IMG/VR virus record: IMGVR_UViG_3300044961_000262
Coordinates: 19,780 to 83,779 of that record
Direction: 5' to 3' (one strand)
Length of the DNA: 64,000 nt
Source: a virus
Shown: one piece after another, positions 1-64,000 of the stretch
Position numbering within the stretch: the first letter of the stretch is position 1
Layout: the number at the start of each line of letters is the position of its first letter
Notes under the pieces: generated by a model
Database searches by the model: none
Seen by the model: the letters and a program-made list of their open reading frames with translations, nothing else
What the model was told of the DNA's origin: nothing
Program-made: the position numbers and the translations under genes

Positions 1-712
1 ATTTTTTGCAAAATTTCTTTAAACAGTATTGCTTAGAAAACATTCCCATTGTTTCATGTAAACTTAGACGTGAACCTTCTATGTTTTCTTGTGATAGTAA
101 ACTTATATGGTCAGTTATAACGAATACCCACAAGTTTTCATCAGTATATTCATATCCCTTAGCTTCAGTATTATCTGAATCATGTATTTCTTTTCCTGTT
201 TCAGGATTATCGAAATATCGTTTTACATGTTTATAAATACCTGTTGGATTTGAAACGTGGTCTATTACTTCTATGTAATTTTCCATATCTGTTACAATAT
301 TTTCACATTCAGCTATTTTTTCTATTACTGATTCTTCTAAATTAAAGTTACCTAATGATTTTAATTGGCTTGGTGATATATTAATTTGATATTTTTCGTA
401 TAAAATCGTAGATATGATACCTAACCAAAAATCCTCTTTAGTTTCTTCTAAAGCAAAATAAAATATTTTGTATTTTAGGTGAGGATTAGATTTAATGAAT
501 TCGTAAACTGTTGTAATTGATAGAAATTTAGCCAATTTAGTTTTACCAATACCGGAATTTGCAGTAAGTAAATAATACTTACCTTTCTCCCATCCAGGAA
601 AACTTTCAGAAAATCTTTTAAAGGGAAAAACAATACTATTTTGTTTACCTTCATCTTTATTTTTCTTATTAGTTTTGATTTTTTGATAAAGACTATTAAA
701 AATCTTCTCCAT
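1..712 (-). CDS. DnaB-like replicative helicase, N-terminal part (runs off the window edge; missing from the ORF track)
   Basis: Manual translation from ATG at 712: MEKIFNSLYQKIK...FPFKRFSESFPGWEKGKYYLLTANSGIGKTKLAKF. Walker A (ANSGIGKT) in DnaB-like context. Confidence 0.8.
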   Translation of the reverse strand, partial: MEKIFNSLYQKIKTNKKNKDEGKQNSIVFPFKRFSESFPGWEKGKYYLLTANSGIGKTKLAKFLSITTVYEFIKSNPHLKYKIFYFALEETKEDFWLGIISTILYEKYQINISPSQLKSLGNFNLEESVIEKIAECENIVTDMENYIEVIDHVSNPTGIYKHVKRYFDNPETGKEIHDSDNTEAKGYEYTDENLWVFVITDHISLLSQENIEGSRLSLHETMGMFSKQYCLKKFCKK

Positions 713-1280
713 TGACAGCTTCTCCTTTCATTCTTCTAATTGAATCTAACATCGGTTTAGTTAAAAACTTATCTAATTTGCAATTAATTAGATTTTTCTG
801 TCGAGCAAATTTAATTAATTCTATTACTTCTTCATGCTTTTTTTGAGAATTTTTTATAATCTTTTTATAATCACTAGATAATTTATCTAAATCTCCAGTT
901 TTTGTAAAAAAAGCTGAACCTTGAACAGTTATTGTATCGGGATAAGCATCTAAAACTTCCTCAAAAGCAATGTCAGAATTAATAAAAAATAATTCAGAAA
1001 ATTTAGGAGTAATTATAAGCTGATCAATAGAATAATTACTTTTATTGATAGGTATCAGGTACCCTTTACTTTCTAAATCTTCGACCTCATTAATTGTCCA
1101 TCCGCTACCTTCATTTTGCCATTTATATATTGATCCTGAAGAACTATACTTTAAACTACCTTGCGAATCTCTCACCATTTGCTCAGTAGATAGAAGATAT
1201 AGTAATAGAAATTGATTACAAGTTAACTTATTTTTTGTTAAAAAGTTAACATACTCTGTTACATTGTCTAATATTCCCAT
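696..1280 (-). CDS. hypothetical replication-associated protein (possible initiator or helicase loader)
   Basis: 194-aa ORF overlapping the helicase start; N-terminus looks winged-helix-like. Function inferred from position only. Confidence 0.4.
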   Translation of the reverse strand: MGILDNVTEYVNFLTKNKLTCNQFLLLYLLSTEQMVRDSQGSLKYSSSGSIYKWQNEGSGWTINEVEDLESKGYLIPINKSNYSIDQLIITPKFSELFFINSDIAFEEVLDAYPDTITVQGSAFFTKTGDLDKLSSDYKKIIKNSQKKHEEVIELIKFARQKNLINCKLDKFLTKPMLDSIRRMKGEAVNGEDF

Positions 1281-1551
1281 AATATTTATATTTGTGAATT
1301 GTCAACCAATCACATCTTTAACAGAGTATTCATATGAACTACTTGATAGTTTTTTCTTTAAATTTTCTTTTATAGCTTTTGATTTTTTTTTTAATATTGT
1401 ATTTTTTTTTCAAAATGAATATCTTCACATTCACCTAAAATAGAACGACAATACGTAGGATCTTTACATTCCTTACATGGTATTTTCATAAAAATCTTCT
1501 TCTATTTCAATTACACTTTCGTGTTTAATAAAATGAAGAGCTTCTTCTATC

Positions 1552-2079
1552 TCATTCTGAGATAGAGGAAGTTCCATTAATGGTTTTTTCAGTTTCAATT
1601 GAAGACTCACTAAACTTATGTTGTAATTCAGATTGTTGTCTAACGAATTCTCTTTCGATTTCATCCGATAATTTTTTATGTTCTTTATCTGTATCATTAA
1701 GATCTAAATGCTGTAGGAAAGAGTGCATAATCGTAGTATGATCTCTATTTCCTAAATATCTTCCTATTTCTGAATATGAAATTTTAGGTATATGTTTTTT
1801 TGATAAAAAACAAAATATATGTCTATATTCTGAGATTTCTCTAGATACCCTAGCGTTAAGTCTTAAAGTAGATACAGGAACATTTGTTTTTTCGGAAACT
1901 ATTTTAATTAAAAGTTCTAAATCCGGATTTTCGTGCCTTTCTTCAAGTTTAACTTTTTTTTCTAATCTAACTTTTTCAAGTTTATTTACTTTAGATTTTA
2001 AAACTCGAATTGTTGTTTCAAGTTTTTTAATTTGACTTTCATATTCTTTCTGAGATAGTTTTCTTTTTTTCAATGTCAT
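1552..2079 (-). CDS. protein with DnaA C-terminal (domain IV) HTH and N-terminal coiled coil
   Basis: SYSEIGRYLGNRDHTTIMHS matches the DnaA signature IGxxFGxRDHTTVxHA; no AAA+ domain. Confidence 0.8.
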   Translation of the reverse strand: MTLKKRKLSQKEYESQIKKLETTIRVLKSKVNKLEKVRLEKKVKLEERHENPDLELLIKIVSEKTNVPVSTLRLNARVSREISEYRHIFCFLSKKHIPKISYSEIGRYLGNRDHTTIMHSFLQHLDLNDTDKEHKKLSDEIEREFVRQQSELQHKFSESSIETEKTINGTSSISE

Positions 2080-3334
2080 ATTGTATCAAATTATAAATGT
2101 CTTCTATTCTTTTTAACCAAAAGACATTAGATTGTTTTTTAAGAGATTCTTTTAACCATCTTTCATCTTGAGTATCAGGAACGTATAATTCAATAAAGTA
2201 TGCGGTTTTACCTTCTACGAATCTACAAATTCTACCTAAAGTTTGAGTAGCTCTTAACGATTTTGATGTTCTGGACCAACATATTCCTAATTCTAAACCT
2301 TCAACGTTAAATCCTTCTTCTAAAGCTTTACATGAAGAAATATATTTGACTTTAGTTCTTCCGTCAGTAAGTTTTTTAATAGCATCTTTTTTTTGAGAAG
2401 ATTTTAATTTAGAATGATAAAGAACACATTCATTTCCTAACATTTCAGCTATTTGATCGGCTCCTTTTTGAGATTGACCAAATAAAATAGTTTGAAGTTT
2501 TAAATGATTAGCTATTTGAGCAGCAGCTACAATCTTACTCTCAACATGATAAAGAAAATCTTTTCTCATTCTCATGTTCCTGTTCCAATTAAAAGTAGCT
2601 GCGTTAACTCTTTCAATTTTCCAACCTAGTTCGTTAGCTAATCTATTTCTTTCTGAAGAATCAGTAACACATTTCATAGCCAATTGGAAATCAAAGTTAA
2701 ACATTGCAAAATGCTTATTGAATTCAGAGTGCATTTTATCATAAACTTCTCTATCGTATTCAGATAAATGAATGGGAACACATAAAACTTTATATTCGCT
2801 AATCCATCCGTTATTCATTGCTTCTTTAGCTGTAACTTTTCCGCAAGAACTGAAACCTCTTTCTTCTAAAAATTGTTTATGTTTAAATTCTAATGTCGCA
2901 GATAACGCTAATGCCCAATTAAACTTTGTTCTTTGAATAACTGTTTTAAAAGTGTCTGAACTTTCATTAGAGTATCTATGACATTCATCCATTATTAATA
3001 ATGCACATTCATGTAATGATGTTACATATGTATTAACGACATAAACTCTTACATTTTTTAAATTATGAATTTCAATATGTCCTTTAACCCATTTTTTAGA
3101 TTTTCCTTTACCTGTCCAATAACCAGTCCAATCTTCAAGTAATTTAGTAGTTGGAACAATTACGTTAATATAAGCTTCAGAGTGTCGGGAATTACATTCT
3201 TTAATTGCTAAAATTGCAATGTAACTTTTCCCGACACCCGTAGCTGCTTCAATATATCCTTTAGCTTTAACTTGTTTCCAATTTTCAATAACTGATTTTT
3301 GCCATAAAGTTCTGCTGCTATTAGGATTTATCAT
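2039..3334 (-). CDS. SF2 DExH helicase (ResIII/UvsW-like)
   Basis: Motifs AATGVGKS, DECH, SAT, LEEGFN, QTLGRICR. Confidence 0.9.
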   Translation of the reverse strand: MINPNSSRTLWQKSVIENWKQVKAKGYIEAATGVGKSYIAILAIKECNSRHSEAYINVIVPTTKLLEDWTGYWTGKGKSKKWVKGHIEIHNLKNVRVYVVNTYVTSLHECALLIMDECHRYSNESSDTFKTVIQRTKFNWALALSATLEFKHKQFLEERGFSSCGKVTAKEAMNNGWISEYKVLCVPIHLSEYDREVYDKMHSEFNKHFAMFNFDFQLAMKCVTDSSERNRLANELGWKIERVNAATFNWNRNMRMRKDFLYHVESKIVAAAQIANHLKLQTILFGQSQKGADQIAEMLGNECVLYHSKLKSSQKKDAIKKLTDGRTKVKYISSCKALEEGFNVEGLELGICWSRTSKSLRATQTLGRICRFVEGKTAYFIELYVPDTQDERWLKESLKKQSNVFWLKRIEDIYNLIQYDIEKKKTISERI

Positions 3335-3336
3335 TT

Positions 3337-3774
3337 TTATTTAACTAAAAGTTTTTCAATTTTAGCCATTGTTAAAGCTTTCTGATCTTCAACTGATAAG
3401 AATCCACGAACTTCAGAAATTAAAGCTTCAAGTTCTTTTTTACGAGTTTCATGAGTAATGATTTTAATTCTTAAACTGATATCTTCTTTCCAATCGTTTT
3501 TAGATCCTCCGCTTAATACAAAAGCAGGTACTTCATCAAGACCTAATTCATTAGTTGCATCAAAATAAGCTTTTTCTCTTACTATTACTGAAGCATAAGC
3601 TTTAACTAAAGAACTTAAATCCGTCATAATTTTAATATCACCAACACCCTCTAATATACCAGATGTTCTATAATTCGATTCAGTTACTTCCTTAATACTT
3701 TTAAGTTCATTTTCTAATAAAACTATTAATGAAGGAACATCGTTTGTTTTTGCAATTTGTTTATTGTTTACCAT
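3337..3774 (-). CDS. hypothetical protein
   Basis: 145-aa ORF in a tightly packed operon. Confidence 0.7.
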   Translation of the reverse strand: MVNNKQIAKTNDVPSLIVLLENELKSIKEVTESNYRTSGILEGVGDIKIMTDLSSLVKAYASVIVREKAYFDATNELGLDEVPAFVLSGGSKNDWKEDISLRIKIITHETRKKELEALISEVRGFLSVEDQKALTMAKIEKLLVK

Positions 3775-3971
3775 ATTGTTTGTTTTTTTAATTTTTCTAT
3801 TTCGGTTTTTAAATTTTCTATTTTTTCTTCATAATCTGATACTTCACATTTTAAATCATTTACTTTTTTTGTAAGGTTATATATTTCATCAGATTTATTA
3901 GAATTTTCATATTCTAAAGTTTCTACATAATTTTGTAAATTAGTTATTAATTTATCAAATTCTTTACTCAT
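3768..3971 (-). CDS. small coiled-coil protein
   Basis: 67-aa heptad-rich ORF overlapping or abutting its neighbours. Confidence 0.6.
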   Translation of the reverse strand: MSKEFDKLITNLQNYVETLEYENSNKSDEIYNLTKKVNDLKCEVSDYEEKIENLKTEIEKLKKQTIW

Positions 3972-3973
3972 AA

Positions 3974-4261
3974 TTAATAAATTGGAAATGAATTAACTAT
4001 TACATCTTTCGGCATATTTTCAATTAATATATTATTTATAGGATCTTTCAAATGCCAATTTACTTCTTCTGGAATAGCCTGTCGCCAATCAGATTGATTA
4101 GCTTTACTTGTACCTCCTACTTCACTATAATATAAAGTATCGGAGCTATATTTACGTATTTTATAAATTTTTCCTATTGTTCTATTTGTAGATCCTTTTA
4201 AACCTATACATACAGCGTATCCGGGATATTCTATTCTTCCCCATATTAATTGTTTTTCCAT
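3974..4261 (-). CDS. hypothetical protein
   Basis: 95-aa ORF with 2-nt gaps to neighbours. Confidence 0.65.
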   Translation of the reverse strand: MEKQLIWGRIEYPGYAVCIGLKGSTNRTIGKIYKIRKYSSDTLYYSEVGGTSKANQSDWRQAIPEEVNWHLKDPINNILIENMPKDVIVNSFPIY

Positions 4262-4263
4262 AA

Positions 4264-4746
4264 TTATTTCCAGTTAATTTTAGGACAGTAATTTTTATAC
4301 CAAGATTTACAATAATTTACAATTATATTATTAGATATTTTATCTTCTAAAGTATATTTTACATTTTTTTTAATCCATATTTCTCTAATAATTAAAATAC
4401 ATATTATAATTGATATTATTCCTCCTAATGTAGCAAGAGTTGAATTGTAATTATCGAAATTCAATGCCCATAAAATATAATGATATATTCCTATAATATA
4501 AAATATAATTATAGTTACAATTGTATATATTATTATACCTATACCAGTTCTTCCATCTCCTTTATGAAAACCGTCTTTAGTAATCATATTTACAATACTT
4601 ACAGGTAATCTTAAAATAAGATTAGGAATGAATAATATTATTGCCGTTACTAATTTCCAAAAAAAAGGGCATAAGTTTTCAGGTAATTTTGAATTGTATG
4701 TATAGTTATATAACCATACATACCATGATTTCGTTTTTAATTCCAT
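4264..4746 (-). CDS. membrane protein
   Basis: Three hydrophobic segments; LPxNLCPFFW and CPKINW motifs. Confidence 0.7.
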   Translation of the reverse strand: MELKTKSWYVWLYNYTYNSKLPENLCPFFWKLVTAIILFIPNLILRLPVSIVNMITKDGFHKGDGRTGIGIIIYTIVTIIIFYIIGIYHYILWALNFDNYNSTLATLGGIISIIICILIIREIWIKKNVKYTLEDKISNNIIVNYCKSWYKNYCPKINWK

Positions 4747-4755
4747 GTTTATTTT

Positions 4756-5208
4756 TTATTTAATTAAGTTTTCTAAGCAATAGATTATTGCTGCTTCTTT
4801 AGCTTCTTCTGGTGTGTCAAAGTTATACCCAACATCTATAATGTCTGATGGGTTATTAGGGTTAAGTTTACAAATATTATAATTATATCTTATTGTATCT
4901 TTTTCATAATTCCATTTAATTATTTTTGATGTAATATAAATATCAAAATTTACAAATACCCAGTCAATAGCTAATTGTTGTGTCGGTGCTAAAAACACAT
5001 TTTTACGGTTTAACGCAACATATTCTCCAATAACGTACAGTTTATTTTTTACATTTTTTATTAGATAATTTCTACCATGTTCATCAATACCAAATACTTT
5101 ACTATTTGGTTTCATGTAAAAGAAAGAACAGTAAGCATCAAATCCTTTTCCTTTTAACAGCTTAGCTGCTTCAAAAGATACTAATTTTTCTTCTATATTA
5201 TTATTCAT
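4756..5208 (-). CDS. hypothetical phage protein
   Basis: Likely start MNNNIEEK at 5208 (avoids overlap with the upstream gene); contains VSFEAAKLLKxKGF...APTQ...W...PEEAKEAAI. Confidence 0.65.
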   Translation of the reverse strand: MNNNIEEKLVSFEAAKLLKGKGFDAYCSFFYMKPNSKVFGIDEHGRNYLIKNVKNKLYVIGEYVALNRKNVFLAPTQQLAIDWVFVNFDIYITSKIIKWNYEKDTIRYNYNICKLNPNNPSDIIDVGYNFDTPEEAKEAAIIYCLENLIK

Positions 5209-5228
5209 AATTTTAATCTTAATTGATA

Positions 5229-5480
5229 TTATAAAGTATTTAAAATAAACCATTCAAGCCATATTTTAACCTTATATGTTTTTCCAAAACCACCTTTTAA
5301 TTCTAAAATTTTAGAATATTCTATATTTGGATTTTCAGTATTAACGTTATTTATTACTTTATAATCTCCGTAATATTTTTTAATAATTTCTTCAGCATTT
5401 TCAATTGAATCAGCAACACCTATTATGATATGTTCATCATCATCAAAGTCTTTCTCATGTATTACTATTACTTTTTTCAT
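5229..5480 (-). CDS. hypothetical protein
   Basis: 83-aa ORF in the operon. Confidence 0.6.
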   Translation of the reverse strand: MKKVIVIHEKDFDDDEHIIIGVADSIENAEEIIKKYYGDYKVINNVNTENPNIEYSKILELKGGFGKTYKVKIWLEWFILNTL

Positions 5481-5502
5481 TTTTTATACCTTATTAATAT
5501 TT

Positions 5503-5778
5503 TCATTTTATAATTCTTTTAATCGGTATAAAATATGCACTATCACCTGTTTTATCTTCACTACCTAATGCAAGAATAGCTTCTTCATGAAACCAATCTT
5601 CTTCCATATATTCTTGTGATTCAGGCCATTGTATTAAACAATATCCATTTTCAGTATGATCTAATATATCATTTATAATTTTTACTTTTTCATTATTTTC
5701 ATTATTTTCAGGATTTAATATATCAGATGTTGATTCTCTTATAAATCTTATTGCTGCTTCAAATTTTGTTTTTATCAT
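5503..5778 (-). CDS. hypothetical protein
   Basis: 91-aa ORF containing WPESQEYMEEDWF. Confidence 0.65.
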   Translation of the reverse strand: MIKTKFEAAIRFIRESTSDILNPENNENNEKVKIINDILDHTENGYCLIQWPESQEYMEEDWFHEEAILALGSEDKTGDSAYFIPIKRIIK

Positions 5779-5816
5779 AAATGTTTATTTATTATTAATA
5801 TTATTTAGTAATAATT

Positions 5817-6590
5817 TTAAATTTTAATTTCAATTACTTCTCCTTCTGAAGTTAATGTTGTTTTGATTATTAAACAGTTAGGATAAAAGCAATTATTGTT
5901 TAATGAACAACTTGAACCTTCTTCTTTGATACCATTTTTAGTACATTCCATCTGCAAATTAATTACGTCAGGTAGTTTAGGTTGGTTTTTCAGTTTTTCA
6001 GTTAATTCTTCAAAAGTTATTGAATTACCTGATGTTTTCCAATATTCTTGACCGCCTTTCCATATTATTTTAGCTTCTTCTTCTGTATATTTCTTATCAG
6101 AAGATTTAGCTTGGTTGTAAAGCATTGTTGCTAATTTTGTTCTACCATAAAAACAATTGTCACAACCGCAATCTAATTTTGAAAATTCACCATAAGAAGC
6201 TATTTCTTCTTTGTCATACCCAAATTCTTCTGATAAAGTTTCTTTTATTCCATCAGGATTTCTTAAATCATAATAACAAAGGTTAGTTAAAATTTCTTTT
6301 TCAACACTCTGTTCTACAAATTTGATTATAGGTATTGATTTATCAATCAATTTTCCGATTGATGCTATAATTTTAATAGCTCCAAAATTATTCTTTTTAA
6401 GAGGATTATATATCTGAACTGCTTTATTTCCAATAGGGTCAAAAACCCAATTCAGATGTTGTAATTTAGCTTTTGTATCAACAACTACCCAATAATCATC
6501 TACTTTAATAGGTTTTAAATTATCTGATATTTTGCCATTTACAGATACCGCTGCAAATATGTGTTCATTTGGTATTTCTATTACTTTCAT
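5817..6590 (-). CDS. modular hypothetical protein with Cys clusters
   Basis: 257 aa; CGCDNCFYGR and CSLNNNCFYPNC Cys clusters. Confidence 0.65.
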   Translation of the reverse strand: MKVIEIPNEHIFAAVSVNGKISDNLKPIKVDDYWVVVDTKAKLQHLNWVFDPIGNKAVQIYNPLKKNNFGAIKIIASIGKLIDKSIPIIKFVEQSVEKEILTNLCYYDLRNPDGIKETLSEEFGYDKEEIASYGEFSKLDCGCDNCFYGRTKLATMLYNQAKSSDKKYTEEEAKIIWKGGQEYWKTSGNSITFEELTEKLKNQPKLPDVINLQMECTKNGIKEEGSSCSLNNNCFYPNCLIIKTTLTSEGEVIEIKI

Positions 6591-6800
6591 AGTTTTATTT
6601 TAAAGTTTATTTTAAAGAATTTAAATACTCGTACATTTCTTTTGTTTGGGCAAATTTGCAATTTGTAATTAGAAAATATACATCATCATAGCTTGGGTTT
6701 AATGATTTGTAATAATCTAACATATCCCGTGTCTGTGCTTTTGGATAATTTACTATTAATCAGCGTAAATTATTTTTTACGTCTATTGTTATGTGAAATT

Positions 6801-7112
6801 TCAGAACCACCCACAAGAAATCAATTCTACAATAGTTTTTTCACTATTAACGGTATCATATCGCAATATTTTCCATTTTTTTCCTAATGGTTTAGGTAAT
6901 GGGAATTTTAATGTTTTCCAATCTGCACTATTATTACTATTTGCAATGAAATTATTACAAACAGTAACATCACAATTATAAAAATTTTTTGGTATCTCTA
7001 TCTTAATTATTTTGCTTGGCTTCCTAAAGAAACTTCGCACAACATTGGTTTGTGGCAAGTGCGGCTGACGTGGTTTAACCAGATTTAGTAATTCTAATAA
7101 TCTTCTGTACAT
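6801..7112 (-). CDS. hypothetical protein inside attC-like cassette 1
   Basis: Starts in the loop of the 7037-7170 inverted repeat, reads through its left arm (PHLPQTNVVRS), stops next to GTTATGT at 6788. Confidence 0.6.
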   Translation of the reverse strand: MYRRLLELLNLVKPRQPHLPQTNVVRSFFRKPSKIIKIEIPKNFYNCDVTVCNNFIANSNNSADWKTLKFPLPKPLGKKWKILRYDTVNSEKTIVELISCGWF

Positions 7113-7170
7113 ATTTTCAAAATTTGTGTTTCAAAATCTGCACCTGACCACAAGTTAAGTGCCGTTAGTG
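7037..7170 (+). repeat. attC-like recombination site
   Basis: GCACAAC (R'') ... TTGTGGCAAGTGCGG / CTGCACCTGACCACAA imperfect inverted arms ... GTTAGTG (R'). Confidence 0.6.
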
Positions 7171-7171
7171 A

Positions 7172-7453
7172 TCATTTCTTTTTACGTTCTAACCATTCTA
7201 TAAAATATTTCATCGCTGCCCATCCTTCTGCATCGTAATGAAAAGGTGTGTTCCAATCAGACATTTCTTCATCTCTGTATTGTTCTAACAAAGATTTAAT
7301 TTCCGCAAGCAACGAACCGCTAACAGGTTGTTGGCGTAATGTTACTTCCATCTGTCCAATTAAGGTTAGTAAATCATCGTGCTGCCTACCTCTTGCAGTT
7401 TTTACTTGCCCAGTTGCTACCCATTTTCTAAGTATTTCCAAATGTTCTTTCAT
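7172..7453 (-). CDS. hypothetical protein inside attC-like cassette 2
   Basis: Starts in the loop of site 7318-7509, reads through its left arm (TLRQQPVSGS), stop 1 nt from GTTAGTG. Confidence 0.6.
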   Translation of the reverse strand: MKEHLEILRKWVATGQVKTARGRQHDDLLTLIGQMEVTLRQQPVSGSLLAEIKSLLEQYRDEEMSDWNTPFHYDAEGWAAMKYFIEWLERKKK

Positions 7454-7509
7454 TCTATTGTAATTTATCGTTAATAATTCACACTACTCCAACCACCAAC
7501 ACATTAGGT
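7318..7509 (+). repeat. attC-like recombination site (R' degenerate)
   Basis: CGCTAAC ... TTGGCGTAATGT / ACACTACTCCAA (10 of 12 complementary) ... ATTAGGT. Confidence 0.55.
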
Positions 7510-7527
7510 GTAAGTGCTATGACACTG

Positions 7528-7749
7528 CTACCAAGCATCATCTGTAATTCTAACATTTAATTTTATTTTACCATCAGACCATCCAATATCGTGATTTTCT
7601 TTTTTAACCTCACATCTTTGAGTATCTATTGGGTAAGGGTATGCACGTTGCATAAGTTCATTTTTTGGAACTTCTTTTTCCACTTCAATTTCAAAAATAA
7701 AATCATCAGGAATAGATGAAATTAAATCTTTTAATTCTTTGATTGTCAT
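7528..7749 (-). CDS. hypothetical protein in cassette 3
   Basis: MTIKELKDLISSIPDD-type small protein between R' at 7503 and R'' CACTAAC at 7774. Confidence 0.65.
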   Translation of the reverse strand: MTIKELKDLISSIPDDFIFEIEVEKEVPKNELMQRAYPYPIDTQRCEVKKENHDIGWSDGKIKLNVRITDDAW

Positions 7750-7773
7750 TTTCGTTTAATTTACCGCACCAGC

Positions 7774-7800
7774 CACTAACAGCGGTTTGGTGCTATTATT
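7774..7800 (+). repeat. left half of an attC-like site (no right arm found)
   Basis: CACTAACAGCGGTTTGGTGCTATT, similar in style to the left arms at 7037 and 7318. Confidence 0.4.
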
Positions 7801-7949
7801 TTACCTAACTTTCTTCTTGCGGATAAGAACTAATATCGGCAAAAATTCTTTTACCATCAGTGCTTACTCTTAATCTTTCTTCGCTTGGAATATGTATTTC
7901 CATTTTCTTATTTATTTAAGTTGTTAAAAATTCATTTAAAAAGGGCGGC

Positions 7950-8044
7950 GTATAACGGTGGCTAAAATAAATTGTAGCATTTGTTTTTAGATTGAAGTTT
8001 TAGATCTCCAAAACCCTAACTTCTTTAGCCGTAAAAAATTAGCG
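7950..8044 (+). repeat. attC-like recombination site (R' degenerate)
   Basis: GTATAAC GGTGGCTAAAATAA ... TTCTTTAGCCG ... ATTAGCG. Confidence 0.5.
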
Positions 8045-8050
8045 ACAAAG

Positions 8051-8315
8051 CTATACAACCTTCCAACTATCAATTCTAACTAAATATTTCCTTTATATAA
8101 ATTTTCCATAAATCTTCAATTCCACCATCATTATCTCTACCTCTTTCAACACGTCTATCCATAAAATACATTTTACCTTTATATAACCTCACATTAGATT
8201 GAATTGAAGATGTATTCTTCGTAATCTATATAATGAAATTAACTGTATCATTATTAACATCAGATATATTCAAGTTTTCTTGGTTTTCTTTGAAACTTTT
8301 TATTTTATTTTTCAT
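8051..8315 (-). pseudogene. decayed cassette ORF
   Basis: MKNKIKSFKENQENLNISDVNNDTVNFII*ITKNTSS...LWKIYIK, then a frame change to KYLVRIDSWKVV* ending 6 nt from ATTAGCG. LNISDV is the antisense read of an R''-like TATTAAC at 8252. Confidence 0.4.
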
Positions 8316-8338
8316 TTTTAATTTTATTTACTAATAAT

Positions 8339-8370
8339 AAAAAAAAGAAGTATCCGAAGATACTTCTTTT
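8339..8370 (-). terminator. intrinsic terminator downstream of tmRNA
   Basis: GAAGTATC-TTCG-GATACTTC followed by T8 on the minus strand. Confidence 0.8.
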
Positions 8371-8412
8371 CCACCTTTTAATCTAATCAAGCATATGACA
8401 AAATTTGATTTG

Positions 8413-8790
8413 TGGAGATGTGGGGAATTGAACCCCAGTCCAGATAACTGCTATATAACAACTTTTATTACATGCTTAAATCTAATATTTCTATTTGATT
8501 AGTATTAAGCTTAACTGAAATTAAGCTTCACCAGTTAATCTTTAATATTATTATACTCCTAATAGATTAACAAACTTGGGAGTGAAAATTAAGCAGCTAA
8601 AACTACTTCTTTTTCTGCAACAGGAGCAAAAGCAATTACCATTGCTTCTACTTTATCAGCAAAAGTCCTAGACTCGTCTGATATATTGTTATTGTTTGCA
8701 TTTGTTTTTTGATAGTAATTTAGATGTAATCTATCATCCATCGCATGATTGTTATAAGGCTAAACGTTACTGTCAAATCCTGTCATCCCC
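8413..8790 (-). ncRNA. ssrA: tmRNA (378 nt), tag ORF 8699-8589: ANNNNISDESRTFADKVEAMVIAFAPVAEKEVVLAA*
   Basis: 5' GGGGATGACAGGATTTGACAG; 3' T arm GGGGTTCAATTCCCC plus CATCTCC-A; acceptor stem has the G3:U alanine wobble; GCA resume codon and LAA C-terminus. Confidence 0.93.
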
Positions 8791-8797
8791 TAAATAG

Positions 8798-9064
8798 CTA
8801 ATCTTTATCAGCTATTTCTAATTTCTGCAAAGCTAATTTTTTTTCTTCAATTCTTTGTTTTAAAACTTCATCAAATTGTTCTACAAAATTTGTAAATTTT
8901 TCATACAAATAGTAGTGCATTTCGTTTTTTTTTAAACAAATTTTACGAAATTTAATTAACTCGTCATCTGTTAATTCCGATATTGGTTTTAACGAACCGT
9001 CTTTCATTTTCCAAATGAGTTCTTTTTCATCTGTTTTGAGCATTATTTTGTTAACTGGTGTCAT
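8798..9064 (-). CDS. hypothetical protein
   Basis: 88 aa; WKMKDGxxxxIxELxD motif shared with 14621..14896. Confidence 0.65.
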   Translation of the reverse strand: MTPVNKIMLKTDEKELIWKMKDGSLKPISELTDDELIKFRKICLKKNEMHYYLYEKFTNFVEQFDEVLKQRIEEKKLALQKLEIADKD

Positions 9065-9088
9065 ATGTTTATTTATTAAAAAATGAAT

Positions 9089-9118
9089 AAAAAGAAGAGT
9101 CTTTCGACTCTTCTCTTT
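9089..9118 (-). terminator. intrinsic terminator
   Basis: GAAGAGTC-GAAA-GACTCTTC followed by a T run on the minus strand. Confidence 0.75.
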
Positions 9119-9133
9119 AAATTAAACTAAAAA

Positions 9134-9604
9134 TTAAAATACAGGAGCTTCTTCTACTTGAGATACTACAGTTGTATTTACTGGTTCTACAACTTCGTGT
9201 CCACGTGATTTAAATGCAGATTTAACTGTAGATTCCCAAGCTGGAGAAGCTGTATCTCCGAACACAACCGTAGTATAAGTATTTACAGCGCGAATTCCGC
9301 CATCTTTAGATTCGATGTCGTACTCTCTTACATTACGATTTTCAATTTTACCTTCAAAATAACCTCCCGCTTGAGGATTTCTTTCATTGAAAATAGGTGC
9401 TGAATAACCTGGATCTGGTTGACCAAGATAATTTAGTTCATACTGATTTACAGATGTTGAACGGCATTGGCTCAATGGTTTAGGCATTGGTCCAAATTGA
9501 GTGTTTAACATAGTACGTTCAGTAAATGTAACTGTTTTGTAGTTACGTCCGTTTTTGTCTTGTTTGATAGCTGATTCAGCTGTTTTTACGATAATGTGAT
9601 TCAT
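9134..9604 (-). CDS. hypothetical protein, possibly ssDNA-binding
   Basis: Beta-rich, own terminator, acidic/aromatic tail VEEAPVF reminiscent of SSB C-termini. Function is inference. Confidence 0.45.
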   Translation of the reverse strand: MNHIIVKTAESAIKQDKNGRNYKTVTFTERTMLNTQFGPMPKPLSQCRSTSVNQYELNYLGQPDPGYSAPIFNERNPQAGGYFEGKIENRNVREYDIESKDGGIRAVNTYTTVVFGDTASPAWESTVKSAFKSRGHEVVEPVNTTVVSQVEEAPVF

Positions 9605-9697
9605 TTTGTTTTAAATTATTTAAAGCGATACTAAAATGCGTAATCTTGTCGTTGAAACGCTTCACGCCCACATAGGTTATACTGATTGGGTCCAGTT

Positions 9698-9748
9698 AAA
9701 AAAGAAAAAGTTACAGTAAAACTTGGCAAATGCTGTAACTTTTCTTTT
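9698..9748 (-). terminator. intrinsic terminator (possibly bidirectional)
   Basis: AAAAGTTACAG...CTGTAACTTTT stem flanked by A/T tracts. Confidence 0.65.
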
Positions 9749-9768
9749 AAAAATAATACAAAGAACGA

Positions 9769-10086
9769 TTAGAATAATTCTGCTTGAAGAGCTATTAGAT
9801 TGTTATAATCTACTTCTGCATTTTCCAAATTGTATTTTGCTGCCAAAATAACTGAAGAATTAAAATTTAAATCAGATTTAGCACGGTCTAATACTGCTTT
9901 AGCTAAACTTACAGCTTTTTTAGCTTGAAGAATATCGTGTTGAATTTGAATACGAGCTTCTTCTACTTTTTCAAGAACTAATTCTTGATTTTTAGTTTCG
10001 TTAGATTTTGAAAGAAGTGATTGATACAAACACGTTTTTGTTGATTCAGTTTCTTCAGAAACTACTGTTTTTTTTGAAGTTGTCAT
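9769..10086 (-). CDS. helical hypothetical protein
   Basis: 105-aa ORF ending ELF. Confidence 0.7.
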   Translation of the reverse strand: MTTSKKTVVSEETESTKTCLYQSLLSKSNETKNQELVLEKVEEARIQIQHDILQAKKAVSLAKAVLDRAKSDLNFNSSVILAAKYNLENAEVDYNNLIALQAELF

Positions 10087-10289
10087 TGTTTTGATTTAAC
10101 TTTAATTACTTGATAACCCGGTACTGTTCTTTTAAATCCACTTCGTACCGGTTCAAAAGTAGATCTTGTTGTTTGGTGAGAGATTGTTTTTTTTTGAATA
10201 ATTTTTTCCTTATTATCTTTTTTAAAATTAAGTGTTATCGGAACTTTTTTCATTGCATCTTTGATGTCTTTTGCTATTTGCGATTTCAT
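10083..10289 (-). CDS. small basic protein
   Basis: 68 aa; ATGA overlap with the next gene. Confidence 0.6.
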   Translation of the reverse strand: MKSQIAKDIKDAMKKVPITLNFKKDNKEKIIQKKTISHQTTRSTFEPVRSGFKRTVPGYQVIKVKSKQ

Positions 10290-10551
10290 TTTGATATAAT
10301 AATAAAAATGTAATAAATAAAATAAAAAATAATAACGATACTATCCATGCTATAATTTCTTTTAAATTTATATTAATATACACTAATAATAGTGCTATTA
10401 TAAAAAATATTATAGAAATAGATAAATAAAATAATTTTACCATTAAAATATTATATTTATTGCAAATGGACCAATGAAAATAAATAAAGTGTTTTCATCA
10501 AGATCAATAGCTGCTCCTAAAACAAACATTGCTGCAATGTCTATTTTAACT

Positions 10552-10845
10552 TTAGGAATTAGATTTTTTTTGTTCATTTTGATTAAGAGTTACATGTTGT
10601 GGTTTAAATGCAGATAAATCTTCTATTTTTTTAGAAAGTTCTGTCATTTGTCCTGATTTAAGTGAAATAAAGTAAACATTTTTAGATTTGAAAAGTAGAT
10701 AACCGTATTCTATTAATTTATTAATTAAAACTTTAGATTCTTTACTGAAATTTTCAATATTTACGGTATTTCCGTAATTCATTTTAAGAAATTCAGCTGC
10801 GGATTTCATACTAGTCATTTTACAAAAAGATTCTTCGTTTATCAT
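10552..10845 (-). CDS. hypothetical protein
   Basis: 97 aa; ATGA overlap. Confidence 0.6.
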   Translation of the reverse strand: MINEESFCKMTSMKSAAEFLKMNYGNTVNIENFSKESKVLINKLIEYGYLLFKSKNVYFISLKSGQMTELSKKIEDLSAFKPQHVTLNQNEQKKSNS

Positions 10846-11108
10846 AATGGTCTATGAATTATTTCTTTATTTATTAATTCTCCAGTATGCTTATCAATAC
10901 ATGTAATATATTGAATGTAGAATTTGTACCCGTTACTTCTAGACTTTTTAATTCTAGTTTTAACGTGTGTAAATTTAGGATTAGAATTTTTTTCTTTCTT
11001 AGGTTTAACTATAGGTTTTTGTTCAACGTCTTCTATAACGCTAAGAGTTACTTTATAATCTCCATTTTGATTTTTTTTGGTAAGTAATCTATGAATTGTT
11101 TTTAACAT
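10842..11108 (-). CDS. basic hypothetical protein
   Basis: 88-aa ORF. Confidence 0.6.
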   Translation of the reverse strand: MLKTIHRLLTKKNQNGDYKVTLSVIEDVEQKPIVKPKKEKNSNPKFTHVKTRIKKSRSNGYKFYIQYITCIDKHTGELINKEIIHRPL

Positions 11109-11234
11109 AATTATGATATTAATAAAATTTCGATAATATTTTTTTTTTGACGATCTAATTTTCTAATAACTGAAATTACAATATTGCATTTATCATCATT
11201 TGATAAAGTATTTTTATTCTATCTAACTGTATTT

Positions 11235-11615
11235 TCATTTATATGTAACTAAAATTGTCCAACATTTAAATTCTTTAGAGTATTGTAAAAACAGTTTTCT
11301 TTCTTCATGTTCGTAAATATTTTTAGATACATATTTCCATCTAGTTTCTTCAATAATAGAAATTGCTTCATTTTCAGTTATATCTAAAGTAAATAAAATA
11401 CCTATACAATAATTTTGTTTACTCATATAATAAACATGAAGTACGGAGTTTTTAAATGTAGTTAAACACTTAGTTCCATCATCTAATTTAATTACTTCTA
11501 CAGAATATCCGTTAGATTCTAGTTCTTTCCTAACTTCACTTGCGCTCATACCTAAGTCTTGAGCATTTAACAATCCTCCAAAGAGAATTGATACGATTAA
11601 TAATAATTTTTTCAT
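11235..11615 (-). CDS. secreted/periplasmic protein
   Basis: Signal peptide MKKLLLIVSILFGGLLNA|Q; Gln at +1 is typical of Bacteroidota. Confidence 0.7.
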   Translation of the reverse strand: MKKLLLIVSILFGGLLNAQDLGMSASEVRKELESNGYSVEVIKLDDGTKCLTTFKNSVLHVYYMSKQNYCIGILFTLDITENEAISIIEETRWKYVSKNIYEHEERKLFLQYSKEFKCWTILVTYK

Positions 11616-11975
11616 GATTTAATTTTTTAATTCTTGTAAAACAGCTACAATAACCAATGCCAATATTGCTAATACCGAAAATGATACTAATAATATTTCT
11701 TTAATTTTTCTTTTCATTTTTTATTTAAAGATTAATAATTTAAAAATAATAAACTTGACCCATCTATTGTGAGAAAATTGTCGAAACATTTTTCAGGGAA
11801 GCAGTAACAATATTTCTTAAAATCCTATTTGTTTTAAAAAAGTATTATTAGCTGTTACAATAACTATACTCTTAATTATTTTGTAAGTAAAGCTTTGATA
11901 ATGTAATTTTGCAATTTTGCAAAAATTAATAAACTCACCGGTTGTCATTTTTACATTTTCCATGTTTTTAATTGA

Positions 11976-12161
11976 TTAAAGGTAATAAATTTGATTTCTT
12001 TTTTTCTTTTTTTTAGTTTTAATTAATACTACACTAATTATAGCTATTAAAGCAGTTAGATAACAAACTGATGATACGATTATTTCTGTTTTTAAAAAAA
12101 GTGGAACGAATCCAAAAAATAATCCGCAGATTAAAATTAGTAGTTTTTCTTTTCTAGTCAT
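11976..12161 (-). CDS. small two-TM membrane protein
   Basis: Two hydrophobic helices and a basic tail. Confidence 0.55.
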   Translation of the reverse strand: MTRKEKLLILICGLFFGFVPLFLKTEIIVSSVCYLTALIAIISVVLIKTKKKKKRNQIYYL

Positions 12162-12205
12162 ATTATTGTTGATTAAAATTAGGTTTTAGATTTCTTTATT
12201 TTTAA

Positions 12206-12232
12206 TAAAAAGCAAGAGGTAGTTCTCTTGCT
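12206..12232 (-). terminator. intrinsic terminator ending the structured tract
   Basis: AGCAAGAG-6-CTCTTGCT followed by TTTT on the minus strand. Confidence 0.65.
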
Positions 12233-12236
12233 AGTT

Positions 12237-12705
12237 TGTAAATACTTTACATATTGTAATAGTATTTACATTTTTTAACACAAACACCATCAACATTTGC
12301 AACTGTTGATATATAAATTTATTCTCCACTTACCTTTAAAAGTTTCGTAGTTTCTAAAACTATTTTATATTCGTATTTGTGTTGTAGTAAGTAAATAGCT
12401 GACAGTGCAGTTCATTTAAACCAATTTGTCCTATTAATAAGGATGGTCACTTTTACTTACCAAAACCTAAAATCTACTTAGGTAAGGATAAAATTGTGTT
12501 GTCAAGTCATTAATTAAAAGGATATACCAAGCATCATACTTAACTTGCTATTTGATACGTCAGCCGTTTAATTACTAATTCCTTTCGGAACAACACAATT
12601 TTAAATTGTTAGGTAAACTGTTTGTAGTCACGAATACTACCAGCTCAAGTATGTAGGGTTGAATACCTACTATGCCCAGTTAATTTTTTTCATCCTAACA
12701 ATTTA
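12237..12705 (-). ncRNA. candidate structured ncRNA tract A (consecutive closed domains)
   Basis: No ORF; closing stems 12237-46/12261-70, 12277-84/12376-83, 12387-95/12452-60, 12490-501/12591-602, 12602-13/12694-705; internal TTCC-GAAA-GGAA GNRA loop on minus. Confidence 0.55.
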
Positions 12706-12729
12706 TTACAACTCCTTAATTGTAATTTT

Positions 12730-13002
12730 TTATTCAATTTCACTAGCTTTTTCAACAGCCAATTCTAATTCATCTACTGTTTCTTTAAACCATTTTGAAT
12801 ATTTTAAAATTTCTTTAAAATAATCATCATCTTTTAAAGATTTAATTTTTGTAATAGTACTTGCATAATCTATAGCGGGTATTTTTTGACCTATTTGTAT
12901 TTCTTTAGGTTTATTTCCCGTTACTGCATTAACTATTTCTTTAATTTCATTTTCGGTAGCTTTAATTAAAAAGCCTTCATTTGTTTTTGCTATTACTTCC
13001 AT
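12730..13002 (-). CDS. hypothetical protein
   Basis: 90-aa ORF. Confidence 0.7.
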   Translation of the reverse strand: MEVIAKTNEGFLIKATENEIKEIVNAVTGNKPKEIQIGQKIPAIDYASTITKIKSLKDDDYFKEILKYSKWFKETVDELELAVEKASEIE

Positions 13003-13010
13003 AATTTTAA

Positions 13011-13505
13011 TTAGTTTTTAAATATTTCTTTAATTTTTTTATTACTCACTGAATTAGACAAAGGTAACACATTTTTATCCGGTTTAATTTCTATCCATTG
13101 AGATTTTTCTAATCTGCTAAATTCAGATAAACAATATCTTACAGCAGCTTCATTTATATCCCATTCAGGAAATACTTCATCTTTTTTTGGATTTATCCAA
13201 CCATTTTGATTAGTATAATATCCATATTTCCAACAATTGTGTGGTTTGATTGCTTCAAAAAAATCAGTAATAGTTCTTGCGTTACCTGTTAATGGTATTC
13301 TACTCATTTGACTAACTAATAAATAAGCTATTCTGTTTTTCTTTTGTTCTAAAGAATCACTTTCTAAACAACCTAAATAACCATCAGCTTGAATAAGTAT
13401 TTCTAAATCATCCCAAATAGTTTTTCTTTTAGTAGATTTAGGATTGTATTTTTTATACCATCCTTTACTGTAAAGCACAATGTGTTGTAATGTGAATTTT
13501 TCCAT
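13011..13505 (-). CDS. hypothetical protein
   Basis: 164-aa ORF (YSKGWY...LIQADGY). Confidence 0.7.
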   Translation of the reverse strand: MEKFTLQHIVLYSKGWYKKYNPKSTKRKTIWDDLEILIQADGYLGCLESDSLEQKKNRIAYLLVSQMSRIPLTGNARTITDFFEAIKPHNCWKYGYYTNQNGWINPKKDEVFPEWDINEAAVRYCLSEFSRLEKSQWIEIKPDKNVLPLSNSVSNKKIKEIFKN

Positions 13506-13510
13506 AATTA

Positions 13511-14248
13511 TTATTTTAAATTATTTTCGATCCATTCTTTTGGTATATTAACACTGTTATAATAACCATCTCTACCATAATATAAAGTGTCTTTTTCATA
13601 TTGATAAATTAATTCAATAACTTCATCTCTACTCCAACTCTCTTTTACACTTGAAATATTAATAGTGTTATCTGGATTTATTTTTAATCTTATATCAATA
13701 GTAGATTCACCATCAGATAATCCATAATTACCAACTGCATATTCTTCATATTCAACCATTACATCAGTAATAATATTACCTTTGTTATATTCATAAATAT
13801 AATAGGCAATAAATAATTGTGGTATTTGAGGTAACTTAAACAATTTTGGTAGTTTTATATTTTCTGATTTACTACCAAACATATTTGTATCAAAACTATC
13901 AATACCATAAATTGAATTCGTAGTTAAAGAACTATCAGTTGTAGCTATTACTTTTTTGCAAAAATCTTTTTGTGTTGCTAAACCATTTAAAGAATCCGCT
14001 AACCAAATATCATCACCTGTAACATCATTATCATAAGAAGATTTTACTTGCATTATATTATCTTCATTATATAATACCCAATCTCCTTCTTTAATTTCAT
14101 CATCAGATAAAATGTAAAGATGTTGATTAGTCCATGTATTACTTGGTGAATTTTGATTTTGTAATCCTCCTATTTCAAAACTTGTGTCCAAACAAATATT
14201 ACTTGATTTATCAGTAGGTAACATAATTATTTTACAGTGTTTTTTCAT
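13511..14248 (-). CDS. hypothetical phage protein
   Basis: 245 aa; IIMLPT...QHLYILSDDEIKEGDW...KKVIATTD...LKINPDNTI. Confidence 0.7.
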   Translation of the reverse strand: MKKHCKIIMLPTDKSSNICLDTSFEIGGLQNQNSPSNTWTNQHLYILSDDEIKEGDWVLYNEDNIMQVKSSYDNDVTGDDIWLADSLNGLATQKDFCKKVIATTDSSLTTNSIYGIDSFDTNMFGSKSENIKLPKLFKLPQIPQLFIAYYIYEYNKGNIITDVMVEYEEYAVGNYGLSDGESTIDIRLKINPDNTINISSVKESWSRDEVIELIYQYEKDTLYYGRDGYYNSVNIPKEWIENNLK

Positions 14249-14279
14249 AATTGTTTTTTTTTTGAGTTAATTAGTAAAT

Positions 14280-14344
14280 TTTACCCATCTGCATTTATAG
14301 AGGCTTTGGACTCTCAATGATTAATCATTGGCTGCATTAATAAA
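14280..14344 (-). ncRNA. twister ribozyme, type P1
   Basis: TTTAT-TAA-TGCA-GC-CAATGA(TTAA)TCATTG-AGAG(TCCAAAGC)CTCT-ATAAA-TGCA-GATGG-GTAAA. P1-P4, both pseudoknots (GC/GC, CCA/TGG) and the conserved UAA, AAGC and GA are present. Predicted cut U^A at 14339/14338. Confidence 0.9.
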
Positions 14345-14347
14345 TCA

Positions 14348-14618
14348 GTAAACAATGGCGCAATCTTCGTCAAGACCGCTTATTTTCATTGTTTACCTAC
14401 CTGTTTGTAGATGGTTCTGCCATCGCAACATTAACTTTCATTAAGGAGCTACCTTAATTACTCGAAGGTCTTCTTCAAGTTTACTCGTAGAGCTGTTTTC
14501 CTTGCGCTAGGTTTTACAGATACTTGGATTACATGAAAATGCCATGTAGCAGGAACAATTAAATCCATACCCTATTCCTACTTTAAGGTATTTAAGACGG
14601 TTTAACTCACCGACAGCT
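14348..14618 (-). ncRNA. candidate structured ncRNA tract B
   Basis: Three exactly abutting closed domains 14348-14396, 14397-14490 and 14491-14618 with internal hairpins; no ORF; GC-richer than flanks. Confidence 0.55.
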
Positions 14619-14620
14619 TT

Positions 14621-14896
14621 TTAATAAATATCTATTTCACAAGCATCAAATCCACAACAATATTCTCCTAAATGCTCTTCACCACAATTAGGACAAGTTT
14701 GTGAATTATTAAAATCTTGTGCAATATCACCTTTCAGTTTAAATTTAGTTACAGACTTACTATTATTCTGTTGTAACTTTTGGATATTGCGTAATAGCAT
14801 CTTAAAAGCATTTCTAACATGGTTATTATCCATATCATCAACATTTATAAGATTGCCATTACGCATTTTCCAATAGACAGGCGAATTATCCTTCAT
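14621..14896 (-). CDS. hypothetical protein with C-terminal Cys cluster
   Basis: WKMRNG motif; CPNC...H...CC...C. Confidence 0.65.
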   Translation of the reverse strand: MKDNSPVYWKMRNGNLINVDDMDNNHVRNAFKMLLRNIQKLQQNNSKSVTKFKLKGDIAQDFNNSQTCPNCGEEHLGEYCCGFDACEIDIY

Positions 14897-15179
14897 AAGA
14901 TTGATTTTTTAATGAATTTAATTTAGATTCGTTTTTTAAATCAAGATATTTCTGATATTTAAGACAATCTAATTCATCAGTTAGTTCTGAAATTGCATAA
15001 TTCCATTCTAAACGATATTGATAATTATCTGAAACATCTTCAATATCTTCTAAAGATAATCTATTTTTACTTTTTAAATCTTTCAGTTCTTGCAATTCTT
15101 TTTCAACCTGTCTAATTCTTTCTTCTATATCAGAAGGAAAATAAGGTTGCATTTCATCGAAATACTTAGGCTTTTTCAT
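14886..15179 (-). CDS. coiled-coil hypothetical protein
   Basis: 97-aa ORF overlapping the next gene. Confidence 0.65.
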   Translation of the reverse strand: MKKPKYFDEMQPYFPSDIEERIRQVEKELQELKDLKSKNRLSLEDIEDVSDNYQYRLEWNYAISELTDELDCLKYQKYLDLKNESKLNSLKNQSYEG

Positions 15180-15254
15180 TTTGTTTATTATTTAAGTTTT
15201 ACAACTAACTCTCAGCATAGTTGAACTCTGAATTTGAATAGTTTATTCTATTTT

Positions 15255-15310
15255 TCTGTTTCGATGCTCAATTACATCATCATCAGTATGAACAATAGTC
15301 CATAGACAGA
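15255..15310 (-). ncRNA. hammerhead ribozyme, type III
   Basis: TCTG-TC^-TATGGAC(TATT)GTTCATA-CTGATGA-T-GATG(TAATTGAG)CATC-GAAA-CAGA. Complete core, three stems, GUC cleavage triplet (cut 15305/15304), one extra U after A9. Confidence 0.9.
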
Positions 15311-15314
15311 TATT

Positions 15315-15358
15315 ATAAAAATAACTCTCAACCATTAGGCTTTATGATTGAGAGTTAT
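15315..15358 (-). terminator. terminator-like hairpin just 5' of the hammerhead
   Basis: ATAACTCTCAATCAT...ATGGTTGAGAGTTAT followed by TTTT. Confidence 0.6.
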
Positions 15359-15498
15359 AGTTGCGAGTTCTCGCTGCAATTTACTGAGTTTACATGATCG
15401 TAGTTTTAAATTAACAAAATAAAGAAACAGTGTATCTATAAAGGTAGAGGTTAATTACTCCTTTTTTGGTTCACCTTGTGGATTTTTACCACAGTAGC

Positions 15499-15894
15499 CT
15501 ACACTATTTCTTTAACAATAGGAGCAACATTCATATACCTAATTTTAGGTCTACGATTGTTATTCCTTGCTACAGCTTCAATTTCCTTATTACTAAGGTT
15601 ATTATCGCCATAGCTTCTTTCTAATTCATACTGATATACATCTTCAAGATAGCCTTTTTCTTGTTGATTCATATAGTTAATGAATTTTTCAGCATCAGAA
15701 TCACGAATTAGATATAGAAATTTATTTTCTCCATCTTCTTCGTAAACTGTTCTTCCTTCATTTAATCCCCAAAATGAACACATAATATATGGAGGTTCAT
15801 CATTAGGAAATGTATGTTTGTGGATAATAGTATATCCTTTTACTTTTTGTCCAACATACGGAAATAACAAAAAGAGTTCTCTTGATTTGTTCAT
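15499..15894 (-). CDS. hypothetical protein
   Basis: 131-aa ORF. Confidence 0.7.
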   Translation of the reverse strand: MNKSRELFLLFPYVGQKVKGYTIIHKHTFPNDEPPYIMCSFWGLNEGRTVYEEDGENKFLYLIRDSDAEKFINYMNQQEKGYLEDVYQYELERSYGDNNLSNKEIEAVARNNNRRPKIRYMNVAPIVKEIV

Positions 15895-16102
15895 TTTAAT
15901 ATTTTTTTTGAGTTTGAGCTACCATTTATTTTAATTCTTTGGGAACATTAAGAATTTGTTTAAGTGTAAAAACAAAAAACCTTACTAAGTACGAAACTTT
16001 TCAGGTTTTATGACAAATCCGCGTGATTTGTTCAGACACGCTCATAATCAACAAGTTACATTGTTGAATTTAAAGTTTTACTTTAATTTTTATATTAAAC
16101 CA

Positions 16103-16198
16103 GTTAGCAAGTTTAGCAAATTTAGCAATATTAGTAAGTACGAATAGTTAGCAACATTATCTGAAGACAATGTGCTAACTATGCTAACAATGCTAAAC
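16103..16198. repeat. TTAGCAA short-repeat cluster (direct and inverted)
   Basis: TTAGCAA x3 plus TTAGTAA at 9-nt period, a further TTAGCAA at 16148, then three inverted TGCTAA copies. Confidence 0.7.
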
Positions 16199-16210
16199 AA
16201 CCTATTGTCC

Positions 16211-16549
16211 TTACATTTGGACAATAAGTTGTGTGCCGAATACAGAAGCGGCTTTCGCAAATTCAGTTGCTGAACCTGCACCGTCAAACGATTTGAATTC
16301 CATAGATTGTTTCAAACGTGTAACAGTTTCGCCTTTAAGAAACAACGGTTTACCGTCTTTTAACGTTTTAGAGTCGTTTTGGGCTATAAATTTGTCGCCA
16401 ACTTCGTTGATAACGATAGACACGATACGTGCTCCATTATTTGAAGTGTCGCCATTAGCCCAAACGGTTCCGTTAGGTGTTTCGATAGCGGTTTTGCCCA
16501 ATTTTTCGATAAAACGTTGGGCAATAATTGGTTGATTTTCAAATTTCAT
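16211..16549 (-). CDS. first gene of the leftward arm, hypothetical
   Basis: Likely start MKFENQ at 16549; locally GC-richer codon usage. Confidence 0.65.
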   Translation of the reverse strand: MKFENQPIIAQRFIEKLGKTAIETPNGTVWANGDTSNNGARIVSIVINEVGDKFIAQNDSKTLKDGKPLFLKGETVTRLKQSMEFKSFDGAGSATEFAKAASVFGTQLIVQM

Positions 16550-16838
16550 AATGATAGAATTAAAAGGTTGAAGAATAAGATACGGGTAACATCCCCGCAA
16601 AATTGGAGAGGGGGATCTTTGTATGACCTAGAACACATTCACATATTTTTCTCAAAAAAAAAATTCCAAAAAAAAATTTTTAAAAAATAAGCATGTTCAA
16701 AACGCAAACATCTAACTCTCTGATAATCATTCAGAAACGTAACGAAAATTTGCTATATATATTCTCTATAATTTGACAAGATTTCTCTCTGAATATCAAC
16801 AACTTAACACTTTCCTTTTTGAACATTGTTCATTTTAT

Positions 16839-16858
16839 TAAATTTGTTCATATATTTG
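16839..16858 (+). promoter_or_regulatory. tandem Bacteroidota-type -7 elements (TAnnTTTG)
   Basis: TAAATTTG at 16839 (TTTG -33 element 17 nt upstream) and TATATTTG at 16851, before ATG at 16875. Confidence 0.65.
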
Positions 16859-16874
16859 AACCGCAATAAAACAA

Positions 16875-17405
16875 ATGAGTAAACAAGTACCAGATTCCAT
16901 TAAACAAGCTAAATCTCCTTTTATTCAGGAGCTTAAAATACCTGTATTTAATAAACAGGTATCTGAAGATTTAGCCGTTATGGATAGATTAAGTGTTGAA
17001 AATGATGTAGTTATCTCTTTAGGAGCAACTCATACTATCAAAAGAGGATACGTTATTGAAAAGGATAGAAAAGTAAATCTTTATTATGAAAATGATGGTG
17101 AAGATCTTAGACCCGCATATTCTTCTTTATCTAAAGAAGGTAGAATGTTATTAGAGTATATACTATTATATTGTCTTAGGGAAAATAAATTGTACTGTTA
17201 CATTGATTTTAAAGACTTTATGGAAAAGTATAATGTGTTTTCTAGAACTACGGTGTGGTCATCTAAAAAAAATCTTATAGATCATATATTTATTGCTCCA
17301 ACTTCTCATAACGGATGGTATTGGATTAATCCTAAATATATGTTTAAAGGATATAGAACTAAGGTTTACGAATTACAAGATAACCTTAAAATTAAAGAAG
17401 TGTAA
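16875..17405 (+). CDS. RepL-like winged-helix protein
   Basis: SRTTVW...L...YWINPKYMFKG, the typical RepL C-terminal motif; such a gene is common in crAss-like phages. Confidence 0.7.
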   Translation: MSKQVPDSIKQAKSPFIQELKIPVFNKQVSEDLAVMDRLSVENDVVISLGATHTIKRGYVIEKDRKVNLYYENDGEDLRPAYSSLSKEGRMLLEYILLYCLRENKLYCYIDFKDFMEKYNVFSRTTVWSSKKNLIDHIFIAPTSHNGWYWINPKYMFKGYRTKVYELQDNLKIKEV

Positions 17406-17423
17406 ATTATAATAAGAAAAAAT

Positions 17424-17834
17424 ATGAAAGAAAGAGAAAAATTAGCAGTAGACAAAGAAGGAAATTTAATTCCTACCGGTCAAAAACAAATATCAATTGA
17501 TGACATTAATGAATTACAAGAATGTAATTACGTTCCTTATGGACATGAAACACTATTACAAATGTTATCGACTAAAGAACAGGTAACTCAATCGGGTATT
17601 ATTTTACCTAAAACTGAAAGAGGTGAAATTAAAGCGATTGTAGCTGCAACCAATGAACATTCTGGATTAACTAGAGGTCAAGTAGTTAGATTAGACGGAA
17701 TGATGTTTGGACAAACGGGTGTTTGGATTGATTATATTGAAGGTAAACCTTTTACTCAGGTACCTAATCATTTCATTAAAGGAGTTTATCAAGGAATTAA
17801 TTTAAGTAATTGGAAAAACAATGAACATAACTGA
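17424..17834 (+). CDS. GroES-like co-chaperonin
   Basis: Mobile-loop motif EQVTQSGIILP followed by AIVAA...GQVV. Confidence 0.6.
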   Translation: MKEREKLAVDKEGNLIPTGQKQISIDDINELQECNYVPYGHETLLQMLSTKEQVTQSGIILPKTERGEIKAIVAATNEHSGLTRGQVVRLDGMMFGQTGVWIDYIEGKPFTQVPNHFIKGVYQGINLSNWKNNEHN

Positions 17835-18078
17835 AGAATCTAAAGAGTTTGAAACTCCTCAAGTAGAAAGTATTCAAGAAGCAATTGAAGCTCTTAAACA
17901 AACAGGTAATGTTTTTAAAACAATTAATGTTGGAAATGAAGAAGTTAGATTGTTTCAATCTTATTCAAATCAAAGATTACCTGAAGAATCTTATTATGAA
18001 TATAAAATTAGACAGTATATTATGAAAGAAAGCCTTAAATCTCATAAACGCAATGGGTACTCTGGTAGTAACGTATGA
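17821..18078 (+). CDS. hypothetical protein
   Basis: 85 aa; RLPEESYYEYKIR. Confidence 0.6.
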   Translation: MNITEESKEFETPQVESIQEAIEALKQTGNVFKTINVGNEEVRLFQSYSNQRLPEESYYEYKIRQYIMKESLKSHKRNGYSGSNV

Positions 18079-18207
18079 GTTTAATGAATTAAGTGAGTTA
18101 TTAGTAGGTACAGAGAGATATAAATCTTTGTACCGAACTAATAATTTAACTTTCAATTATCAAATGTTTATTGGTAATAATAAATTTATAAGTATTTTTG
18201 TACTGAA

Positions 18208-18462
18208 ATGAATCAAAGGAATATACTATTTACAACAAACTATGCTGTATATTATGATAGTTGGGTTAAAGTTCCTTCTGAAGGAAGACCTAAAGGTTTT
18301 TTCGATACTTACACAAGAAAAGATTATACAATTAATGTTACTTCTGGCGAATTCTATCTATTATTAGAAATAATAGATTCTAAAAATAAAGTTGTTTTTA
18401 AAGGAACAGTTAGAACGATTCCGGATTACATAAAGTTAAAAAGAAAATTAAAATGGATTTAA
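18208..18462 (+). CDS. hypothetical protein
   Basis: 84-aa ORF overlapping the next gene. Confidence 0.6.
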   Translation: MNQRNILFTTNYAVYYDSWVKVPSEGRPKGFFDTYTRKDYTINVTSGEFYLLLEIIDSKNKVVFKGTVRTIPDYIKLKRKLKWI

Positions 18463-18746
18463 AACAATTAAATAGTGAATTTGTTAAGTTAGCTCGTAAA
18501 CATGAATTAACTGTAAGTCAAATTAAATTAATTTATAATCACCAGTTTAAGCTTATTATGAATAAAATTCATGAAGATTTTGAAAAACCGATTAACGAAA
18601 GAGATTCTATTAAATTGAGAGGATTGGGTACTTTAAAATTTAATCCATATCTTGCGAAACGAATAACAGAAAAAAAAGATAATTATGAACAAAAAATTTT
18701 ATTTAAAGGCTCTTCCGAAAATGGAAACGGAGCTGAATCTAATTAA
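18453..18746 (+). CDS. HU/IHF-like DNA-binding protein
   Basis: Helix-turn-helix followed by SIKLRGLGTLKF (HU-type IxLxGFGTF). Confidence 0.65.
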   Translation: MDLKQLNSEFVKLARKHELTVSQIKLIYNHQFKLIMNKIHEDFEKPINERDSIKLRGLGTLKFNPYLAKRITEKKDNYEQKILFKGSSENGNGAESN

Positions 18747-18921
18747 AACAATGATTGATGTTTTAATTTATGAAAAGAATGTAGCGGAAAATCCTAACAT
18801 TGAAGTAATTAACATTGCTCAAAATACTATGAGAGAAACCGTTTTAAATATTAAAAAGGTTTTGTCTAATCCTAGTAAATATGATAATAGATTAACTCCC
18901 GAAGACGATTTATTATCTTAA
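18685..18921 (+). CDS. hypothetical protein
   Basis: 78-aa ORF. Confidence 0.55.
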   Translation: MNKKFYLKALPKMETELNLIKTMIDVLIYEKNVAENPNIEVINIAQNTMRETVLNIKKVLSNPSKYDNRLTPEDDLLS

Positions 18922-18923
18922 TT

Positions 18924-19694
18924 ATGAAACAAAAAATTAAACGTCTATATTTCGATATAGAAATAAGTCCGAATGTTGTATATTCTTGGAATACAGGATA
19001 CAACATAAAAATTGATCCTGAAAATATAGTAACTGAAAGAGCTATTATATGTATATGTTATAAATGGGAAGATGAAAAAAAAGTACACTACTTAACTTGG
19101 GATAAAGGGAATGATAAAAAGCTATTAAAAGAATTTATAGAAATAATAAATTCAGCGGATGAAGTTGTAGGTCATAATTCCGATAAATTCAATATTAAAT
19201 GGGTAAGAACAAGATGTTTATATCATAGAATTCCGGCAATGCCTAAGTATAAATCTATTGACACATTAAAGCTTTCTAAAAGTCAATTTAAATTTAATTC
19301 TAATAAATTAGATTATATATCTAAATATTTAGGTTTCGGAGGTAAGATTAAAACGTCTTATGATTTATGGAAAAGAATAATGAATAATGATCAGAAAGCT
19401 TTAGATCAAATGGTTAGGTATTGTAAAAAAGATGTTTTAATTTTAGAAGAAGTATATAAATCAATACAGCTATATTCTCCACATAAGACTCATGTAGGAG
19501 TTCATTTCGGAGGATATAAATCGGATTGTCCTAAATGTGGCTCCGAAAAAGTTCATTCTAGAGGTTATTCTACAACAGCTGCCGGTACTATTAGCAGAAG
19601 ATGTAATTGTAAAGATTGTAATACTTGGTTTAGTGTACCCTTAACAACATTCAATAAAGAAAATAGAATTAAAAATAATGTCGCAAAAATATGA
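18924..19694 (+). CDS. DnaQ/RNase H-like 3'-5' exonuclease with C-terminal zinc ribbon
   Basis: ExoI FDIE, ExoII GHNSDKFN (Asp replaced by Asn), ExoIII YCKKDV; CPKC...CKDC. Confidence 0.8.
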   Translation: MKQKIKRLYFDIEISPNVVYSWNTGYNIKIDPENIVTERAIICICYKWEDEKKVHYLTWDKGNDKKLLKEFIEIINSADEVVGHNSDKFNIKWVRTRCLYHRIPAMPKYKSIDTLKLSKSQFKFNSNKLDYISKYLGFGGKIKTSYDLWKRIMNNDQKALDQMVRYCKKDVLILEEVYKSIQLYSPHKTHVGVHFGGYKSDCPKCGSEKVHSRGYSTTAAGTISRRCNCKDCNTWFSVPLTTFNKENRIKNNVAKI

Positions 19695-19975
19695 AATTTA
19701 TTAAATTAGAAGTTCTTTATTCGTCAGTTAATGATGATGAAACGGATTCATATAAAAATGTATTAAAAGAAATAGGTGTAGATTCGGAAGAAGATGCTGT
19801 TTTTAAAACTACATATTTTAATAATGAAAACTTTAAAGAAGAAATATTTTGTATAGCAGCAAGAAAGGATAATCCTGATAATTCAGTTATTGAATTTTTT
19901 GACGGTAAAAGTATAATTGTAAATGAAAAGCTTGAAAATTTAATTTTAAAATTAAATGATACCGAAACAGTTTAA
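19691..19975 (+). CDS. hypothetical protein
   Basis: 94-aa ORF. Confidence 0.65.
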   Translation: MKFIKLEVLYSSVNDDETDSYKNVLKEIGVDSEEDAVFKTTYFNNENFKEEIFCIAARKDNPDNSVIEFFDGKSIIVNEKLENLILKLNDTETV

Positions 19976-20279
19976 AATATTAAACCATACAATTGATGTA
20001 ATATTCGACAATGAATATTGTTATCAGAAAAATGCTTTCGGTATATTTTTAGCAAATGAAAATAAAATAATATTAGCTGATAGCTATAGAACAAAGAAGC
20101 AATGGAGAAAATATAAACCTGAAATTGTAGAACATGTCTTTCATCATGAAATGGTTCACGTAATATTGTATTATATGAATCATTCTCTTTTTGAAAATGA
20201 AGAATTTGTAGATAATTTTGCAGGATTATTAGCTCAAATAGAACAAACGAAAAAATATGAAATTAATGAAAGTAACTGA
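19956..20279 (+). CDS. small zincin-like metallopeptidase
   Basis: HEMVH motif plus downstream EEFVD. Confidence 0.75.
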   Translation: MIPKQFKILNHTIDVIFDNEYCYQKNAFGIFLANENKIILADSYRTKKQWRKYKPEIVEHVFHHEMVHVILYYMNHSLFENEEFVDNFAGLLAQIEQTKKYEINESN

Positions 20280-20856
20280 AGATCTTCAACTTGAAGTTCT
20301 TCCCGAAACAGTTTTAATACCGGAATTTAAAGATATAATTAAAAAAAATAAAACAGTCGATGGAGCTAAAAAAGATTTTGCTTATATTTATCATATGGCT
20401 AATCATGATGGTCCTTATTCAAGTTATCCAATTCAAGAACGACAACAAAGATTAGCTAATGATTTATATTTAGATCACACTTGGGTTCCTGACGAATACA
20501 TTAATAAAGCCATTGAAAAATATAAAGAGTTAAATAATAGTCCTTCAACTAAAGCTTTGACTACTATTATTAATGCCATGTATAAAACTAATAAAATAGT
20601 AGATACGCTTATTAATGAGATAGAACAGAACTTAGCAGATAATAAACATAAAGTTGGTATTAATAACAAAAGAGGTCAAGTTGTTTCAGGTATTGAATTA
20701 ATGCTCAACGACTTAACGGCTTTAATGAAAGCTTCTAAAGAAGTTCCGAATCTTATAGATCAATATGAAAAGTTACAAGATAAATTAATGAAAGAAAAAA
20801 TGGAAGCCGCTTCCAAATTTAGAGGAGGAGCTTCGATAAGTGAATTTGAAAGATAA
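20257..20856 (+). CDS. conserved protein upstream of TerL (putative small terminase)
   Basis: Helical protein ending RGG...ER, translationally coupled to TerL. Confidence 0.5.
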   Translation: MKLMKVTEDLQLEVLPETVLIPEFKDIIKKNKTVDGAKKDFAYIYHMANHDGPYSSYPIQERQQRLANDLYLDHTWVPDEYINKAIEKYKELNNSPSTKALTTIINAMYKTNKIVDTLINEIEQNLADNKHKVGINNKRGQVVSGIELMLNDLTALMKASKEVPNLIDQYEKLQDKLMKEKMEAASKFRGGASISEFER

Positions 20857-22934
20857 TGTTTAATTTAGATATATCACATATAAACGTAAATGAATTTAGA
20901 AGACCAGCTCTCGACTTTTTAGAAAATGAAAAAAAGTACGGAAGAGGAAAAGGATTTTATATTGAAGCACCTAAAGGTTCAATCGAATATAAAAACTATT
21001 GGCAATTACAAGAACATTACTGCCGTAATGGATTTTCTGTAGGAGGAATTAAAATTACAGGAGAACATTATTTCTATCTTAACTTTTGTCAAATATCTCT
21101 AAAGTTATCCGCAAAAGCAGATTCAGTTGAAGAATTAGTTGGTAAAAAGAAAAAAGTATTAACGTCAGTTACTTTTCCTGATTTCTGGGATAGTGACTGG
21201 TATTACTTCAATGAATGTAAAAGAGCTGAAGAACTAGGTCTTCATATGATCGTTTTAAAACCTAGACGTAGAGGTTATTCTTATAAAAATGCAGCTAAAT
21301 GCGCATGGACATATACATTTAGTAAAACAATGTCCAACTCTTTAATATTAGCTGAAGATAAAAAATATTCTGAAGAAACTATGAGAATGGCTGTAAGTTA
21401 TTTAGATTTTTTAATTAAATATACAGCTTTTGGTAGACAAAGACAGCATATTAATAAACCTAGAGAAATGGTTCAAGCTTCTTATGAAGAAATAACTGCT
21501 GACGGAAGAAAGATACCGGGAGGATCAATGTCAAGAATAATGCAATATTCTACTTTAAATAATCCAGATGTTGTTCGTGGTAAAGATGCTAGAGTAATTT
21601 TATTTGAAGAAGCCGGTTCAATGTCGAACTTAAAAGCTACCTATACTGTAACGAGACCAACTGTTGAAAGCGGTACTTCGGTTTCAGGACAAATATTTGT
21701 TTATGGAACCGGTGGTGACTTTAGTGGAGGTATGGTAGATTTTGAAGAAATGTTTTATGATCCAAATAGTTACGGGTTTTTAGCTTATGATAATATGTAT
21801 GATGAAGGAAGTACTCAACAAATAGGATACTTTCTTCCAGATTCGTATTCAAAAGAAGGATATATTTCAAGTCAAGGTAAATCTTGGCATAAAGAAGCTG
21901 AAGTTGCAATATTAGCTGAAAGAGAGCGTCTTAGAAGAACTACTAAAGATATAAATTTAGTAGATAAAATGATTTGCGAAAATCCTCTTAAACCTTCTGA
22001 AGCAATGTTAAAAATGGGTACTAACATTTACCCTAAAGCTGAAATTAATAGACAAATATCCCGCATTAAATCTGACGGAATGATTCGTAATCTAGGTATT
22101 ACTGGTTATTTTGAAACAAATGAAATGGGAGAAGTTAAGTTTAATCCATCTACTGATGTTAAACCTATACTTAACTTTCCATATAAACAAGATACTGATG
22201 GAGAAGGCTGTGTAATAATTTATCAGCATCCATTTAAAATGGGAAATATTATTCCAAATGAACTTTACTACATCTGTACAGACCCTTACGCAATGGATAA
22301 AGATAAATCTAAAGAATTAACTAAAAGAGATTCATTAGGAGCAGCTTATGTAATAAAGAGAATTAATAATTTTTCTAAACCTTTCGATATAATTGTAGCC
22401 GAATATGTGGCTAGACCTAAATTTCAAGATGATTTTAATAGAACTCTTTTTCAATTAGCTGAATACTATAATGCTAAAATTGTATTTGAAAATGATAGAG
22501 ACGGTAATATAATATCTTATGCTAGAACTCATAAATTACTTAATCGTCTTGAAGAAGAGTTAACAGTTTACGATTCTAATGACCAACCTAGAAGAAAGTT
22601 AGGTAGAAGTTATGGAGTTTCAATGTCTAATATTGAAGTTAAAAAACAAGCAGTTCAGTATTTTAGAGATTGGTTATTAGCTCCTAGAGAAAAAAATGCT
22701 GAGGGAATTCAAGAACTTAATTTACATAAAATTTATTCCGTACCGTTACTTGAAGAAATTCTTAAATTTAGTTATGACGGTAACTTTGATAGACATTCGG
22801 CTATGTTAGTTGCAATGTTATATAAAAAAGAATTGTTAATGAAACCTGAAGTTAAAAAAACGGAAGAATCTCCGTTTAAAAGTGAGTTTTTTCAAAACTT
22901 AGATAACTCTCTTGGAATTAGGCAAAACATATGA
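20856..22934 (+). CDS. terL: terminase large subunit
   Basis: crAss-type ITGEHYFYLNF, Walker A KPRRRGYSY, Walker B LFEEAG, GTGG, nuclease DPY and GNFDR. Confidence 0.95.
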   Translation: MFNLDISHINVNEFRRPALDFLENEKKYGRGKGFYIEAPKGSIEYKNYWQLQEHYCRNGFSVGGIKITGEHYFYLNFCQISLKLSAKADSVEELVGKKKKVLTSVTFPDFWDSDWYYFNECKRAEELGLHMIVLKPRRRGYSYKNAAKCAWTYTFSKTMSNSLILAEDKKYSEETMRMAVSYLDFLIKYTAFGRQRQHINKPREMVQASYEEITADGRKIPGGSMSRIMQYSTLNNPDVVRGKDARVILFEEAGSMSNLKATYTVTRPTVESGTSVSGQIFVYGTGGDFSGGMVDFEEMFYDPNSYGFLAYDNMYDEGSTQQIGYFLPDSYSKEGYISSQGKSWHKEAEVAILAERERLRRTTKDINLVDKMICENPLKPSEAMLKMGTNIYPKAEINRQISRIKSDGMIRNLGITGYFETNEMGEVKFNPSTDVKPILNFPYKQDTDGEGCVIIYQHPFKMGNIIPNELYYICTDPYAMDKDKSKELTKRDSLGAAYVIKRINNFSKPFDIIVAEYVARPKFQDDFNRTLFQLAEYYNAKIVFENDRDGNIISYARTHKLLNRLEEELTVYDSNDQPRRKLGRSYGVSMSNIEVKKQAVQYFRDWLLAPREKNAEGIQELNLHKIYSVPLLEEILKFSYDGNFDRHSAMLVAMLYKKELLMKPEVKKTEESPFKSEFFQNLDNSLGIRQNI

Positions 22935-22942
22935 TAAATTTG
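22935..22942 (+). promoter_or_regulatory. TAnnTTTG -7 element
   Basis: TAAATTTG 14 nt before the portal ATG. Confidence 0.5.
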
Positions 22943-22955
22943 TAATAAAAAAACA

Positions 22956-25280
22956 ATGTCTGAAGATATAAAAGTTTCCGGTAATTTACTTCCTGTACAA
23001 ACAGTAAGTTATGATGAAAAGATTAAAGACAATTTTGCGTGGGCAAAACAAACTATGCAATCTTTAATTGGACGTTCATATTTTGCTACAACTCAACATA
23101 AATTAGCTATAAAAAAATTATATGACTACTATAATGGTCATGTTGACATTAAAGATTATAAAATGATCACCGAACCTTTCGGTATTAAAATGGAAGGAGA
23201 TTGGTCAGATGTAGTTAACTATCCTATCATTAAACCTAAAATAGATTTACTTAGAGGTGAATTTGCTAAAAGACCGAATCAGTTTGAGGTATATATAACT
23301 AATTCTGATGTAGTTAATCAACAGTTACAAGCTAAAAATCAAATGATTTTACAATCACTTGAGCAGATTTTTGTTAATACTTTAAACGAGCAAGGTTTAA
23401 ATACAGGAGTTCCTACAGAGCAACCTCCGCTTCCGGAAGAAATAGAAAAGGAATTCGCTTCTAGTTATCGAGATAAAAGAGCAATTAATGGTCAAAATCT
23501 TTTAGAATATATTCGCCAATATAATAAAATAGATGAAAAATGGAGATTAGCTTGGTTTCATTGGTTAATTGCAGGAGAAGTTTATACTTGTCATGGAATC
23601 GAAAACAATGAACCTTATGAAGAAATAGTTAATCCTTTAGATATTGATTATGATAAAGATCCGGATATAGAATTTATTGAAGATGCTGAATGGGTAGTTA
23701 GACGTAAGTTTATGAATCCATCAAGTATTGTTGAGTTTTTTTATGAAGATTTAGGAAAAACAGATGAAGAAATTAAAGATGCAATTCAGAAAATAGAAAA
23801 TATGGCGACAAATACTACAATGTTTTCGTCAACAACTCCTCATATATCGGATCGTACAGGACCTCAACAAGTATATAATAGATTAGTTGAAGTAAAACAT
23901 GTAGTTTGGATAAGTAAAAAAAGAACTGGAATTTGCACATTTACTGACGAATATGGTCAAATTCAATCAATGGAAGTTGATGAAAATTTTAAACCGTTAA
24001 CTGAAATAGGTCAGGAAGTAGAATGGTTTTGGGTAAATGAAATATGGGAAGGATATTTAATTGGAGTGGATATGTATTTAAAAATACGTCCTGTTCCTGT
24101 ACAAAGAACCGCTTTAGATAATATATCTAAATGTAAACTTCCGTATAATGGTAGAATTTTACAAGCAATTAATTCTCAAAACATATCTTTAGTAATGTTA
24201 GGAGTACCTTATCAGATACTTTATAACGCTACTTTTCATCGTCTTAAATTAGCTATGGCTAAAATGAAAGATGATATGATACAACTTGATATTAATCTTA
24301 AACCTAAAGACATGTCTCTCGAGAAGTGGTTACTTTATGGAGATATGACTTCCATTTTATTTGTCGATTATACTAAAGACGGATATAGGGGTTCTTCAAC
24401 TCACCAGTCAGTTCTTAAAATGGCATCTACAACTGTAGCAAGCTATATTGAACTTTTAAGATTTATTAAACAAGAATGGGAAGAAGTTTGCGGAATATCT
24501 AGGCAGCGTGAAGGACAAATAGCAAATTCAGAAACAGTAGGAGGAGTTGAAAGAGCGGTAGTTCAATCATCTTTAATTACTGAAATTTATTTCGATTTAT
24601 TCGATCAATTTAAAGAACGTGAACTTCAAGCTTTATTAGATTATTCTAAATTTGCTTGGGCTGATGGTAAAAAAACATCGTTTATATTACCTGATTCCGG
24701 TAAAATTGTATATTTAGATGTGGATCCAATTGAACATACTGAAGCTGAATATGGAATTTTTGTAGCAATGTCAGGTAAACAATTAGAAAAACGTAAACAG
24801 CTTGAAGCTCAATTACAAAACTTTATTCAAAATAATAGTAAACCATCTACTATAATTGACATTATAGATTCGGATAACTTCGCTGATATTAAAGCTAAAG
24901 TACTTTATGCTGAACAAAAAGCTGATGAATATAATCAACAAATAGAGCAGATGAAAGGTGAACAGCAAAAACAAATTTTAGCGATGCAAGATGAAATGGC
25001 TCAAAAACAACATCAATATAAACTTGAAGAAATAGATAGAAAAGGTGAATGGGATTTACGTAAAGCTGAAATAGTAGCTTATGGTTTCGATGAAGGTGAT
25101 GATAATGATTTGATTAAAAATGCTACGAATGAAGCTCTTAAACGTGAAGAACTTAACATTAAACGTCAAGAACTTAGTCAGAAAGAAATAGATTCTCAAC
25201 GTAAAGCGAATACTGAAAAATATAAAATCGATAAACAAGTTGAAATAGCAAAAACTAACAAAAATAAACATGATAAATAG
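22956..25280 (+). CDS. portal protein
   Basis: Follows TerL; YPIIKPKIDLLRGE, KLPYNG, GISRQREG; coiled-coil barrel at the C-terminus. Confidence 0.9.
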   Translation: MSEDIKVSGNLLPVQTVSYDEKIKDNFAWAKQTMQSLIGRSYFATTQHKLAIKKLYDYYNGHVDIKDYKMITEPFGIKMEGDWSDVVNYPIIKPKIDLLRGEFAKRPNQFEVYITNSDVVNQQLQAKNQMILQSLEQIFVNTLNEQGLNTGVPTEQPPLPEEIEKEFASSYRDKRAINGQNLLEYIRQYNKIDEKWRLAWFHWLIAGEVYTCHGIENNEPYEEIVNPLDIDYDKDPDIEFIEDAEWVVRRKFMNPSSIVEFFYEDLGKTDEEIKDAIQKIENMATNTTMFSSTTPHISDRTGPQQVYNRLVEVKHVVWISKKRTGICTFTDEYGQIQSMEVDENFKPLTEIGQEVEWFWVNEIWEGYLIGVDMYLKIRPVPVQRTALDNISKCKLPYNGRILQAINSQNISLVMLGVPYQILYNATFHRLKLAMAKMKDDMIQLDINLKPKDMSLEKWLLYGDMTSILFVDYTKDGYRGSSTHQSVLKMASTTVASYIELLRFIKQEWEEVCGISRQREGQIANSETVGGVERAVVQSSLITEIYFDLFDQFKERELQALLDYSKFAWADGKKTSFILPDSGKIVYLDVDPIEHTEAEYGIFVAMSGKQLEKRKQLEAQLQNFIQNNSKPSTIIDIIDSDNFADIKAKVLYAEQKADEYNQQIEQMKGEQQKQILAMQDEMAQKQHQYKLEEIDRKGEWDLRKAEIVAYGFDEGDDNDLIKNATNEALKREELNIKRQELSQKEIDSQRKANTEKYKIDKQVEIAKTNKNKHDK

Positions 25281-25363
25281 TGTATAATATAATAAGGAGA
25301 GATTAAAAAACTTTTCATAACTAATTGACAAATAAATAAACATATATTAATTTTACAACAGAA

Positions 25364-26464
25364 ATGGCAGAAGAACTAGAATTTGATGATTTCGGTCTGG
25401 AAGACCCAATCTCAACAGATGAAAATTTAGAAACCGATAATGGATCGGCAACTAATGACACTACAGCTGATTCTCAAACAGACCCTGAGAATCAACCTGA
25501 ACCTAAAAAGAAGGGTCGACCTAAAAAAGATGTACAAAACAAGGGAGTTTCAACTAACGATGGAGCAGAAGAAACGTCTGGAAAAGACGATTTTACTGAT
25601 CCAAAAAAGAAAGAAATTAATGAAGAACTCTCGGAAGAAAGTATCATCAAATCAATGGCTCAAAAATTGGGTATTGAACTTGAAGATGAAATTGAAGATA
25701 GTGAAGAAGGTCTTGAGCAATTTGTTCAGTTAGCAGCAGATAATATTGCTGATGCTAAACTTAACGAATGGTTACAAAGTCTTCCTCCTGTGGCTTCAGA
25801 TTTTTTTGATTATCTTCAGTTACTTGGAGAAGATGCAAATGAAGATAACATAAAACAGTTCTTTTCAACAGTTAAACCCGAAATAGATTATAAATCTATT
25901 GACATTAACAACGAGGACGTTCAAAAATCTGTAATGAGAAGTTTCTTTAAAAAAATGGATTATACCGATGAAGAAATTAAAGAAGCTATCGAAGATATGG
26001 AAATAAGTAACACTCTCAGAAAACAAGCTGAAATTGCTTCTAAAAAATTAGCGGCAATGCAGGAAAAAGAAAGAGCTAAACTTATTGAACAAGAAAAAGA
26101 ACAAGAAAATTTACGCAGACAAAATACTCAAAGGTTTTTTAGTAACGTAAAACAGATTTTGGATCAAGGAAAAGTAAATAACTTTACTATACCTGTAACA
26201 GAACGTAAAGCAATTTTTGATTACGATACTAAAGGTCAATTTATGGAAGACCTTAATGCTGCTTTGAAAGATCCAGCTAAACGTGTTGAATTAGCGATTG
26301 CTTTAAAAAATAAATTTAATCTCAGTAAATATGTAGCTGTAGCGGCAACAACTGCAAAAGCTAATACTTTAAAAGAGAAACTGTTAGCATCACAAGGTAA
26401 AACTAAAAATGGTGCAAACACTTCTCAAAGTATTAACAGCGATATTGATTGGGATACATTATAA
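25364..26464 (+). CDS. acidic scaffold-like protein
   Basis: Acidic disordered N-terminus and coiled coil; lies between portal and capsid genes. Confidence 0.7.
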   Translation: MAEELEFDDFGLEDPISTDENLETDNGSATNDTTADSQTDPENQPEPKKKGRPKKDVQNKGVSTNDGAEETSGKDDFTDPKKKEINEELSEESIIKSMAQKLGIELEDEIEDSEEGLEQFVQLAADNIADAKLNEWLQSLPPVASDFFDYLQLLGEDANEDNIKQFFSTVKPEIDYKSIDINNEDVQKSVMRSFFKKMDYTDEEIKEAIEDMEISNTLRKQAEIASKKLAAMQEKERAKLIEQEKEQENLRRQNTQRFFSNVKQILDQGKVNNFTIPVTERKAIFDYDTKGQFMEDLNAALKDPAKRVELAIALKNKFNLSKYVAVAATTAKANTLKEKLLASQGKTKNGANTSQSINSDIDWDTL

Positions 26465-26494
26465 GTAAATTTCTAAAAAACCAATAAAATAAAA

Positions 26495-27925
26495 ATGGCA
26501 AGAATTATCACAAGTCAAACTTGGAATGAGGAAATGAAGACTAATGATGCTAATCTTAGCAACATGCTTCTTTTACAACCAGAGAAAATATCTCCGGTCC
26601 TCACCTATTTAATGGGTAGCGAAGACTCACGTTTTCCGCTACATTATTTATCAGAAGGTATGCGTTCAACCGAAGAAATCGTAGGTGACGAATACGAATA
26701 CGACATTATGGGTCGTCTATTTAAAGCTGTTCCTCTTGCTGAAGCAGTTAACATTACTGAAGCAGGTAAAGGATATAGCGAATTTATTATGAAGTTTAAT
26801 GAAGGTATTTTCCCTGAAAAGTACACTATCATTTCTCCTCGTCAATACCAATTGACAATTGTTAGTCGTAAGAGCATTAGCGGTCAATGGCATTACAAGG
26901 TAAGATTAGCTTCACCTAAATCCGCTAATGAATCAATTCCCGCAAGTGAATTACAAGCTGGTAGTTTGTATACACTAGGATGGTACGCAGCTTCAAGCTT
27001 TGGATCACGTGGTTCTGAATCAACTTCAACTGCTCCATTTAAAGTACGTGGACACGTTTCAACTATTCGTAAATCTTACAAATGGGAAGGTAACGTAAAA
27101 CATCGTAAAGCAATGGGTATTGAACTTGGAACTAAAGGTGGAGGTTCGAAACAATTATGGTGGTCATTTGAAGAATGGCAACATAACCTAAGTTTCCGTA
27201 GAGAATGCGAAACTAACTTCTGGTATTCAAAATCTAACGTTGACGCTAATGGTCAAACTCACGAATTTGATGAAGAAGGAAATCCAATTTATCGTGGTTC
27301 AGGATTGCTAGAACAAGTTATTAATAAAGATACTTACTCTGAATTAACAGCTGAAAAACTTAAACAAGTTGTTCGTGATGCTTTCTTTGGAATGAGCGAT
27401 GCCCAAAACAAATCAATTACTTTATTTACCGGTACAGGTGGACGTGATATGTTCGATACCGCAATGAAGAATGAATTGTTAGGTGCTGGTTATATTAAAC
27501 TTTCTGATAACAAATTTGTTACAGGCGGTGGATATAGCCTTAAATTAGGTGGATACTTCGATACTTACCAACATGTTGACGGTTACACAATTAATATTGT
27601 AACTAATCGTCTTTATGATGATGGTCCTGCTGCTAAAGGTTTATTTCATCCTAAAACCACTTTACCTCTCGAATCATATCGTATGACTTTTGTTGACACT
27701 TCAGTTTATGACGGTCAATCTAATTTAACGATGATTACTAAAAAAGGACGTTCTATGGTACGTGCTATGGTAAAAGGTATCAATGAAGTAAGTCAGAATC
27801 TTCAAGGTAACGATTTAGTTGCTACCGATAAAGATGCTAGTTCACTTCACATGTTAAAAACCGGACAAGTTGTACTTCGTAGGTTCAATACTTCTATTGA
27901 CCTTCAATGTGTCGCTGGTTTGTAG
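26495..27925 (+). CDS. major capsid protein
   Basis: 476 aa; crAss-type position and motifs (GSGLLEQ, LFTGTGG, HPxTxLPLESYRM); followed by a terminator. Confidence 0.9.
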   Translation: MARIITSQTWNEEMKTNDANLSNMLLLQPEKISPVLTYLMGSEDSRFPLHYLSEGMRSTEEIVGDEYEYDIMGRLFKAVPLAEAVNITEAGKGYSEFIMKFNEGIFPEKYTIISPRQYQLTIVSRKSISGQWHYKVRLASPKSANESIPASELQAGSLYTLGWYAASSFGSRGSESTSTAPFKVRGHVSTIRKSYKWEGNVKHRKAMGIELGTKGGGSKQLWWSFEEWQHNLSFRRECETNFWYSKSNVDANGQTHEFDEEGNPIYRGSGLLEQVINKDTYSELTAEKLKQVVRDAFFGMSDAQNKSITLFTGTGGRDMFDTAMKNELLGAGYIKLSDNKFVTGGGYSLKLGGYFDTYQHVDGYTINIVTNRLYDDGPAAKGLFHPKTTLPLESYRMTFVDTSVYDGQSNLTMITKKGRSMVRAMVKGINEVSQNLQGNDLVATDKDASSLHMLKTGQVVLRRFNTSIDLQCVAGL

Positions 27926-27931
27926 AAATAT

Positions 27932-27954
27932 AAGGGAGGGTAAAACCTCCCTTT
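27932..27954 (+). terminator. hairpin/terminator after the capsid gene
   Basis: AAGGGAGG-GTAAAA-CCTCCCTT-T. Confidence 0.65.
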
Positions 27955-27959
27955 AATAT

Positions 27960-28033
27960 CGGGTTGTAGTGTTAATGGCAGCACAATAATTACGAGAATT
28001 ATTAGATGGGGTTCGATTCCCTGCCCCCGACCA
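27960..28033 (+). tRNA. degenerate tRNA-like gene (nominal anticodon CGA)
   Basis: TAGTGT-TAATGGCA-GCAC D arm, AATAAT/ATTATT anticodon stem, GGTTCGATTCC T arm, encoded ACCA. Mismatched acceptor stem, A instead of U33, no long variable arm. Confidence 0.6.
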
Positions 28034-28053
28034 CTTTAAAATAAAAAAGAAAA

Positions 28054-28920
28054 ATGAGTAGAAAAATCAGATTAGTAAGAAAAGAAGCCGTTAGATACGG
28101 GCTTCCTAAAAACTTAGCTGCCGAAAGAGTTTTAAACATCGGTAGTTCATTAGACAAAAACGGTAATCCTGTTAGAGGATTAAGTCATGAAGAAGAAGAT
28201 AAACTATTGCCTTCGGTAGTAAGTTTACAATCAAGTGATCCGGGATTTAGAGTTTCGGTAACAAATCTTTACAAAAACATTAGAATCCCTTTGGATTCAG
28301 CAGGTAAAGAACTGGAAATCGGTTTAGATGATTACGGTAATCCTCTTAATATTGAAGATTACATTAAATATAAAATTGCAATAAAACACCCGTGGTTTGC
28401 AAAAAGTGAAGAGGAAGCTTATAAAAATGACCATCTTCAGTTTTGGGTAGTTGATCCTGAAATTGAAAAAAATCAAGAATCTGATAAACTTCAATTCGCT
28501 AAAAAAGCTTACGTTGAGTTTGCTAAAGTATCTGAAGATTCAGAAAAAATGGATTGGATTTTACGTAACTTAATTGCTAAATATCCGGAAATAGGTTCTA
28601 TTTCAGATTTAGTTAAATTAAAACCTAAAGATAAAGAATTAACTTTAAGTAAAATTGTAAAAGATGATCCTGAATATTTCATTAAAGTAGTTGAAGATAA
28701 GGATATGTTCTATAAAGCTGAAATCGCTTCTTTCGTGGAAGCCGGAGTTTTGGTACTTGAAGGTAAGAAATATATTAATGGAACCGAAACTTTAGGAGCT
28801 TTAGATTCTACAATTGCTTGGATGAAAGATCCTAACAATGCTGAATCGTATGAAATCTTAAAAGCGAGGTTATCTGAATATGGACAACCTTTAACTAAGT
28901 CAGTAAAAAAAGGTAAATAA
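28054..28920 (+). CDS. conserved crAss-like protein downstream of the capsid gene
   Basis: 288 aa; conserved position in the capsid module. Confidence 0.6.
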   Translation: MSRKIRLVRKEAVRYGLPKNLAAERVLNIGSSLDKNGNPVRGLSHEEEDKLLPSVVSLQSSDPGFRVSVTNLYKNIRIPLDSAGKELEIGLDDYGNPLNIEDYIKYKIAIKHPWFAKSEEEAYKNDHLQFWVVDPEIEKNQESDKLQFAKKAYVEFAKVSEDSEKMDWILRNLIAKYPEIGSISDLVKLKPKDKELTLSKIVKDDPEYFIKVVEDKDMFYKAEIASFVEAGVLVLEGKKYINGTETLGALDSTIAWMKDPNNAESYEILKARLSEYGQPLTKSVKKGK

Positions 28921-29987
28921 TGATTATACAAGATATGCACATAGCTATAGATTTGGAGTTAAATAAAGTTAACTCCAATCTATACGATATCGTTCTTCCT
29001 GAAGAGAAAGATTATTTTCTTAATCGTGCTCAAGAAAGGTTTATAAAACAACGATATGGCGCAAAATCTAATAATAAAGGAGAAGGTTTTGAAATGAGTC
29101 AAAAGAGAATCGATGATTTACAAAATCTTCTCGTTCCTAACTATTACGATAAAGCTTATAGATTACCTCAATCTGATTTTGATTATGAAAGTAAAGTTAG
29201 ATTTTTTCTTCCGAATGACTATATGTTTCTTACGTCTCAACGCAGTAAAGTAATGCTGAATGAATGCGGAAACATTGTTCCTAAAGAAAACGTTAAGAAT
29301 GAAAAATATTATATATTAGATATAAATCTTTTAAATAACGTTACTAATGGTTACTCTACTTTTAAAATTAAAAGAAATTCTGATAACTTAATTTATATTG
29401 AAAATTTAAATTACCAAATTGAAGATAGAAGTTTATTTGTAACTGATTTAATTAATACGTGGAACTCTTTAACTAATAATCCCGGATATGATATTTACTA
29501 TGAAAGATATAGAGATATAGTTAGTTCGGGTAATTTAATATTTGTAGCTAAAGATAATAATTTTCCTATTAGTTGGCAATATGGAGAAATAACTGTTCCT
29601 ATGGATTTAATTATTAAACCTTACACTTATTTTACGGCAACTTGCGCTGAAGAAAAAATTGTAACAAACGTATTTGCTCAACAAGATGATATTTATAAAA
29701 TGCAAATGGATCCTTTTAATAATACTAATATGTGGGGCCCATTAACAATTATAAATAATCAATTTATTGATGTTTTTATAAACTTAAATAATTTTGTTGT
29801 AAAAGAAGTTTCAATATCCTATATTCGTAAACCGAAATTAATATCATTAAAATTAAATCAGTCTTGTGAACTTGCAGAAGAAACTCACGCTGAAATAATT
29901 AGAGATGCTGTTAATTTAATGCTTGAAAATTTTGAAGCAAGTAATAGATTACAAACTTCATTACAAGTAGAGCAAACTAATGAATAA
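28920..29987 (+). CDS. head-tail ring/adaptor (tail tubular-like) protein
   Basis: PEEKDYFLNRAQ, GFExSQKRIDDL, YIRKP, CELAEETHAEI. Confidence 0.75.
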   Translation: MIIQDMHIAIDLELNKVNSNLYDIVLPEEKDYFLNRAQERFIKQRYGAKSNNKGEGFEMSQKRIDDLQNLLVPNYYDKAYRLPQSDFDYESKVRFFLPNDYMFLTSQRSKVMLNECGNIVPKENVKNEKYYILDINLLNNVTNGYSTFKIKRNSDNLIYIENLNYQIEDRSLFVTDLINTWNSLTNNPGYDIYYERYRDIVSSGNLIFVAKDNNFPISWQYGEITVPMDLIIKPYTYFTATCAEEKIVTNVFAQQDDIYKMQMDPFNNTNMWGPLTIINNQFIDVFINLNNFVVKEVSISYIRKPKLISLKLNQSCELAEETHAEIIRDAVNLMLENFEASNRLQTSLQVEQTNE

Positions 29988-30026
29988 TTTTTTTAATTTT
30001 TAACAAATAAATAAAACAAAACAAAA

Positions 30027-31331
30027 ATGGCTAAATCCGTTTTAATTAGTAACTTGACTGGAACAGTCAATTACACTTCCGCTGTTTCTCCAAATGCTTT
30101 AACCGCAGGACAAATTGGCGTTTATTCTATTGCTGAATCAGGTGCTTATACTCTGATTACAACTACTCCATCAGCAGCTCAACTTAAACTACCTATTTTG
30201 GTAGCAGTAGGTTTAGGTTCAGGTGAATTTAAAGCTGTAACAGTAAAACCTGGTCAAAAAATAGCTTATGCTCAAACAAATTATGTTGCTCCAATACCTC
30301 ACGTAGCTATTGCGGGGTTTGACGGAACAACTTATGATCTTGTAAGTGGTGCAGCCGGAACTTATGGTTATAAGTTGCAAAACTTAACTTTAGGTAATCC
30401 TCCTTTCCCAACTTACAGTTCAACTCCTTATTTTGCTGTAGCTAATCAAGCAACTTCAACTGCAATTGCTCAAGCTATCGTTAAAGATATTAATGCTCAA
30501 GTACTTAATAGCGTTAACGAAGTAATGCCGGAACAATTCTTTGCATTTGTGGAAATGCTATCTAATGCGAATTCGGTACAATTAGTTACTTCGGCTCCTG
30601 CTAACGTAACCGGTACATTTACTGTAGGTTCAACTTCAGTTACTTTATCTGGTTCAACTGTCGGTGGTTCAACTCCACTTGTTGCGGGCGATTATCTTCG
30701 TGTTGGTCACGCAACAACTAAAACACTTGCTGTATATAAAGTAGCTTCTGTATCAGGTACATCTGTAGTTTTAGAAACACCTTACGTTAATCCTTCTTTA
30801 GCTCTTGGAGCTTCAGTATCGGGAGTAGCTTTAGGTTATATTGCTGCTGCGACAATCGTTTCTACAGCTGCTGGAATTAGAGCTACTGAAATTGGAAACG
30901 TATTTAACGGATCTAGAGTTCAAGCTCCTCAAACCAATAAGTTAATTAACGTTTCATGTAATGTTAACTTGGAAGGAACTCCTGTTCAAGACAATAAAAT
31001 AGTAAGTAGGGCTTTTACAGGTGCTAACGGAACTATTACTTCAGGTGTTTATACTGAAGGTAACGGTACTTACGCTCAAATTTTCAAACAAGAATTAGAA
31101 GCTGCCGGATATAGAGGATTTAATAACAGAAGTTTCTTACCTGATAATTTTCCACTTTATTCTGTAAGCGATAATACTTATGCTACAACTGCATTTACTT
31201 TTATGCAACCGGCAAAAGATTACACAGGAATGGGTTTTCAAACAGGTACTGAATCAACTGTGATTATTGCTACAGCTACATCTACAGGTACTCAATATTC
31301 TGTACTAAATACTATTCTCTCAGCTTACTAG
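30027..31331 (+). CDS. abundant structural protein (auxiliary capsid-like)
   Basis: Ala/Thr/Ser/Val-rich; EGNGTYAQIxxxE near the C-terminus; strong terminator downstream. Confidence 0.6.
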   Translation: MAKSVLISNLTGTVNYTSAVSPNALTAGQIGVYSIAESGAYTLITTTPSAAQLKLPILVAVGLGSGEFKAVTVKPGQKIAYAQTNYVAPIPHVAIAGFDGTTYDLVSGAAGTYGYKLQNLTLGNPPFPTYSSTPYFAVANQATSTAIAQAIVKDINAQVLNSVNEVMPEQFFAFVEMLSNANSVQLVTSAPANVTGTFTVGSTSVTLSGSTVGGSTPLVAGDYLRVGHATTKTLAVYKVASVSGTSVVLETPYVNPSLALGASVSGVALGYIAAATIVSTAAGIRATEIGNVFNGSRVQAPQTNKLINVSCNVNLEGTPVQDNKIVSRAFTGANGTITSGVYTEGNGTYAQIFKQELEAAGYRGFNNRSFLPDNFPLYSVSDNTYATTAFTFMQPAKDYTGMGFQTGTESTVIIATATSTGTQYSVLNTILSAY

Positions 31332-31356
31332 TAATTAACATTAATCGTAACTACTT

Positions 31357-31389
31357 AGGGGAAAAGAAATTTTCCCCTTTGTTTTTTTT
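31357..31389 (+). terminator. intrinsic terminator
   Basis: AGGGGAAAA-GAAA-TTTTCCCCT followed by a T tract. Confidence 0.85.
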
Positions 31390-31401
31390 ATTTAATTACA
31401 T

Positions 31402-31409
31402 TAAATTTG
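31402..31409 (+). promoter_or_regulatory. TAnnTTTG -7 element
   Basis: TAAATTTG right after the terminator, just before ATG 31414. Confidence 0.5.
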
Positions 31410-31413
31410 AACC

Positions 31414-32226
31414 ATGACAATACCTAAATTTAAATTTCAAGGTTTATTTAACCAATTAAAAACGTATGTTAAATTATATGTTCAGAACAAAGAATATGAT
31501 GTTCCGTTAAAAGATTTGTTTGCTTCAATAGATAGTACAGACATAGACATAAATGAACTATTGCCGTATAAAACTTATACAGCTAAATTAACTCAAACTG
31601 GTTCACCTGAAGTATTAAGTTCACCTACTTCTTTAGTTATAGGAAGAAAATATACTATTGACAATTATATTTCTCAAAAAACTTTTGTTTCAGGTACTTT
31701 AACTGTAGGTTATACTTACATTATAAATAATCTTAATATGACTGATAATTTTTTTAACGTAGGATTTGTATCATTAGGTACACCTTTCGTTGCTACTGGT
31801 ACTACTCCTACCGTTTGGACTGGAGGAACTGAAGTTCTTACTGCTATACCTGATGATTTTACAAACGTTGGTGCGCCATCTAATGCAACCGGAGTAACTT
31901 TTATAGCTACGGGAACTACTCCCGCTTCTTGGGAAAATAACTCACAACTAGTATATAATGCAGATCCAGTAATTGAAGTTTTTGAAAATACAATTGGAAA
32001 TTTATCTGTAACATATTCTGGAGAAGGAAACGCTAAAATTCAAAGTTTATTACCTTTATTTGAATTTAATAAAACATTTGTTCAAATTACATCAGGTACA
32101 AACGGAGTTTCTCAAAATTTATCAGCTGAAAGAATTAACGCTAATGAAATAGGTATAGTCGCTAAAAATAATAATGTAGCTGAAAATAATTGGACTGCTT
32201 ATTTACAAATTAAGTTATATAAATAA
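31414..32226 (+). CDS. structural protein with internal repeat (fibre/decoration-like)
   Basis: Two FxNVG...FxATGTTPxxW units. Confidence 0.6.
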   Translation: MTIPKFKFQGLFNQLKTYVKLYVQNKEYDVPLKDLFASIDSTDIDINELLPYKTYTAKLTQTGSPEVLSSPTSLVIGRKYTIDNYISQKTFVSGTLTVGYTYIINNLNMTDNFFNVGFVSLGTPFVATGTTPTVWTGGTEVLTAIPDDFTNVGAPSNATGVTFIATGTTPASWENNSQLVYNADPVIEVFENTIGNLSVTYSGEGNAKIQSLLPLFEFNKTFVQITSGTNGVSQNLSAERINANEIGIVAKNNNVAENNWTAYLQIKLYK

Positions 32227-32963
32227 TGTTAAAATTAATTCCTAAATTAGTAGATACACTTAAATGTTCTGAAATTATATTTTCAGATACAACCGGAAAC
32301 GATCTTACCGGATATCAAGAACTATTTTCTTCGGAGAATATACATTCGTCTAAACTAATAATTTCATTATTAAACTGTAGTGAAGAAAACATTTATAATT
32401 TTAATCAAGCTAAAGCTATTGATTTAGCTAATCAAAATGATACGTTTACTATATCTGACTATGAAGACAGTAATGTAATTAAATCTGAATATATAGTTTT
32501 TTTTGAAGCACCTAATGAAACATTGTTTTCGATAGTAAATGGAAGTAAGAATTTAATTATTACAGGTAGTGAGTTTGATGATTATTTGAATTTCAATTAT
32601 GTTCTTCTTGATAATCAACCTTATAAAGTAGCTTCAATAATAGTTGATACGGATATAACTGTGGTATTAGAAACCGAATATACAGGACCAACGTTAATTG
32701 ATTATCAAGGAATTTTTGGTTATGCTAAAAATTTTTATCATGCTCATATATGTACAATTAATAAATGTCTTCATGGTAAAATTGCTACATTAAGTACCGA
32801 ATCCTGTTCATGTAAAGATAAATCAATAGATAAAGTTTCAAGATATTTATTTATGTTTTTTGGAATTGAAGTGCTAATTGAAGCAATGAATTATAAAAAA
32901 GCTCAGGAAGTAATCGATTCTTTAAAATTAATATGTCAATCTGATAAAACTTGTGGTTGCTAA
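32226..32963 (+). CDS. tail hub/fibre-docking-like protein
   Basis: Cys-rich helical C-terminus (C...CSC...C...CGC) and tail-module position. Confidence 0.5.
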   Translation: MLKLIPKLVDTLKCSEIIFSDTTGNDLTGYQELFSSENIHSSKLIISLLNCSEENIYNFNQAKAIDLANQNDTFTISDYEDSNVIKSEYIVFFEAPNETLFSIVNGSKNLIITGSEFDDYLNFNYVLLDNQPYKVASIIVDTDITVVLETEYTGPTLIDYQGIFGYAKNFYHAHICTINKCLHGKIATLSTESCSCKDKSIDKVSRYLFMFFGIEVLIEAMNYKKAQEVIDSLKLICQSDKTCGC

Positions 32964-33238
32964 TGAGTTGTGTAGTATATACAAGAGAAGAATATAATAG
33001 AGTATTCGGTCAATTAAAAGAATGCTTTGGAAAAAGTGTATCTATTAATGCTAAAGAAATTTTATATAAAACTAAATGTAAAGAAGATAATTTGAAAGAA
33101 TTATTTTTATACATTTGGGCTTTAAATGATTGGACAATGATAAATAATACAATACCATCTGAAGATAATTTTTTAACTATAGAAGAGTTTGATAATATTG
33201 TAACTAGAGTTTTATCTATTTGTAATTGTAATGTTTAA
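32951..33238 (+). CDS. small tail-module protein
   Basis: Cys-containing helical ORF; true start probably MSCVV at 32963. Confidence 0.55.
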   Translation: MWLLMSCVVYTREEYNRVFGQLKECFGKSVSINAKEILYKTKCKEDNLKELFLYIWALNDWTMINNTIPSEDNFLTIEEFDNIVTRVLSICNCNV

Positions 33239-33704
33239 ATTAAAACCTACTGAAGAAACTTGTAATTTATCAAATAAATTATCATTTGAAATAAATGATG
33301 TTAATTCTGAGTGCGGTGATGCAAGTAAATTTAATTTTGATATTAAAGACGGTAAATGTTGCGATAATCAATCAAATATTGTTTGTGATGACGTGGAAAT
33401 TGAAATAAATGGTAATTTATTTTTGGAAGTACCTTCAGGAAATACTATAAATGTTACTCTTATAGATAAAGATAATAATATTTACAATCCTTATGTAACA
33501 AATACTGTTTTAAGAATAGCAAAAGAACGAAGAAGTGACTTTGTTTCTCCTTATAGTTATGTAGGATACTCTCAATACTTGTCAGATGAAAGCGCAAATG
33601 TATGGAGAGTAGCTAGGATAACCGTACTTGCAGATGGAACTACGACAGTAGGGGTAGCAACTAACGTAAATTGGACTGACAGATATACTCACACTTATAC
33701 ATAA
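33231..33704 (+). CDS. tail-associated protein
   Basis: 157 aa; C-terminal YSYVG...VWRVARI...NWTDR module. Confidence 0.55.
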   Translation: MFKLKPTEETCNLSNKLSFEINDVNSECGDASKFNFDIKDGKCCDNQSNIVCDDVEIEINGNLFLEVPSGNTINVTLIDKDNNIYNPYVTNTVLRIAKERRSDFVSPYSYVGYSQYLSDESANVWRVARITVLADGTTTVGVATNVNWTDRYTHTYT

Positions 33705-33709
33705 AAATT

Positions 33710-33991
33710 ATGAAACTACAATTAAAAACACCGATTCAACACGAAGATAGCACGTATCCCTACGCTAATCTTCGACTAAGCGTAAGCACACAGTACGGAA
33801 ACCCTGATGGCTACTCATTTGCAATGACAGTAACACCTTATAGAATTACCGATTCAAACGAGGTAGAGTTATTGAACTCACACGCAATGAACTTTAATTC
33901 ATTGAACGCTTTAGAAGATGCGAACTTGTTGCTAAAAGATTGTTCTACCAACGTAATTACAGAGATTCAAAACCTTTTAAACAATCTATAA
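33710..33991 (+). CDS. hypothetical protein (possible fibre chaperone)
   Basis: 93 aa, immediately upstream of the spike-like gene. Confidence 0.5.
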   Translation: MKLQLKTPIQHEDSTYPYANLRLSVSTQYGNPDGYSFAMTVTPYRITDSNEVELLNSHAMNFNSLNALEDANLLLKDCSTNVITEIQNLLNNL

Positions 33992-33992
33992 T

Positions 33993-35387
33993 ATGGCACA
34001 ATATAGAAGAAACGCAACGGGTAATTGGAGTACCGTTTCAGAATGGAGTACGTGGAATGGTTCAACATGGGTAACTGCAAGTGTTGTACCGGGAGCTGCG
34101 GATGATGTGTTTGCAAATAACTTCACTACAACCATTGACCAAGATATTATGGTTCTAACATTGCGAAATACAAATACAGGTGCATTGGGAACAGGTACAA
34201 ATAACGGTGGTGTTTATTTAATTAGTACAGGGGGCTATACTATTAGTTGTACGGGTGTAGGTACAAATATATTAATTGGGGCTGTCAGTATAATAAACGT
34301 AACTGCTGCATCAGGTGTTACTACAATTAATGGGAATATTGTTGGGAGTACCACAGCAAATATAAACGCTATTACAAAATCAGGGGCAGGTACTTTAAGT
34401 TTTATTGGCAATGTTAGTTTATCTGCAACAAATAGCGGCAATGCTACTATCAATATTTCAGATGGTACATTAAATGTTGTTGGCAATATAATCTCAAACT
34501 TAGGGGCTGCGCAATCGGGTGTGATAAGAGTTACAGGTAATTGTACAGTAAACATTACTGGGGATTTAGTATCGGGCGCAGGTACAAACTGTCATGCCAT
34601 TTGGGTTAGTAGCGGTATTTCTACAATTACGGTGACAGGCAATGCCACAAGTGGGCATATCCAAATACTTGTCAATTTAGCTTCACAAACAACATTTACA
34701 TTGACTGGAATAGTATCTTATTCAGCAGCATCTAGTGGTGCAATTATATCTTCATCTAATGCAAACTCTGCAATTTATATTAACGGGAACATCTTGGGCA
34801 ACCTTTCTGGTGGCACTGGTATAAATATAAATTGTACTGCTCCTAATTATGTAAAAATAGTCGGCAGCATAACCGCAGGTGTAACAGTTACAAGTGTTTC
34901 AAATATTGCAGCAGCTAGCGCTATAACAATATGGGGTGGCGGGAAACTAACATCTTCTAGTTACGGTATATTGCCAATTGCTGCAACCAGATTATTTATA
35001 ATAAATTCCTCTACAGTTGAATATGAATTTGCATCTGACCAATACAACGGTGCGACAACTCCTCCAATACCCGCAAGATATTCGCTATATTCAGCCAATA
35101 CACTTGCAGACGCACCAATAGCAGCCGATGTAAGAGAGGGTACTGTATATGCTTTAGGTTCACAAACAGGTACGTTAATCGTACCAAGTCCTGCAAATGT
35201 AGCATTGAATGTACCTACAGATAATACGGTAGGTACTGCCGTTATAACTAAAGAAGCAGTAAAAGAAGCTGTATGGGATGCTTTATTAAACGACATAACA
35301 GAGCCTAATAGTATTGGAGTGCGACTTAAAAACGCAGCAACGGTAGAATCTACTGGTGCTCAATTAGCTAATTTGATAAATACTTAA
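33993..35387 (+). CDS. tail spike/fibre, beta-helix-like
   Basis: TGNWS...W...VPGAADDV start, repeated TxNxxGNI units, DVREGTVY. Confidence 0.7.
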   Translation: MAQYRRNATGNWSTVSEWSTWNGSTWVTASVVPGAADDVFANNFTTTIDQDIMVLTLRNTNTGALGTGTNNGGVYLISTGGYTISCTGVGTNILIGAVSIINVTAASGVTTINGNIVGSTTANINAITKSGAGTLSFIGNVSLSATNSGNATINISDGTLNVVGNIISNLGAAQSGVIRVTGNCTVNITGDLVSGAGTNCHAIWVSSGISTITVTGNATSGHIQILVNLASQTTFTLTGIVSYSAASSGAIISSSNANSAIYINGNILGNLSGGTGININCTAPNYVKIVGSITAGVTVTSVSNIAAASAITIWGGGKLTSSSYGILPIAATRLFIINSSTVEYEFASDQYNGATTPPIPARYSLYSANTLADAPIAADVREGTVYALGSQTGTLIVPSPANVALNVPTDNTVGTAVITKEAVKEAVWDALLNDITEPNSIGVRLKNAATVESTGAQLANLINT

Positions 35388-35395
35388 TTTTTAAT

Positions 35396-35403
35396 TATAT
35401 TTG
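35396..35403 (+). promoter_or_regulatory. TAnnTTTG -7 element
   Basis: TATATTTG just before ATG 35408. Confidence 0.5.
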
Positions 35404-35407
35404 CCAC

Positions 35408-36685
35408 ATGTGCAATTGTCCAGAAAATAATACCAATCCTTGTCCTGATGGTTCAACTAATAAAATAGTAGTTAAATGGTCAGATATTATAAATAAACCT
35501 GATTGTTTTACTCCATGTTTAAATGATTTAAATTTAGTTTTACAGTCTAGAACTTTAAGTATTAATGGAATAACTTATGACTTATCTCAAAATAGAAGTT
35601 GGACAATAAATTCAGGAGTTTCTAATTTAAGCGAATTAGATGACGTTAACGTAAATACTCCTATGTCAGGTAATGTACTTATATTTAACGGAAGTGTTTG
35701 GGTAAATGAAACTCTCGAAGGTTCTAAATGGACAGCTACAGGAAGTAATATTTTTAGAAATAGTAATGTTGCGATAGGAACTACGGAAATTAGCGGTAGA
35801 TTACATGTATCTGGAAACCTTCATTTATCTGGAGGAAACGTAAATGTATTTAATGTTACTAATAATAATTTATCTTTAGGTACAAATAACTTAGAAAGAA
35901 TTAGAATTGAAAATACAGGAATTGTAGGAATAGGTATTAATTATAACCATATTGGGTCAAATTCTACAACCGATAGATTATTATTGGGAGTAAATACAGT
36001 TGCTCCTAATAATGTTAATTATGATATTTTAAGATTAATTACTAATCCTCTTTCAGCTCAACCTAAATATGTAGGTATTAATTTTGAGGTAGCTACTTCA
36101 AGTTCAATTTTTGGTTTAGCCGCAATAAGAGCTTTTGATATGGGAGTATTTAAAGGAGATTTAACTTTTTGGACGGATCCCGGAATTAATAACATATCTT
36201 ATGTTGAAAGAATGAGAATTACATCTGAAGGTATAGTCGGTATTGGAACTTCTAGTCCATCTTTAGCTTCTCGACTTCATGTAATTGGATCAGGAATATT
36301 TAGTGAAAATTTAACTGTATCAAATTCACTTCTTGTTGGGTCTTCGATTAATGTTAATGGAGGTTTAACTGTTTCTGGACCAACAACTTTAAACAACTCT
36401 TTTAAATTAATTACAAACAATACTACAGTACTTGACGTTAATTATGTAACTACAGCAACTGATAATATTTTGTATTTTTCAACTACAGCTGTTAGAACAT
36501 TAGATTTACCTGATCCTTCCACAAATGTTGGTAGAATTATATATGTTTATAATAACGGTAGTCATAACATAATTACATCAACTCCAACGGGAAGTATCGT
36601 AGGTATACCTAACGTAAATGCCGGAAAAGGAAAAGTATTTATATGCTTTAGTACAACAGTATGGTTAGCTTTAACTACAGAATAA
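35408..36685 (+). CDS. tail fibre protein
   Basis: WSDIINKP, TLSINGITYDLSQNRSW, LSELDDV, ERxRIxxxGxVGIG repeats. Confidence 0.8.
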   Translation: MCNCPENNTNPCPDGSTNKIVVKWSDIINKPDCFTPCLNDLNLVLQSRTLSINGITYDLSQNRSWTINSGVSNLSELDDVNVNTPMSGNVLIFNGSVWVNETLEGSKWTATGSNIFRNSNVAIGTTEISGRLHVSGNLHLSGGNVNVFNVTNNNLSLGTNNLERIRIENTGIVGIGINYNHIGSNSTTDRLLLGVNTVAPNNVNYDILRLITNPLSAQPKYVGINFEVATSSSIFGLAAIRAFDMGVFKGDLTFWTDPGINNISYVERMRITSEGIVGIGTSSPSLASRLHVIGSGIFSENLTVSNSLLVGSSINVNGGLTVSGPTTLNNSFKLITNNTTVLDVNYVTTATDNILYFSTTAVRTLDLPDPSTNVGRIIYVYNNGSHNIITSTPTGSIVGIPNVNAGKGKVFICFSTTVWLALTTE

Positions 36686-36686
36686 T

Positions 36687-37106
36687 ATGAAAATAACATT
36701 TAAAGAATTAAACGAAAAAAGAAAAATTTTATTACATTTAATTGCTAATGAAGAAGAAATGTCTAAAATTAAATATGCTGTCCTTAAATGGGATAAAGAG
36801 GTTTCTAAAATCTTATCTGAAATTCAAGCTGAATATACCGATAAGTTTGCTGAACTTAAAGAAGAGAAAGAAATTTTTTACGCAATAGAAAAAGATGGAA
36901 TTTTACTTAAAAAAGATGATAAATATCAATACAATAAAGAAAATTCCATACTTTTGTCAAAAGAACTTTTTTCTATTAAAAAACAAATAGAAAATGAATT
37001 AGCTAATCACATAATTGATTTTGAACCTTACATTTTAAAAGATGAAGCTGTAATAAATCAATTAGATGTTTTCGCAAAAGAAGAGTTAAAAAATATATTT
37101 ATATGA
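36687..37106 (+). CDS. hypothetical protein (possible fibre assembly chaperone)
   Basis: 139-aa helical ORF after the fibre gene. Confidence 0.5.
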   Translation: MKITFKELNEKRKILLHLIANEEEMSKIKYAVLKWDKEVSKILSEIQAEYTDKFAELKEEKEIFYAIEKDGILLKKDDKYQYNKENSILLSKELFSIKKQIENELANHIIDFEPYILKDEAVINQLDVFAKEELKNIFI

Positions 37107-37363
37107 CAACATTAGAATCATTAGTACAAACAATATTTAGAAGTTTTATTACTAAATCTATAATTCGACCTATAGTGTCTAATACAAAATTCGGAAACGA
37201 AAATGTAGTTAAAGAACTAACTGTAGTTTTACAGGTTGACGGTCAACTTTTTATTGAAAATGTCGCTTTTGAATGTTTAAAAGGAATACCTTATACTTTT
37301 AAATATGTAAATCTAAATAATTGTAGTGCTAATCAGAATGGAGCAATAGCAATTTATTTATGA
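37103..37363 (+). CDS. hypothetical protein
   Basis: 86 aa with ATGA overlaps. Confidence 0.55.
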   Translation: MTTLESLVQTIFRSFITKSIIRPIVSNTKFGNENVVKELTVVLQVDGQLFIENVAFECLKGIPYTFKYVNLNNCSANQNGAIAIYL

Positions 37364-37800
37364 GAAGGATTGATCACATAGTAGTTCATACAACCTATAC
37401 TTCTCAAAAAGCTACATTAGAGGATTTAAAGAAAGGATGGAAAAGTTTAGGATGGAAAAATAATGGTTATCATTATATAATTCATTCTAATGGAGATATT
37501 GAAAACATTACTCCTGAAGAGAATATAGCTAACGGTGTAGCAGGATTTAATTCTAATTCTATACATGTAGCTTATATTGGAGGAAGAGTTAATAATAGAC
37601 CAAAAGATAATCGAACCGAACTTCAAAAAGCTGCTTTAATTGTAATTTTAACAGAATTAAAAATTAAATATCCAAAAGCTAGAATATTAGGTCATAGAGA
37701 TTTTAGTCCTGATACGAATAAAAACGGTAAAATAGATACTTGGGAATTTATAAAAGAATGTCCTTGTTTTAACGCAATAACAGAATATCAAAACATATGA
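37360..37800 (+). CDS. N-acetylmuramoyl-L-alanine amidase endolysin (Amidase_2, T7 lysozyme-like)
   Basis: IVVHT, GYHY, YIGG, GHRDF, KECPCF. Confidence 0.9.
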   Translation: MRRIDHIVVHTTYTSQKATLEDLKKGWKSLGWKNNGYHYIIHSNGDIENITPEENIANGVAGFNSNSIHVAYIGGRVNNRPKDNRTELQKAALIVILTELKIKYPKARILGHRDFSPDTNKNGKIDTWEFIKECPCFNAITEYQNI

Positions 37801-38261
37801 AATATATAATTATTTTAATCGCTTTATTATCAAGTTGTTCAGCTGAATGGCATTTAAAAAGAGCTGTAAAAAAGAATCCTAAGTACGGAGATTCAACTAA
37901 AGTTTACATTCCGTATATAAAAGATACTACGATTTATGTGCAGTTACCGGGAGATACTAACGAAACTTCTTTAAAGTTTAGAGATTGGTATAATAGAGCT
38001 AAAGATAGTACCGCTACTTTATATAAAGATAGTATGTTACATATCTATCAAAAACTAGATTCGTTAGGTAACGTAAAGACAAAAATAATTAGAACTCCTT
38101 ACATTTTAGAAGTTCCTATAACCATTCATGATACAATACCTGTAAATTGTCCGCCAACTATATCAGTTGAAGATAATAAATGGTCAACTTTTGATTGGAT
38201 ACTATTATTTGTATCTATTGTATTATTTTTACTATTAATTATTCAATATAAATTAAAATGA
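37797..38261 (+). CDS. putative unimolecular spanin
   Basis: N-terminal lipobox LLSSC and C-terminal TM helix; lies between endolysin and holin. Confidence 0.6.
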   Translation: MKYIIILIALLSSCSAEWHLKRAVKKNPKYGDSTKVYIPYIKDTTIYVQLPGDTNETSLKFRDWYNRAKDSTATLYKDSMLHIYQKLDSLGNVKTKIIRTPYILEVPITIHDTIPVNCPPTISVEDNKWSTFDWILLFVSIVLFLLLIIQYKLK

Positions 38262-38650
38262 AAGAAGTTTATAGTAAATTATTTACAATTGTTTCCGTAA
38301 CCTTAATTACTTTTTTTACTCCCATCAGTAAAGATCTTTTTTTTGTAGGAAGTTTAGTAATAGCTGATTGGATCACTGGAATGGCAAAAGGAGTAAAAGA
38401 AAGTAATTTTAAAAGTTCTATAGCTATTAGAAAATTTTGGGTATCTGTAGGTTACTTTATCGGCATTATAATTTCTGTAATTGTTCAGAATTACTTCGGA
38501 GGAGAAATACCGTTACTTAAAGCCGTTATAACTATTATTGCTGTATCTGAATTACAATCTTTACGGGAAAATATAATATCTTTGAATGGAGTAGACATTC
38601 TTAAACCGATAATTAATTTAGTTCGAAAAATTAAAAAAAATGGCAACTAA
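38258..38650 (+). CDS. phage holin
   Basis: Multiple TM segments; DWITG...K...SS, ELQSLRENI. Confidence 0.8.
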   Translation: MKEVYSKLFTIVSVTLITFFTPISKDLFFVGSLVIADWITGMAKGVKESNFKSSIAIRKFWVSVGYFIGIIISVIVQNYFGGEIPLLKAVITIIAVSELQSLRENIISLNGVDILKPIINLVRKIKKNGN

Positions 38651-39299
38651 AAAAGAAATAATTTATAACATTCTCAATTTAATTGAAGGAGGTAGATTAT
38701 CAGATGATGTTATTCCTTCCTATCGTCAAATCGGTTTTATACTCGATTATAAAAGAGCACAATATCTTCGTCAAGATCAAACTAAAAACTGGTTTGATAT
38801 GGATACAATTTATCAGGATTTAGGTGTTCTTAAAATGATACCTGTAGATTCATCTGAATGTTGCGCTTTTGAAACAGGATGTACAGTTTATCGTACATCA
38901 AATAAAATACCTGAAGTTTTAAGATTTAATTTAAGAAACGCTATAAAAGTTAATGCTATTGATAAACGTAAAAGATTTGAAATAGTTTTACCCGAAAGAT
39001 TTGATTTTGTAAGTTATACTAAATTCGGAAGATTAACTGAACCTGTATATTATTTAAACGGATACATTTATTCTAAAGAAATTTACGCATTAAATGTTAG
39101 AGCCGCTCTAATTAATCCTGAAGAAGCTAAAGGATTTATATGTGGAGACGGACCGTGTTTTACGGATAATAGTCAATATCCATTACCCGCAGATATTATT
39201 GATTTAGTAACTAAAGATATAATATCTACTGAAATGAACGTACTTCTTCAAACAATAAATGATTTAGAAAATAATGCTAAAGACAATAACGGTAGGTAG
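38640..39299 (+). CDS. tail ring protein
   Basis: crAss-type ring pattern ending YPLPADII. Confidence 0.6.
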   Translation: MATKKEIIYNILNLIEGGRLSDDVIPSYRQIGFILDYKRAQYLRQDQTKNWFDMDTIYQDLGVLKMIPVDSSECCAFETGCTVYRTSNKIPEVLRFNLRNAIKVNAIDKRKRFEIVLPERFDFVSYTKFGRLTEPVYYLNGYIYSKEIYALNVRAALINPEEAKGFICGDGPCFTDNSQYPLPADIIDLVTKDIISTEMNVLLQTINDLENNAKDNNGR

Positions 39300-39750
39300 T
39301 TTATTATCGGATGAATTACCGGTAAATGTTTCTACTAAAATATATCAAGATGTTTGGTACATTATTAATCAAAAAATAGCAGACTCTTTAGTATATGATG
39401 GAGGTAAGAAATTTTACATTAATAGATACTTCGGAGCATTGTCTATCATTAGATATAAAAAGAAAATTAAAATAAATAAATTTGGTAAACCTAATACCCC
39501 CGTCAATTGGGGAAAAACTTTAAAATATAGAAAAGAGGGTCTAATAGGAGAAAATAAATTTATATATTCTTCTTCGCAATACGGTTACAGATTTGTTTGG
39601 TATAGATATGACGGAATAAAAGGTTCTTCTCCTTATAAATTTATTCCTTCAAGAACTAACGGAAAAAATTCTAAATCCGGTTTAGCAAATAAGTTATATT
39701 CTTTTTTAGCTGAAAACGATACTAATTATCTTAAATTTGAACTTAAATAG
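39274..39750 (+). CDS. IHF/HU-like protein of the tail module
   Basis: FGALSIIRYK...VNWGKT...YRFVW. Confidence 0.55.
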   Translation: MLKTITVGSLLSDELPVNVSTKIYQDVWYIINQKIADSLVYDGGKKFYINRYFGALSIIRYKKKIKINKFGKPNTPVNWGKTLKYRKEGLIGENKFIYSSSQYGYRFVWYRYDGIKGSSPYKFIPSRTNGKNSKSGLANKLYSFLAENDTNYLKFELK

Positions 39751-39758
39751 TATATTTG
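39751..39758 (+). promoter_or_regulatory. TAnnTTTG -7 element
   Basis: TATATTTG just before ATG 39763. Confidence 0.5.
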
Positions 39759-39762
39759 CTAT

Positions 39763-40497
39763 ATGAATTATAGAACTATATCTTCTAAACATATTGTTGA
39801 AAGGGTCTTTGGATTATTAGGTAATACTATATCTCAAGATTCGGATAGATTTTTAGGTAACATTATTGAATGGATTGGTGGAGGATTAGAATTAATTGGT
39901 ATTCTTCCTGCTATGAAGAAAGAATCTGTTATTTATAAAGTAAACGGAGGAAGAATTCCTCTTCCTTGTAACTTATATTTAATTGAATCTGTAGCTTACG
40001 ATAGTCAATGGCTTCCTTACGGATCTCAAACTTTTAATTACGATTTGCATTGCGAAGAATGTGTAAATGCTACTCAAGCTTCAAGTTTACCTTTTTCTTA
40101 TACGGTAAATGATAATTATTTAATGACAAATGTAGAAGACGGTGAAGAAATATGTATAACATTTTTTTCATTTGCCGTAGATGAAGAAGGATTTCCTGAA
40201 ATTCCAGATAAAGAAACTGTCAAACAAGCTTTATTTTGGTTTGTATTAAGATCGTTAATGTTAGGAGGATTTGAACATCCTAATAAACAAATTACATTTA
40301 GTACAGTAGATGAAATGTGGACAAGATACTGTGGTCAAGCTAATGTTGATTTAAATATGATGGACACACCTAGACTTGAAACATTTAAAAGAATGTGGGT
40401 TCGTCTTATACCTGAAGTTAATTGGGCTGATAATTTTTTTGCTACCGGTACCGAAAAAGAAATCGTAAAACAACATTATAATATAAGAACTAGATAA
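39763..40497 (+). CDS. tail ring/tubular protein
   Basis: EWIG, LPCNL, DEEGFPEIPD, WTRYCGQA. Confidence 0.7.
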   Translation: MNYRTISSKHIVERVFGLLGNTISQDSDRFLGNIIEWIGGGLELIGILPAMKKESVIYKVNGGRIPLPCNLYLIESVAYDSQWLPYGSQTFNYDLHCEECVNATQASSLPFSYTVNDNYLMTNVEDGEEICITFFSFAVDEEGFPEIPDKETVKQALFWFVLRSLMLGGFEHPNKQITFSTVDEMWTRYCGQANVDLNMMDTPRLETFKRMWVRLIPEVNWADNFFATGTEKEIVKQHYNIRTR

Positions 40498-43400
40498 TGG
40501 CAATTCCTAATATAATGTGGACAGATGCGGATGTTTCTAGAAATCCTCAAGGAACTACTCGTATTGTGTTTAATGCTAACATGGATGTTAAGAAAGGAAC
40601 CTTAACTCAAGAAGAAGCTTTTGAATTAATTCATGAATTAAATAGTAATTTATTACCTATAGGATTTATTTCTTTACCTGATCAAACATGTTTAATATTA
40701 TCTTCTTTAAAAGAATTTTCAGATTATAAAAACGAAATAGGAGCATTAAATATATCGTCTGGTAATTATCAAGTTGTACTTAGAGATAACTTGAATATAG
40801 ATGTAAATTTTAATTTTAGCAAAGAACACTTAATAAAAGGAGTGTCTAAACAAAACGTTAACGGAGATATTATAGCTTACTGGGTTGACGGTTTTAATTT
40901 TGACAAATATTTAAATATTACAAATCCCATAATAAGTAGAGATAATGATTTAAAAATAAATTCTAAAGAAGATTTTATCTTGTTAAGTCAATTTAGGACA
41001 GCATCTTCGATAAATATAGATTTTGAAGAAGTATCCTCTGGAGGAAACTTAACTTCCGGAGTTTATTACATTGGTGTACAACAATTAGATAGAGATGAAA
41101 ACTCTACTCAAACTGTAAATTTAAGTAATCCGATATCAATAACCAATGGTACTAGCGGAAGTTTCAATAATAATTATGACGGTTGTCCTGCGGGAACACC
41201 TACATCTTCTGCTATAAAAATTAGAATAAATAATTCTGAGTTAAATCTTTCTTTTCCTTTTTTAAGATTTATTGTAATAAAAAAAGAAAATCAATCTTTA
41301 TCGGCTCATTTATTACCTAAATTTAATTTAAGTTTAAGTTCTGAATATGTAATTTCTACTTTAAATAACTCTACTCCAGTAGCTATTGATTCCATCATCA
41401 ATGATTCTAATTACATTACATCTAAGTCAATTACTCAATTAGATAACGTTTTATATAAAGCTAATTTAAAATCAAATGATAATTACGATCTACAACCTTA
41501 CGTTAATAATATAAGAGTAAACTATATAACAGATACTAAAAACATTCTAGATACAAATGATAATTACAGAAATCCTTATGTAATTTTCGAAGATAAGTCT
41601 TTTATGTGGGATGAAATTTACGCACTATACGTTTCGTTTGATATGGAAACAGAACACGGAATTGTTGAAACAAAAGCATTTCATTTACCGGGTAGACCTT
41701 GTTCTGATATTTTTATTGATGGAAATTTTTATTCTGAAAGAGATTCTTTAGAGTCGATAAATACAGTAATACCTAATTTTTTTGACAAAAACGATAATTC
41801 AGGACTAAAAAAATATTGGCCGGGAAATCAAATGTATAATGTTAATCCTAACGCTAAATTACACCACGCTATAGATACTTCAGATAATCCTTTAGCTTCA
41901 ACTAATATGGGATTTTGGGAAAATGTTTCTGAAACTTATTCTAACGAAGATAAATGGCTTATAAAAAATTCTAATGATACCGTTATAGGTAGTTTAAAAG
42001 GAGAACGTGTAAGACATCATAGATTTCCTGAATCTATAATTAATAGAGGATTATATCATCCTACAAAATCTAATTTAGTAAACGTTTTAGGTATACAACT
42101 TACAAATGTTTTATTACCCGAAAAGTATAAAATTAAAAACGTTAAAATATACTACGCTAAAAGAGATATATCTAACAGAACAATATTAGGACAAAGTTTA
42201 GGATTAAATTGTTTAGGTTATTATAAACAATCATTTCCGAGTTCTAATGTAACTCCCGAAAAAGAAAATGTATATTCTTCAATCGGTAATATAAATTTAA
42301 ACAATCTAAAAATACAAGATACGGGTCCACAAATTGAAGCGAATTTAATAACTTTAGGTGTAAGACTTGATAATTTTTTTTATTATCAACATAGCTTTGA
42401 CGCAGCTAAATCTGATAGTGGTTATATAAAATGTAAACCTTTCGATTTATTATCGCAAAATGTTTCAATAAACGGAGCAACGCATGTAAAAAACGTGTAT
42501 AGAATAAAGCATCGTTACGATGCTGGATTATCTAACGGACCTATCGCAATAGATAAGAATTTAGATTTAAAATTTATATTCGATATTACTCAAAGAGATA
42601 ATAACGCTAATCAAACTTTTATATCCGATAGTTCTACAAATATTCCGGGAATAAATAGAATTAGAAAAATTAAAAACATTGATTATGTAAATAATAATTC
42701 AGGAGATTCGAAAGCGGGAGTTTCTTCAGATTCATATTCTTTTTCTCAATTTGTAAATAATCCTGAAGGGGATAGAGCTATTTGGATTGAAATGGACGGA
42801 ATGTTACAAGGACTTCAAGCTAATCCTTTTAAATTGTATGAACAAGATGATTTAGCTTTTTTTCCTCTATCCGGACAATTTCCTGCTCCTGGTTTTACTA
42901 AAGATACTGCTGCACCGTATTTAACTAATATATGTGCATTTAAAGAAGATTTGTTTTTAGGATTTGATAATTATACTTTATGTTATACCGGAAAAGCTTT
43001 TCTTTACGGTCAAGATGCTACTCAACCATATGAAGTTTTTGGTGGAGATACTTTTAGTTCGTATTATGGAGAAAGAAGTACTTTGACATTAGAAGGAAAT
43101 ATGGTAGGTAATCAGTATCAGAGTCCTGTTAGAACAATAGGTGTGTTTAGAAGTTTACATTATTATATTTGTCAATCAACATCTAATATTAATTATAGAC
43201 ATGAAGGTCCTAATAATATAGAAAAATATTTTCCTAAAAGTGCAAATTTTGAAATTTTAAATTTACCCAATTTTGTAGATAACTGGTATGGATATAATAC
43301 TGATTACTCTTCGGTAAATGATATAATTCAACCATTAATAGAACAAAACGGCATTTCAGATTTTATAAATACTTTTAAAAATAGAATAATTCGTTCAGCT

Positions 43401-45152
43401 AATAATAATCCTGAATTAAAAAGTGATAATTACAGAATATGGGAACCGGGTAACGAATATGATGTAGGGATCGATAAAGGAGAAATTTGGGATATTAATG
43501 GTTTTACTAATAAACTTTTTATTCAAACAGAAAGAAGTATATTTCAAACCATTGGTCGACAAATACTTAAAACTGAAAATTCAGAATCATTTATAGGTTC
43601 AGGAAATATATTTGAAGTTTTACCTCAAGAACTCGTGTCTACAAGCGGAGTTTATGGAGGAACTCAATCTAGATTTACGACAGCCATTAGTCAATACGGA
43701 TTAATGTTTGCTGATTCAAATTCAGGAATCGTATTTAATGTAGTAGACAATAGATTAGATGAAATAAGTAAAAACGGTCAGGAAATATTTTTTAGAGATA
43801 ATTTAAGATTTAGTTTACCGGAATATGTTGATAACTTAACTTATAATAATGCTTCTAATTGGCAATTTACGGAATATTTTAAAGGTCAAATAGTAAAATA
43901 TAACGGAACTATATATGAATGTATAGCAGACTCTTCATTTAATGTTCCGACATCTTCTGATTGGAAAGAAGTTAAATGGAAATTTTCAAAAAAAGAATCT
44001 ATTTTAGATGAACAATCTGTGGGAATAGAATGCGTATTTGATTATAAGTATAGAAGATATATTCTTACTAAAAAAGATTACGATACTGATACTCAAAATA
44101 ATGAATTTTATCTATTATATAAGGGGTATTTAGATATAAATAATATTTCAGAAAACAATATTTATTTGTATAAAGGTGATTATATAACTGTTCAAATGCT
44201 ATTCAATCCCGAAAAATATGATTATGAGTTCGGTAATAATTTATACGGAACTAAAATAAAATTTAGTGATTACTTTTTAAGTAAAAATTTTACAATAGCT
44301 TACTATCCGGAATTAAAAGGTTGGGTTTCATTTTATACATATTTTCCTAATAGAATTTATTCTACTCAACAAGGAATTATATCTTATAAAAATAATTTTT
44401 ATAAACATAATTCAAATAACAGCTTTTTATATTTTTATGATGGGTTACATGATATGATTATAGACTATCCTATTGTATATCCTGAAGTAAACAGACTAAG
44501 TAACATAATGACTAAAACTATAGTTACGGATAGAAAAACTAATTTAAGAAAGTATAATAAAACTTTTGATGAAAATTTAGTTTATAATTCATACCAATGC
44601 TCTTATCCGTTAAATTTAGTTAATATCAAAACTCAAAGAAACTCAGAAGGTTACTGGATATTAAATAATTTTAGAGATTACGTAGTAGATCATAATAAAC
44701 CTTTCTTATTTAGAAACGATAATTATTTTAACTTACTATCTTTAAGTAATCAAAACAATTCTTCAAATGTAAGTCTATCAAAACATTGGTCTAAACTTAA
44801 AAAGTTTGTAGATTATTGGTTTATTAGTAGATTTATTTATAAAAATAAATGGGAAAGAATTTTAGGATTTACTAATCAACCTGAACAATTAACGTATAGA
44901 GCGTTAACTGATTCTTTCAATTTTATTGAAGGAGTAAATACTGGAGAAATGTTAAGATTAAACAATACTACTATTATTAAAATAACTTCAATAATTTCAG
45001 GTAATTCATCTTTCGCTTCAATATTAAAGTTCCACGTAGTATCAGGAAATTATCCTTCTGATGGTCAAACGTATTCAACAGTAGAAAGATTAAATAATGA
45101 TCTTTTAGAAATTCATGATATAAGCGCACTTTCATTTAAAAACTACAGATAA
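40497..45152 (+). CDS. tail muzzle/stabilisation protein (P22 gp10-like)
   Basis: 1551 aa; YWVDG, VRHHRFP, FGGDTF, YGGTQS, GWVSFYTYFP. Confidence 0.75.
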   Translation: MAIPNIMWTDADVSRNPQGTTRIVFNANMDVKKGTLTQEEAFELIHELNSNLLPIGFISLPDQTCLILSSLKEFSDYKNEIGALNISSGNYQVVLRDNLNIDVNFNFSKEHLIKGVSKQNVNGDIIAYWVDGFNFDKYLNITNPIISRDNDLKINSKEDFILLSQFRTASSINIDFEEVSSGGNLTSGVYYIGVQQLDRDENSTQTVNLSNPISITNGTSGSFNNNYDGCPAGTPTSSAIKIRINNSELNLSFPFLRFIVIKKENQSLSAHLLPKFNLSLSSEYVISTLNNSTPVAIDSIINDSNYITSKSITQLDNVLYKANLKSNDNYDLQPYVNNIRVNYITDTKNILDTNDNYRNPYVIFEDKSFMWDEIYALYVSFDMETEHGIVETKAFHLPGRPCSDIFIDGNFYSERDSLESINTVIPNFFDKNDNSGLKKYWPGNQMYNVNPNAKLHHAIDTSDNPLASTNMGFWENVSETYSNEDKWLIKNSNDTVIGSLKGERVRHHRFPESIINRGLYHPTKSNLVNVLGIQLTNVLLPEKYKIKNVKIYYAKRDISNRTILGQSLGLNCLGYYKQSFPSSNVTPEKENVYSSIGNINLNNLKIQDTGPQIEANLITLGVRLDNFFYYQHSFDAAKSDSGYIKCKPFDLLSQNVSINGATHVKNVYRIKHRYDAGLSNGPIAIDKNLDLKFIFDITQRDNNANQTFISDSSTNIPGINRIRKIKNIDYVNNNSGDSKAGVSSDSYSFSQFVNNPEGDRAIWIEMDGMLQGLQANPFKLYEQDDLAFFPLSGQFPAPGFTKDTAAPYLTNICAFKEDLFLGFDNYTLCYTGKAFLYGQDATQPYEVFGGDTFSSYYGERSTLTLEGNMVGNQYQSPVRTIGVFRSLHYYICQSTSNINYRHEGPNNIEKYFPKSANFEILNLPNFVDNWYGYNTDYSSVNDIIQPLIEQNGISDFINTFKNRIIRSANNNPELKSDNYRIWEPGNEYDVGIDKGEIWDINGFTNKLFIQTERSIFQTIGRQILKTENSESFIGSGNIFEVLPQELVSTSGVYGGTQSRFTTAISQYGLMFADSNSGIVFNVVDNRLDEISKNGQEIFFRDNLRFSLPEYVDNLTYNNASNWQFTEYFKGQIVKYNGTIYECIADSSFNVPTSSDWKEVKWKFSKKESILDEQSVGIECVFDYKYRRYILTKKDYDTDTQNNEFYLLYKGYLDINNISENNIYLYKGDYITVQMLFNPEKYDYEFGNNLYGTKIKFSDYFLSKNFTIAYYPELKGWVSFYTYFPNRIYSTQQGIISYKNNFYKHNSNNSFLYFYDGLHDMIIDYPIVYPEVNRLSNIMTKTIVTDRKTNLRKYNKTFDENLVYNSYQCSYPLNLVNIKTQRNSEGYWILNNFRDYVVDHNKPFLFRNDNYFNLLSLSNQNNSSNVSLSKHWSKLKKFVDYWFISRFIYKNKWERILGFTNQPEQLTYRALTDSFNFIEGVNTGEMLRLNNTTIIKITSIISGNSSFASILKFHVVSGNYPSDGQTYSTVERLNNDLLEIHDISALSFKNYR

Positions 45153-45538
45153 TGACACTTTCAGATAAAATAAAAAAATCAGAACCAAAATACACAATTT
45201 CTCAACTTTGTGTAGAATTAGTACATTCAGCTCATGTAGCTCAAATTGAACATTGGAAAACTAAATCTTACGCTCAACATATGGCTTTAGGTACTTATTA
45301 TGAGGATATTCCGAAATTTGCTGACGCAATAGCTGAAGAATATCAAGGTCTTTATGGTATTCAAAATTATTCAGAAAATAAATTAAAATCAACTAACTTT
45401 GTAGAATACCTTAAACAATTATACGAATATGCTACTAATGCTCAAAAATCATGTGATTGTTCTAATGTAATAAATAAAATAGATGAAGCTAAGTCATTAA
45501 TATCATCTACTTTATATAAATTAAATAATTTGTCATGA
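45152..45538 (+). CDS. Dps/ferritin-like four-helix protein
   Basis: HW...HMALGTYYE...D.IAE.YQG ferroxidase-like pattern. Confidence 0.7.
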   Translation: MTLSDKIKKSEPKYTISQLCVELVHSAHVAQIEHWKTKSYAQHMALGTYYEDIPKFADAIAEEYQGLYGIQNYSENKLKSTNFVEYLKQLYEYATNAQKSCDCSNVINKIDEAKSLISSTLYKLNNLS

Positions 45539-48522
45539 AGAAAAAAAGCTTAAATAAATTTCCAGAAGGTGGAAAAATTAAATCTATTATGAAAAGAAAA
45601 TTACCTAAACATCAAAATGGCGCACTTGTCGGTCAAGTTGCGGGAACAGCAATTGGAGCATCTACAGCTGCAATTCCTGTAGTCGGTCCTTTTGTAGCTC
45701 CAATGTTAACTCCTATTTTATCGCAAGTAGGGTCTAAATTAGGAGACCAGGTTTCTGGAGATGAAGCTAAAAGAAAAAGAGATGAAGAAACTAATAAGAA
45801 TCTAATGCAATCTTATCAGAAATTAAATACTGTCAATAATCCTAATTCTACTAGAGTTAATACTGGTTCTAATTTTCAATTTCCATACGGAGGAGAAATA
45901 ACTGAAGATATGATAAACCCTAATGCTGAATTAGAATTAGAAGAAACTTTTCAAACACCTGACGGAACAGTTGGTCAAGTAAATGCGCCAAGTCATGAAG
46001 AAGGAGGAATTGAAGTAAATCTTCCTGAAGGTACTAGAGTTTTTAGCGATAGACTAAAATATAAAGGTAAAACTTTCGCTAAATTAACTAAACCTATTAA
46101 TTCTAAAATAGCTAAAATAGAAAAGCAATTAGAAAGTAATCCTATGGATTATCGTAAAAAAAATTCATTAACTCTTTTAAATCAACAACTTGATCATTAT
46201 TTTAATATACAAGAAGCTTCAAAAAAACAAGCTGAAACAAAACGTAGTTTAAATACTATGCGCAAAGGAGGATTGATTAAATATAATTTGGGAGGAGGTA
46301 CTCCACCAGATCCGTTTAATAATCCTGTAGAATACCAAGTTTGGTTAAATAATCAACCGAAATCTTTAGTTCAAAATCAATTACAAGAAAATGCTATTAT
46401 TCCTACTAATGATAATTATTTGATTAAAGGACAACCTAGAAATTTTGATCGGTCGGTAAATAATAATCCAACTTTTAAAAATAATTCTATTGCTACCGAT
46501 ATTAATAATGATAATAATAATAATTTTCAGAATAATAATCAAAATCAAGTAAACAATTGGACTAATTTTGCTCAAAGAACCATTCAGCCTCAATTAACTG
46601 AAATGGACCCTAATCAATTAACTAATCAACCTGCTTCAACTGTAACTTTTGAAGACACGGCTCAACCGACTACATCTACATCGTCTACTAAAAATTCTTG
46701 GGCTAATAAAAATATAGGTAATATAGGTCAAATTGGATCGGCTATTGGAACTAATATTGCTCAAAATATTAATTTAAATAGAGTTAAAGCTCCAAGAAGT
46801 ATTAATCCTATATCAACAGCTAGTAAAGTTATGGCTCCTCAAAAAGTTAACTTTTCAGCTAACATTGATGCTATTAATAGACAAACAATGGGGGATTACG
46901 AAGATATTAATAGAAGTTTCGCTAATTCAGCTACAGCTAGAGCTTTTAAAAATAAAGCTAGATTAAATCAAGCAGCTAATGTTGGACAAGTATATCAAAA
47001 TCAAGAAAATACAAATACTCAAATTGAAAATAACTATCGAAATTTATTAGGTAAAGCTATGGGTCAAGACGTAATGTCTAATATGGAAATTGATAGATAT
47101 AATCTTGAAAATAAATATAATTATGATTTGTGGAGAACCGGAGCTAAAAACAAAATGATTGCAGATTTAGGAAATACTTCAGGACAATTATTTGGAAAGA
47201 TGACTGACTTTAATAATCAATTAAGTCTAGCTAATATTCTTGCTAATCAATATGATAGTTCCGTAATAGCTGATCAAATTGCTGGTAATAAACAACTCGC
47301 TGATATATACTTAGCTCAAGGTAAAATTTCTCAAAAAGATTACGATAGAATTAAACATACTTTCGCTTGCGGAGGAACAATTAGAAGTTTACGTAAATTT
47401 CCTAACGGAGGAAATATAAATAATGAATATCGTAAAAAATTACAAACAGTTATTAATGAAGAAACAATAAATAACGCTCAATTAATGGATGATGAATATG
47501 CTGCTGCTTTAGAATCAGGTAAAGATAAATATACATCTTCTGTTACTGGTTTAGATTATAAAGTTTTACCTAAAGCTGAAAAACATCTATTAGCCGCTAA
47601 TATGTGGAAAGAAACTCATGGAACAGCTCCAACTAAAAAACAAGAAGAAGCTACTGTAAAAGCTATTGAAGGTAAAGCTACTGGTTCTACTAAAGCTAAA
47701 ATAGTTGCTGAAACAGTAAATAACGGTAAGACTATGGCAGATATTGTAAACAGTAAATGGTCAAACCAAAAACCTGAAGGATACGTTAGTAAGCAACAAT
47801 TACCTATTAATCAATCTAACGATCAATTTAATTGGAGAGAATTCGCTAAAAGTCAAGGTGCTCAATTAATAGATGCTGTAGGAAGCTTAGGTCTTTCGGC
47901 AATAGGTAATCCTTTATATCATGAATTTGGAGTTGATTTATCTGAATACGGAATTCCTCATACTGATTTAAGTCGAGAAGCTGTTGATGAAAAGGTAAAA
48001 AATCCTAATGAATATGCTGATGCTGCTTCAAATGCAATGTTAGGTATTATGACAGGAAAATTAGCGGGAATGGGAGCGAATCAAATAGTAAAATCTGCGA
48101 TTCCTAAACCAAAACCTAAATATTATAAAAATAATGAAGTTGATGAATTACTTTTAAAACAAAAAACAAAAGTCGGTAAAAATTCATATAAAGGACGTCA
48201 AAATAAAACTAATGAAAAAAATCTTGATTACTGGAACGATTATCAATCATTGGAATTTGCATTAAAAAGAAAATCTCCAGAATTTCAAAAAAAATTAACT
48301 AATAGAATTTCTAAAATGGAAGATGAAAATCTACCAAATGATTTATTAAATTTCAAATTAGATAATTATGAAATTCCTTCTTTTCAACAATTAAAACTGA
48401 AAGAAATGGGAAAAGATTTACAAAAAGCTAAAAACGAAGGAAATATTGTACAATATGCTGAAATACTAAAAGAAATGCAAAAATATATAAAATCTTTTCA
48501 AAAAAAGCGTTCTTTAAAATAA
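45535..48522 (+). CDS. virion cargo (ejection) protein 1
   Basis: Hydrophobic Gly/Ala N-terminal segment, SHEEGG motif, repeated xxxGG motifs, Asn/Gln-rich linker. Confidence 0.6.
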   Translation: MKKKSLNKFPEGGKIKSIMKRKLPKHQNGALVGQVAGTAIGASTAAIPVVGPFVAPMLTPILSQVGSKLGDQVSGDEAKRKRDEETNKNLMQSYQKLNTVNNPNSTRVNTGSNFQFPYGGEITEDMINPNAELELEETFQTPDGTVGQVNAPSHEEGGIEVNLPEGTRVFSDRLKYKGKTFAKLTKPINSKIAKIEKQLESNPMDYRKKNSLTLLNQQLDHYFNIQEASKKQAETKRSLNTMRKGGLIKYNLGGGTPPDPFNNPVEYQVWLNNQPKSLVQNQLQENAIIPTNDNYLIKGQPRNFDRSVNNNPTFKNNSIATDINNDNNNNFQNNNQNQVNNWTNFAQRTIQPQLTEMDPNQLTNQPASTVTFEDTAQPTTSTSSTKNSWANKNIGNIGQIGSAIGTNIAQNINLNRVKAPRSINPISTASKVMAPQKVNFSANIDAINRQTMGDYEDINRSFANSATARAFKNKARLNQAANVGQVYQNQENTNTQIENNYRNLLGKAMGQDVMSNMEIDRYNLENKYNYDLWRTGAKNKMIADLGNTSGQLFGKMTDFNNQLSLANILANQYDSSVIADQIAGNKQLADIYLAQGKISQKDYDRIKHTFACGGTIRSLRKFPNGGNINNEYRKKLQTVINEETINNAQLMDDEYAAALESGKDKYTSSVTGLDYKVLPKAEKHLLAANMWKETHGTAPTKKQEEATVKAIEGKATGSTKAKIVAETVNNGKTMADIVNSKWSNQKPEGYVSKQQLPINQSNDQFNWREFAKSQGAQLIDAVGSLGLSAIGNPLYHEFGVDLSEYGIPHTDLSREAVDEKVKNPNEYADAASNAMLGIMTGKLAGMGANQIVKSAIPKPKPKYYKNNEVDELLLKQKTKVGKNSYKGRQNKTNEKNLDYWNDYQSLEFALKRKSPEFQKKLTNRISKMEDENLPNDLLNFKLDNYEIPSFQQLKLKEMGKDLQKAKNEGNIVQYAEILKEMQKYIKSFQKKRSLK

Positions 48523-48550
48523 CCCCCTCTAAATTAGTAATTTAGAATCG

Positions 48551-48581
48551 ACCCTAAGATTAATTTCTTAGGGTTTGTTTT
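48551..48581 (+). terminator. intrinsic terminator
   Basis: ACCCTAAGA-TTAATT-TCTTAGGGT followed by a T tract. Confidence 0.75.
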
Positions 48582-48595
48582 TATATTTAAAGTTG

Positions 48596-48611
48596 TATAT
48601 TTGTAAAGTAT
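48596..48611 (+). promoter_or_regulatory. TAnnTTTG promoter within a 16-nt motif repeated at 54800
   Basis: TATATTTGTAAAGTAT. Confidence 0.65.
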
Positions 48612-48624
48612 AAATTATAATAAT

Positions 48625-50553
48625 ATGCCGATAAATTTTGGACAAGCTGATTACTATTCACCTAAAATTGAAATAGTTGGAAAAGAAGTACCTTTAGCTG
48701 CACTTGAAAAAACAGGAGCCGTACTTCAAGATAGATATGATAAAAGCTATGAAAATGAAACTAAAACTCAAGCTTTAATTAAAAAATTAAAAATGTCAGC
48801 AGATGAAAAAGATAAAGAATTAGCTGAACAAATCGGAAAGGTTTACGAACAAAGACTTAAAGAAAGATCCGAAAAAGGAGATTTTCATAATATGAGATGG
48901 CAAACTCAACAAGATGCTATAGAATTTGCTGATATTTACACGGGATTATCTGAAAGAGCCAAAAAAATGCAACAATATCGTGATGCGATTAAAACATACA
49001 AAGGAATTAACGACCCTAATAGAAGAGAATACGAATTAAAAAAGTGGTCAGAATCTCAATCTTCTTCTCAATTTGATCCGGAAAACAGAATGTTAACGGG
49101 TTTAGCTGTAACTGCACCTCAACTTATAGATGATGTTAATATGGCTAAATGGGCAGATACTTACGGTAAAGGGTTTGAATCAGATGTTGTAGCTTCTTCT
49201 AATGGACAATTTGTTAAAATTGAAGCCGGTCAAAAAATACCGGCTAATGGACAAATAGCTCCTATTTCTGGATTTTATGATACTAAAACGGGAAGAAAAG
49301 TTGAAAAAGTAGATGAAGCTCAAATAAAATCTTCATTAAATAAATTTTTATCTGCTGATCCTGAAGTGCAATCTTATAAAAATGCTTTAATGGATTATTA
49401 TGTTAATGGGCTAAAAATGAATCCTGAAGAAGCTAAGTTTAAAATAGAATCTGATATTACAAATTCAGCTGTACAAGCCGCCATGACTAAATACGGCTTT
49501 GTAAAAGATATGAAAGAATCAGACGTTACTTTAAATTCAGGAGCTACATTTAATTCTGGGAGTGGATCTGAAGGAAAATATACACCGGTAACTTTAAATA
49601 ATCCTTTACAGGAAGAAGGTAAAAGAGAATATTCAACAGATTTAATTAATTCTTTTGCTGGAGATGTAAAAGCTATTTATAATACTCGTAATATTTTATC
49701 AAATTTAATTTCTCAAGCGGAAAATTCAGGAGATATTAAAAAAGCTGCTAAATATACTAAATATTTAAACGATATTATAACTATACAAAATATTACAGAA
49801 AAATATCCGGAATTAAGACAATATATGGTTCCAAATAGATTAGATAATACAGGTATTATTTCTTTAAAAACCATTGTAAAAGATGGAAAACTTAATATAG
49901 CACCTGAAGATAAACTTGCTATTTCTAAAATATCAACTGATGTAGGTACTGCGGGTAAAACAACTGGTGAAATGAATACTTGGTTTGATAGAGAAGCAGA
50001 TGATGATTATGAAAATTATAATCAGTCTGGATTTCGCAATATAAGTATGATGCAACCAGATTTATTAGATGATCAAACTAGAAATAAAATTGAAAAATTA
50101 TCTAAAGGATTGACTATAGATAATTTTAATATTCCTGAAAAAACTAAAAATTCTTGGGGAGATAATAAAAGTTTAGAAATTGTATCTTGGTCAACAGAAC
50201 CTATGGGAAATGGAGTAGGGATATTATTCGGTATAAAAAATCCAAAAACCGGAGAAATTGTATATACTACACCTAAAAATAGAAGAAAAGACGGATTAAT
50301 TCAACAAATTTCAAAACATTTATATACTCCTGCTGACGCATACGATCAAATGAGTAATTTACCTAGTCCTACGAAAAAAACAAAAGTAGATTCTTTATTA
50401 AAAACAGCGGAATTATCTGAAGACAACTTCAATATAGATGTTAATGATGAAGTAGAATTTGAAAACGGTAAATATTTTTTATCAAGTAATCCTCAAGAAA
50501 AATTCGATAGTATTTATCAATTATTTTATAAAAAGATAAATAGAAATGGCTAA
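48625..50553 (+). CDS. virion cargo protein 2
   Basis: 642-aa helical protein; VPLxxLxxxGxxLQxRYD start; position before the RNAP block. Confidence 0.6.
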   Translation: MPINFGQADYYSPKIEIVGKEVPLAALEKTGAVLQDRYDKSYENETKTQALIKKLKMSADEKDKELAEQIGKVYEQRLKERSEKGDFHNMRWQTQQDAIEFADIYTGLSERAKKMQQYRDAIKTYKGINDPNRREYELKKWSESQSSSQFDPENRMLTGLAVTAPQLIDDVNMAKWADTYGKGFESDVVASSNGQFVKIEAGQKIPANGQIAPISGFYDTKTGRKVEKVDEAQIKSSLNKFLSADPEVQSYKNALMDYYVNGLKMNPEEAKFKIESDITNSAVQAAMTKYGFVKDMKESDVTLNSGATFNSGSGSEGKYTPVTLNNPLQEEGKREYSTDLINSFAGDVKAIYNTRNILSNLISQAENSGDIKKAAKYTKYLNDIITIQNITEKYPELRQYMVPNRLDNTGIISLKTIVKDGKLNIAPEDKLAISKISTDVGTAGKTTGEMNTWFDREADDDYENYNQSGFRNISMMQPDLLDDQTRNKIEKLSKGLTIDNFNIPEKTKNSWGDNKSLEIVSWSTEPMGNGVGILFGIKNPKTGEIVYTTPKNRRKDGLIQQISKHLYTPADAYDQMSNLPSPTKKTKVDSLLKTAELSEDNFNIDVNDEVEFENGKYFLSSNPQEKFDSIYQLFYKKINRNG

Positions 50554-53500
50554 AAAATATAATCCTTTTAACAGTAAAGTTATAGATCCTGTTACTTCTA
50601 CAACATATTCGGGTATAGATTTAAATAAATATACTAAGTATCTTGCTTCAGAAGAAAATAGATATATTGAGGGAGATGTAGATTTAGAAAGATGGAACGA
50701 TGATAGAGCTAAAGCTCAAAACGGATTTGCTAAATTTGGAAATTCAGTTGGGCAAATGATTGGTACTTTCGGTACGGCATTAGCTTCAACTGTAACAGCT
50801 TTAGGATCGGGAGTAGTAGCTTTAGGAGCTGAAGCTGTTGACGCATCTTTATTAGAAGGAGATCAAGTAGATGGAATGGATATTTTTCTTAATAATCCTA
50901 TTATGAAAGGTATTAATGATTTTGATAAGTTTCTTAAAGAAGATATACTTCCAACTTATTACACTAAAGAACAACAAGAAAGTTTATTTTCAGCAAGTAC
51001 CGGTACAGATTTATTAAATGGTATTGGATTTTTAGCTTCAAATATATTACCTAACGCTGCTGTAGGTAAACTTTTTGGTTCTTGGGCTAAAGTTGTAGCA
51101 TTAAATAATGTTGGAAAATTAACTCCCGCATTAGAAGCTTTAGTTCAAGCAGGAAAATTAACTACTCAAGAATTAGCTATTATTTCTAAAACTGCCGGTA
51201 GAATATCTAAAGCTGGACCTATGGTAGGAGCAGTTGTTGGAAGATTAGGAGAAAGTGCAATTGAAAGTTATGATACTTATGAATCAACTAAAGAATTGTT
51301 AACTGCTGAAAGAGATAAAGCTAAATATGAATTAGATACTTACGGAATAACTGATAATCCTAAATTAGCTGAATTAACTGACACAGATATTGAACAAAAA
51401 GCTAAAGATGCCAGAGGAAATGTATTTAGAGGTAATATGATTTTAGCTGCATCCGATTTAGCGCAGTTTACTCGTTGGTTTAAAGGTCCGGGAATAGGAG
51501 AAAAACTTATAAAACAAGGAGTTAAAACTATAGCTAAAGAAGTCGGTAAAAAAGATTTAATTAAAGGTTTATTACTAGAATCAGGTCAAGAAGCAGCTGA
51601 AGAAGGATTTCAATTCTTATTACAAAAAGGAGCAGAAAAACAAGCTCGTACAGGTCAATCATTTTATTCAGGAATTGAAGAATCAACTAATGAGTTATTT
51701 ACTACAGTTGAAGGTCAAAAATCAATGTTACTTGGTGCAATACTTGGCGGTGGAATGGGAAGTTTAATGAAATTTAAAGATAGAGCACAATTAAAATTAG
51801 ATATTGAAAAAGCAATGAATCAATATACTTCTTTAGGTGATACTAAAGAAAGATATATAAAAGATGAAAACGGTAAATATATACTTAATCCTGAGTTAAG
51901 TAAAGTCGCTAATGACTTTATGAAATATGAAGAGATTAAGAAAAAAGCTCTTGAAAACGGTAATTTAAGTGAATATGAATTAGCTGAAAAAATGCAGTTT
52001 GGTTCACTTGTATTAGCTAAAAAAAGTTTTGGAGATTATGACGCGTTTATTGATGAATTACAATCAATGGGCAAAATGTCTAAAGAAGAAGCTAAAGCTT
52101 ATTTTGGAGAACTTCCTATGAAAAACGGAAGAGAAATGACTCCTCAAGAAATTATTTCTGAAAAAATTAAATTTGCTGAACGTATAAAAAATATGGCTGA
52201 AGGATTAGATAGAATTGAATCTATTAATCCTCTTTTACCTAAACAAAAAAACTATGTTGTTTCTGAAATAATTAATCAAGAATCTTTACGTGATCAAATT
52301 ATAGAAAATAGAGACAAAATATCAAATATTCAATCTCAAACTGTTTTAAACCCTATAACTAATGAAAACGAATTAACTGAATCTCAACAGCTTGAAATTA
52401 AAAAATTAGAATCAACCAACACACTTTTAGAACAAATATTTAAAGAAAAAAGTAAAAAAGTTACTGAATTAATTAGTAAACCTTCTAAAATTGAAAAAGA
52501 AGTTGAAAAACAAGAAGATGAAAAAATAGAAGAAATATTAGATGAAGCTGAACAAGAAATATTAAATAATCAAGAAAAACTATCTAATATTATTAATAAT
52601 CAAGAACCTATAATTATACAAACTCCTGAAGGCCCTAAAGAAACTGTAATTACAGGATTTGATGAAGAAACAGGTAATCCAGTAGATGAAGAAGGAAATG
52701 TACTTACTCCTGAACAAGTTATTGAAGGAAGTAAATTAATTGAAGAATCTGAACAACCTGAAGTTCAAGACGAAATTCCTGAAGATTATAGTGAAAATTC
52801 AGAAGTAAGGGAAGGTTTACAAAAACCTTCTGTTATGAGTACTTCAACAAGAGGTCATTTATATAACGAACAAGGTTATAAATTTACAGAAGTTACCGGT
52901 TCACCTACAGGTGAAGTAAAATTCGCTTTAGATTTATCTCAATCTCATATAATAGTTGAAATGAGTAAACCTGAAAATACTCCCTCTGATACAAAAAAAT
53001 ATCACGTTGAAGTAATTATTCGCGAACTTAACGATGAACAAAAAATAGCACTTTTAAATGATATAAATAAAGCTAGAAAAGCTAGAGGTTACGGAAAACA
53101 ATTACAGCTTTCTGATTTAGAATTAAATGAACATTTGCCTTTAGATGTTATTATATATCAAAATGGAAAAAGATTTTCAAATGATAGAATGTCATTTCAT
53201 GATGTAGATTATGTTGAAAAAACATCTGAATATCAAAGAATTCAAAATAGTGATAAATTATCAGAAGAAGAAAAAAAAGTTAAACTTCAAGAATTAAAAG
53301 ATGAATTTTTAAAACAAAGAACTAAAATCATTAATGCTTTAAAAGAAGGTAAAAAAGTTACAATTCCTATAATATCTAAATCAACCGGTGTTGTAAATTA
53401 TAATCCTCTTGTTAAAGGTAAAAAACAAGTTAATCCTTTAATTGGCGGTAAAGGAATAGGTGTATTTAATCATTTTAGACCATCAGGTAAAGCTAAAGGT

Positions 53501-54796
53501 TTAGGTGTAGTTACGGAAATAACTGATGAAACGTTTATTGTTGAATTTGCAGATAATACTAAAGTAGAATTTTCAAAATATGATACTTGGGTAGATCCAG
53601 TATTAGGTAAAACCTTTTTTCATACGATAGCTGCTAATGATACTCCTATTTTAATAGATGCAATTACATATTCTCCTTTTTCTGAAGAGCAAATTTCATC
53701 AATAGCTAATTTAGTTAGTCATAGATTATTTAACGGTAATTCTATATATAAAGGTAAAAATAGATTTGAAATAGTTAATTCTAATAAAACAGGAATTTTA
53801 AATCAAATTTTATATTTGGGTAATAATAAAAATGCTCCTGAAAAAAGTATTTATTTTACTAAAGCTGGTAATTTAAGAGTGGGAAGAAATGAATTCACTT
53901 CAGAATCTAATCCTGAAGAAGTTAAACAAGCTGTCGAAATATTTATTGAAACTTATAAAAAATATAGTAAAGTTCCTATCGGTTCTTTAGATACTCAATT
54001 TATATTACCTTCAGAAATATCTGAAGAAGGAGAAATATTGAGTGATGAAAAAATACAACCTGTTTGGAAATTTTTATTTGAAGGAAATACACCTCTTGTA
54101 GGTTCAAATGTTAATTCTGATATTAATTTTATTAATAGTTATTTTACATACGGTAATGTTCAAATTGAACAAAGTCAACCTGAACAATATGCTTCAGAAT
54201 TATCAAACGAAAAGAAAGAAAGTTCTGTAACTGAACCTATTAAAACAGAAGTAAATGAAATACAAACTGAAGAATCTAAAGAAAAAGATAGAACATTAAA
54301 CGGTAGACTTGAATATAGTTATCCTGAAACAATTGGAGGAATTTCTTCACAGACAATGTTAAAATTCATTGAGAAAAAATTTAAATATAAAGATAGTGTT
54401 GATGAAGAAATTACTGAATTAAATAAAGGAGATAATAAAGTTTATGATATTTTATCTCAATATTTTGATATTACGACAAAAGAAGAATTAAATTTTATAA
54501 CTGAAAATTTTTCAGAAAAACAAGCTCGAGATTTTATAGATTATTATACTAATAATACTGATTTTTTAGGAGAAGAATATAACCCAAATTTTTCAATAAG
54601 TACTTTATTTAAAGATTTATTGCAGTATCATGAAAAAATAGAAGATAAAGCTCAAACAAAAATTGAATTTCCTGAAACAAATGTTGATTCAATATTGGAG
54701 CAAAAAACTCAAGATTGTAGTAAAGAGAATACAGATAAACCTATTACTCAAGGTAATAACAAAAAAATATTTAATGTAAAGAACTTTAAAAAATAA
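50546..54796 (+). CDS. large virion cargo protein 3
   Basis: 1416 aa; RAxAQ, ESAIES, QEAAEEGFQ, GAILGG motifs of podophage internal proteins. Confidence 0.65.
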   Translation: MAKKYNPFNSKVIDPVTSTTYSGIDLNKYTKYLASEENRYIEGDVDLERWNDDRAKAQNGFAKFGNSVGQMIGTFGTALASTVTALGSGVVALGAEAVDASLLEGDQVDGMDIFLNNPIMKGINDFDKFLKEDILPTYYTKEQQESLFSASTGTDLLNGIGFLASNILPNAAVGKLFGSWAKVVALNNVGKLTPALEALVQAGKLTTQELAIISKTAGRISKAGPMVGAVVGRLGESAIESYDTYESTKELLTAERDKAKYELDTYGITDNPKLAELTDTDIEQKAKDARGNVFRGNMILAASDLAQFTRWFKGPGIGEKLIKQGVKTIAKEVGKKDLIKGLLLESGQEAAEEGFQFLLQKGAEKQARTGQSFYSGIEESTNELFTTVEGQKSMLLGAILGGGMGSLMKFKDRAQLKLDIEKAMNQYTSLGDTKERYIKDENGKYILNPELSKVANDFMKYEEIKKKALENGNLSEYELAEKMQFGSLVLAKKSFGDYDAFIDELQSMGKMSKEEAKAYFGELPMKNGREMTPQEIISEKIKFAERIKNMAEGLDRIESINPLLPKQKNYVVSEIINQESLRDQIIENRDKISNIQSQTVLNPITNENELTESQQLEIKKLESTNTLLEQIFKEKSKKVTELISKPSKIEKEVEKQEDEKIEEILDEAEQEILNNQEKLSNIINNQEPIIIQTPEGPKETVITGFDEETGNPVDEEGNVLTPEQVIEGSKLIEESEQPEVQDEIPEDYSENSEVREGLQKPSVMSTSTRGHLYNEQGYKFTEVTGSPTGEVKFALDLSQSHIIVEMSKPENTPSDTKKYHVEVIIRELNDEQKIALLNDINKARKARGYGKQLQLSDLELNEHLPLDVIIYQNGKRFSNDRMSFHDVDYVEKTSEYQRIQNSDKLSEEEKKVKLQELKDEFLKQRTKIINALKEGKKVTIPIISKSTGVVNYNPLVKGKKQVNPLIGGKGIGVFNHFRPSGKAKGLGVVTEITDETFIVEFADNTKVEFSKYDTWVDPVLGKTFFHTIAANDTPILIDAITYSPFSEEQISSIANLVSHRLFNGNSIYKGKNRFEIVNSNKTGILNQILYLGNNKNAPEKSIYFTKAGNLRVGRNEFTSESNPEEVKQAVEIFIETYKKYSKVPIGSLDTQFILPSEISEEGEILSDEKIQPVWKFLFEGNTPLVGSNVNSDINFINSYFTYGNVQIEQSQPEQYASELSNEKKESSVTEPIKTEVNEIQTEESKEKDRTLNGRLEYSYPETIGGISSQTMLKFIEKKFKYKDSVDEEITELNKGDNKVYDILSQYFDITTKEELNFITENFSEKQARDFIDYYTNNTDFLGEEYNPNFSISTLFKDLLQYHEKIEDKAQTKIEFPETNVDSILEQKTQDCSKENTDKPITQGNNKKIFNVKNFKK

Positions 54797-54799
54797 TTC

Positions 54800-54815
54800 T
54801 ATATTTGTAAAGTAT
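54800..54815 (+). promoter_or_regulatory. TAnnTTTG promoter, second copy of the 16-nt motif
   Basis: TATATTTGTAAAGTAT running into the RNAP ATG. Confidence 0.65.
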
Positions 54816-57800
54816 GTTCAAATGTATTAATTTTAGTCTTCCGACTACAAAAGCTATTGCTGAAAAAATTGCAATAGACTTAAATGAAATGATTACTCCT
54901 CGTCAAGTAGCTTTAATTTGGGATATATGGTTAAATGAAGACTTTGAAAATAGAAAATCAATAGAACCTACATCAAAAGATATTCTTGAAATATATGCTA
55001 ATTTTGCAGTATCATCTAAACAAGAAGTATTAAATTCTGAAAAAATTAAAGATCAAGAAAAAGTAGTAGATTTTTTACAATCTTTATTTTTTACATTATT
55101 AGAACAAGAAGTAGGTTCTCCTTTAATTACTAGAGAAGATATTATTAAACATAAAACTGAACTTTTAAAAGCTTTTCCTAAAAATCTTAGAGAACAAGGT
55201 TTTCCTTTTATAGCTGATAATTTTGAACATTATAGAAGTTATCTTGAATCTCAAAGACTTAGTAAATTTTCAATGCCGGAAACAAGTATTGAAGATATGG
55301 AATTTAAAGAAAAAGATCAAGTTTCTTCTCAAAGTAGCTCTTTTTACGACAATAAACATAAAGCTTCGGATGAAGCTGTATATTTAATAGCTTCATTAAC
55401 TTCAGATGAAGAAATTTACGGTTTACCGAAACCTCTTAATTTTTCTGAAACATGGAATATTATTCAAAATTTATTAGCTGATAGCTTAGATTTTGAAGAT
55501 CAAATTAATATTCTTGAAGAAAATAGAAATACATATCCTTTTATTAATCAATTACTTAATAAATTAGGAATTTCTGACGGAATTCAAATAGATTCTGAAA
55601 GACATATTCGTGTAGGTCAATCTTTTAGTGAAGCTTTTTTAAAACAATTTTCCGATATTAGTATAGCAACTACTTCAGGTAAAGATAGTTATTCATCAAT
55701 TGATGGTCAAACTGAAAATTCATTAAAAGAAAAATTTAAAAATAAATTCTTTTCAAGTAAAAATGTTGTTAAAATAAATGGTTCTTTAGTTACTAATATA
55801 GATGCTTATCGTAAATTAGAACTTAAAGGATTTAGTGAAGCGGAATTAAAAACGTTTTTAGAATTTTTTGGAATACCTTCAGATATAGAATTTAATGATG
55901 ATATAAAAGCTGATTTACGTCAAATTAAAAAACAAGTGGATGGAGCTAAATCTATGATTTGGTTAGACGATAATGATTTAGATATTAAAGGAAGATTATC
56001 TTCTATTATTAAGTTATTTGTACCTCAAGAGCAAGCAAATAAAAATTTATCTACTTTAAATGCTGAAGGTAAACAGCAATACGCTATTCATAATGCTAAT
56101 TATTTTAGTAGATTTGTAACTAAGCTTAAAAAAGGTAGAATAGAAGCTAAAAATTATTTTGATAAAGTTTTCAGTTTAGGTATAGCTAAAAAAGAAATTA
56201 TTTCAGGATTACAAGATGATAAAAAAATAAATACATCTGTATTTTCAGATTTATCTTTAACTGATATTGCTCATACTGTTATTACTAATATGTTTAGTAA
56301 TAACCCTATTATTCATATTCCGAGAGTTTCTGACAAATCTCAAGAGAAAGGATTTAAACTAGAAACTGAAGGAAACAATGATGACTTTATGGCATTTACT
56401 AAAATATCAAATGTCGTTTTAAAAAATTTATATAATCTTTATAATCAAGATATAAATGAAACATTACATCCTGATTGGATATATTATAATAAAGAGATAA
56501 ATACTCCTGAAGCTTTTTGGAAAGAAATAGGTATTGAAAGAGGAGTAACTTTTGAACAATTTAAATCTAAAATACTTGAATTTGTAAATTCTCAAAAAGA
56601 AGAAACCAAAAAGATGTTAGAAGATTTAGGTGTAATATATCAACCTTTAGACAAATACGGTGAACCTTTAAATATATGGAAAATCAATTTTAGTAATGCT
56701 GCCGTTAATAAAATACTCAATAAAAATTGGGAAAATGCAAATTTTTCAGAAAGAGATGCTGCTTTAAACACTCTTATAAATAATTTTACATTTAATATGT
56801 TTTATTGGTCAGTAGGTTATACTAAATCTATATATGGATCATTAGTTATGACAAAACCTTCTAACATGTTTAAACGATTTTCCGCAGCTGTAGCAGAAGG
56901 ACGTCAGGTTTCTTTATCTCCAAATTTAAATCAAGAAATTGCTAGAGATTATAAAAAACATGGATTACTTAATCATATTCCTACTCAATTAAAAGTCTAT
57001 ATTCATTCAGAAACAATTAGTGCTAGTACAACTAAAGATTTAAATAAAATATCAGAAAGTTATGACAAAAATAACGTAGATGATGCTCAAGGAATAATTT
57101 TATTTCCTGTATATAGAACATTATTGAAAGGAGTTAATCAATGGACAGATAATCAAGAAGAAGCTTATCAGAAATTAATGAAAGGAGAAAAAATAAATAA
57201 AAACGTATTTCCTCCTTTAAAACCTGTAGGATATTCTTTAGTAAATATTGATGGTAAAAAAGTACCGGTATTTATTAAAACAAGTATTTATCCAATTTCT
57301 CCTGCCGATACTTTAGGTACTTATAATGGTTTAAAATATGAATACGCTATTGAAAACGGAGTATCTCTTTTTATTCCTACATCTGGTATTAAAATAGCTA
57401 TTCCAAAAGGAACTTCACCTGTTATTTCCGATGGAGTTGTTTCAAATAATCCAACTGTAGATTTTCCAATTGAAGATTTTAGAATACAATTAGATTTAAA
57501 TGTTAAAACTTCTGAAGACTTACTTCAAGGAACTCAACAAAGAAAATTAATATTTGCTAATGCTTTTTCTGGAGGAAAAGCTGTCGATTCTAAATATGAA
57601 GAAATTAAAAATAAATATATTGATACTTTAGAAAAATTAGCTTCAATAGAAGAAAAAAAATTATTTGAAAGATTAGGTGTTGAAAATACCAAAGATGGAG
57701 TTATAATTAATAACCTTTCTCTATTGAAAGATATGTTGAGATCTGATATGATTTCAAACGAAATGTCAATGAATGTTGTAAATTCAATTAATGAAGTTAT

Positions 57801-60800
57801 TAATAGTGAAGGTCAATTAGTAGGTAAAATAGATACTTTACCTGAAAGACAAAAAATAATGAATTTACTTAATTCTTTTATTACCAATAATCTCATTAGA
57901 TTATATATTAACGGAACAAGTTTAGTTCAAGCTTCAAATCAAGGATGGGAAATAACTACTCCCGATGGACCAACTTCTATTGATTTTATATCTAAAGAAC
58001 ATCAGAAAAAATATTATGAAAATAAAGGTTTAAAATTCTTTGAACTTGGAGATAAAACCGGTGCTGCTGAAGTTCTTTTACCAGCTAAATATAAAAAATT
58101 TGTAAAAAAGAATGAAGAGGGAGATTATATTATTGATGATGAAAAAGTTCTCATTAATATAGGTTATCGTATTCCTACTCAAGGACATAATTCAATTTTA
58201 CATTTAAGAGTTGTTGGATTTATTCCCGCTCACTTAGATCAATTAATAATTGTACCTAAAGAAATTACTACTCAAGGAGGTTCCGATTTTGACGTAGATA
58301 AATTAAATTTATTTATACCTAATACTATCAATTTAGACGGTAAAATTCAGTATATATCTGAAGATATGAATGGTTCAGAGATATATGATAAGAAAAAAGA
58401 AAAAATAGAAGCTTTCATAAAATATTTAGAAAATGGCATTGAAAGAGCTAAGTTAGAAATGGAACAGTCTTTAGGTCAAGATGAAGCTGTTGATAAATTA
58501 ATGGAAGCTATATTTGGAAGTAAAGCTTCGGATGTTAATTTAACTAAACAGGACATTGAAGAAATATTAGAGTTTGCTGGGTATAGAAAAAACGAACTAG
58601 ATATTCAAATTAAAAAATTATTAAAATTAGGAGAAAAAGATAAATTTATTGAAAATTTTAAAATTAAACAGCTTGAAAACATACTAATTCAATCTACAGT
58701 AGATATTCTTTCAGATCCTTACTTTAGAAAATCATTACTTACTCCCAATTCCGCTAATCAATTAAGTTCAGCTGCTCAAGAAATGACTGATAATTTAATA
58801 AATGCCGGTTTAAAAACTAAAAAGCCGGTATTAAGTTTCGGAAATATATTTAAAGCTAATACTTTAATTAATACAATTTATCAAATGTTTGCTTCAAAAG
58901 CTTTAGTTGGAGTATTTGCTTCTCAATCTACTCACCATACTTTAGCTCAACAAGTAGGTTTACATTTCAAATCAGGAAGAAAATTCTTTTTTGAACATAA
59001 TAAATTAGAAAACGGAGATATGGATTTATCCGCCATTTATGATAAAGACGGTAATGAAATATCGGATGTTTTAGGTAATAATTTATTAACTGCTGCGGTT
59101 GATGCGGCAAAAGATGATTATCTTACTGAATTAGGTATTAATTTACAAACCGGAGATTTTGCAGCGGCTTTTAAAAGAGCTGGAGGTAAAAGTCAATATC
59201 TTTTTCATTGGTTAAGATTACCTATAATTCAAGATTATTTAGCTGAAGAAGCTAAAAATGAATCTATATTATACAAATCATCTAATAGAGTTGTAAGTAA
59301 ATCTAAATTAATAGATAAAGTTTTAAAAAAATATAATTTAAGTAAGGATTCTTCAGAATATGTTCAAACAAAGTATAAAAACAAAGCTAAAGGAAAAGAA
59401 TTAAATGAATTTAGAGAAAAAAGAGGAGAATATACTGTTGATGAATTAAAAAAACTTTTATTTTCAAATGAATCTAAACATCCTGAAATGTTAATGGATT
59501 TATTTGATGAATTTTTATTTTTTAAAGACGCAGCTATAATATTAAGAAAATCTATAGCTACTTCAAAATTTGATACAGCTGGACCCGGTAAAAATTTAGT
59601 AGAAGCTAAATCTTTACAATATTCATATAATAAATTTGTATCTGAAATGAAAAGAAATGACGAATATACATTAGGTACACTTTTAAATGGAGAAACTGCT
59701 CCATATGAAAGATTAATTAATGAAACTGTACTTAAAGTGTTTTTTCCAAATTCGTTTCCTTTGGTACTAAATTTATATAAACCATTAACTGTAATGGGGT
59801 TAAATAATAGTATTGAAAAATTACTTGATTCTTTTATTAATTCTGAATACGGCATTGTAAAGAAAATACCTGAATCTTTTACTTTAGATATAGTTTATTC
59901 AGCTATTACTAATTATATGGTTCAAAATTCAATAGGTTACGAAGAATCTTTGTTTTTTGGAGATAATACTTTAGGACATAGATTAAATGAAATACAAAAA
60001 GATGAAACCCATCCTTTATACTATAACGATTTTATTCAAAACTTTTTTAATATTGAATTAAGTCGTGATGCCGTTACTCCTACAATTTTATCTCCAATTA
60101 AAAAAAGATTATCTGCTGAAGATCAAAATCATTTTACTGGACAATTAGAAGAAATAAAAGAATACGATAATAAACTATATGAAGATATAATAAAAGTTTC
60201 TTTATTTCAAACAGGATTTCAACAATCACCCGTATCTTTTTATAATATTATTCCGGGTCACGATATGATTCCTTTAGTTAATAAAATGATATTAAATGCT
60301 ATAGATATTACTGATCAAAGAGCTGTTGAACCTATTATACAAAACATATCAAATAAATTAAATGAAATTAAATTTGTACAATTAAGCAATAAAGCTTTTG
60401 TTTTACCTAATGGTGAATTACAACTTACAGATGAGGATATTGAAAAAGTAAATAGATTATCTTATTTTAATAGTAAGTATGGAATATTTAAATTCAATGG
60501 AATGGGCTTTGTAAGAGTTGAAACTAAAAACCATAAATCTTTATTTTATAATTATACTAAAGAAGGAATTGAATTTGAAAATATGATAGATGATAAATTA
60601 GTATTTGAAAATGAAGAAAGTAATGAATTTTCTGAAACTGATTCTATTGATATTCAACCTGAAAATATATCTTCTAAAGATTCTGAATTTGATAAAAAAC
60701 TTAATCAATTAATTGAGGAAGTTGCTGATGAAGTTAAAAATAGCGATAATTCACTTACATTAACAGACATTCTTACTGAAAAACTAAAACAAAATCCTGA

Positions 60801-61578
60801 ATTAGTCCAAGGTATTAATAAAAGAGGTGGATTAGCTTATATAGAACAATCTACTAATAATGTTATAGAAGATAAGTTTTGGGAAACTGGTAGTATAAAA
60901 GAAAGAGAATACACTCCTGAGAATATCACTACTTTAAAACCTAATGAAGTATTTGTATTTGGAGCAAATACAGCAGGAGGACATGGTGGAGGTACAGCAG
61001 GTTTAGCACAAAGAGGAACTACTTCTTCTAATTATACAGCTTTACCTATTGGAACTAAAGGTAAATGGTCTGAATATGGAGTAGTTGATAAATTAATGCA
61101 AGGAACAGAAGGTAAATCTTTCGGCATTGTTACTAAAGCAGCAACTATTACAGGAACAACTTTAAAAATAGGAAGTAAAAGAAGTGTTCCATTAAGTAGA
61201 ATAGAAGAATCTATAGATGCTTTAATTAAAACAGCTAATGAAAATCCAAATTTAAAGTTTTTGGTAACTAAGTTTGGTACTAATATGGCAGGATTTTCTG
61301 AACAAGAAATGAAATCTTTATTAAAAAACAAAAGTTTACCAGATAACATTGTTTTACCTAAAGAGTTTGAAACAAGGTCTGAGTTTACAGGTCAAAACAA
61401 ATTTATTGAAGCATTAGCTCAAGCTTATAAAAATGTAATTAATAACCAAAATACAAATACAGTTAATGATAACGATATAGATTATAAAGAATGGGCGGAA
61501 GATAATTATTGTCCTTGGGAATCAGAAGAATGGAATAGAGAATATTATAATAATTGTGTAAAAAATAAAAATAAATAA
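54814..61578 (+). CDS. crAss-like virion RNA polymerase (two-barrel) with C-terminal accessory domains
   Basis: YRIPTQ...GSDFDVDK (DxDxD at 58285-58299), DAQG, PLKP, AAVDAAKD. Confidence 0.9.
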   Translation: MFKCINFSLPTTKAIAEKIAIDLNEMITPRQVALIWDIWLNEDFENRKSIEPTSKDILEIYANFAVSSKQEVLNSEKIKDQEKVVDFLQSLFFTLLEQEVGSPLITREDIIKHKTELLKAFPKNLREQGFPFIADNFEHYRSYLESQRLSKFSMPETSIEDMEFKEKDQVSSQSSSFYDNKHKASDEAVYLIASLTSDEEIYGLPKPLNFSETWNIIQNLLADSLDFEDQINILEENRNTYPFINQLLNKLGISDGIQIDSERHIRVGQSFSEAFLKQFSDISIATTSGKDSYSSIDGQTENSLKEKFKNKFFSSKNVVKINGSLVTNIDAYRKLELKGFSEAELKTFLEFFGIPSDIEFNDDIKADLRQIKKQVDGAKSMIWLDDNDLDIKGRLSSIIKLFVPQEQANKNLSTLNAEGKQQYAIHNANYFSRFVTKLKKGRIEAKNYFDKVFSLGIAKKEIISGLQDDKKINTSVFSDLSLTDIAHTVITNMFSNNPIIHIPRVSDKSQEKGFKLETEGNNDDFMAFTKISNVVLKNLYNLYNQDINETLHPDWIYYNKEINTPEAFWKEIGIERGVTFEQFKSKILEFVNSQKEETKKMLEDLGVIYQPLDKYGEPLNIWKINFSNAAVNKILNKNWENANFSERDAALNTLINNFTFNMFYWSVGYTKSIYGSLVMTKPSNMFKRFSAAVAEGRQVSLSPNLNQEIARDYKKHGLLNHIPTQLKVYIHSETISASTTKDLNKISESYDKNNVDDAQGIILFPVYRTLLKGVNQWTDNQEEAYQKLMKGEKINKNVFPPLKPVGYSLVNIDGKKVPVFIKTSIYPISPADTLGTYNGLKYEYAIENGVSLFIPTSGIKIAIPKGTSPVISDGVVSNNPTVDFPIEDFRIQLDLNVKTSEDLLQGTQQRKLIFANAFSGGKAVDSKYEEIKNKYIDTLEKLASIEEKKLFERLGVENTKDGVIINNLSLLKDMLRSDMISNEMSMNVVNSINEVINSEGQLVGKIDTLPERQKIMNLLNSFITNNLIRLYINGTSLVQASNQGWEITTPDGPTSIDFISKEHQKKYYENKGLKFFELGDKTGAAEVLLPAKYKKFVKKNEEGDYIIDDEKVLINIGYRIPTQGHNSILHLRVVGFIPAHLDQLIIVPKEITTQGGSDFDVDKLNLFIPNTINLDGKIQYISEDMNGSEIYDKKKEKIEAFIKYLENGIERAKLEMEQSLGQDEAVDKLMEAIFGSKASDVNLTKQDIEEILEFAGYRKNELDIQIKKLLKLGEKDKFIENFKIKQLENILIQSTVDILSDPYFRKSLLTPNSANQLSSAAQEMTDNLINAGLKTKKPVLSFGNIFKANTLINTIYQMFASKALVGVFASQSTHHTLAQQVGLHFKSGRKFFFEHNKLENGDMDLSAIYDKDGNEISDVLGNNLLTAAVDAAKDDYLTELGINLQTGDFAAAFKRAGGKSQYLFHWLRLPIIQDYLAEEAKNESILYKSSNRVVSKSKLIDKVLKKYNLSKDSSEYVQTKYKNKAKGKELNEFREKRGEYTVDELKKLLFSNESKHPEMLMDLFDEFLFFKDAAIILRKSIATSKFDTAGPGKNLVEAKSLQYSYNKFVSEMKRNDEYTLGTLLNGETAPYERLINETVLKVFFPNSFPLVLNLYKPLTVMGLNNSIEKLLDSFINSEYGIVKKIPESFTLDIVYSAITNYMVQNSIGYEESLFFGDNTLGHRLNEIQKDETHPLYYNDFIQNFFNIELSRDAVTPTILSPIKKRLSAEDQNHFTGQLEEIKEYDNKLYEDIIKVSLFQTGFQQSPVSFYNIIPGHDMIPLVNKMILNAIDITDQRAVEPIIQNISNKLNEIKFVQLSNKAFVLPNGELQLTDEDIEKVNRLSYFNSKYGIFKFNGMGFVRVETKNHKSLFYNYTKEGIEFENMIDDKLVFENEESNEFSETDSIDIQPENISSKDSEFDKKLNQLIEEVADEVKNSDNSLTLTDILTEKLKQNPELVQGINKRGGLAYIEQSTNNVIEDKFWETGSIKEREYTPENITTLKPNEVFVFGANTAGGHGGGTAGLAQRGTTSSNYTALPIGTKGKWSEYGVVDKLMQGTEGKSFGIVTKAATITGTTLKIGSKRSVPLSRIEESIDALIKTANENPNLKFLVTKFGTNMAGFSEQEMKSLLKNKSLPDNIVLPKEFETRSEFTGQNKFIEALAQAYKNVINNQNTNTVNDNDIDYKEWAEDNYCPWESEEWNREYYNNCVKNKNK

Positions 61579-61579
61579 T

Positions 61580-62359
61580 ATGGGAAAATGTTTAAATATA
61601 CGTTCATCAGATGTAAAAAAGATGCTTGAATTTATTCCTAATGAAACTTCTTTAGTTAGTATCATACAGATGATAGGAGAAGATAAAGCTACTGTTAAAA
61701 ATGTTTATAACTATTATATTAATAGTGGTATACCTAAAGTAGCTTACGGATTAACAGGAAACGAACAATTATATAAAAATAATAATCTTTTAAATAAGGA
61801 AGGTAAAATTAAAAGTGTAGATGGTCTAACAAATGCCCAAATTAAAAATTGGATCGATAAATTAAATATTAAATCTGAAAATAGAGGTAGATACGAATTT
61901 AGATTATCAAATACTACAGGAGGTAAAAAAATTTTAATTTATCCTGTATTAAAAGAACCTAAAGATGACGATAATATTTCTGAAGGACAATTATTATTGT
62001 TTGATGAATCGGCTTTTAACAAATCTAATAATAATATTAAACCTGGAGTAGAAAAACTATTTAATGAAAATCTTGAATTAGCTAACCAAGTATATAGAGT
62101 ATTAGGATTTAATACTATTAATGAATCTGAAATAACATATACAGATGAAGAAGGTAATCTTTGTGCTAAAGAAGGTTTAAAATCTGATAAATTTACCAAA
62201 GGTGGTAAATGGGAAATTATTAAAGAATTTAAAGGAGCTTCTCATGAAAGAGGTGGTATTGATATTGAAATAGGTAATGGAAATATTAAAATGACTGGTA
62301 AACAAGGTCAAATTAAAGCTAAATTCGGTTTAGTTATAAATTCAAATAGTATTAAATAA
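61580..62359 (+). CDS. cargo-like modular protein
   Basis: IKPGVEKLF...ELAN module; GASHERGGIDI motif. Confidence 0.55.
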   Translation: MGKCLNIRSSDVKKMLEFIPNETSLVSIIQMIGEDKATVKNVYNYYINSGIPKVAYGLTGNEQLYKNNNLLNKEGKIKSVDGLTNAQIKNWIDKLNIKSENRGRYEFRLSNTTGGKKILIYPVLKEPKDDDNISEGQLLLFDESAFNKSNNNIKPGVEKLFNENLELANQVYRVLGFNTINESEITYTDEEGNLCAKEGLKSDKFTKGGKWEIIKEFKGASHERGGIDIEIGNGNIKMTGKQGQIKAKFGLVINSNSIK

Positions 62360-62360
62360 T

Positions 62361-63470
62361 ATGAAAAAACAAATAGAAGTAGAAGGCGGAGAATTAGCAA
62401 TCCGTAATTCACATGGAGATATAGTAATTATACCTAAAAAAAATAGAATAGAAGTTGAAGGTATGATTAAAGATAAATGTTGGAGTTGTGTAGATGCTTT
62501 TGTAGATACATTGCCGGTAATGGCTGATTATGCAGAAGATGGTAGTTTAATTATTGATTGGGGTAAAATTAAATCTAAATTAAACCCCTATAATTGGGGA
62601 GTTGATGATTATACAGATAAAGGAGATTTTAATTCTGCGTATTTTTCTGCAAAAAAAGAAGGAAAAAAGGAATTTATGTGGAATAATAAAAGATATAATG
62701 TCTATTATGCCGGAACACCAAGACAAGAAGTGGGTAAATATGGTATAAATAATAAAGAAATTAATCCTTTAGAAATTAATCATCCTGTTCAAGTTAATAA
62801 ATATGACCCTTTAAAAAAGTATGTTCCTGGTCATATTGAAGCTCAATTAACAGATTATTCGGAGAATAATCCTTCTGTAAATTATTCTCCAAAAGGAAAT
62901 TACCCTTTAGGTATAAATACAATAAAAGAAGCAGGTAAAAAGACATATAATGTTTATGGGGATGTAGATAAACAAAAGTTTGAAAATAAGGCTTATTCAT
63001 TACCCACAGGAAAATATTCAATTTTATTAGGGTTAAAAGAAGAACCTTCAGATTGGAATTTATTTACAAATAATTGTGCGGATAATGTTTGTGATGCTTT
63101 TAATATACCAAGAGCAAAAGGTTTAGAAACTCCAAATAATACGTTAAAAAAAATAATAGAAAAGTATCCAACAATAGAAGTTACAGGTAGAACTTATGAT
63201 GATTATTTAAAATTAAGTAAAGATATTCAAGATAAAAATTCAAAAGATGTGTTGAAAAATTCAAAAAATTTAATAGGATTAAGGTATAGTCCTGATTTAA
63301 TAAATACAAAAGTTGATAAAAATATTATAAGTAAAATTCAAAAATCTTTAGTAGAAGAAGGTTATAAACTACCAAAATCTACTAAAAAAGATGCTTCTTT
63401 TGATGGAATATTTGGAAATGAAACTAAACAAGCATTACTAGATTGGCAAAATAAAAATAAAACAAAATAA
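62361..63470 (+). CDS. permuted papain-like peptidase/amidase with peptidoglycan-binding domain
   Basis: PGHI...WNLFTNNCAD (His before Cys); C-terminal IQxxLxxxGY...DGIFGNETKQALLDWQ. Confidence 0.65.
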   Translation: MKKQIEVEGGELAIRNSHGDIVIIPKKNRIEVEGMIKDKCWSCVDAFVDTLPVMADYAEDGSLIIDWGKIKSKLNPYNWGVDDYTDKGDFNSAYFSAKKEGKKEFMWNNKRYNVYYAGTPRQEVGKYGINNKEINPLEINHPVQVNKYDPLKKYVPGHIEAQLTDYSENNPSVNYSPKGNYPLGINTIKEAGKKTYNVYGDVDKQKFENKAYSLPTGKYSILLGLKEEPSDWNLFTNNCADNVCDAFNIPRAKGLETPNNTLKKIIEKYPTIEVTGRTYDDYLKLSKDIQDKNSKDVLKNSKNLIGLRYSPDLINTKVDKNIISKIQKSLVEEGYKLPKSTKKDASFDGIFGNETKQALLDWQNKNKTK

Positions 63471-63472
63471 AA

Positions 63473-64000
63473 ATGAGCTGCAAACCAACATATAAAGGAA
63501 TAAGATATAATTCTTTAGAAGAATTGTATAAAAGTGTTAATACTATAACATCTGAACAAAAATATAAAGCTATACAGCTTTATTCTGACTATGTAAATAA
63601 TACTGGTAGAAAAGATATAGAAGGATTTAAAAAGTTTGTAAATAAAAATTTTTCTAATAATGAAGTAAATCAAGGATTAAAAATAATAGATATACTTCAA
63701 TCTGATAAAGCAAAACAAGTATTTGCTAAAGGAGAAAAAAATGGTTGGGATTTAACTAAAATACTTACAGAATTAGGTGTATCTAAACAACAACAAGAGT
63801 TGATTGATGTAAGTAAATTAGATAATAAAAATAAAATAGCAGGTAAAAAATTAAGTATTGTTGCAGAAAGAAAAAAACTTGCAACAATAAAAGATTTAGA
63901 AAATTCACAATTAATAAAAAATATTAGAGTTGATAAATCTCAATCTAAAGATATTAAACCTAATCAGGCTGATAAAAATTTGGCATCTATAATGTTATAT
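63473..64000 (+). CDS. N-terminus of a further large cargo-like protein (partial; missing from the ORF track)
   Basis: MSCKPTYKGIRYNSLEELYKS...KAIQLYSDY...DIEGFKKFV; open to the window end. Confidence 0.65.
   Translation, partial: MSCKPTYKGIRYNSLEELYKSVNTITSEQKYKAIQLYSDYVNNTGRKDIEGFKKFVNKNFSNNEVNQGLKIIDILQSDKAKQVFAKGEKNGWDLTKILTELGVSKQQQELIDVSKLDNKNKIAGKKLSIVAERKKLATIKDLENSQLIKNIRVDKSQSKDIKPNQADKNLASIMLY

Follow-up and report, generated by a model that had tools for sequence, protein, structure and literature searches.

The minus strand of positions 6788–8045 of the window, the 64,000-nucleotide stretch of viral DNA analyzed here (positions 19,780 to 83,779 of the IMG/VR record IMGVR_UViG_3300044961_000262), very probably carries a fixed and decaying row of integron-type gene cassettes that lacks an integrase. 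The view of this segment as about four small cassettes with attC-type sites between them largely holds, and the row lies in the replication-side block of leftward genes in a distant crAss-like phage. Every site is given in minus-strand orientation, the minus strand being the coding one according to the list of open reading frames (ORFs) with their translations, and that list gives about one small ORF per interval between sites, as the preliminary description of this DNA had noted. The G+C content of the cassette region is 0.32–0.45, compared with about 0.25 in the flanks. The preliminary description had further proposed an array of attC-like sites without an integrase, which is borne out by the homologs presented below and by a search with PF00589, which gave no match in the whole 83,779-bp phage record, its control matching 14 of 14 genomes. 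The row has the composition that defines a CALIN, two or more neighboring attC sites without an integrase in the vicinity: within 1.3 kb, clear homologs exist for one full site and one half site, and two others are candidates.

Parts of the probable cassette row, in window coordinates
Feature	Position	Strand	Remarks
End box of cassette D (R''-type, ...CATAAC)	6788–6796	−	7 nt past the ORF stop
Cassette D	6801–7042	−	C-module VRSFF...GWF, without its own ATG; starts with the TT of GTT at 7041–7043
attC-type site, class e, full length	7043–7167	−	TAAC 7167–7164; G of GTT at 7043
Cassette C	7164–7323	−	Start box TTAGCGGT..., end box ...ATCACTAAC; C-module SGSLLAEIK...WLERKKK of ORF 7172–7453
attC-like site 2, long, degenerate	7324–7511	−	Left core TAAT 7507–7503; G of GTT at 7324
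Cassette B	7528–7773	−	Leader 7773–7750, then 73-aa ORF 7749–7528
Truncated class-a attC	7774–7807	−	Right arm and R' box (GTTAGTGG) kept; left arm and loop deleted
Cassette A	7805–7952	−	Start box TTATACGC...; 32-aa ORF 7903–7805
Candidate diverged attC	7949–8045	−	TAAT left core; 7-bp GGCTAAA/TTTAGCC stem; R' box GTTATACG

Sites and cassettes of the window

The support for this assignment comes from relatives and not from the window alone, since no family of direct repeats is detectable when the window is compared with itself, and its units fold as DNA no better than shuffled sequences (z −0.59 to +0.57). A filter-free search of the window with a covariance model, R1, gave only weak matches (best E-value in the region, 0.89); comparable scores at 47883 and 16357 are probably due to chance, and the match at 16357–16479, which falls inside a minus-strand ORF, was discarded as a site for looking like a chance hit. 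Searched over the whole phage genome, R1 returned nothing at E ≤ 10. Hairpins of the form GCAC...GTGC are not enriched genome-wide (8 versus 4.1 ± 2.7 in shuffles); three of four such sites cluster in the cassette region. ARAGORN gave no match, and Rfam detected a tmRNA only and no family in the cassette region. Searches of the cassette ORFs against PHROGs and Pfam were without match, a protein atlas yielded nothing usable, and the 156-aa neighbor protein used as query retrieved no close phage relative for synteny. A sigma-54 or Bacteroidetes promoter, an antitermination box, a tRNA fragment, and a CRISPR repeat were considered for the repeated element and dropped once the left site halves had been seen; a conserved peptide was dismissed because the reading frames differ between copies.

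The full-length site at 7043–7167 (the unit 7037–7170 of the preliminary description) aligns end to end with a class of about 127 nt, termed e, present in 11 other IMG/VR viral contigs. It shares about 93% identity with the copy of L021, and the two diverge right after GTT. The class folds into 23 pairs according to RNAalifold, its flanks differ on both sides of the copies, and the 12 copies precede nine different cassettes. Two or three of the pairs are broken in the window copy, whose stem has a stability of −13.5 kcal/mol (z −0.49) against −19.9 kcal/mol (z −3.0) for the L021 copy; the minimum-energy fold of 7033–7174 still pairs the arms (z −0.49). Downstream of this site, the C-module of cassette D is conserved in 10 other proteins with at least five different N-terminal parts, the seam lying between V and (V/M)RSFF, and the loose ends of other contigs fall at 7041, the cassette start. 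A GTG directly after GTT, replaced by ATG in relatives, could be a start codon of its own for this cassette. The half site proposed at 6788 proved to be the end box of this cassette: compared with the reverse-complemented start box, its 9-mer, which lies at offset +7 from the stop, agrees at 7/9 positions (8/10 bases when read by eye). It is not followed by an attC body (fold z −0.59), and a related contig remains homologous past the box, down to 6765.

The C-module of cassette C is found with at least eight different N-terminal parts. In L259 this cassette is bounded by G^TTAGCGG and ACCGCTAAC^G and stands between other site bodies; in the window, 7/9 positions of its end box agree with the reverse-complemented start box. 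Upstream, the segment 7324–7511, earlier delimited as 7318–7509, holds an ATG at 7453–7451 and a 43-codon N-module, which is common to six proteins with six different C-terminal parts, the seam being V-SGS. This protein modularity weakly suggests a site there, while at the DNA level the resemblance is faint: the arms pair over 5–6 bp, the core is TAAT, the fold is close to that of shuffles (z −0.14 to −0.31), and the leader part matches by nhmmer at E 14. An exact 19-mer from this segment had no match and no DNA homolog was found; likewise, neither viral contigs nor genome contigs contained DNA of the relatives of the N-module.

The half site at 7774–7807 is the only site of the window that passes the nhmmer sequence threshold by itself (52.6 bits, E 3.4e−15, window 7737–7798). 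Metagenome contigs carry the intact version and continue with the class-a loop where the window copy stops, at 7807; class a is common to more than 100 phage contigs and to dense arrays in Flavobacterium chromosomes. The leader of cassette B matches that of class a, which is near-identical up to the ATG in about 20 contigs with different ORFs behind it; the 73-aa ORF of cassette B itself has no family match. The boundaries of cassette A were set by eye from the sequence, and its R' box with the leader (7956–7918) gives a sub-threshold match (E 4.9). Only weakly can the segment 7949–8045 (previously 7950–8044) be put forward as a candidate diverged attC: its alignment to R1 is full-length and scores 12.9 bits, but at E 0.89, with a fold z of +0.57 and no homolog for an exact 18-mer. 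Beyond the row, the gene at 8076–8315 is a pseudogene, as previously described, with one in-frame TAG where a homolog has W, and the half site once placed at 8252 was abandoned, homology to an intact relative running straight across it.

The site family and its breakpoints

At the level of sequence, the site family is common to many phages of Flavobacteriia type and to dense arrays in Flavobacterium chromosomes, in line with the Bacteroidota link drawn earlier. A 17-mer of the window, with one position left free, had at least 120 matches in viral contigs, and conservation of the flanks extends far beyond the pattern. The extraction yielded 112 distinct full-length sites, with size classes of about 76, 92, 96, and 158 nt. 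Pairing of the long helix reaches 99.4% when 88 short sites are aligned; TAAC pairs with GTTA in 81–88 of the 88 sites, and four of the 15 helix pairs show compensatory changes, in 16–20 sequences each. The covariation score is 0.161, against 0.074 in shuffles (reached by 0 of 500) and at most 0.056 with slid partners. The right arm is invariant by ascertainment, as it was fixed by the search pattern. A G-T wobble is conserved on the coding strand in 87 of the 88 sites. As in attC sites, the central spacer of the family hairpin is unpaired, one of its arms has extrahelical bases, and its terminal loop varies. The inverted boxes with 5'-AAC-3' and 5'-GTT-3' cores are present in the family and at 7043–7167; in the other window sites, the left core is TAAT (7324–7511 and 7949–8045) or the left end is deleted (7774–7807). 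Folding of the attC type, expected from the preliminary description, was recovered in intact relatives, with a z of −4.8 and −4.4 on the two strands of a class-a site and −3.0 in the L021 copy; the window copies resemble shuffles in their z values. The decay then suspected is visible in two TAAT cores, one truncation, and a loss of stem stability. Methyltransferase genes follow some sites of the family.

The cassette unit is a short ORF body between inverted boxes (GTTAnnnn ... nnnnTAAC), and the ORFs stop within a few nucleotides of the AAC box, as first reported. In L228, the left box is the exact reverse complement of the right box of the preceding site at four of four consecutive sites. 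The 9-nt start box of class-e cassettes is exactly reverse-complemented at the ORF end in 7/11 cases, with one mismatch in 1/11 and two mismatches in 3/11; the boxes are exact complements in the L259 cassette and near-complements in two window cassettes (the 7/9 given above for each). The cassette start, TTRRRY in attC systems, is complementary to its own inverse core in L228, in class e, and in L259. Among relatives, differences in gene content break at the G^TT boxes, as had been anticipated, the flanks diverging exactly after the G of GTT, which is the exchange point of attC sites. Metagenome contigs break with respect to the window at 7041, 7167, 7777, and 7807. Breakpoints also fall at the TAAC^G end of ORF bodies, and an identical ORF body is found with different site bodies on both sides; such a swap at both ends is not predicted by classical integron recombination, a one-end crossover in the single-strand model. 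Moreover, the right part of class e is joined to a foreign left arm in L249 and L257 and lacks a left arm in L256, which fits shuffling by homology.

Predicted start codons inside sites

Two ORFs of the window begin within sites and translate one arm, as the preliminary description had pointed out, their translations including HLPQTNVVRS and RQQPVSGS. The central loop of the class-e copy comprises an A-rich leader and an ATG (7112–7110), followed by about 23 codons read through the right arm, and in both modular ORFs the protein seam coincides with the GTT codon, at 7324 and 7043. The frame of the site-internal ATG remains open for 46–80 codons past the junction in all 11 evaluable class-e copies. 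We infer that these two attC-type sites act as expression modules, supplying a leader, a predicted start codon, and the first residues of the next gene. From the predicted start, the frame would cross the right arm, include GTT as a valine codon, and enter a body without its own ATG, and the stop codon would often be the TAA of the cassette end box.

Origin of the row and known cassette systems

In the available text of Nivina et al. (2016, PMC5027507), the top strand of an attC site, the one that is not recombined, is the strand in which a single arm bears both 5'-AAC-3' and the extra unpaired bases. According to the family alignment, both are on the same arm of the minus strand of the window, which is therefore the top strand by this rule, and the window ORFs have the usual cassette orientation, contrary to the reversed orientation first assigned to them. 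The orientation is reversed in the host chromosomal arrays, not in the phage: in these arrays, of 7–10 same-strand sites per 5–8 kb, 37 of 39 gaps have a longest ORF that runs opposite to the sites. The search for an IntI-like recombinase, none being present in the phage, led to a Xer/IntI-like enzyme of 356–381 aa located 550–680 nt from sites in two of four host genomes; the gene is at a contig end in a third, and in the remaining one none lies within 1.2 kb of a site. Homologs (38–44% identity) occur in four phage loci, two of which have the gene immediately after a site. The host enzyme scores 209 bits against TIGR02249, below the cut-off of 265, and ties with XerA; its alignment to VchIntIA skips residues 199–242, so that the best host candidate is devoid of the IntI-specific insertion, the additional domain by which IntI contacts the extrahelical bases. 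Recombinase and sites are convergent.

In the main reading, a tyrosine recombinase supplied in trans, perhaps the Xer/IntI-like enzyme whose gene neighbors host arrays and also occurs in some related phage contigs, would have inserted the cassettes by acting on the folded single strand. As suggested from the outset, the cassettes may have been mobilized in trans, the cassette system may have been captured from the host, and the cassette ORFs may serve as early accessory genes. After insertion, the sites would have mutated, with TAAC changed to TAAT, one deletion, and broken stem pairs, and the row is for this reason probably immobile now. It is quite possible, if tentative, that Flavobacteriia and their phages have a separate platform of integron-like type, to which the sites belong, with both strands recombined, coding sites, and start-less in-frame cassettes. 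Its recombinase would be Xer-like, without the IntI insertion, and either strand of the folded site could recombine, which would explain the breaks at both GTT and AAC cores as well as the sense ORFs in phages versus antisense ORFs in hosts. The site would provide leader, ATG, and N-terminal peptide, and start-less bodies would be spliced in frame at G^TT (GTT for Val), each ending with the TAA of its own end box.

Three other explanations were weighed against the cassette reading. Beyond the two sites with clear homologs, the rest (7324–7511, 7949–8045, 6788, and 8252) might be chance AAC/GTT words in AT-rich DNA, as the near-zero fold z values, the sub-threshold model and HMM matches, the refuted 8252 site, and the two fruitless exact-word scans would allow. 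This seems rather unlikely, given that three sub-threshold HMM matches, out of 17 in 2 × 83.8 kb, lie within 1 kb on the same strand, that the protein seams coincide exactly with the GTT codons of 7324 and 7043, and that the 6788 box lies 7 nt past a stop as a near-complement of the start box.

We consider it unlikely, more so than chance, that the sites are mobile regulatory cassettes, conserved intergenic modules of leader, start codon, and stem-loop shuffled among phages by homologous recombination, like the promoter–stem-loop modules of T4-type phages, with AAC/GTT being incidental. Leaders conserved up to the ATG before many different ORFs, a class-e leader and N-module better conserved than the left arm, the foreign or absent left arms mentioned above, and the possibility of breakpoints at both ends of the ORF body would all agree with it; the divergence exactly after GTT with no homology beyond, the exact box complements of class e and L228, which homologous exchange does not create, the covarying stems, and the dense host arrays beside a tyrosine recombinase argue against it. 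Highly improbable is a mainly RNA-level function of the hairpins as terminators, processing sites, or stabilizers between early genes, spread by selection for that role. Intact relatives do have stable intergenic hairpins on the coding strand, and the conserved wobble favors folding of that strand or its RNA; yet the stems are not followed by a T run, two window sites are translated rather than intergenic, Rfam has no family there, and box complementarity and breakpoints are left unexplained. An RNA role of the hairpins is compatible with the cassette reading.

Phage CALINs have been published: 17 were found by IntegronFinder or HattCI in 10,705 isolate genomes and tested with IntI1, and one, with methyltransferase cassettes, is from the Polaribacter phage P12002L, whose host belongs to Flavobacteriia (Qi et al. 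2023, PMC9892861); the available text of that article mentions neither Flavobacterium nor Bacteroidetes. The present row resembles them as an integrase-less attC row with small cassettes in a phage of virulent type, and methyltransferase genes follow sites in our family as in P12002L. Unlike those CALINs, our family is associated with a recombinase of Xer type that has no IntI insertion; it also occurs far more widely, in phage contigs from metagenomes, and some of its sites carry a predicted start codon. With sedentary chromosomal integrons, such as the Vibrio cholerae repeats, it shares the hairpin with AAC/GTT core, unpaired spacer, extra bases on one arm, and variable loop (Nivina et al. 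2016, PMC5027507), as well as the cassette start complementing its own inverse core and the dense same-strand arrays in host chromosomes. It differs from them by a recombinase lacking the equivalent of VchIntIA residues 199–242, by host ORFs antisense to the site polarity, by the convergence of recombinase and sites, and by breakpoints at both ends of the ORF body.

The short ORF of attI1 provides integron cassettes with translation signals from outside the cassette. The present sites likewise give translation-start signals to cassettes devoid of them, except that here the attC itself appears to hold the ATG and 23–43 codons fused in frame, in 11 of 11 class-e copies. In T4-type phages, modules of early promoter and stem-loop probably shuffle by homology; they too are short conserved intergenic modules, and they flank variable early genes of small size in a plastic genome region of lytic phages, but they are not known to show AAC/GTT cores, complementary boxes, or arrays in a host next to a recombinase gene.

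Integrons are regarded as an essentially proteobacterial system. In published surveys, as far as the available text goes, they are almost absent from Bacteroidetes (PMC9024848), and a literature search, mostly of titles and abstracts, returned no description of Flavobacterium attC arrays or of attC sites bearing a start codon. A cassette system common to Flavobacterium chromosomes and many unrelated phages, a crAss-like one among them, would mean that phage and host take small accessory genes from a single pool. Through a start codon and an N-module of its own, a recombination site would control expression and build fusion proteins in a new manner and, if the platform reading is true, protein N termini would be shuffled by recombination along with genes. 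The window illustrates what may become of a row that its recombinase no longer reaches: the sites accumulate mutations, one of them is cut short, and the peptides they encode turn into fixed parts of phage genes.

The site family in phages and Flavobacterium

When the window was compared with isolate phages by distant blastn, only positions 7731-7797 matched; the matching spot, in 20 Flavobacterium Muminvirus records, is intergenic and lies upstream of a gene for a DNA methyltransferase. A 17-mer from this spot, with one free position, gave at least 120 matches in IMG/VR, and the flanks of those listed are conserved well past the search pattern; among the species-representative genomes (596 Gb), many matches are chance ones, expected at that size. 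In Flavobacterium genomes, the motif lies within multi-copy repeats of ~158 nt. Leftward extension showed the motif to form, in every copy, the right arm of an element that runs from nnnTAAC^G to ...CTG^TTAnnn. In phage contigs this element measures about 76, 92, or 96 nt, and its chromosomal form is about 158 nt long (112 distinct copies).

The arms of 88 aligned short copies form a long imperfect helix, 99.4% paired; its right arm is set by the search pattern, so that the left arm, the loop, and the free position alone are without bias. Compensatory changes occur at 4 of 15 pairs, in 16-20 sequences each, and the covariation score of 0.161 compares with 0.074 for shuffles (none of 500 reaches 0.161) and no more than 0.056 when partners are slid. 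The TAAC/GTTA cores are paired in 81-88 of the 88 copies, and the three variable box positions beside them in just 26, 32, and 54, as expected if the bases past G^TT are already part of the following cassette. Folded as DNA, a class-a copy (the class whose right arm is kept in the window) gave z values of -4.8 and -4.4 for the two strands.

The first bases of an integron cassette complement its own inverse core. The same rule is observed in the Flavobacterium contig L228, where, over four consecutive sites, the left box is the exact reverse complement of the preceding site's right box. In five Flavobacterium loci, a covariance model of the family, R1, built from short, mostly phage-derived copies alone, found 7-10 sites per 5-8 kb, all on one strand, with E values of 7e-9 to 0.025. 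Box complementarity and these same-strand rows show that the Flavobacterium arrays are cassette arrays of integron type. The long sites of these arrays also show, by eye, a local GC hairpin followed by a T run, and, on the strand of the ORFs, a box resembling TAnnTTTG.

The cassette row and its setting

The phage record (G000; 83,779 bp, 27.8% G+C, the window being its bases 19780-83779) is 93% complete according to CheckV and codes for a large terminase, a portal, and a major head protein. Its terminase is nearest to those of crAss-like phages of Bacteroides, Flavobacterium, and Cellulophaga (32-34% identity). As bases 1-200 recur at 83580-83779, the assembly is circular or terminally redundant, despite its "linear" label. 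Every gene at ~4.7-16.5 kb of the window is on the minus strand, and the row is hence read on that strand. The G+C content is 0.32-0.45 over 7000-7800 versus ~0.25 in the flanks, and of four GCAC...GTGC hairpins in the genome, three fall in the row region; a direct-repeat family sought within 6500-8600 was not found. Directly upstream of the row lies a full-length tmRNA gene (8410-8790, minus strand; Rfam RF00023, 92.2 bits, E 1.4e-34), missed by ARAGORN.

Coordinates of sites, contig ends, recombinase genes, and arrays (window positions unless a locus is named; X1 and X9 are metagenome runs)
Feature	Position	Strand	Remarks
Class-a right arm and R' (GTT-side) box	7774-7807	minus	then class-a cassette leader to ATG at 7749
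Full-length class-e site	7043-7167	minus	coincides with previously described unit 7037-7170
Candidate site	7324-7511	minus	TAAT left core; 5-6 bp of arms paired; fold z -0.14
Candidate site	7949-8045	minus	TAAT core; R1 full-length alignment, 12.9 bits, E 0.89
End box	6788-6796	minus	7 nt past stop of ORF 6801-7112; near-complement of that cassette's start box
Loose contig end	7041		other cassettes after G^TT; one contig in X1, two in X9
Loose contig end	7167		different end box ahead of TAAC
Loose contig end	7777		different cassette after half site
Loose contig end	7807		truncation point of half site
Chimeric sites	L249 4466-4598; L257 5016-5146		class-e leader, N-module, and right arm with foreign left arm
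Chimeric site	L256		class-e leader, N-module, and right arm without any left arm
Phage recombinase genes	L101 10104-11419; L048 6030-7162	same as site	start right after attC-type site
Dense attC-type arrays	L228, L187, L210, L164, L165 (Flavobacterium contigs)	one strand	sites ~135-170 nt, 7-10 per 5-8 kb

The preliminary description, an integrase-less attC-like array at 6788-8320, was mostly right, and its attC reading is right in kind; two of its units stand on weak DNA evidence. Its half site at 7774 is a class-a right arm (nhmmer, 52.6 bits, E 3.4e-15) deprived of left arm and loop, and metagenome contigs carry on with an intact class-a loop exactly at 7807. Its unit 7037-7170 is a class-e site at full length, whose relatives were reached by tblastn (L021) and then by a 19-mer, giving 11 contigs in all. 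The predicted common fold has 23 pairs and a ~73-nt loop (RNAalifold), with a z value of -3.0 in L021 versus -0.49 in the window copy, where 2-3 pairs are broken.

For the unit placed at 7318-7509, DNA-level evidence is poor, with no DNA homolog found for the site, and protein-level evidence is clear. ORF 7172-7453 (93 aa) is a mosaic of two parts that meet at V-SGS, that is, G^TT AGC GGT: its first 43 residues are shared by six proteins, each with a C-terminal part of its own, and its last 50 by many, among which there are at least eight kinds of N-terminal part. In locus L259, this C-terminal body is itself a cassette, extending from G^TTAGCGG to ACCGCTAAC^G, and the end-box TAA serves as its stop codon. 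The unit at 7950-8044 aligns with R1 over its full length, but with a poor E value and a TAAT core, and is kept as a candidate attC-type site. At 6788, the box stands as a near-complement and no site body was found beyond it. The half site at 8252 was rejected, as homology to an intact homolog runs through the GTT, while the pseudogene reading held: gene 8076-8315 (minus strand, 80 codons) has a single in-frame TAG where the 109-aa homolog P0050 has tryptophan. The ~50-aa domain of this gene occurs twice in tandem within the 709-aa protein P0049.

Elsewhere in G000, bases 16785-16828 (minus strand, outside the window) gave a sub-threshold match (E 1.1) to the profile of cassette start box and leader and may be another remnant. 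Window positions 16357-16479 (plus strand) reached 12.8 bits with R1 and have good TAACG/CGTTAGG ends; they lie within a minus-strand ORF, and the match is probably due to chance.

Exchange at the sites and start codons within them

Breaks among relatives fall at G^TT, as proposed. The class-e copies have ~127 nt in common, from TAAC^G to ...CAATG^TT, and differ in both flanks, with nine different cassettes past the G of GTT in 12 copies. Logan contigs from four hot-spring or microbial-mat metagenome runs, compared over 6400-8500 and, being contigs and not reads, informative on presence only, end loosely at 7041 and at three further positions; this DNA may itself come from one of the four runs. 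The chimeric sites of L249, L257, and L256 suggest exchange within sites too.

The class-e site carries an ATG (7110-7112) and about 23 codons within its loop and right arm, in a frame that reads GTT as valine and runs on into the cassette. In all 11 evaluable copies, it remains without a stop over 46-80 codons beyond the junction, whereas the other two are mostly shut within 0-11 codons (exceptions 35, 71, 71, and 37). Ten proteins have the C-terminal body of ORF 6801-7112 joined to at least five kinds of N-terminal part, the seam again being at the GTT codon. Since cassette D (6801-7042) has a GTG, ATG in relatives, immediately past GTT, which could be its own start, we infer rather than conclude that cassettes lacking a start receive one from such sites, together with an N-terminal module.

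Strand of recombination and recombinase

IntI cuts within 5'-AAC-3' of the attC bottom strand, which has its extrahelical bases on the arm opposite the triplet, and recombination of the top strand yields an inverted cassette (Nivina et al. 2016, PMC5027507). In both site classes of the window, AAC and the extra unpaired bases share one arm on the minus strand, which indicates that the minus strand is the top strand and that the phage ORFs lie in the usual sense. The opposite orientation described previously is not supported, the palindromic sites having been read on the plus strand. The inverted arrays are those of the hosts: of 39 gaps, 37 have their longest ORF on the strand opposite to the sites, one has it on the site strand, and one has none. 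The top strand carries a conserved G-T wobble in 87 of the 88 copies, contrary to the published trend.

This polarity is provisional, as the enzyme differs from a classical IntI and there are breakpoints at both ends. L021, L251, and L257 have one ORF body in common, followed in each by a different site body, and the window and L259 share an ORF body with different site bodies on either side; in one host comparison, in contrast, the downstream site moves together with its segment. If either strand could be recombined, this would account for the two kinds of breakpoint as well as for the flipped arrays of the hosts.

Each of the four host genomes examined codes for a tyrosine recombinase of 356-381 aa that is its best match to the integron-integrase model. 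The host recombinase reaches 209 bits, short of the cut-off of 265, and is tied with XerA. Its closest solved structure is VchIntIA, residues 199-242 of which are skipped in the alignment, so the enzyme is devoid of the IntI-specific insertion. Sites are 550-680 nt away from the gene in two genomes; in the third, the gene is at the end of a contig, and in the fourth, no site was found within 1.2 kb. Homologs with 38-44% identity to the Flavobacterium enzyme are present in four phage loci (L101, L048, L249, and L007). The phage under study has no integrase, as previously noted: PF00589 found zero matches in G000, and the control matched in 14 of 14 genomes.

Published phage CALINs (attC clusters without an integron-integrase) comprise 17 found by IntegronFinder or HattCI, including a Polaribacter phage with methyltransferase cassettes, and IntI1-dependent insertion was shown for five of six sites (Qi et al. 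2023, PMC9892861). For Bacteroidetes, the relevant passages of the IntegronFinder 2.0 report mention just a Salinibacter integron and In0 elements (PMC9024848). Our literature searches found no account of Flavobacterium arrays, of a recombinase without the IntI insertion, or of start-codon-bearing attC sites.

In cultured Flavobacterium Muminvirus (L001 and L002), intact family sites precede DNA methyltransferase genes, and one methyltransferase cassette has different left boxes before it in three species. The row studied here, old, mutating, and without a recombinase, is a copy of a system better kept elsewhere, and the cultured Muminvirus isolates, with their intact sites, offer a ready experimental system.

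Follow-up and report, generated by a model that had tools for sequence, protein, structure and literature searches.

A type III hammerhead and a type-P1 twister ribozyme flank a two-gene module in a crAss-like phage genome

Ribozyme punctuation of polycistronic phage transcripts has been known since 2011. In the prophages described by Perreault et al. (2011; PMC3088659), clustered hammerhead ribozymes occupy intergenic gaps on the coding strand, around single small genes or short gene blocks of varying identity; that paper proposes that the flanking hammerheads process long phage transcripts into gene-length mRNAs and reports in vitro cleavage of such arrays. A genomic association of twisters with hammerheads is also already known from a 2019 review, whose available sections describe the bacterial roles of small ribozymes as largely elusive (PMC6765202). 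The papers examined contained no report of crAss-like phages with small ribozymes (the passages of PMC10136315 consulted mention ribozymes only as introns) and nothing relevant on a terminator combined with a hammerhead in phages. The locus described here, which adds no new element class, is a compact natural test case for the purpose of clustered self-cleaving ribozymes in phages and bacteria.

The window, a 64,000-nt stretch of viral DNA from a hot-spring microbial mat, carries genes for terminase, portal and major head protein, the terminase being 32-34% identical to those of crAss-like phages. Two known self-cleaving ribozyme classes were confirmed in its early-gene region, a type III hammerhead (15255..15310) and a type-P1 twister (14281..14343), both on the minus strand and in intergenic gaps, flanking two phage genes. 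The surrounding ORFs lie on the same strand, and the sense orientation given in the initial annotation therefore stands, whereas the "early" status of the transcript would follow from position only. The same annotation had placed the cuts of a complete hammerhead and a complete twister at 15305/15304 and 14339/14338, with two small ORFs and a structured tract between them, and these assignments were borne out. The cut-to-cut span (15304..14339) measures 966 nt and contains an ORF of 97 aa (15179..14886), an ORF of 91 aa (14896..14621) and a 277-nt tract (14620..14344, tract B). If both ribozymes are active on one transcript, a defined 966-nt RNA would be released, so the proposed excision stands as regards spacing and class membership and is conditional as regards release. 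Likewise, the distance of 90 nt between the twister cut and the ATG at 14248 was correct, and the fresh 5'-OH end predicted there for the 13511..14248 operon would arise on cleavage.

The hammerhead (15310..15255) contains the complete core C3 U4 G5 A6 N7 G8 A9, G12 A13 A14, A15.1-U16.1 and H17, read as CUGAUGA, GAAA and a GUC site, together with the G10.1-C11.1 pair. The minimum-free-energy fold of 15312..15250 is an exact three-way junction in which stem I (7 bp) and stem II (5 bp) are closed by loops and stem III (5 bp) is open (z -2.07; 7 of 200 shuffles as good). The cut is predicted after GUC, between C15305 and U15304, and the ribozyme body would go with the downstream RNA. Stem II does not follow A9 directly, as the rule of Perreault et al. 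(2011) demands, since one U is inserted between A9 and G10.1; as far as the accessible text of that paper describes its screen, which rejected mispairs at 10.1-11.1, a hammerhead with this extra U would probably have been discarded. At E<=10 the element was invisible both to an Rfam search of the 2-kb region and to a whole-genome search with RF00008. It was recovered by a narrow search of 15235-15330 (96 nt), in which Hammerhead_3 (RF00008) aligned over model positions 1-54 of 54 to 15312..15253 on the minus strand, with one inserted U after CUGAUGA and a score of 23.5 bits, below the gathering cut-off of 48.5 bits. A hammerhead descriptor run over both strands of the window matched this site only; of 200 dinucleotide shuffles, two gave any match. 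A further model (R2), for which 24 hammerheads from other phages were used and the window was excluded, scored the site at 68.7 bits (E 6.5e-16) as its sole match in the window and the rest of the genome. No second hammerhead of any topology and no second twister were found in the window and the rest of the genome, and the first 19.9 kb of the genome contained no further ribozyme.

By its sequence, the window hammerhead is a member of a large phage family of type III hammerheads with one extra U after CUGAUGA. Among 122 distinct pattern sites in 115 viral loci, 81 fold (stem I of at least 5 bp, stem II of at least 3 bp) only with the T after CTGATGA unpaired, and none with it paired. In 16 close members, 99.3% of the alignment cells are paired, 10 of 17 pairs are changed on both sides and none of 500 shuffles matches this; stems I and II alone show 9 of 12 pairs changed on both sides. 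These values are to be read with the selection in mind: the sequences were fetched by a pattern from the window's own hammerhead and then picked with a descriptor that demands stems, so that stem III and the core match by construction and the pairing of stems I and II is partly selected. Conservation within the sub-family (25 sites in 23 loci) extends to loop II (AAUUGA) and to loop I together with the pairs that close it, as would be expected if the two loops make the tertiary contact that hammerheads need for activity at cellular Mg2+. The named phage records contained no similar hammerhead (best blastn E-value 0.1).

By analogy with other hammerheads, an extra base at the A9/G10.1 position is tolerated. 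In the CChMVd (+) hammerhead (De la Pena and Flores 2001, as described in PMC3705267) the extra base is A10, and trans-cleavage reportedly became 3-4 fold higher when it was replaced by U (PMC3705267); the hammerheads of Penelope elements are likewise described as retaining a base between positions 9 and 10.1 (PMC4209133). The complete core, the G10.1-C11.1 and A15.1-U16.1 pairs and the open stem III are common to these two, to RF00008 and to the phage family, and the latter differs from the others in its phage DNA habitat, its own conserved loops I and II and scores far below the Rfam cut-off. A sizeable phage family thus escapes the Rfam model; hammerheads with this extra U may already be present in the supplement of Perreault et al. 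(2011; Dataset S1, Figures S5-S7).

For the twister, the 2-kb search gave a full-length match to the Rfam twister-P1 model (RF03160; 14343..14281, minus strand, model positions 1-68 of 68, 60.3 bits, E 1.3e-12), and the whole-genome search recovered the identical match. The score lies 7 bits below the gathering cut-off of 67.2 bits, which explains why a gathering-level Rfam scan of the window listed a tmRNA only. P1, P2, P3 and P4 are present in type-P1 order with the UAA cleavage loop, and the P4 loop forms two pseudoknots, with the P1-P2 and the P2-P3 junction strands. Relative to the consensus, the loop reads CCA instead of CCC and the 3' strand UGG instead of GGG; the two changes pair with each other, giving one A-U in place of a C-G pseudoknot pair. 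We attribute the lower score to this covariation, because a pseudoknot-free covariance model would count both positions as mismatches. In alignment A4, the four nested helices are 87.5-100% paired, all pseudoknot cells are paired, and 97.5% of all pairs, both pseudoknots included, are formed, with 14 of 21 pairs changed on both sides. The first pseudoknot is CCA/UGG in the window, CAC/GUG in contigs L308 and L206 and CCC/GGG in L265; the second is GC/GC in the window and AC/GU in L308. Both pseudoknots are altered in compensatory fashion in the twisters of L308 and L206, and the L308 twister reaches only 36.9 bits in Rfam. The nested fold of the window twister was no stabler than its shuffles (z 0.03; 96 of 200 as good), and P1 is weak, with three A-U pairs and one G-U. 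Twisters are cleaved at a U-A step, and the putative cut at U14339/A14338, deduced from the alignment to RF03160, would leave all but 5 nt of the ribozyme with the downstream RNA. With known type-P1 twisters (RF03160; Roth et al. 2014, as summarised in the accessible part of PMC6765202), the window element shares P1-P4, the cleavage loop, the conserved loop, the 3' strand, the pseudoknots and the genomic association with hammerheads.

A terminator-like hairpin of 15 pairs with a loop of 8 and a U-rich tail (15358..15321, minus strand) ends 10 nt before stem III of the hammerhead and 16 nt before its cut; the fold of 15400..15300 has a z of -3.48, with 1 of 200 shuffles as good. Across the family, a hairpin was found just upstream in 38 of 69 distinct hammerhead sites and at 376 of 2000 random positions, a count that leaves out the window's own hairpin, which lies outside the loop limit of the survey. 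Tract B (14620..14344, minus strand), the candidate 3' UTR of the module, is ORF-poor, has a G+C content of 0.38 versus 0.28 for the window and folds better than its shuffles (z -3.34; 1 of 200 as good). Its last hairpin (14397..14347) ends 3 nt before P1 of the twister and 8 nt before the cut. At each ribozyme, the U tail after the hairpin abuts or overlaps the 5' strand of the outer helix, and the same layout of hairpin and U run precedes the twisters of the window, L308 and L265, in each case inside an operon just after a gene. A TATAAT at 15317..15312 was considered as a promoter of the module and rejected, the nearest -35-like hexamer being only 8 nt away; a promoter scan returned 38 sites versus 37.7 in shuffles, i.e., no excess.

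Taken together, we favour, with a probability of roughly 0.6, the reading that two constitutive ribozymes, each behind a stable terminator-like hairpin, punctuate a leftward (early or middle) polycistronic transcript. It builds on the class, strand and position of both ribozymes, on the hairpins and on the recurrence of the layout in relatives, and it supposes that both ribozymes cut in vivo, that one transcript spans both and that they serve to insulate mRNAs and to form 3' ends. Each upstream RNA would then end in a 3' hairpin and a short tail with a 2',3'-cyclic phosphate, resembling a terminated transcript, and each downstream RNA would begin with a 5'-OH and a folded ribozyme. The predicted outcome is three RNAs, each stabilised and translated on its own; the middle one would be a linear mRNA of 966 nt that carries two genes and a structured 3' UTR. 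Several points weigh against this reading. Both Rfam scores are below the gathering cut-offs, and the nested twister fold is no stabler than its shuffles. Few transcripts would reach the hammerhead if the hairpin 15358..15321 terminates efficiently.

The layout suggests a testable idea, namely that the ribozymes, placed exactly at terminator-like hairpins, give read-through transcripts the kind of end that termination would have produced. Tentatively, and with odds we place clearly below even, this could be a composite signal of one lineage of crAss-like phages, in which an intrinsic-terminator-like hairpin is joined to a self-cleaving ribozyme. The U-rich tail would border the 5' strand of the outer ribozyme helix or itself provide that strand, the helix being stem III in the hammerhead and P1 in the twister. 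If so, termination on the one hand and read-through with a cut 5-16 nt past the hairpin on the other would give nearly the same upstream 3' end, and the downstream mRNA, with its 5'-OH, would come from read-through only. On this view, hammerhead and twister together would delimit a slot for interchangeable genes, with the same frame and differing cargo in the window, L308 and L265.

The 97-aa ORF, the first gene of the module (14886..15179, minus strand), has no Pfam or PHROG match and no relative in the viral contigs. The 91-aa ORF (14621..14896, minus strand) belongs to a conserved family of small phage proteins (58 homologues, alignment A2); identity to relatives reaches 83% over its first 65 residues, the C-terminal part is rich in cysteine, its weak PHROG matches are to families of unknown function, and Pfam, PHROGs and the protein atlas gave nothing usable on what it does. 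The first gene after the twister encodes 245 aa (13511..14248, minus strand; PHROG 15656, function unknown, 3.8e-30) and has 706 homologues, the nearest 48% identical. At the DNA level, the 2-kb region had no match in a set of 50,697 named phage records, and none of the 25 loci whose terminases are 53-82% identical had DNA in common with 12000-17000. Where DNA contigs from three runs covered the locus, neither variants nor joints were seen; a search for RNA runs that contain this DNA returned none.

The layout itself recurs in related contigs. All 12 loci that combine this hammerhead type with a terminase homologue (24-32% identical) carry the hammerhead on the strand opposite the terminase, 3.4-7.4 kb from its start, compared with 5.5 kb in the window; among these contigs, one pair or more are near-identical. 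The initial annotation had asked whether the pair is conserved, and the answer is partly positive: L308 shows the order hairpin, hammerhead, 168-aa ORF, hairpin, twister, and L265 the same order with a 78-aa ORF, but no twister-P1 was found in any of five whole records whose hammerheads belong to the window's sub-family, two of these hammerheads being identical to that of the window. In L206, a twister lies about 1 kb upstream of the hammerhead. The pair as one functional bracket is therefore only partly shown, on grounds of gene order. Related contigs (L202, L238, L285, L291) encode a putative ORF-free RNA of about 400 nt between two hammerheads of the same class, which could rebuild a ribozyme across its ends.

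One or both ribozymes may instead be passengers, that is, sporadically spreading elements of little or no benefit, or partly inactive copies. Twisters with the same P2 and core occur in seven otherwise unrelated viral contigs, and the cargo genes differ among the window, L308 and L265. The ribozymes are also absent beside homologues of the flanking genes, which, like the five records that lack the twister, counts against the main reading as well. None was found in 80 loci with homologues of the 245-aa family; the 113 loci that include these (784,793 bases) gave two weak descriptor matches, taken for chance, and twisters were confined to the seven loci collected with the twister pattern. A single weak type I-like match came from the 80 loci of the 91-aa family, and Rfam found no ribozyme in loci L001-L003. 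In L260 and L304, homologues of the 91-aa protein follow a hammerhead of the type seen in the window. The ribozymes thus do not travel with the flanking gene families. But the hammerhead has stayed in place across phages with terminase identities of only 24-32%, compensatory changes affect all helices and both twister pseudoknots, and the hammerhead loops are conserved, which makes useless passengers unlikely.

The hairpins allow another interpretation, in which the hammerhead serves the 5' end of a primary transcript: the hairpin just before it would be part of a start signal for the virion RNA polymerase instead of a terminator, and the ribozyme would remove a short 5' leader together with its triphosphate. 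This would account for a hairpin abutting the hammerhead in 38 of 69 sites and for a hammerhead near the start of a leftward operon in 12 of 12 relatives; moreover, the accessible part of a preprint on phage phi14:2 describes 5' ends of early transcripts made by the virion polymerase that have no common upstream motif (bioRxiv 10.1101/2020.03.07.982082). However, the U runs after the hairpins resemble those of intrinsic terminators, and the window, L308 and L265 have the same layout in front of their operon-internal twisters. In the window, moreover, the distance from the end of a same-strand 131-aa ORF to the downstream hairpin 15358..15321 is 140 nt, and phi14:2 has neither a hammerhead nor a twister in its first 50 kb. 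We consider a start signal improbable.

The chance is similarly small that cleavage is conditional, with tract B or a competition between terminator and ribozyme tying one cut to temperature, ions, a ligand or the polymerase and so tuning the 245-aa operon. The U tail that meets the outer helix at each ribozyme, the unusually structured tract B and the hot-spring source would fit this, and regulated cleavage of phage hammerheads is raised in the accessible text of Perreault et al. (2011; PMC3088659). Against it, tract B contained no riboswitch or other known RNA family in Rfam at E<=10 and no tRNA, it has no relatives in the loci compared and no similarity to the ORF-free tract 12237-12705, and both ribozymes have complete consensus cores.

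The initial annotation had further considered that the excised RNA might be circularised, as if the pair were a true bracket whose product is joined or specially stabilised by a host RtcB-type ligase. The 5'-OH and 2',3'-cyclic phosphate ends left by both classes suit RtcB, according to the part of PMC4787814 available, L308 and L265 again have gene(s) between an upstream hammerhead and a downstream twister, and the ORF-free RNAs of about 400 nt between same-class hammerheads also speak for such products. In the available description (PMC5680766), viroid-like and retrozyme circular RNAs are likewise 600-1000 nt long, cut by ribozymes at both ends and left with ends that tRNA ligase or RtcB can join. 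But those RNAs carry the same ribozyme at both ends, the monomer rebuilds it and the ends are brought together; the window has two classes, no end pairing and protein-coding cargo, and because the ends belong to different classes no ribozyme is rebuilt across a junction. The earlier remark that no stem pairs the two ends was upheld, since pairing between the first and last 100 nt was equalled or exceeded in 229 of 300 shuffles, and the minimum-free-energy fold of the 966-nt RNA has no pair joining its first 60 nt to its last 150 nt. The one phage record searched lacks rtcB (no RtcB, PF01139), the control search being positive in 10 of 14 genomes, and for hammerhead-flanked prophage genes the accessible text of Perreault et al. 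(2011; PMC3088659) reports that no spliced or circular products were detected. A circular phage mRNA thus gains no support from this locus, and we regard it as highly improbable.

Cutting a phage transcript between its genes has a precedent. In the early mRNA of phage T7, RNase III cuts between genes, and the 3' end of the upstream product is protected by a hairpin. Compared with the T7 sites, the RNA of the window would cut itself, leaving 5'-OH and cyclic-phosphate ends, with no host enzyme needed. The closest counterparts of our preferred reading, the punctuation of a polycistronic transcript, are the prophage hammerhead clusters of Perreault et al. (2011; PMC3088659), which, in the text available, share with the window ribozymes on the coding strand, in intergenic gaps and around one or a few variable small genes. 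The window differs from them in combining two ribozyme classes, in its crAss-like phage setting, in the extra U of its hammerhead and in the terminator-like hairpin beside each ribozyme.

The window covers bases 19780-83779 of an 83,779-base IMG/VR virus record with an estimated completeness of 93%, and its genes include those for terminase, portal and major head protein (PHROGs 6681, 6547 and 11589). The terminase shares 32-34% identity with the enzymes of named crAss-like phages (Crassvirales). DNA runs containing the stretch came from hot-spring and microbial-mat metagenomes, four of which may be the source samples. Genes left of about 16700 are located on the minus strand and structural genes run rightward; from this strand layout and the crAss-like phage biology outlined in PMC10136315, the leftward genes are presumed to be early. 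A tmRNA (8410-8790, minus; Rfam 92.2 bits) is also encoded, and a tmRNA was observed at the same relative position in the related contig L195 (63.1 bits), while tmRNA matches in L281 were weak. A second ORF-free structured tract (12237-12705, minus), followed by a terminator-like hairpin (12232..12211), closes the 245/164/90-aa gene block, and no similarity was found between this tract and tract B or any fetched locus.

On the minus strand, the order from 5' to 3' is a 131-aa ORF, a hairpin with a U-rich tail (15358..15321; fold and terminator scan), the hammerhead (15310..15255, predicted cut 15305/15304), a 75-nt leader, a 97-aa ORF and a 91-aa ORF, tract B (277 nt; fold z -3.34) with its terminal hairpin (14397..14347), the twister (14343..14281, predicted cut 14339/14338), a 32-nt leader and a 245-aa ORF. 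The arrangement described in the initial annotation, with both ribozymes sense to the genes and flanking two small ORFs plus tract B, was confirmed. Both ribozymes are oriented so that almost the entire ribozyme would be retained by the downstream RNA, and the upstream RNA is predicted to end past a strong hairpin, by 16 nt at the hammerhead and by 8 nt at the twister.

The 91-aa ORF (14621-14896, minus) belongs to a widespread family of small phage proteins with variable tails and 65 highly conserved N-terminal residues, among which G14, M22, D23, N25, H26, N29 and K32 were invariant in the family alignment; homologues were present downstream of a hammerhead of the window's type in contigs L260 and L304. 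Part of tract B (14513-14618) was matched by short contigs of low depth from the same habitats, which differed from it 7-10 times per 56-106 nt; the mats thus seem to contain a relative of the region that has not been assembled.

The twister claimed in the initial annotation was aligned full length by Rfam twister-P1 (60.3 bits, E 1.3e-12), at a score under the gathering score of 67.2, so that a default Rfam scan lists the tmRNA only. The stability of its nested fold alone was not unusual (z 0.03). Its two departures from the consensus, C-to-A in the P4 loop and G-to-U in the 3' strand, form a base pair within the T1 pseudoknot, and seven more twisters with this variant, all between small ORFs, were found by pattern search in otherwise unrelated viral contigs. 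Two relatives identified independently of this pattern, in contigs L308 (Rfam, 36.9 bits) and L206 (twister covariance model R1, 49.5 bits), carried compensatory changes in both pseudoknots. In the alignment of eight sequences, 97.5% of cells were paired, two-sided changes occurred in 14 of 21 pairs and none of 500 shuffles was as good, with only L308 informative for P2 and the pseudoknots since six of the eight rows were chosen with those letters fixed.

The window hammerhead was missed by Rfam searches of 2 kb and of the whole genome. With the search restricted to 96 bases, it was matched full length at 23.5 bits (cut-off 48.5) with one inserted U after CUGAUGA, and because such a match is weak on its own, four further tests were applied. 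The hammerhead junction was exactly the minimum-energy fold, and a descriptor that tolerated at most one inserted base and required stems no shorter than 4 bp matched the window at this site only, as against 2 of 200 dinucleotide shuffles. A family pattern constrained only at stem III, the core (extra U included) and GAAAC matched at least 115 viral-contig stretches; among the matches listed, 115 loci (1.04 Mb) gave 133 matches at 122 distinct sites, where stem I reached 5 bp or more and stem II 3 bp or more at 81 sites (55 distinct sequences) with the T unpaired and at none with it paired. Additional extra-base hammerheads were found elsewhere in these loci, where the extra base is not set by the pattern. 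Among the matches listed, 25 sites spread over 23 loci form a sub-family that shares the window's loop II (AAUUGA), loop I and closing pairs; in 16 of its sites, 99.3% of cells were paired with two-sided changes in 10 of 17 pairs, a covariation support that is real but partly selected, since the pattern prescribed stem III and the descriptor demanded part of stems I and II. Finally, a covariance model (R2) built from 24 family sequences, omitting the window and loci sharing its hammerhead's stems, scored the window hammerhead at 68.7 bits. The complete type III hammerhead proposed earlier was upheld by fold, descriptor, family covariation and R2, with an Rfam score below the cut-off.

The CChMVd hammerhead is reported to tolerate an additional base here, with U even favoured (PMC3705267), and Penelope-element hammerheads to conserve one (PMC4209133). 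The screening rule described in Perreault et al. 2011 rejected mispairs beside the core (PMC3088659), which the extra-U family would probably have failed, and its low Rfam score may be due to exclusion by such screening.

In the scanned loci of both flanking gene families, the homologues were not accompanied by ribozymes; the hammerhead sub-family marks a genomic place rather than following the flanking genes. Among the matches listed, all 12 loci that also contained a terminase homologue (24-32% identical) had the hammerhead encoded opposite to the terminase, with 3.4-7.4 kb separating it from the start of that gene (5.5 kb in the window), although the independent cases are fewer than 12 because L213 and L280 look near-identical. 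A 156-aa ORF about 5 kb downstream is common to the window, L195 and L308 (56-61% identity). Among the matches listed, 38 of 69 distinct sites had a hairpin that ended no more than 12 nt from the hammerhead, versus 376 of 2000 random positions.

Conservation of the hammerhead-twister pair was only partial. L308 repeats the order as hairpin, type III hammerhead, type II hammerhead-like element, 168-aa ORF, hairpin and twister, with about 890 nt separating the predicted cuts of the first hammerhead and the twister, and L265 as hairpin, hammerhead, 78-aa ORF, hairpin and twister; L238 contains two hammerheads and then three twisters. In L206 the order is reversed, with the twister preceding the hammerhead by about 1 kb, and an Rfam search that recovered the window's twister as control found no twister-P1 in five whole records with a sub-family hammerhead (L281, L259, L260, L276 and L195), which counts against a fixed pair.

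The type II hammerhead-like element of L308 (6062-6125, plus), about 195 nt past the type III hammerhead, has stems I, II and III of 6, only 3 and 9 bp and the extra U, and its CUGAUGAUGG core includes the ATG of the 168-aa ORF (6118-6624). Long P3-less twisters of 124-143 nt with a large P5 arm were observed in L238 (9832-9974, 10217-10347 and 10741-10871, plus) and L265 (565..442, minus); they scored only 17-20 bits with R1, were not listed by Rfam at E<=0.1, and showed exact pseudoknot covariation (T1 CAC/GUG, CCA/UGG and CCC/GGG; T2 UC or CC with GG). L002, a phage contig related via the 245-aa protein, contains a tRNA match (5554-5672, plus; 44.2 bits) whose anticodon region carries a 56-nt insertion.

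The suggestion that the excised RNA is circularised received no support: no pairing between the module's two ends was found, the ends belong to different ribozyme classes, rtcB was absent from the phage genome, and circles sought in comparable arrays by Perreault et al. 2011 were, according to that account, not found (PMC3088659). A conserved RNA that lacks ORFs and measures about 400 nt, located between two extra-U type III hammerheads in crAss-like contigs (L202 4749..4231, minus; L238 9317-9823, plus; L285 12944..12436, minus; L291 1709-2227, plus; partial copies in L260 6511-6955 and L304 8091-8430), shows apparent compensatory changes among copies. Since its two termini are flanked by ribozymes of one class, this RNA, once excised, could restore a hammerhead at the junction, and as a possible circular or stable non-coding RNA it is a better candidate than the module in the window. 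Cellulophaga phage phi14:2 has long ORF-free gaps in its early region (1279-1983 and 2905-4601), where hammerhead and twister scans found none; its early long intergenic regions are described as more strongly transcribed than most genes (bioRxiv 10.1101/2020.03.07.982082).

For prophage hammerhead clusters, Perreault et al. 2011 (PMC3088659) proposed that the ribozymes divide long phage transcripts into RNAs of gene length, and the simplest reading, by analogy, is that the same role would apply at this locus. Upstream cleavage products would end as terminated transcripts do, after a terminator-like hairpin, and downstream products would carry a 5'-OH and, at that end, a folded ribozyme. The purpose of such ribozymes was described as still unsettled in a 2019 review (PMC6765202). 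The earlier interpretation was supported in part. What this locus adds is that ribozymes of both classes regularly sit immediately after a terminator-like hairpin; the arrangement itself belongs to a kind already known from phages.

Follow-up and report, generated by a model that had tools for sequence, protein, structure and literature searches.

Features of the Locus

The stretch of DNA considered here (the window, 64,000 nucleotides) is part of the genome of an uncultured, distant crAss-like phage, and the region of interest lies in its leftward arm of small genes. In the direction of reading, a terminator-like hairpin and a variant hammerhead ribozyme are followed by two overlapping small ORFs, a folded tract that ends in a strong hairpin, a twister ribozyme, a short leader and the ORF of a widespread phage protein (Table 1). 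The sequencing runs listed for this sequence are all of DNA and none of RNA; they carry the labels hot springs or microbial mat metagenome and may represent the source sample.

Table 1. Coordinates of the features at the twister locus, ordered approximately in the direction of reading.
Feature	Position	Strand	Basis or remark
Terminator-like hairpin and U tract, directly before the hammerhead	15321-15358	minus	terminator scan, 15 pairs
Variant type III hammerhead	15255-15310	minus	descriptor match and covariation
Two overlapping small ORFs, 14886-15179 (97 aa) and 14621-14896 (91 aa)	14621-15179	minus	
Remainder of the folded tract, ORF-free and enriched in G+C	14397-14620	minus	reaches from the stop of ORF 14621-14896 to the ribozyme unit
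Strong hairpin	14348-14396	minus	predicted fold, -14.0 kcal/mol; ends 3 nt before P1
Type-P1 twister ribozyme, optional P3 present	14280-14344	minus	RF03160, own model R1, covariation in alignment A1
P1	14344-14340 with 14284-14280	minus	Rfam alignment and own alignment A1
Predicted scissile U14339/A14338, inside UAA	14338-14339	minus	Rfam alignment position
P2	14336-14333 with 14293-14290	minus	Rfam alignment and A1
Pseudoknot T2	GC 14332-14331 with GC 14304-14303	minus	Rfam alignment and A1
P3	14330-14325 with 14320-14315	minus	Rfam alignment and A1
P4	14314-14311 with 14302-14299	minus	Rfam alignment and A1
Pseudoknot T1	CCA 14309-14307 (loop L4) with UGG 14287-14285 (P1/P2 internal loop)	minus	
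Conserved GA	14289-14288	minus	Rfam alignment and A1
A-rich leader, 31 nt, without Shine-Dalgarno	14249-14279	minus	sequence
ORF of 245 aa, phrog_15656, widespread phage protein	13511-14248	minus	PHROG, 3.8e-30

Regarding transcription, no Bacteroidota-type -7 motif was found on the minus strand between 16124 and the ribozyme, and the next motifs of this type lie at 13898 and 13883, inside ORF 13511-14248. A scan for sigma-70 promoters resulted in 24 sites, with 28.7 expected, a number that is not informative. A transcription start between the ribozyme and ORF 13511-14248 is conceivable and may exist.

The Twister Element

In the preliminary description, positions 14280-14344 had been read as a twister ribozyme for which every element can be placed, and a search with the twister-P1 model had been put forward. 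This search returned a full-length match, though one under the gathering score of 67.2 bits: RF03160 (Rfam twister-P1) aligns to 14281-14343 over model positions 1-68 of 68 with 60.3 bits and with E-values of 4.7e-13 in 701 nt, 1.3e-11 in 20 kb and, over the complete record of 83.8 kb, 1.3e-14; no second match occurs in the record. Our own model R1 scored 79.6 bits at 14280-14344 and matched nothing else in the 64-kb window. In the RF03160 alignment all stems are paired, P1, P2 and P4 stand in the type-P1 order, the structure is open at P1, and in the core elements (UAA of the cleavage site, GCC following P2, loop L4, UAAA junction, GA) the upper-case consensus positions are matched save for the compensated T1 and P4 pairs. 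Every element claimed for the twister was recovered on the minus strand where it had been placed, in the RF03160 alignment as well as in our alignment of relatives, A1. Both pseudoknots can pair (CCA with UGG, GC with GC), and the naming of T1 was checked against the stacking order P1-T1-P2-T2-P3, as given in the available part of PMC6154101. Judged from its sequence, the element at 14280-14344 is an intact and complete type-P1 twister.

The twister class is already known, and the locus adds an example in a crAss-like phage, not a novel class. The element agrees with the type-P1 twisters of RF03160 (models Osa-1-4 and env22), as far as these are described in the available part of PMC6154101, in the order of the stems, in both pseudoknots, in the U-A site within the P1/P2 internal loop, in the L4 loop and in the UAAA junction. 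It differs from the type-P1 consensus in the third pair of T1, which is A-U and not C-G, and in its A-U-rich stems, P1 and P3 included. According to the same source, P3 occurs in 78% and P0 in 21% of known twisters; in the window, P3 is present and P0 is possible. The cleavage site of twisters is described there as U-A, which, together with the position of the U-A of UAA in the Rfam alignment, is the basis for the cut predicted here at 14339/14338. The 5' product is predicted to end at 14339 with a 2',3'-cyclic phosphate and the 3' product to begin at 14338 with a 5'-OH.

That the element is a chance resemblance or a decayed, inactive relic of a twister is extremely improbable. Such an origin would agree with a score under the gathering threshold, with the A-U-rich P1 and P3 and with the nested fold, which is no better than that of shuffles: the minimum free energy fold of the 81-nt twister stretch is ordinary (z = -0.47; 53 of 200 shuffles equal or better), and in the minimum free energy fold of the longer precursor, calculated by a method that ignores pseudoknots, other pairings replace P2. 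However, the E-values of 1e-11 to 1e-14 and the intact state of all stems argue against it, as do the highly conserved positions of the core (P3 loop excluded): the upper-case consensus positions there are kept save for the T1 pair and P4 pairs, both of which are compensated. The upper-case positions of the P3 loop are not all matched. The remaining evidence on this point comes from the relatives of the ribozyme.

A Sub-Lineage with a Compensated Pseudoknot Pair

The third pair of T1 has changed on both sides, C to A and G to U, resulting in A-U where the RF03160 consensus has C-G. It was found that this CCA+UGG variant is present in 43 IMG/VR stretches and the CCC+GGG combination in 29, and the two mismatched combinations are each present in 0. 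This bears out the pairing of T1 as CCA/TGG that had been claimed. Many of the 43 CCA/UGG loci come from near-identical phages, one ribozyme sequence being common to 11 of them.

Moreover, in the alignment A1, which comprises 29 distinct twister sequences, 18 of the 24 pairs show changes on both sides, 96.4% of the cells pair (87.6-100% per helix), and the covariation score is 0.576 compared to 0.143 in shuffles, none of 500 reaching 0.576. In controls with slid partners, the pairing falls to 26-43% and the covariation score to 0.035-0.130. G-U pairs arise in A1 only with the minus strand read as RNA. The identity of the element as a twister is borne out by the covariance model, by the covariation in the 29 distinct relatives and by the two-by-two comparison of CCA and UGG, and the maintenance of the T1 variant under covariation in 29 distinct sequences argues further against a relic.

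The low score has a similar bearing. All 20 CCA/UGG twisters that were scored (that of the window, those of five records and those of 18 loci, with four loci common to both sets) fall under the Rfam threshold, and therefore the sub-threshold score is to be seen as a property of the sub-lineage and not as a sign of decay. The gathering score is a scoring convention and not a structural feature, and the RF03160 model cannot credit the compensated T1 pair. By its alignment, the twister of the window belongs to a phage-borne sub-lineage with one T1 pair A-U instead of C-G. With 60.3 bits, it is missed by a default Rfam scan, and since all 20 of the scored twisters with the A-U pair lie under the cut-off, routine annotation of phage genomes will skip this sub-lineage, which is a practical gap. 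No literature on twisters in crAss-like phages was found among publications on phage twisters; published seed alignments might already include the T1 variant or examples from phages.

The Folded Tract and the Hairpin Upstream

On the upstream side the ribozyme is preceded by an ORF-free tract of 277 nt, the hairpin included, in which the longest stop-free frame has at most 37 codons. Its G+C content is 0.37-0.40, compared to about 0.22-0.29 for the majority of 100-nt windows in the ORFs on either side. The fold of 14344-14625 has -73.6 kcal/mol (z -3.34; 1 of 200 shuffles as good), and the 250 nt that directly precede the twister have a z of -4.34. ORF 14621-14896, whose stop codon lies directly before the tract, has only a weak PHROG match (phrog_16964, E 2.9e-4).

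Searches for relatives of the tract gave no Rfam family over it at E<=10. Comparison with GenBank phages by blastn gave five records, none of which covers the tract or the ribozyme, and two pattern scans of metagenomes resulted in 0 and 0 stretches, the second pattern demanding a C-G closing pair of P3 and thereby leaving out ribozymes of the L014 type. As neither a homologue of the tract nor an Rfam family was found, there is no covariation and no comparative test for it. The part at 14397-14620 would be either a structured 3' UTR or an ncRNA.

A rule by which twisters of this family follow a structured upstream stretch was considered and rejected, as values of z<=-3 occur in 10 of 28 upstream stretches and in 6 of 27 downstream control stretches and are not distinctive. 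Across the family, only the 50 nt adjoining P1 stand out structurally. In the window, the hairpin at 14396-14348 is in the 1.7th percentile of the surrounding 50-nt windows, and in 12 of 29 family loci the hairpin next to P1 ranks in the 10th percentile or lower. Because a P1-adjoining hairpin recurs across the family, the hairpin is assigned to the ribozyme unit. P0 is an optional stem of twisters in the available description (PMC6154101), and from the predicted fold the hairpin is likely both a P0-like accessory to the ribozyme and the 3'-terminal hairpin of the upstream product.

It is possible, if rather doubtful, that, in line with the emphasis of the preliminary description, the main job of the twister is to provide the exact 3' end of a free-standing ncRNA of 277 nt, with the effect on the mRNA being secondary. 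The tract is ORF-free, enriched in G+C and folded beyond expectation, and it ends 3 nt before P1; furthermore, of a type-P1 twister only 6 nt remain with the upstream product, as would suit an element that makes 3' ends. However, the tract begins directly at the stop codon at 14621 with neither a 5' processing site nor a promoter in between, the missing homologues leave it without covariation, strong upstream folding is not clearly commoner in the family than in the downstream controls, and the last hairpin of the tract is better explained as the P0-like element that occurs family-wide.

The Leader and the Open Reading Frame Downstream

The preliminary description had placed the twister between the structured tract and the mRNA of ORF 13511-14248, which it described as an early gene, such that one cut would define the ends of both. 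The placement was confirmed: the ribozyme lies on the same strand as both neighbors, 31 nt before the ATG at 14248 and 3 nt after the last hairpin of the tract, and a single cut at this place would give both the upstream RNA its 3' terminus and the mRNA its 5' terminus. A TAATTAA at 14273-14267 supplies an in-frame stop before the ORF, so that the stop-to-stop frame ends at 14266, and the ATG at 14248 is backed by the N-terminal consensus of the homologues. In 6 of the 30 non-redundant loci of the family, TAATTAA follows the ribozyme at a distance of no more than 45 nt, with 0.33 expected. Of 68 family cases, 34 have a same-strand ORF that starts at most 70 nt from the ribozyme, as do, in a hand count, 28 of the 42 cases of the CCA/UGG set. 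Short spacing of this kind would be usual for any phage genome that is compact. A conserved partner gene did not emerge, as the flanking ORFs of the family loci cluster only among near-identical phages.

The product of ORF 13511-14248 has 796 homologues, the best of which (P0002, encoded on an 85-kb contig) is 48% identical by BLASTP and 64% in our own alignment. Its N-terminal 120 aa are common to an HNH/NUMOD4/AP2 protein. Pfam gave no match, the PHROG family is without assigned function, and no usable Atlas match was obtained. Among 80 loci with homologues of the ORF, a search with R1 gave a twister in none, and the positive control was found in 29 of 29 cases; the ribozyme is therefore not required for the expression of the downstream gene. 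As a candidate effect of the cut, translational unmasking was considered and rejected. The start region has a predicted unpaired probability of 0.78 in the cleaved RNA and of 0.69-0.72 in precursors, and since this near-equal accessibility is no meaningful difference, an unmasking effect is not supported.

An unlikely alternative is that twister and leader mainly form a mobile module or a recombination joint for the exchange of cassettes, in which self-cleavage would be incidental to the location. The blastn comparison with the 43 twister loci showed likeness over the ribozyme alone or over ribozyme and leader (about 40 nt of leader in L014, L022 and L024, 78.8% over 118 nt), and the flanking genes are unrelated. 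In other phages, a single ribozyme sequence of 63 nt recurs unchanged ahead of no fewer than three different downstream sequences, the likeness of L013 and L033 ends just past the start codon, and the absence of twisters from the 80 homologue loci would also be expected from such a module, as would the hammerhead that is identical over 62 nt in two loci with other flanks. However, conserved short RNAs seem mobile in any comparison of divergent phages, and no relative of the phage was found that is close enough to map breakpoints. Moreover, the pairing is under strong purifying selection with compensatory changes and G-U pairs, which shows that selection acts on the RNA structure and not only on a DNA site.

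A Variant Hammerhead on the Same Strand

Further upstream, the variant type III hammerhead has the core CUGAUGA ... GAAA with one extra U after CUGAUGA, a GUC site and three stems, and it is open at stem III. It is the only descriptor match in the window; at least one match occurred in 7 of 200 simulated windows. The Rfam hammerhead models gave none at E<=10 in 15180-15500 and none at E<=1 in 1-20000. The hammerhead core is common to six IMG/VR stretches, and the GUC is kept in four distinct hammerhead sequences (L173/L178, L174/L176, L175 and L177). In L174, L175 and L177, stems I and III differ from those of the hammerhead in the window yet still pair, and L173 and L178 match the hammerhead with 100% identity across 62 nt but have different flanks. 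Comparison of these sequences supports the reading of 15255-15310 as a hammerhead, with a predicted cut at 15305/15304, i.e., 966 nt upstream of the twister cut. Hammerhead and twister share their polarity, as in both the body of the ribozyme stays on the downstream RNA.

The presence of two ribozyme classes on the same strand at a distance of 966 nt may suggest that the two act as a pair that excises the RNA 15304-14339, which would then be circularized by an RtcB-type ligase of the host. The 5'-OH and 2',3'-cyclic phosphate ends made by twister and hammerhead ribozymes fit the substrates of RtcB, and the Bacteroides control genome contains RtcB. The phage record, however, holds neither RtcB nor an RNA ligase of PF09414, and the six other loci with the same hammerhead variant have no twister within the DNA available, making a circle of this kind very unlikely. 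The same low probability is given to its extension, in which matched-pair circles are combined with mobile cassettes of hairpin, ribozyme and leader, and the circularized RNA with the two small ORFs and the folded tail would be exonuclease-proof. If this were true, the cassettes would be a mobile and host-RNase-independent punctuation of operons for phages of hosts without Shine-Dalgarno sequences, and their role would supply the biological role of twisters in bacteria and phages that has been missing since their discovery.

A Proposed Role in Transcript Punctuation

The most likely role of the twister, as suggested by sequence and arrangement, is the host-independent cutting of a polycistronic transcript, and we hold the explanation as a whole, an intact twister that cuts the transcript, with considerable confidence. 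Within it, we infer the co-transcription of the features, the cleavage in vivo and the effect on the fate of the RNA. The transcript of the leftward arm would cut itself at U14339/A14338 with no need for a host enzyme. On the upstream product, the two small ORFs and the folded tract would be found; this RNA would probably begin at the hammerhead cut at 15304, and would end with the stable hairpin followed by 9 nt and the 2',3'-cyclic phosphate. Downstream, the cut would leave an mRNA starting with a 5'-OH, of which the first 59 nt would be the ribozyme body, followed by the A-rich leader of 31 nt and the phrog_15656 ORF. In this way, the unit of hairpin, ribozyme, leader and ORF would punctuate the polycistronic transcript, and as the cistrons would get ends of their own, it is proposed that they would also get their own stability and translation. 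With two different ribozymes on one predicted transcript, the locus provides a compact and testable layout.

A self-cleaving ribozyme in a 5' leader, as in glmS or in synthetic insulators like RiboJ, gives the mRNA a 5'-OH as well as a stability and an expression unlike those of the precursor. Compared to these, the twister of the window has no evident control by a ligand and is a natural phage element, and any effect on stability in a Bacteroidota host is a predicted one. The glmS ribozyme is also described in PMC6765202, in the part available. According to the same part of this source, twisters and hammerheads share gene neighborhoods near phage genes, a processing of polycistronic transcripts was proposed for them, and their roles in bacteria and phages are undecided. 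The bacterial and prophage twisters and hammerheads described there resemble those of the window in being intergenic and in sense orientation to the flanking genes and in having a hammerhead nearby for the twister. In contrast to those neighborhoods, both classes lie here on one predicted transcript of the genome of a crAss-like virion, and instead of a statistical association with genes the locus offers a concrete layout, in which each ribozyme stands after a hairpin and before a leader and an ORF.

The theta (HDV-like) ribozymes, as described in the available part of PMC10879173, are likewise small, self-cleaving, found in tailed phages of gut Bacteroidota and of other hosts, and connected to the formation of RNA ends; a word search of PMC10879173 gave no mention of twister or hammerhead. 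They belong to another class and are tied to tRNAs, unlike the twister of the window, for which ARAGORN found no tRNA in the window. Among the family loci, a tRNA lies near the twister in only a few cases, e.g., L008, L010 and L020.

Identity of the twister and covariation in its family

A search with the twister-P1 covariance model (RF03160), which had been proposed as a check in the preliminary description, returned under E-value reporting a full-length match of 60.3 bits, below the gathering score of 67.2 bits, with E-values of 4.7e-13 in 701 nt, 1.3e-11 in 20 kb and 1.3e-14 in the complete virus record, which has no other match. At the Rfam default threshold the twister is not reported for the window and the tmRNA is the only match. 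In the RF03160 alignment all upper-case consensus positions of the core outside the P3 loop are kept except for two kinds of change: P4 pairs are altered compensatorily, and a C-to-A exchange in loop L4 is paired with a G-to-U exchange in the P1/P2 internal loop. The two exchanged letters are the partners of the CCA/TGG pseudoknot; its earlier naming as T1 is confirmed by the stacking order P1-T1-P2-T2-P3 given in PMC6154101. The scissile bond is predicted between U14339 and A14338, in agreement with the position claimed before. The nested fold of the 81-nt ribozyme stretch was not better than that of shuffles (z -0.47; the folding ignores pseudoknots), which counts against the ribozyme reading.

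A search pattern that spans L4 to the T1 partner and requires the A and U of the variant found 43 stretches in IMG/VR, 42 of which were parsed as type-P1 twisters by a simple rule, with L017 failing it. In an alignment of 29 distinct sequences, the window's included and both pseudoknots written in, standard pairs occupy 96.4% of 664 cells and changes on both sides occur in 18 of 24 pairs; none of 500 shuffles attained any of five measures, and sliding the partners by 1-3 columns lowered pairing to 26-43%. The T1 and T2 pairs and one P4 pair, six in all, are invariant and uninformative here because the search pattern fixed them. For T1 itself, L4 CCA is found with partner UGG in 43 IMG/VR stretches and CCC with GGG in 29, while the mixed combinations CCA with GGG and CCC with UGG occur in none; these counts are of stretches rather than independent events, many coming from near-identical phages. 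The T1 pair covaries cleanly. GTDB genomes contain the variant in 16 stretches; these come from several phyla, and most of them are contigs of metagenome-assembled genomes.

Every CCA/UGG twister for which an Rfam score was obtained falls below the cut-off, in total 20 distinct cases: the window, five of five records (48.1-61.4 bits) and 18 of 18 loci absent from the gathering-threshold listing, four loci being common to both sets. Among records with the canonical letters a match above the cut-off was present in only one of five. The covariance model made from the alignment gives the window's twister 79.6 bits without another match in 64 kb, and detects a twister in all 29 of the canonical loci. 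Its structure, core and covariation make the element a member of twister-P1; it falls short only of the curated score cut-off. A chance resemblance or a decayed relic is very unlikely in view of the full-length RF03160 match and the covariation of the alignment.

Upstream tract, leader and downstream gene

The twister lies on the leftward arm, in the gap between two ORFs (see the table). It had been described as separating a structured tract from the mRNA of the downstream ORF, and this layout was borne out: the last hairpin of the tract stops 3 nt short of P1, and the 3' end of the ribozyme at 14280 is followed by an A-rich leader of 31 nt and the ATG at 14248. The tract comprises 277 nt with no frame longer than 37 codons, a G+C content of 0.37-0.40 (most windows of the ORFs on either side have about 0.22-0.29), and a fold z of -3.34; it matches no Rfam family at E ≤ 10. 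Upstream of it lie two overlapping small ORFs and, beyond them, the hammerhead-like element of the table. The preliminary description emphasized the tract as a free non-coding RNA, which is possible, but the tract is without a 5' boundary and comparative support is absent. Across the family it is the 50 nt abutting P1 that form unusually stable hairpins compared to each locus's own background (at or below the 5th percentile in 7, the 10th in 12 and the 25th in 18 of 29 loci; 1.7th percentile in the window), whereas structure over a longer upstream range does not stand out (z ≤ -3 in 10 of 28 regions vs 6 of 27 downstream controls). An optional P0 stem is present in 21% of twisters according to PMC6154101, and the window's hairpin may be read as P0-like.

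Features of the locus and its surroundings
Feature	Position	Strand	Evidence or remark
tmRNA, phage-encoded	8410-8790	-	Rfam, 92.2 bits
Downstream ORF	13511-14248	-	phrog_15656
TAATTAA in leader	14267-14273	-	in-frame stop just before the ORF
Twister-P1 ribozyme	14281-14343	-	RF03160, model positions 1-68 of 68
Last hairpin of folded tract, read as P0-like	14396-14348		
Upstream ORF	14621-14896		
Type III hammerhead-like element	15255-15310	-	descriptor search; extra U after CUGAUGA, GUC site
Terminator-like hairpin just before the hammerhead	15321-15358	-	terminator scan; 15 pairs and U tract
Candidate leftward-arm promoter	~16090-16160	-	motif TAnnTTTG
G+C-enriched stretch	16150-16600		G+C 0.37-0.46

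The leader contains no Shine-Dalgarno sequence, and in a simple accessibility model the start codon is not unmasked by cleavage. The gene caller of the protein database places the start 8 residues later; the N-terminal consensus of 25 homologues backs the first ATG. The product of 245 aa is of unknown function and has 796 homologues. Its residues 1-120 (13889-14248, minus strand) recur with 52% identity at the N-terminus of the protein P0046, the other half of which carries the homing-endonuclease-type domains NUMOD4, AP2 and HNH_3. In 80 loci that encode homologues, no twister was found within 2.5 kb. Leaders following the twister are A/T-rich across the family. Of 30 non-redundant loci, 6 have TAATTAA no more than 45 nt past the twister, compared to 0.33 expected; carriers of the motif include the window, L006, L010, L013, L014 and L044. 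The motif could act as a stop in any frame or as an element of the leader.

A hammerhead upstream and the proposed punctuation of the transcript

The descriptor search found the hammerhead-like element as its sole match in the window and any match in 7 of 200 simulated windows; Rfam gave nothing for it. A scan for the core with the extra U yielded six IMG/VR stretches representing four distinct sequences, all four of which keep the GUC triplet. L173 and L178 carry the window's sequence except for one flanking letter (100% identity over 62 nt, with different flanks), and in L174/L176, L175 and L177 stems I and III differ from the window's with complementarity retained. We accept the element as a real hammerhead variant. 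Like the twister, it would stay with the downstream RNA after cleavage while the upstream RNA would end in a hairpin; this common polarity is in our view the strongest hint at what the ribozymes do.

We propose that RNA polymerase on the leftward arm would transcribe hairpin, ribozyme, leader and ORF as one RNA, upon which the twister would fold and cut between 14339 and 14338. The upstream piece would retain only 6 nt of the ribozyme and carry a cyclic phosphate at its end, just past a stable hairpin, and the downstream mRNA would start with a 5'-OH and a compact ribozyme body. The hammerhead would act likewise 966 nt earlier, behind its terminator-like hairpin. In this way the ribozymes would punctuate the transcript, providing protected ends for each piece with no need for host RNases; the steps leading from twister identity to a changed RNA fate are inferred. 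That a host ligase circularizes the 966-nt piece is very unlikely; the phage itself encodes neither RtcB nor a PF09414 ligase. The occurrence of twisters and hammerheads near phage genes has been published already, as has the idea that they process polycistronic RNAs (PMC6765202); among the papers listed by the literature search none dealt with twisters in crAss-like phages. What makes the locus valuable is its clean arrangement of two ribozymes, together with the T1 covariation.

Phage, promoter and neighborhoods of related twisters

The IMG/VR virus record of which the window is part comprises 83.8 kb (completeness 93%, CheckV), and the window DNA is A+T-rich with terminase, portal and major head genes on the plus strand. 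Because its terminase shares 32-34% identity with terminases from crAss-like phages of Bacteroides, Flavobacterium and Cellulophaga, the phage is treated as a distant crAss-like phage with Bacteroidota as the probable host. The leftward arm from about 16600 consists of small genes on the minus strand. TTGCTAA-like words are repeated in the candidate promoter region around its -7 motif, which is the only TAnnTTTG on the minus strand from 17000 to 13898. This motif, at 16124, is the sole Bacteroidota-type -7 motif upstream of the ribozyme (minus strand, 17000 to 14344), and the next two fall within the downstream ORF; as evidence for transcription in one piece this is weak, since the phage may rely on a polymerase of its own. 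In the G+C-enriched stretch at 16150-16600, the second of its kind, the only ORFs overlap one another, start with TTG or GTG and lie on both strands, and the minus strand holds two terminator-like hairpins; the stretch may encode a further structured RNA instead of a gene. The tmRNA was not called by ARAGORN and, in the Rfam alignment, does not encode CCA at its 3' end; tmRNAs are also present in the twister-bearing loci L008, L041 and L045.

The family ribozymes are intergenic and sense to flanking ORFs. The next same-strand ORF (at least 40 codons) starts no more than 70 nt away in 34 of all 68 cases, and in 28 of 42 of the CCA/UGG set (counted from the table of loci). Flanking proteins are conserved only among near-identical phages, and similarity to the window ends at the ribozyme, or about 40 nt beyond it in L014, L022 and L024. 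An identical 63-nt twister (L013, L033, L006, L036, L039, L047) precedes at least three different downstream sequences; in L013 and L033 the leader is common up to just past the ATG and is followed by different proteins, which looks like gene exchange at a ribozyme-leader unit. That the twister is a mobile module or recombination joint would agree with its patchy distribution but leaves the strict RNA covariation unexplained, and we consider it unlikely. In the provirus record G010, seven twister-P1-like matches (24.8-55.1 bits, contig positions 164-3876, minus strand) form a tandem array within 4 kb. A phage contig encoding a homologue of the downstream gene (L003) has a tRNA match of 44.2 bits at 5554-5672 (plus strand), the anticodon-loop region of which carries an insertion of 56 nt. 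In L008 a tRNA of 52.3 bits (8513-8585, minus strand) is followed after 66 nt by a CCA/UGG twister on that strand (8384-8446), and in L010 and L020 a tRNA-Arg lies about 135 nt upstream of the twister. Judged from these arrangements, some family members may process tRNA transcripts.
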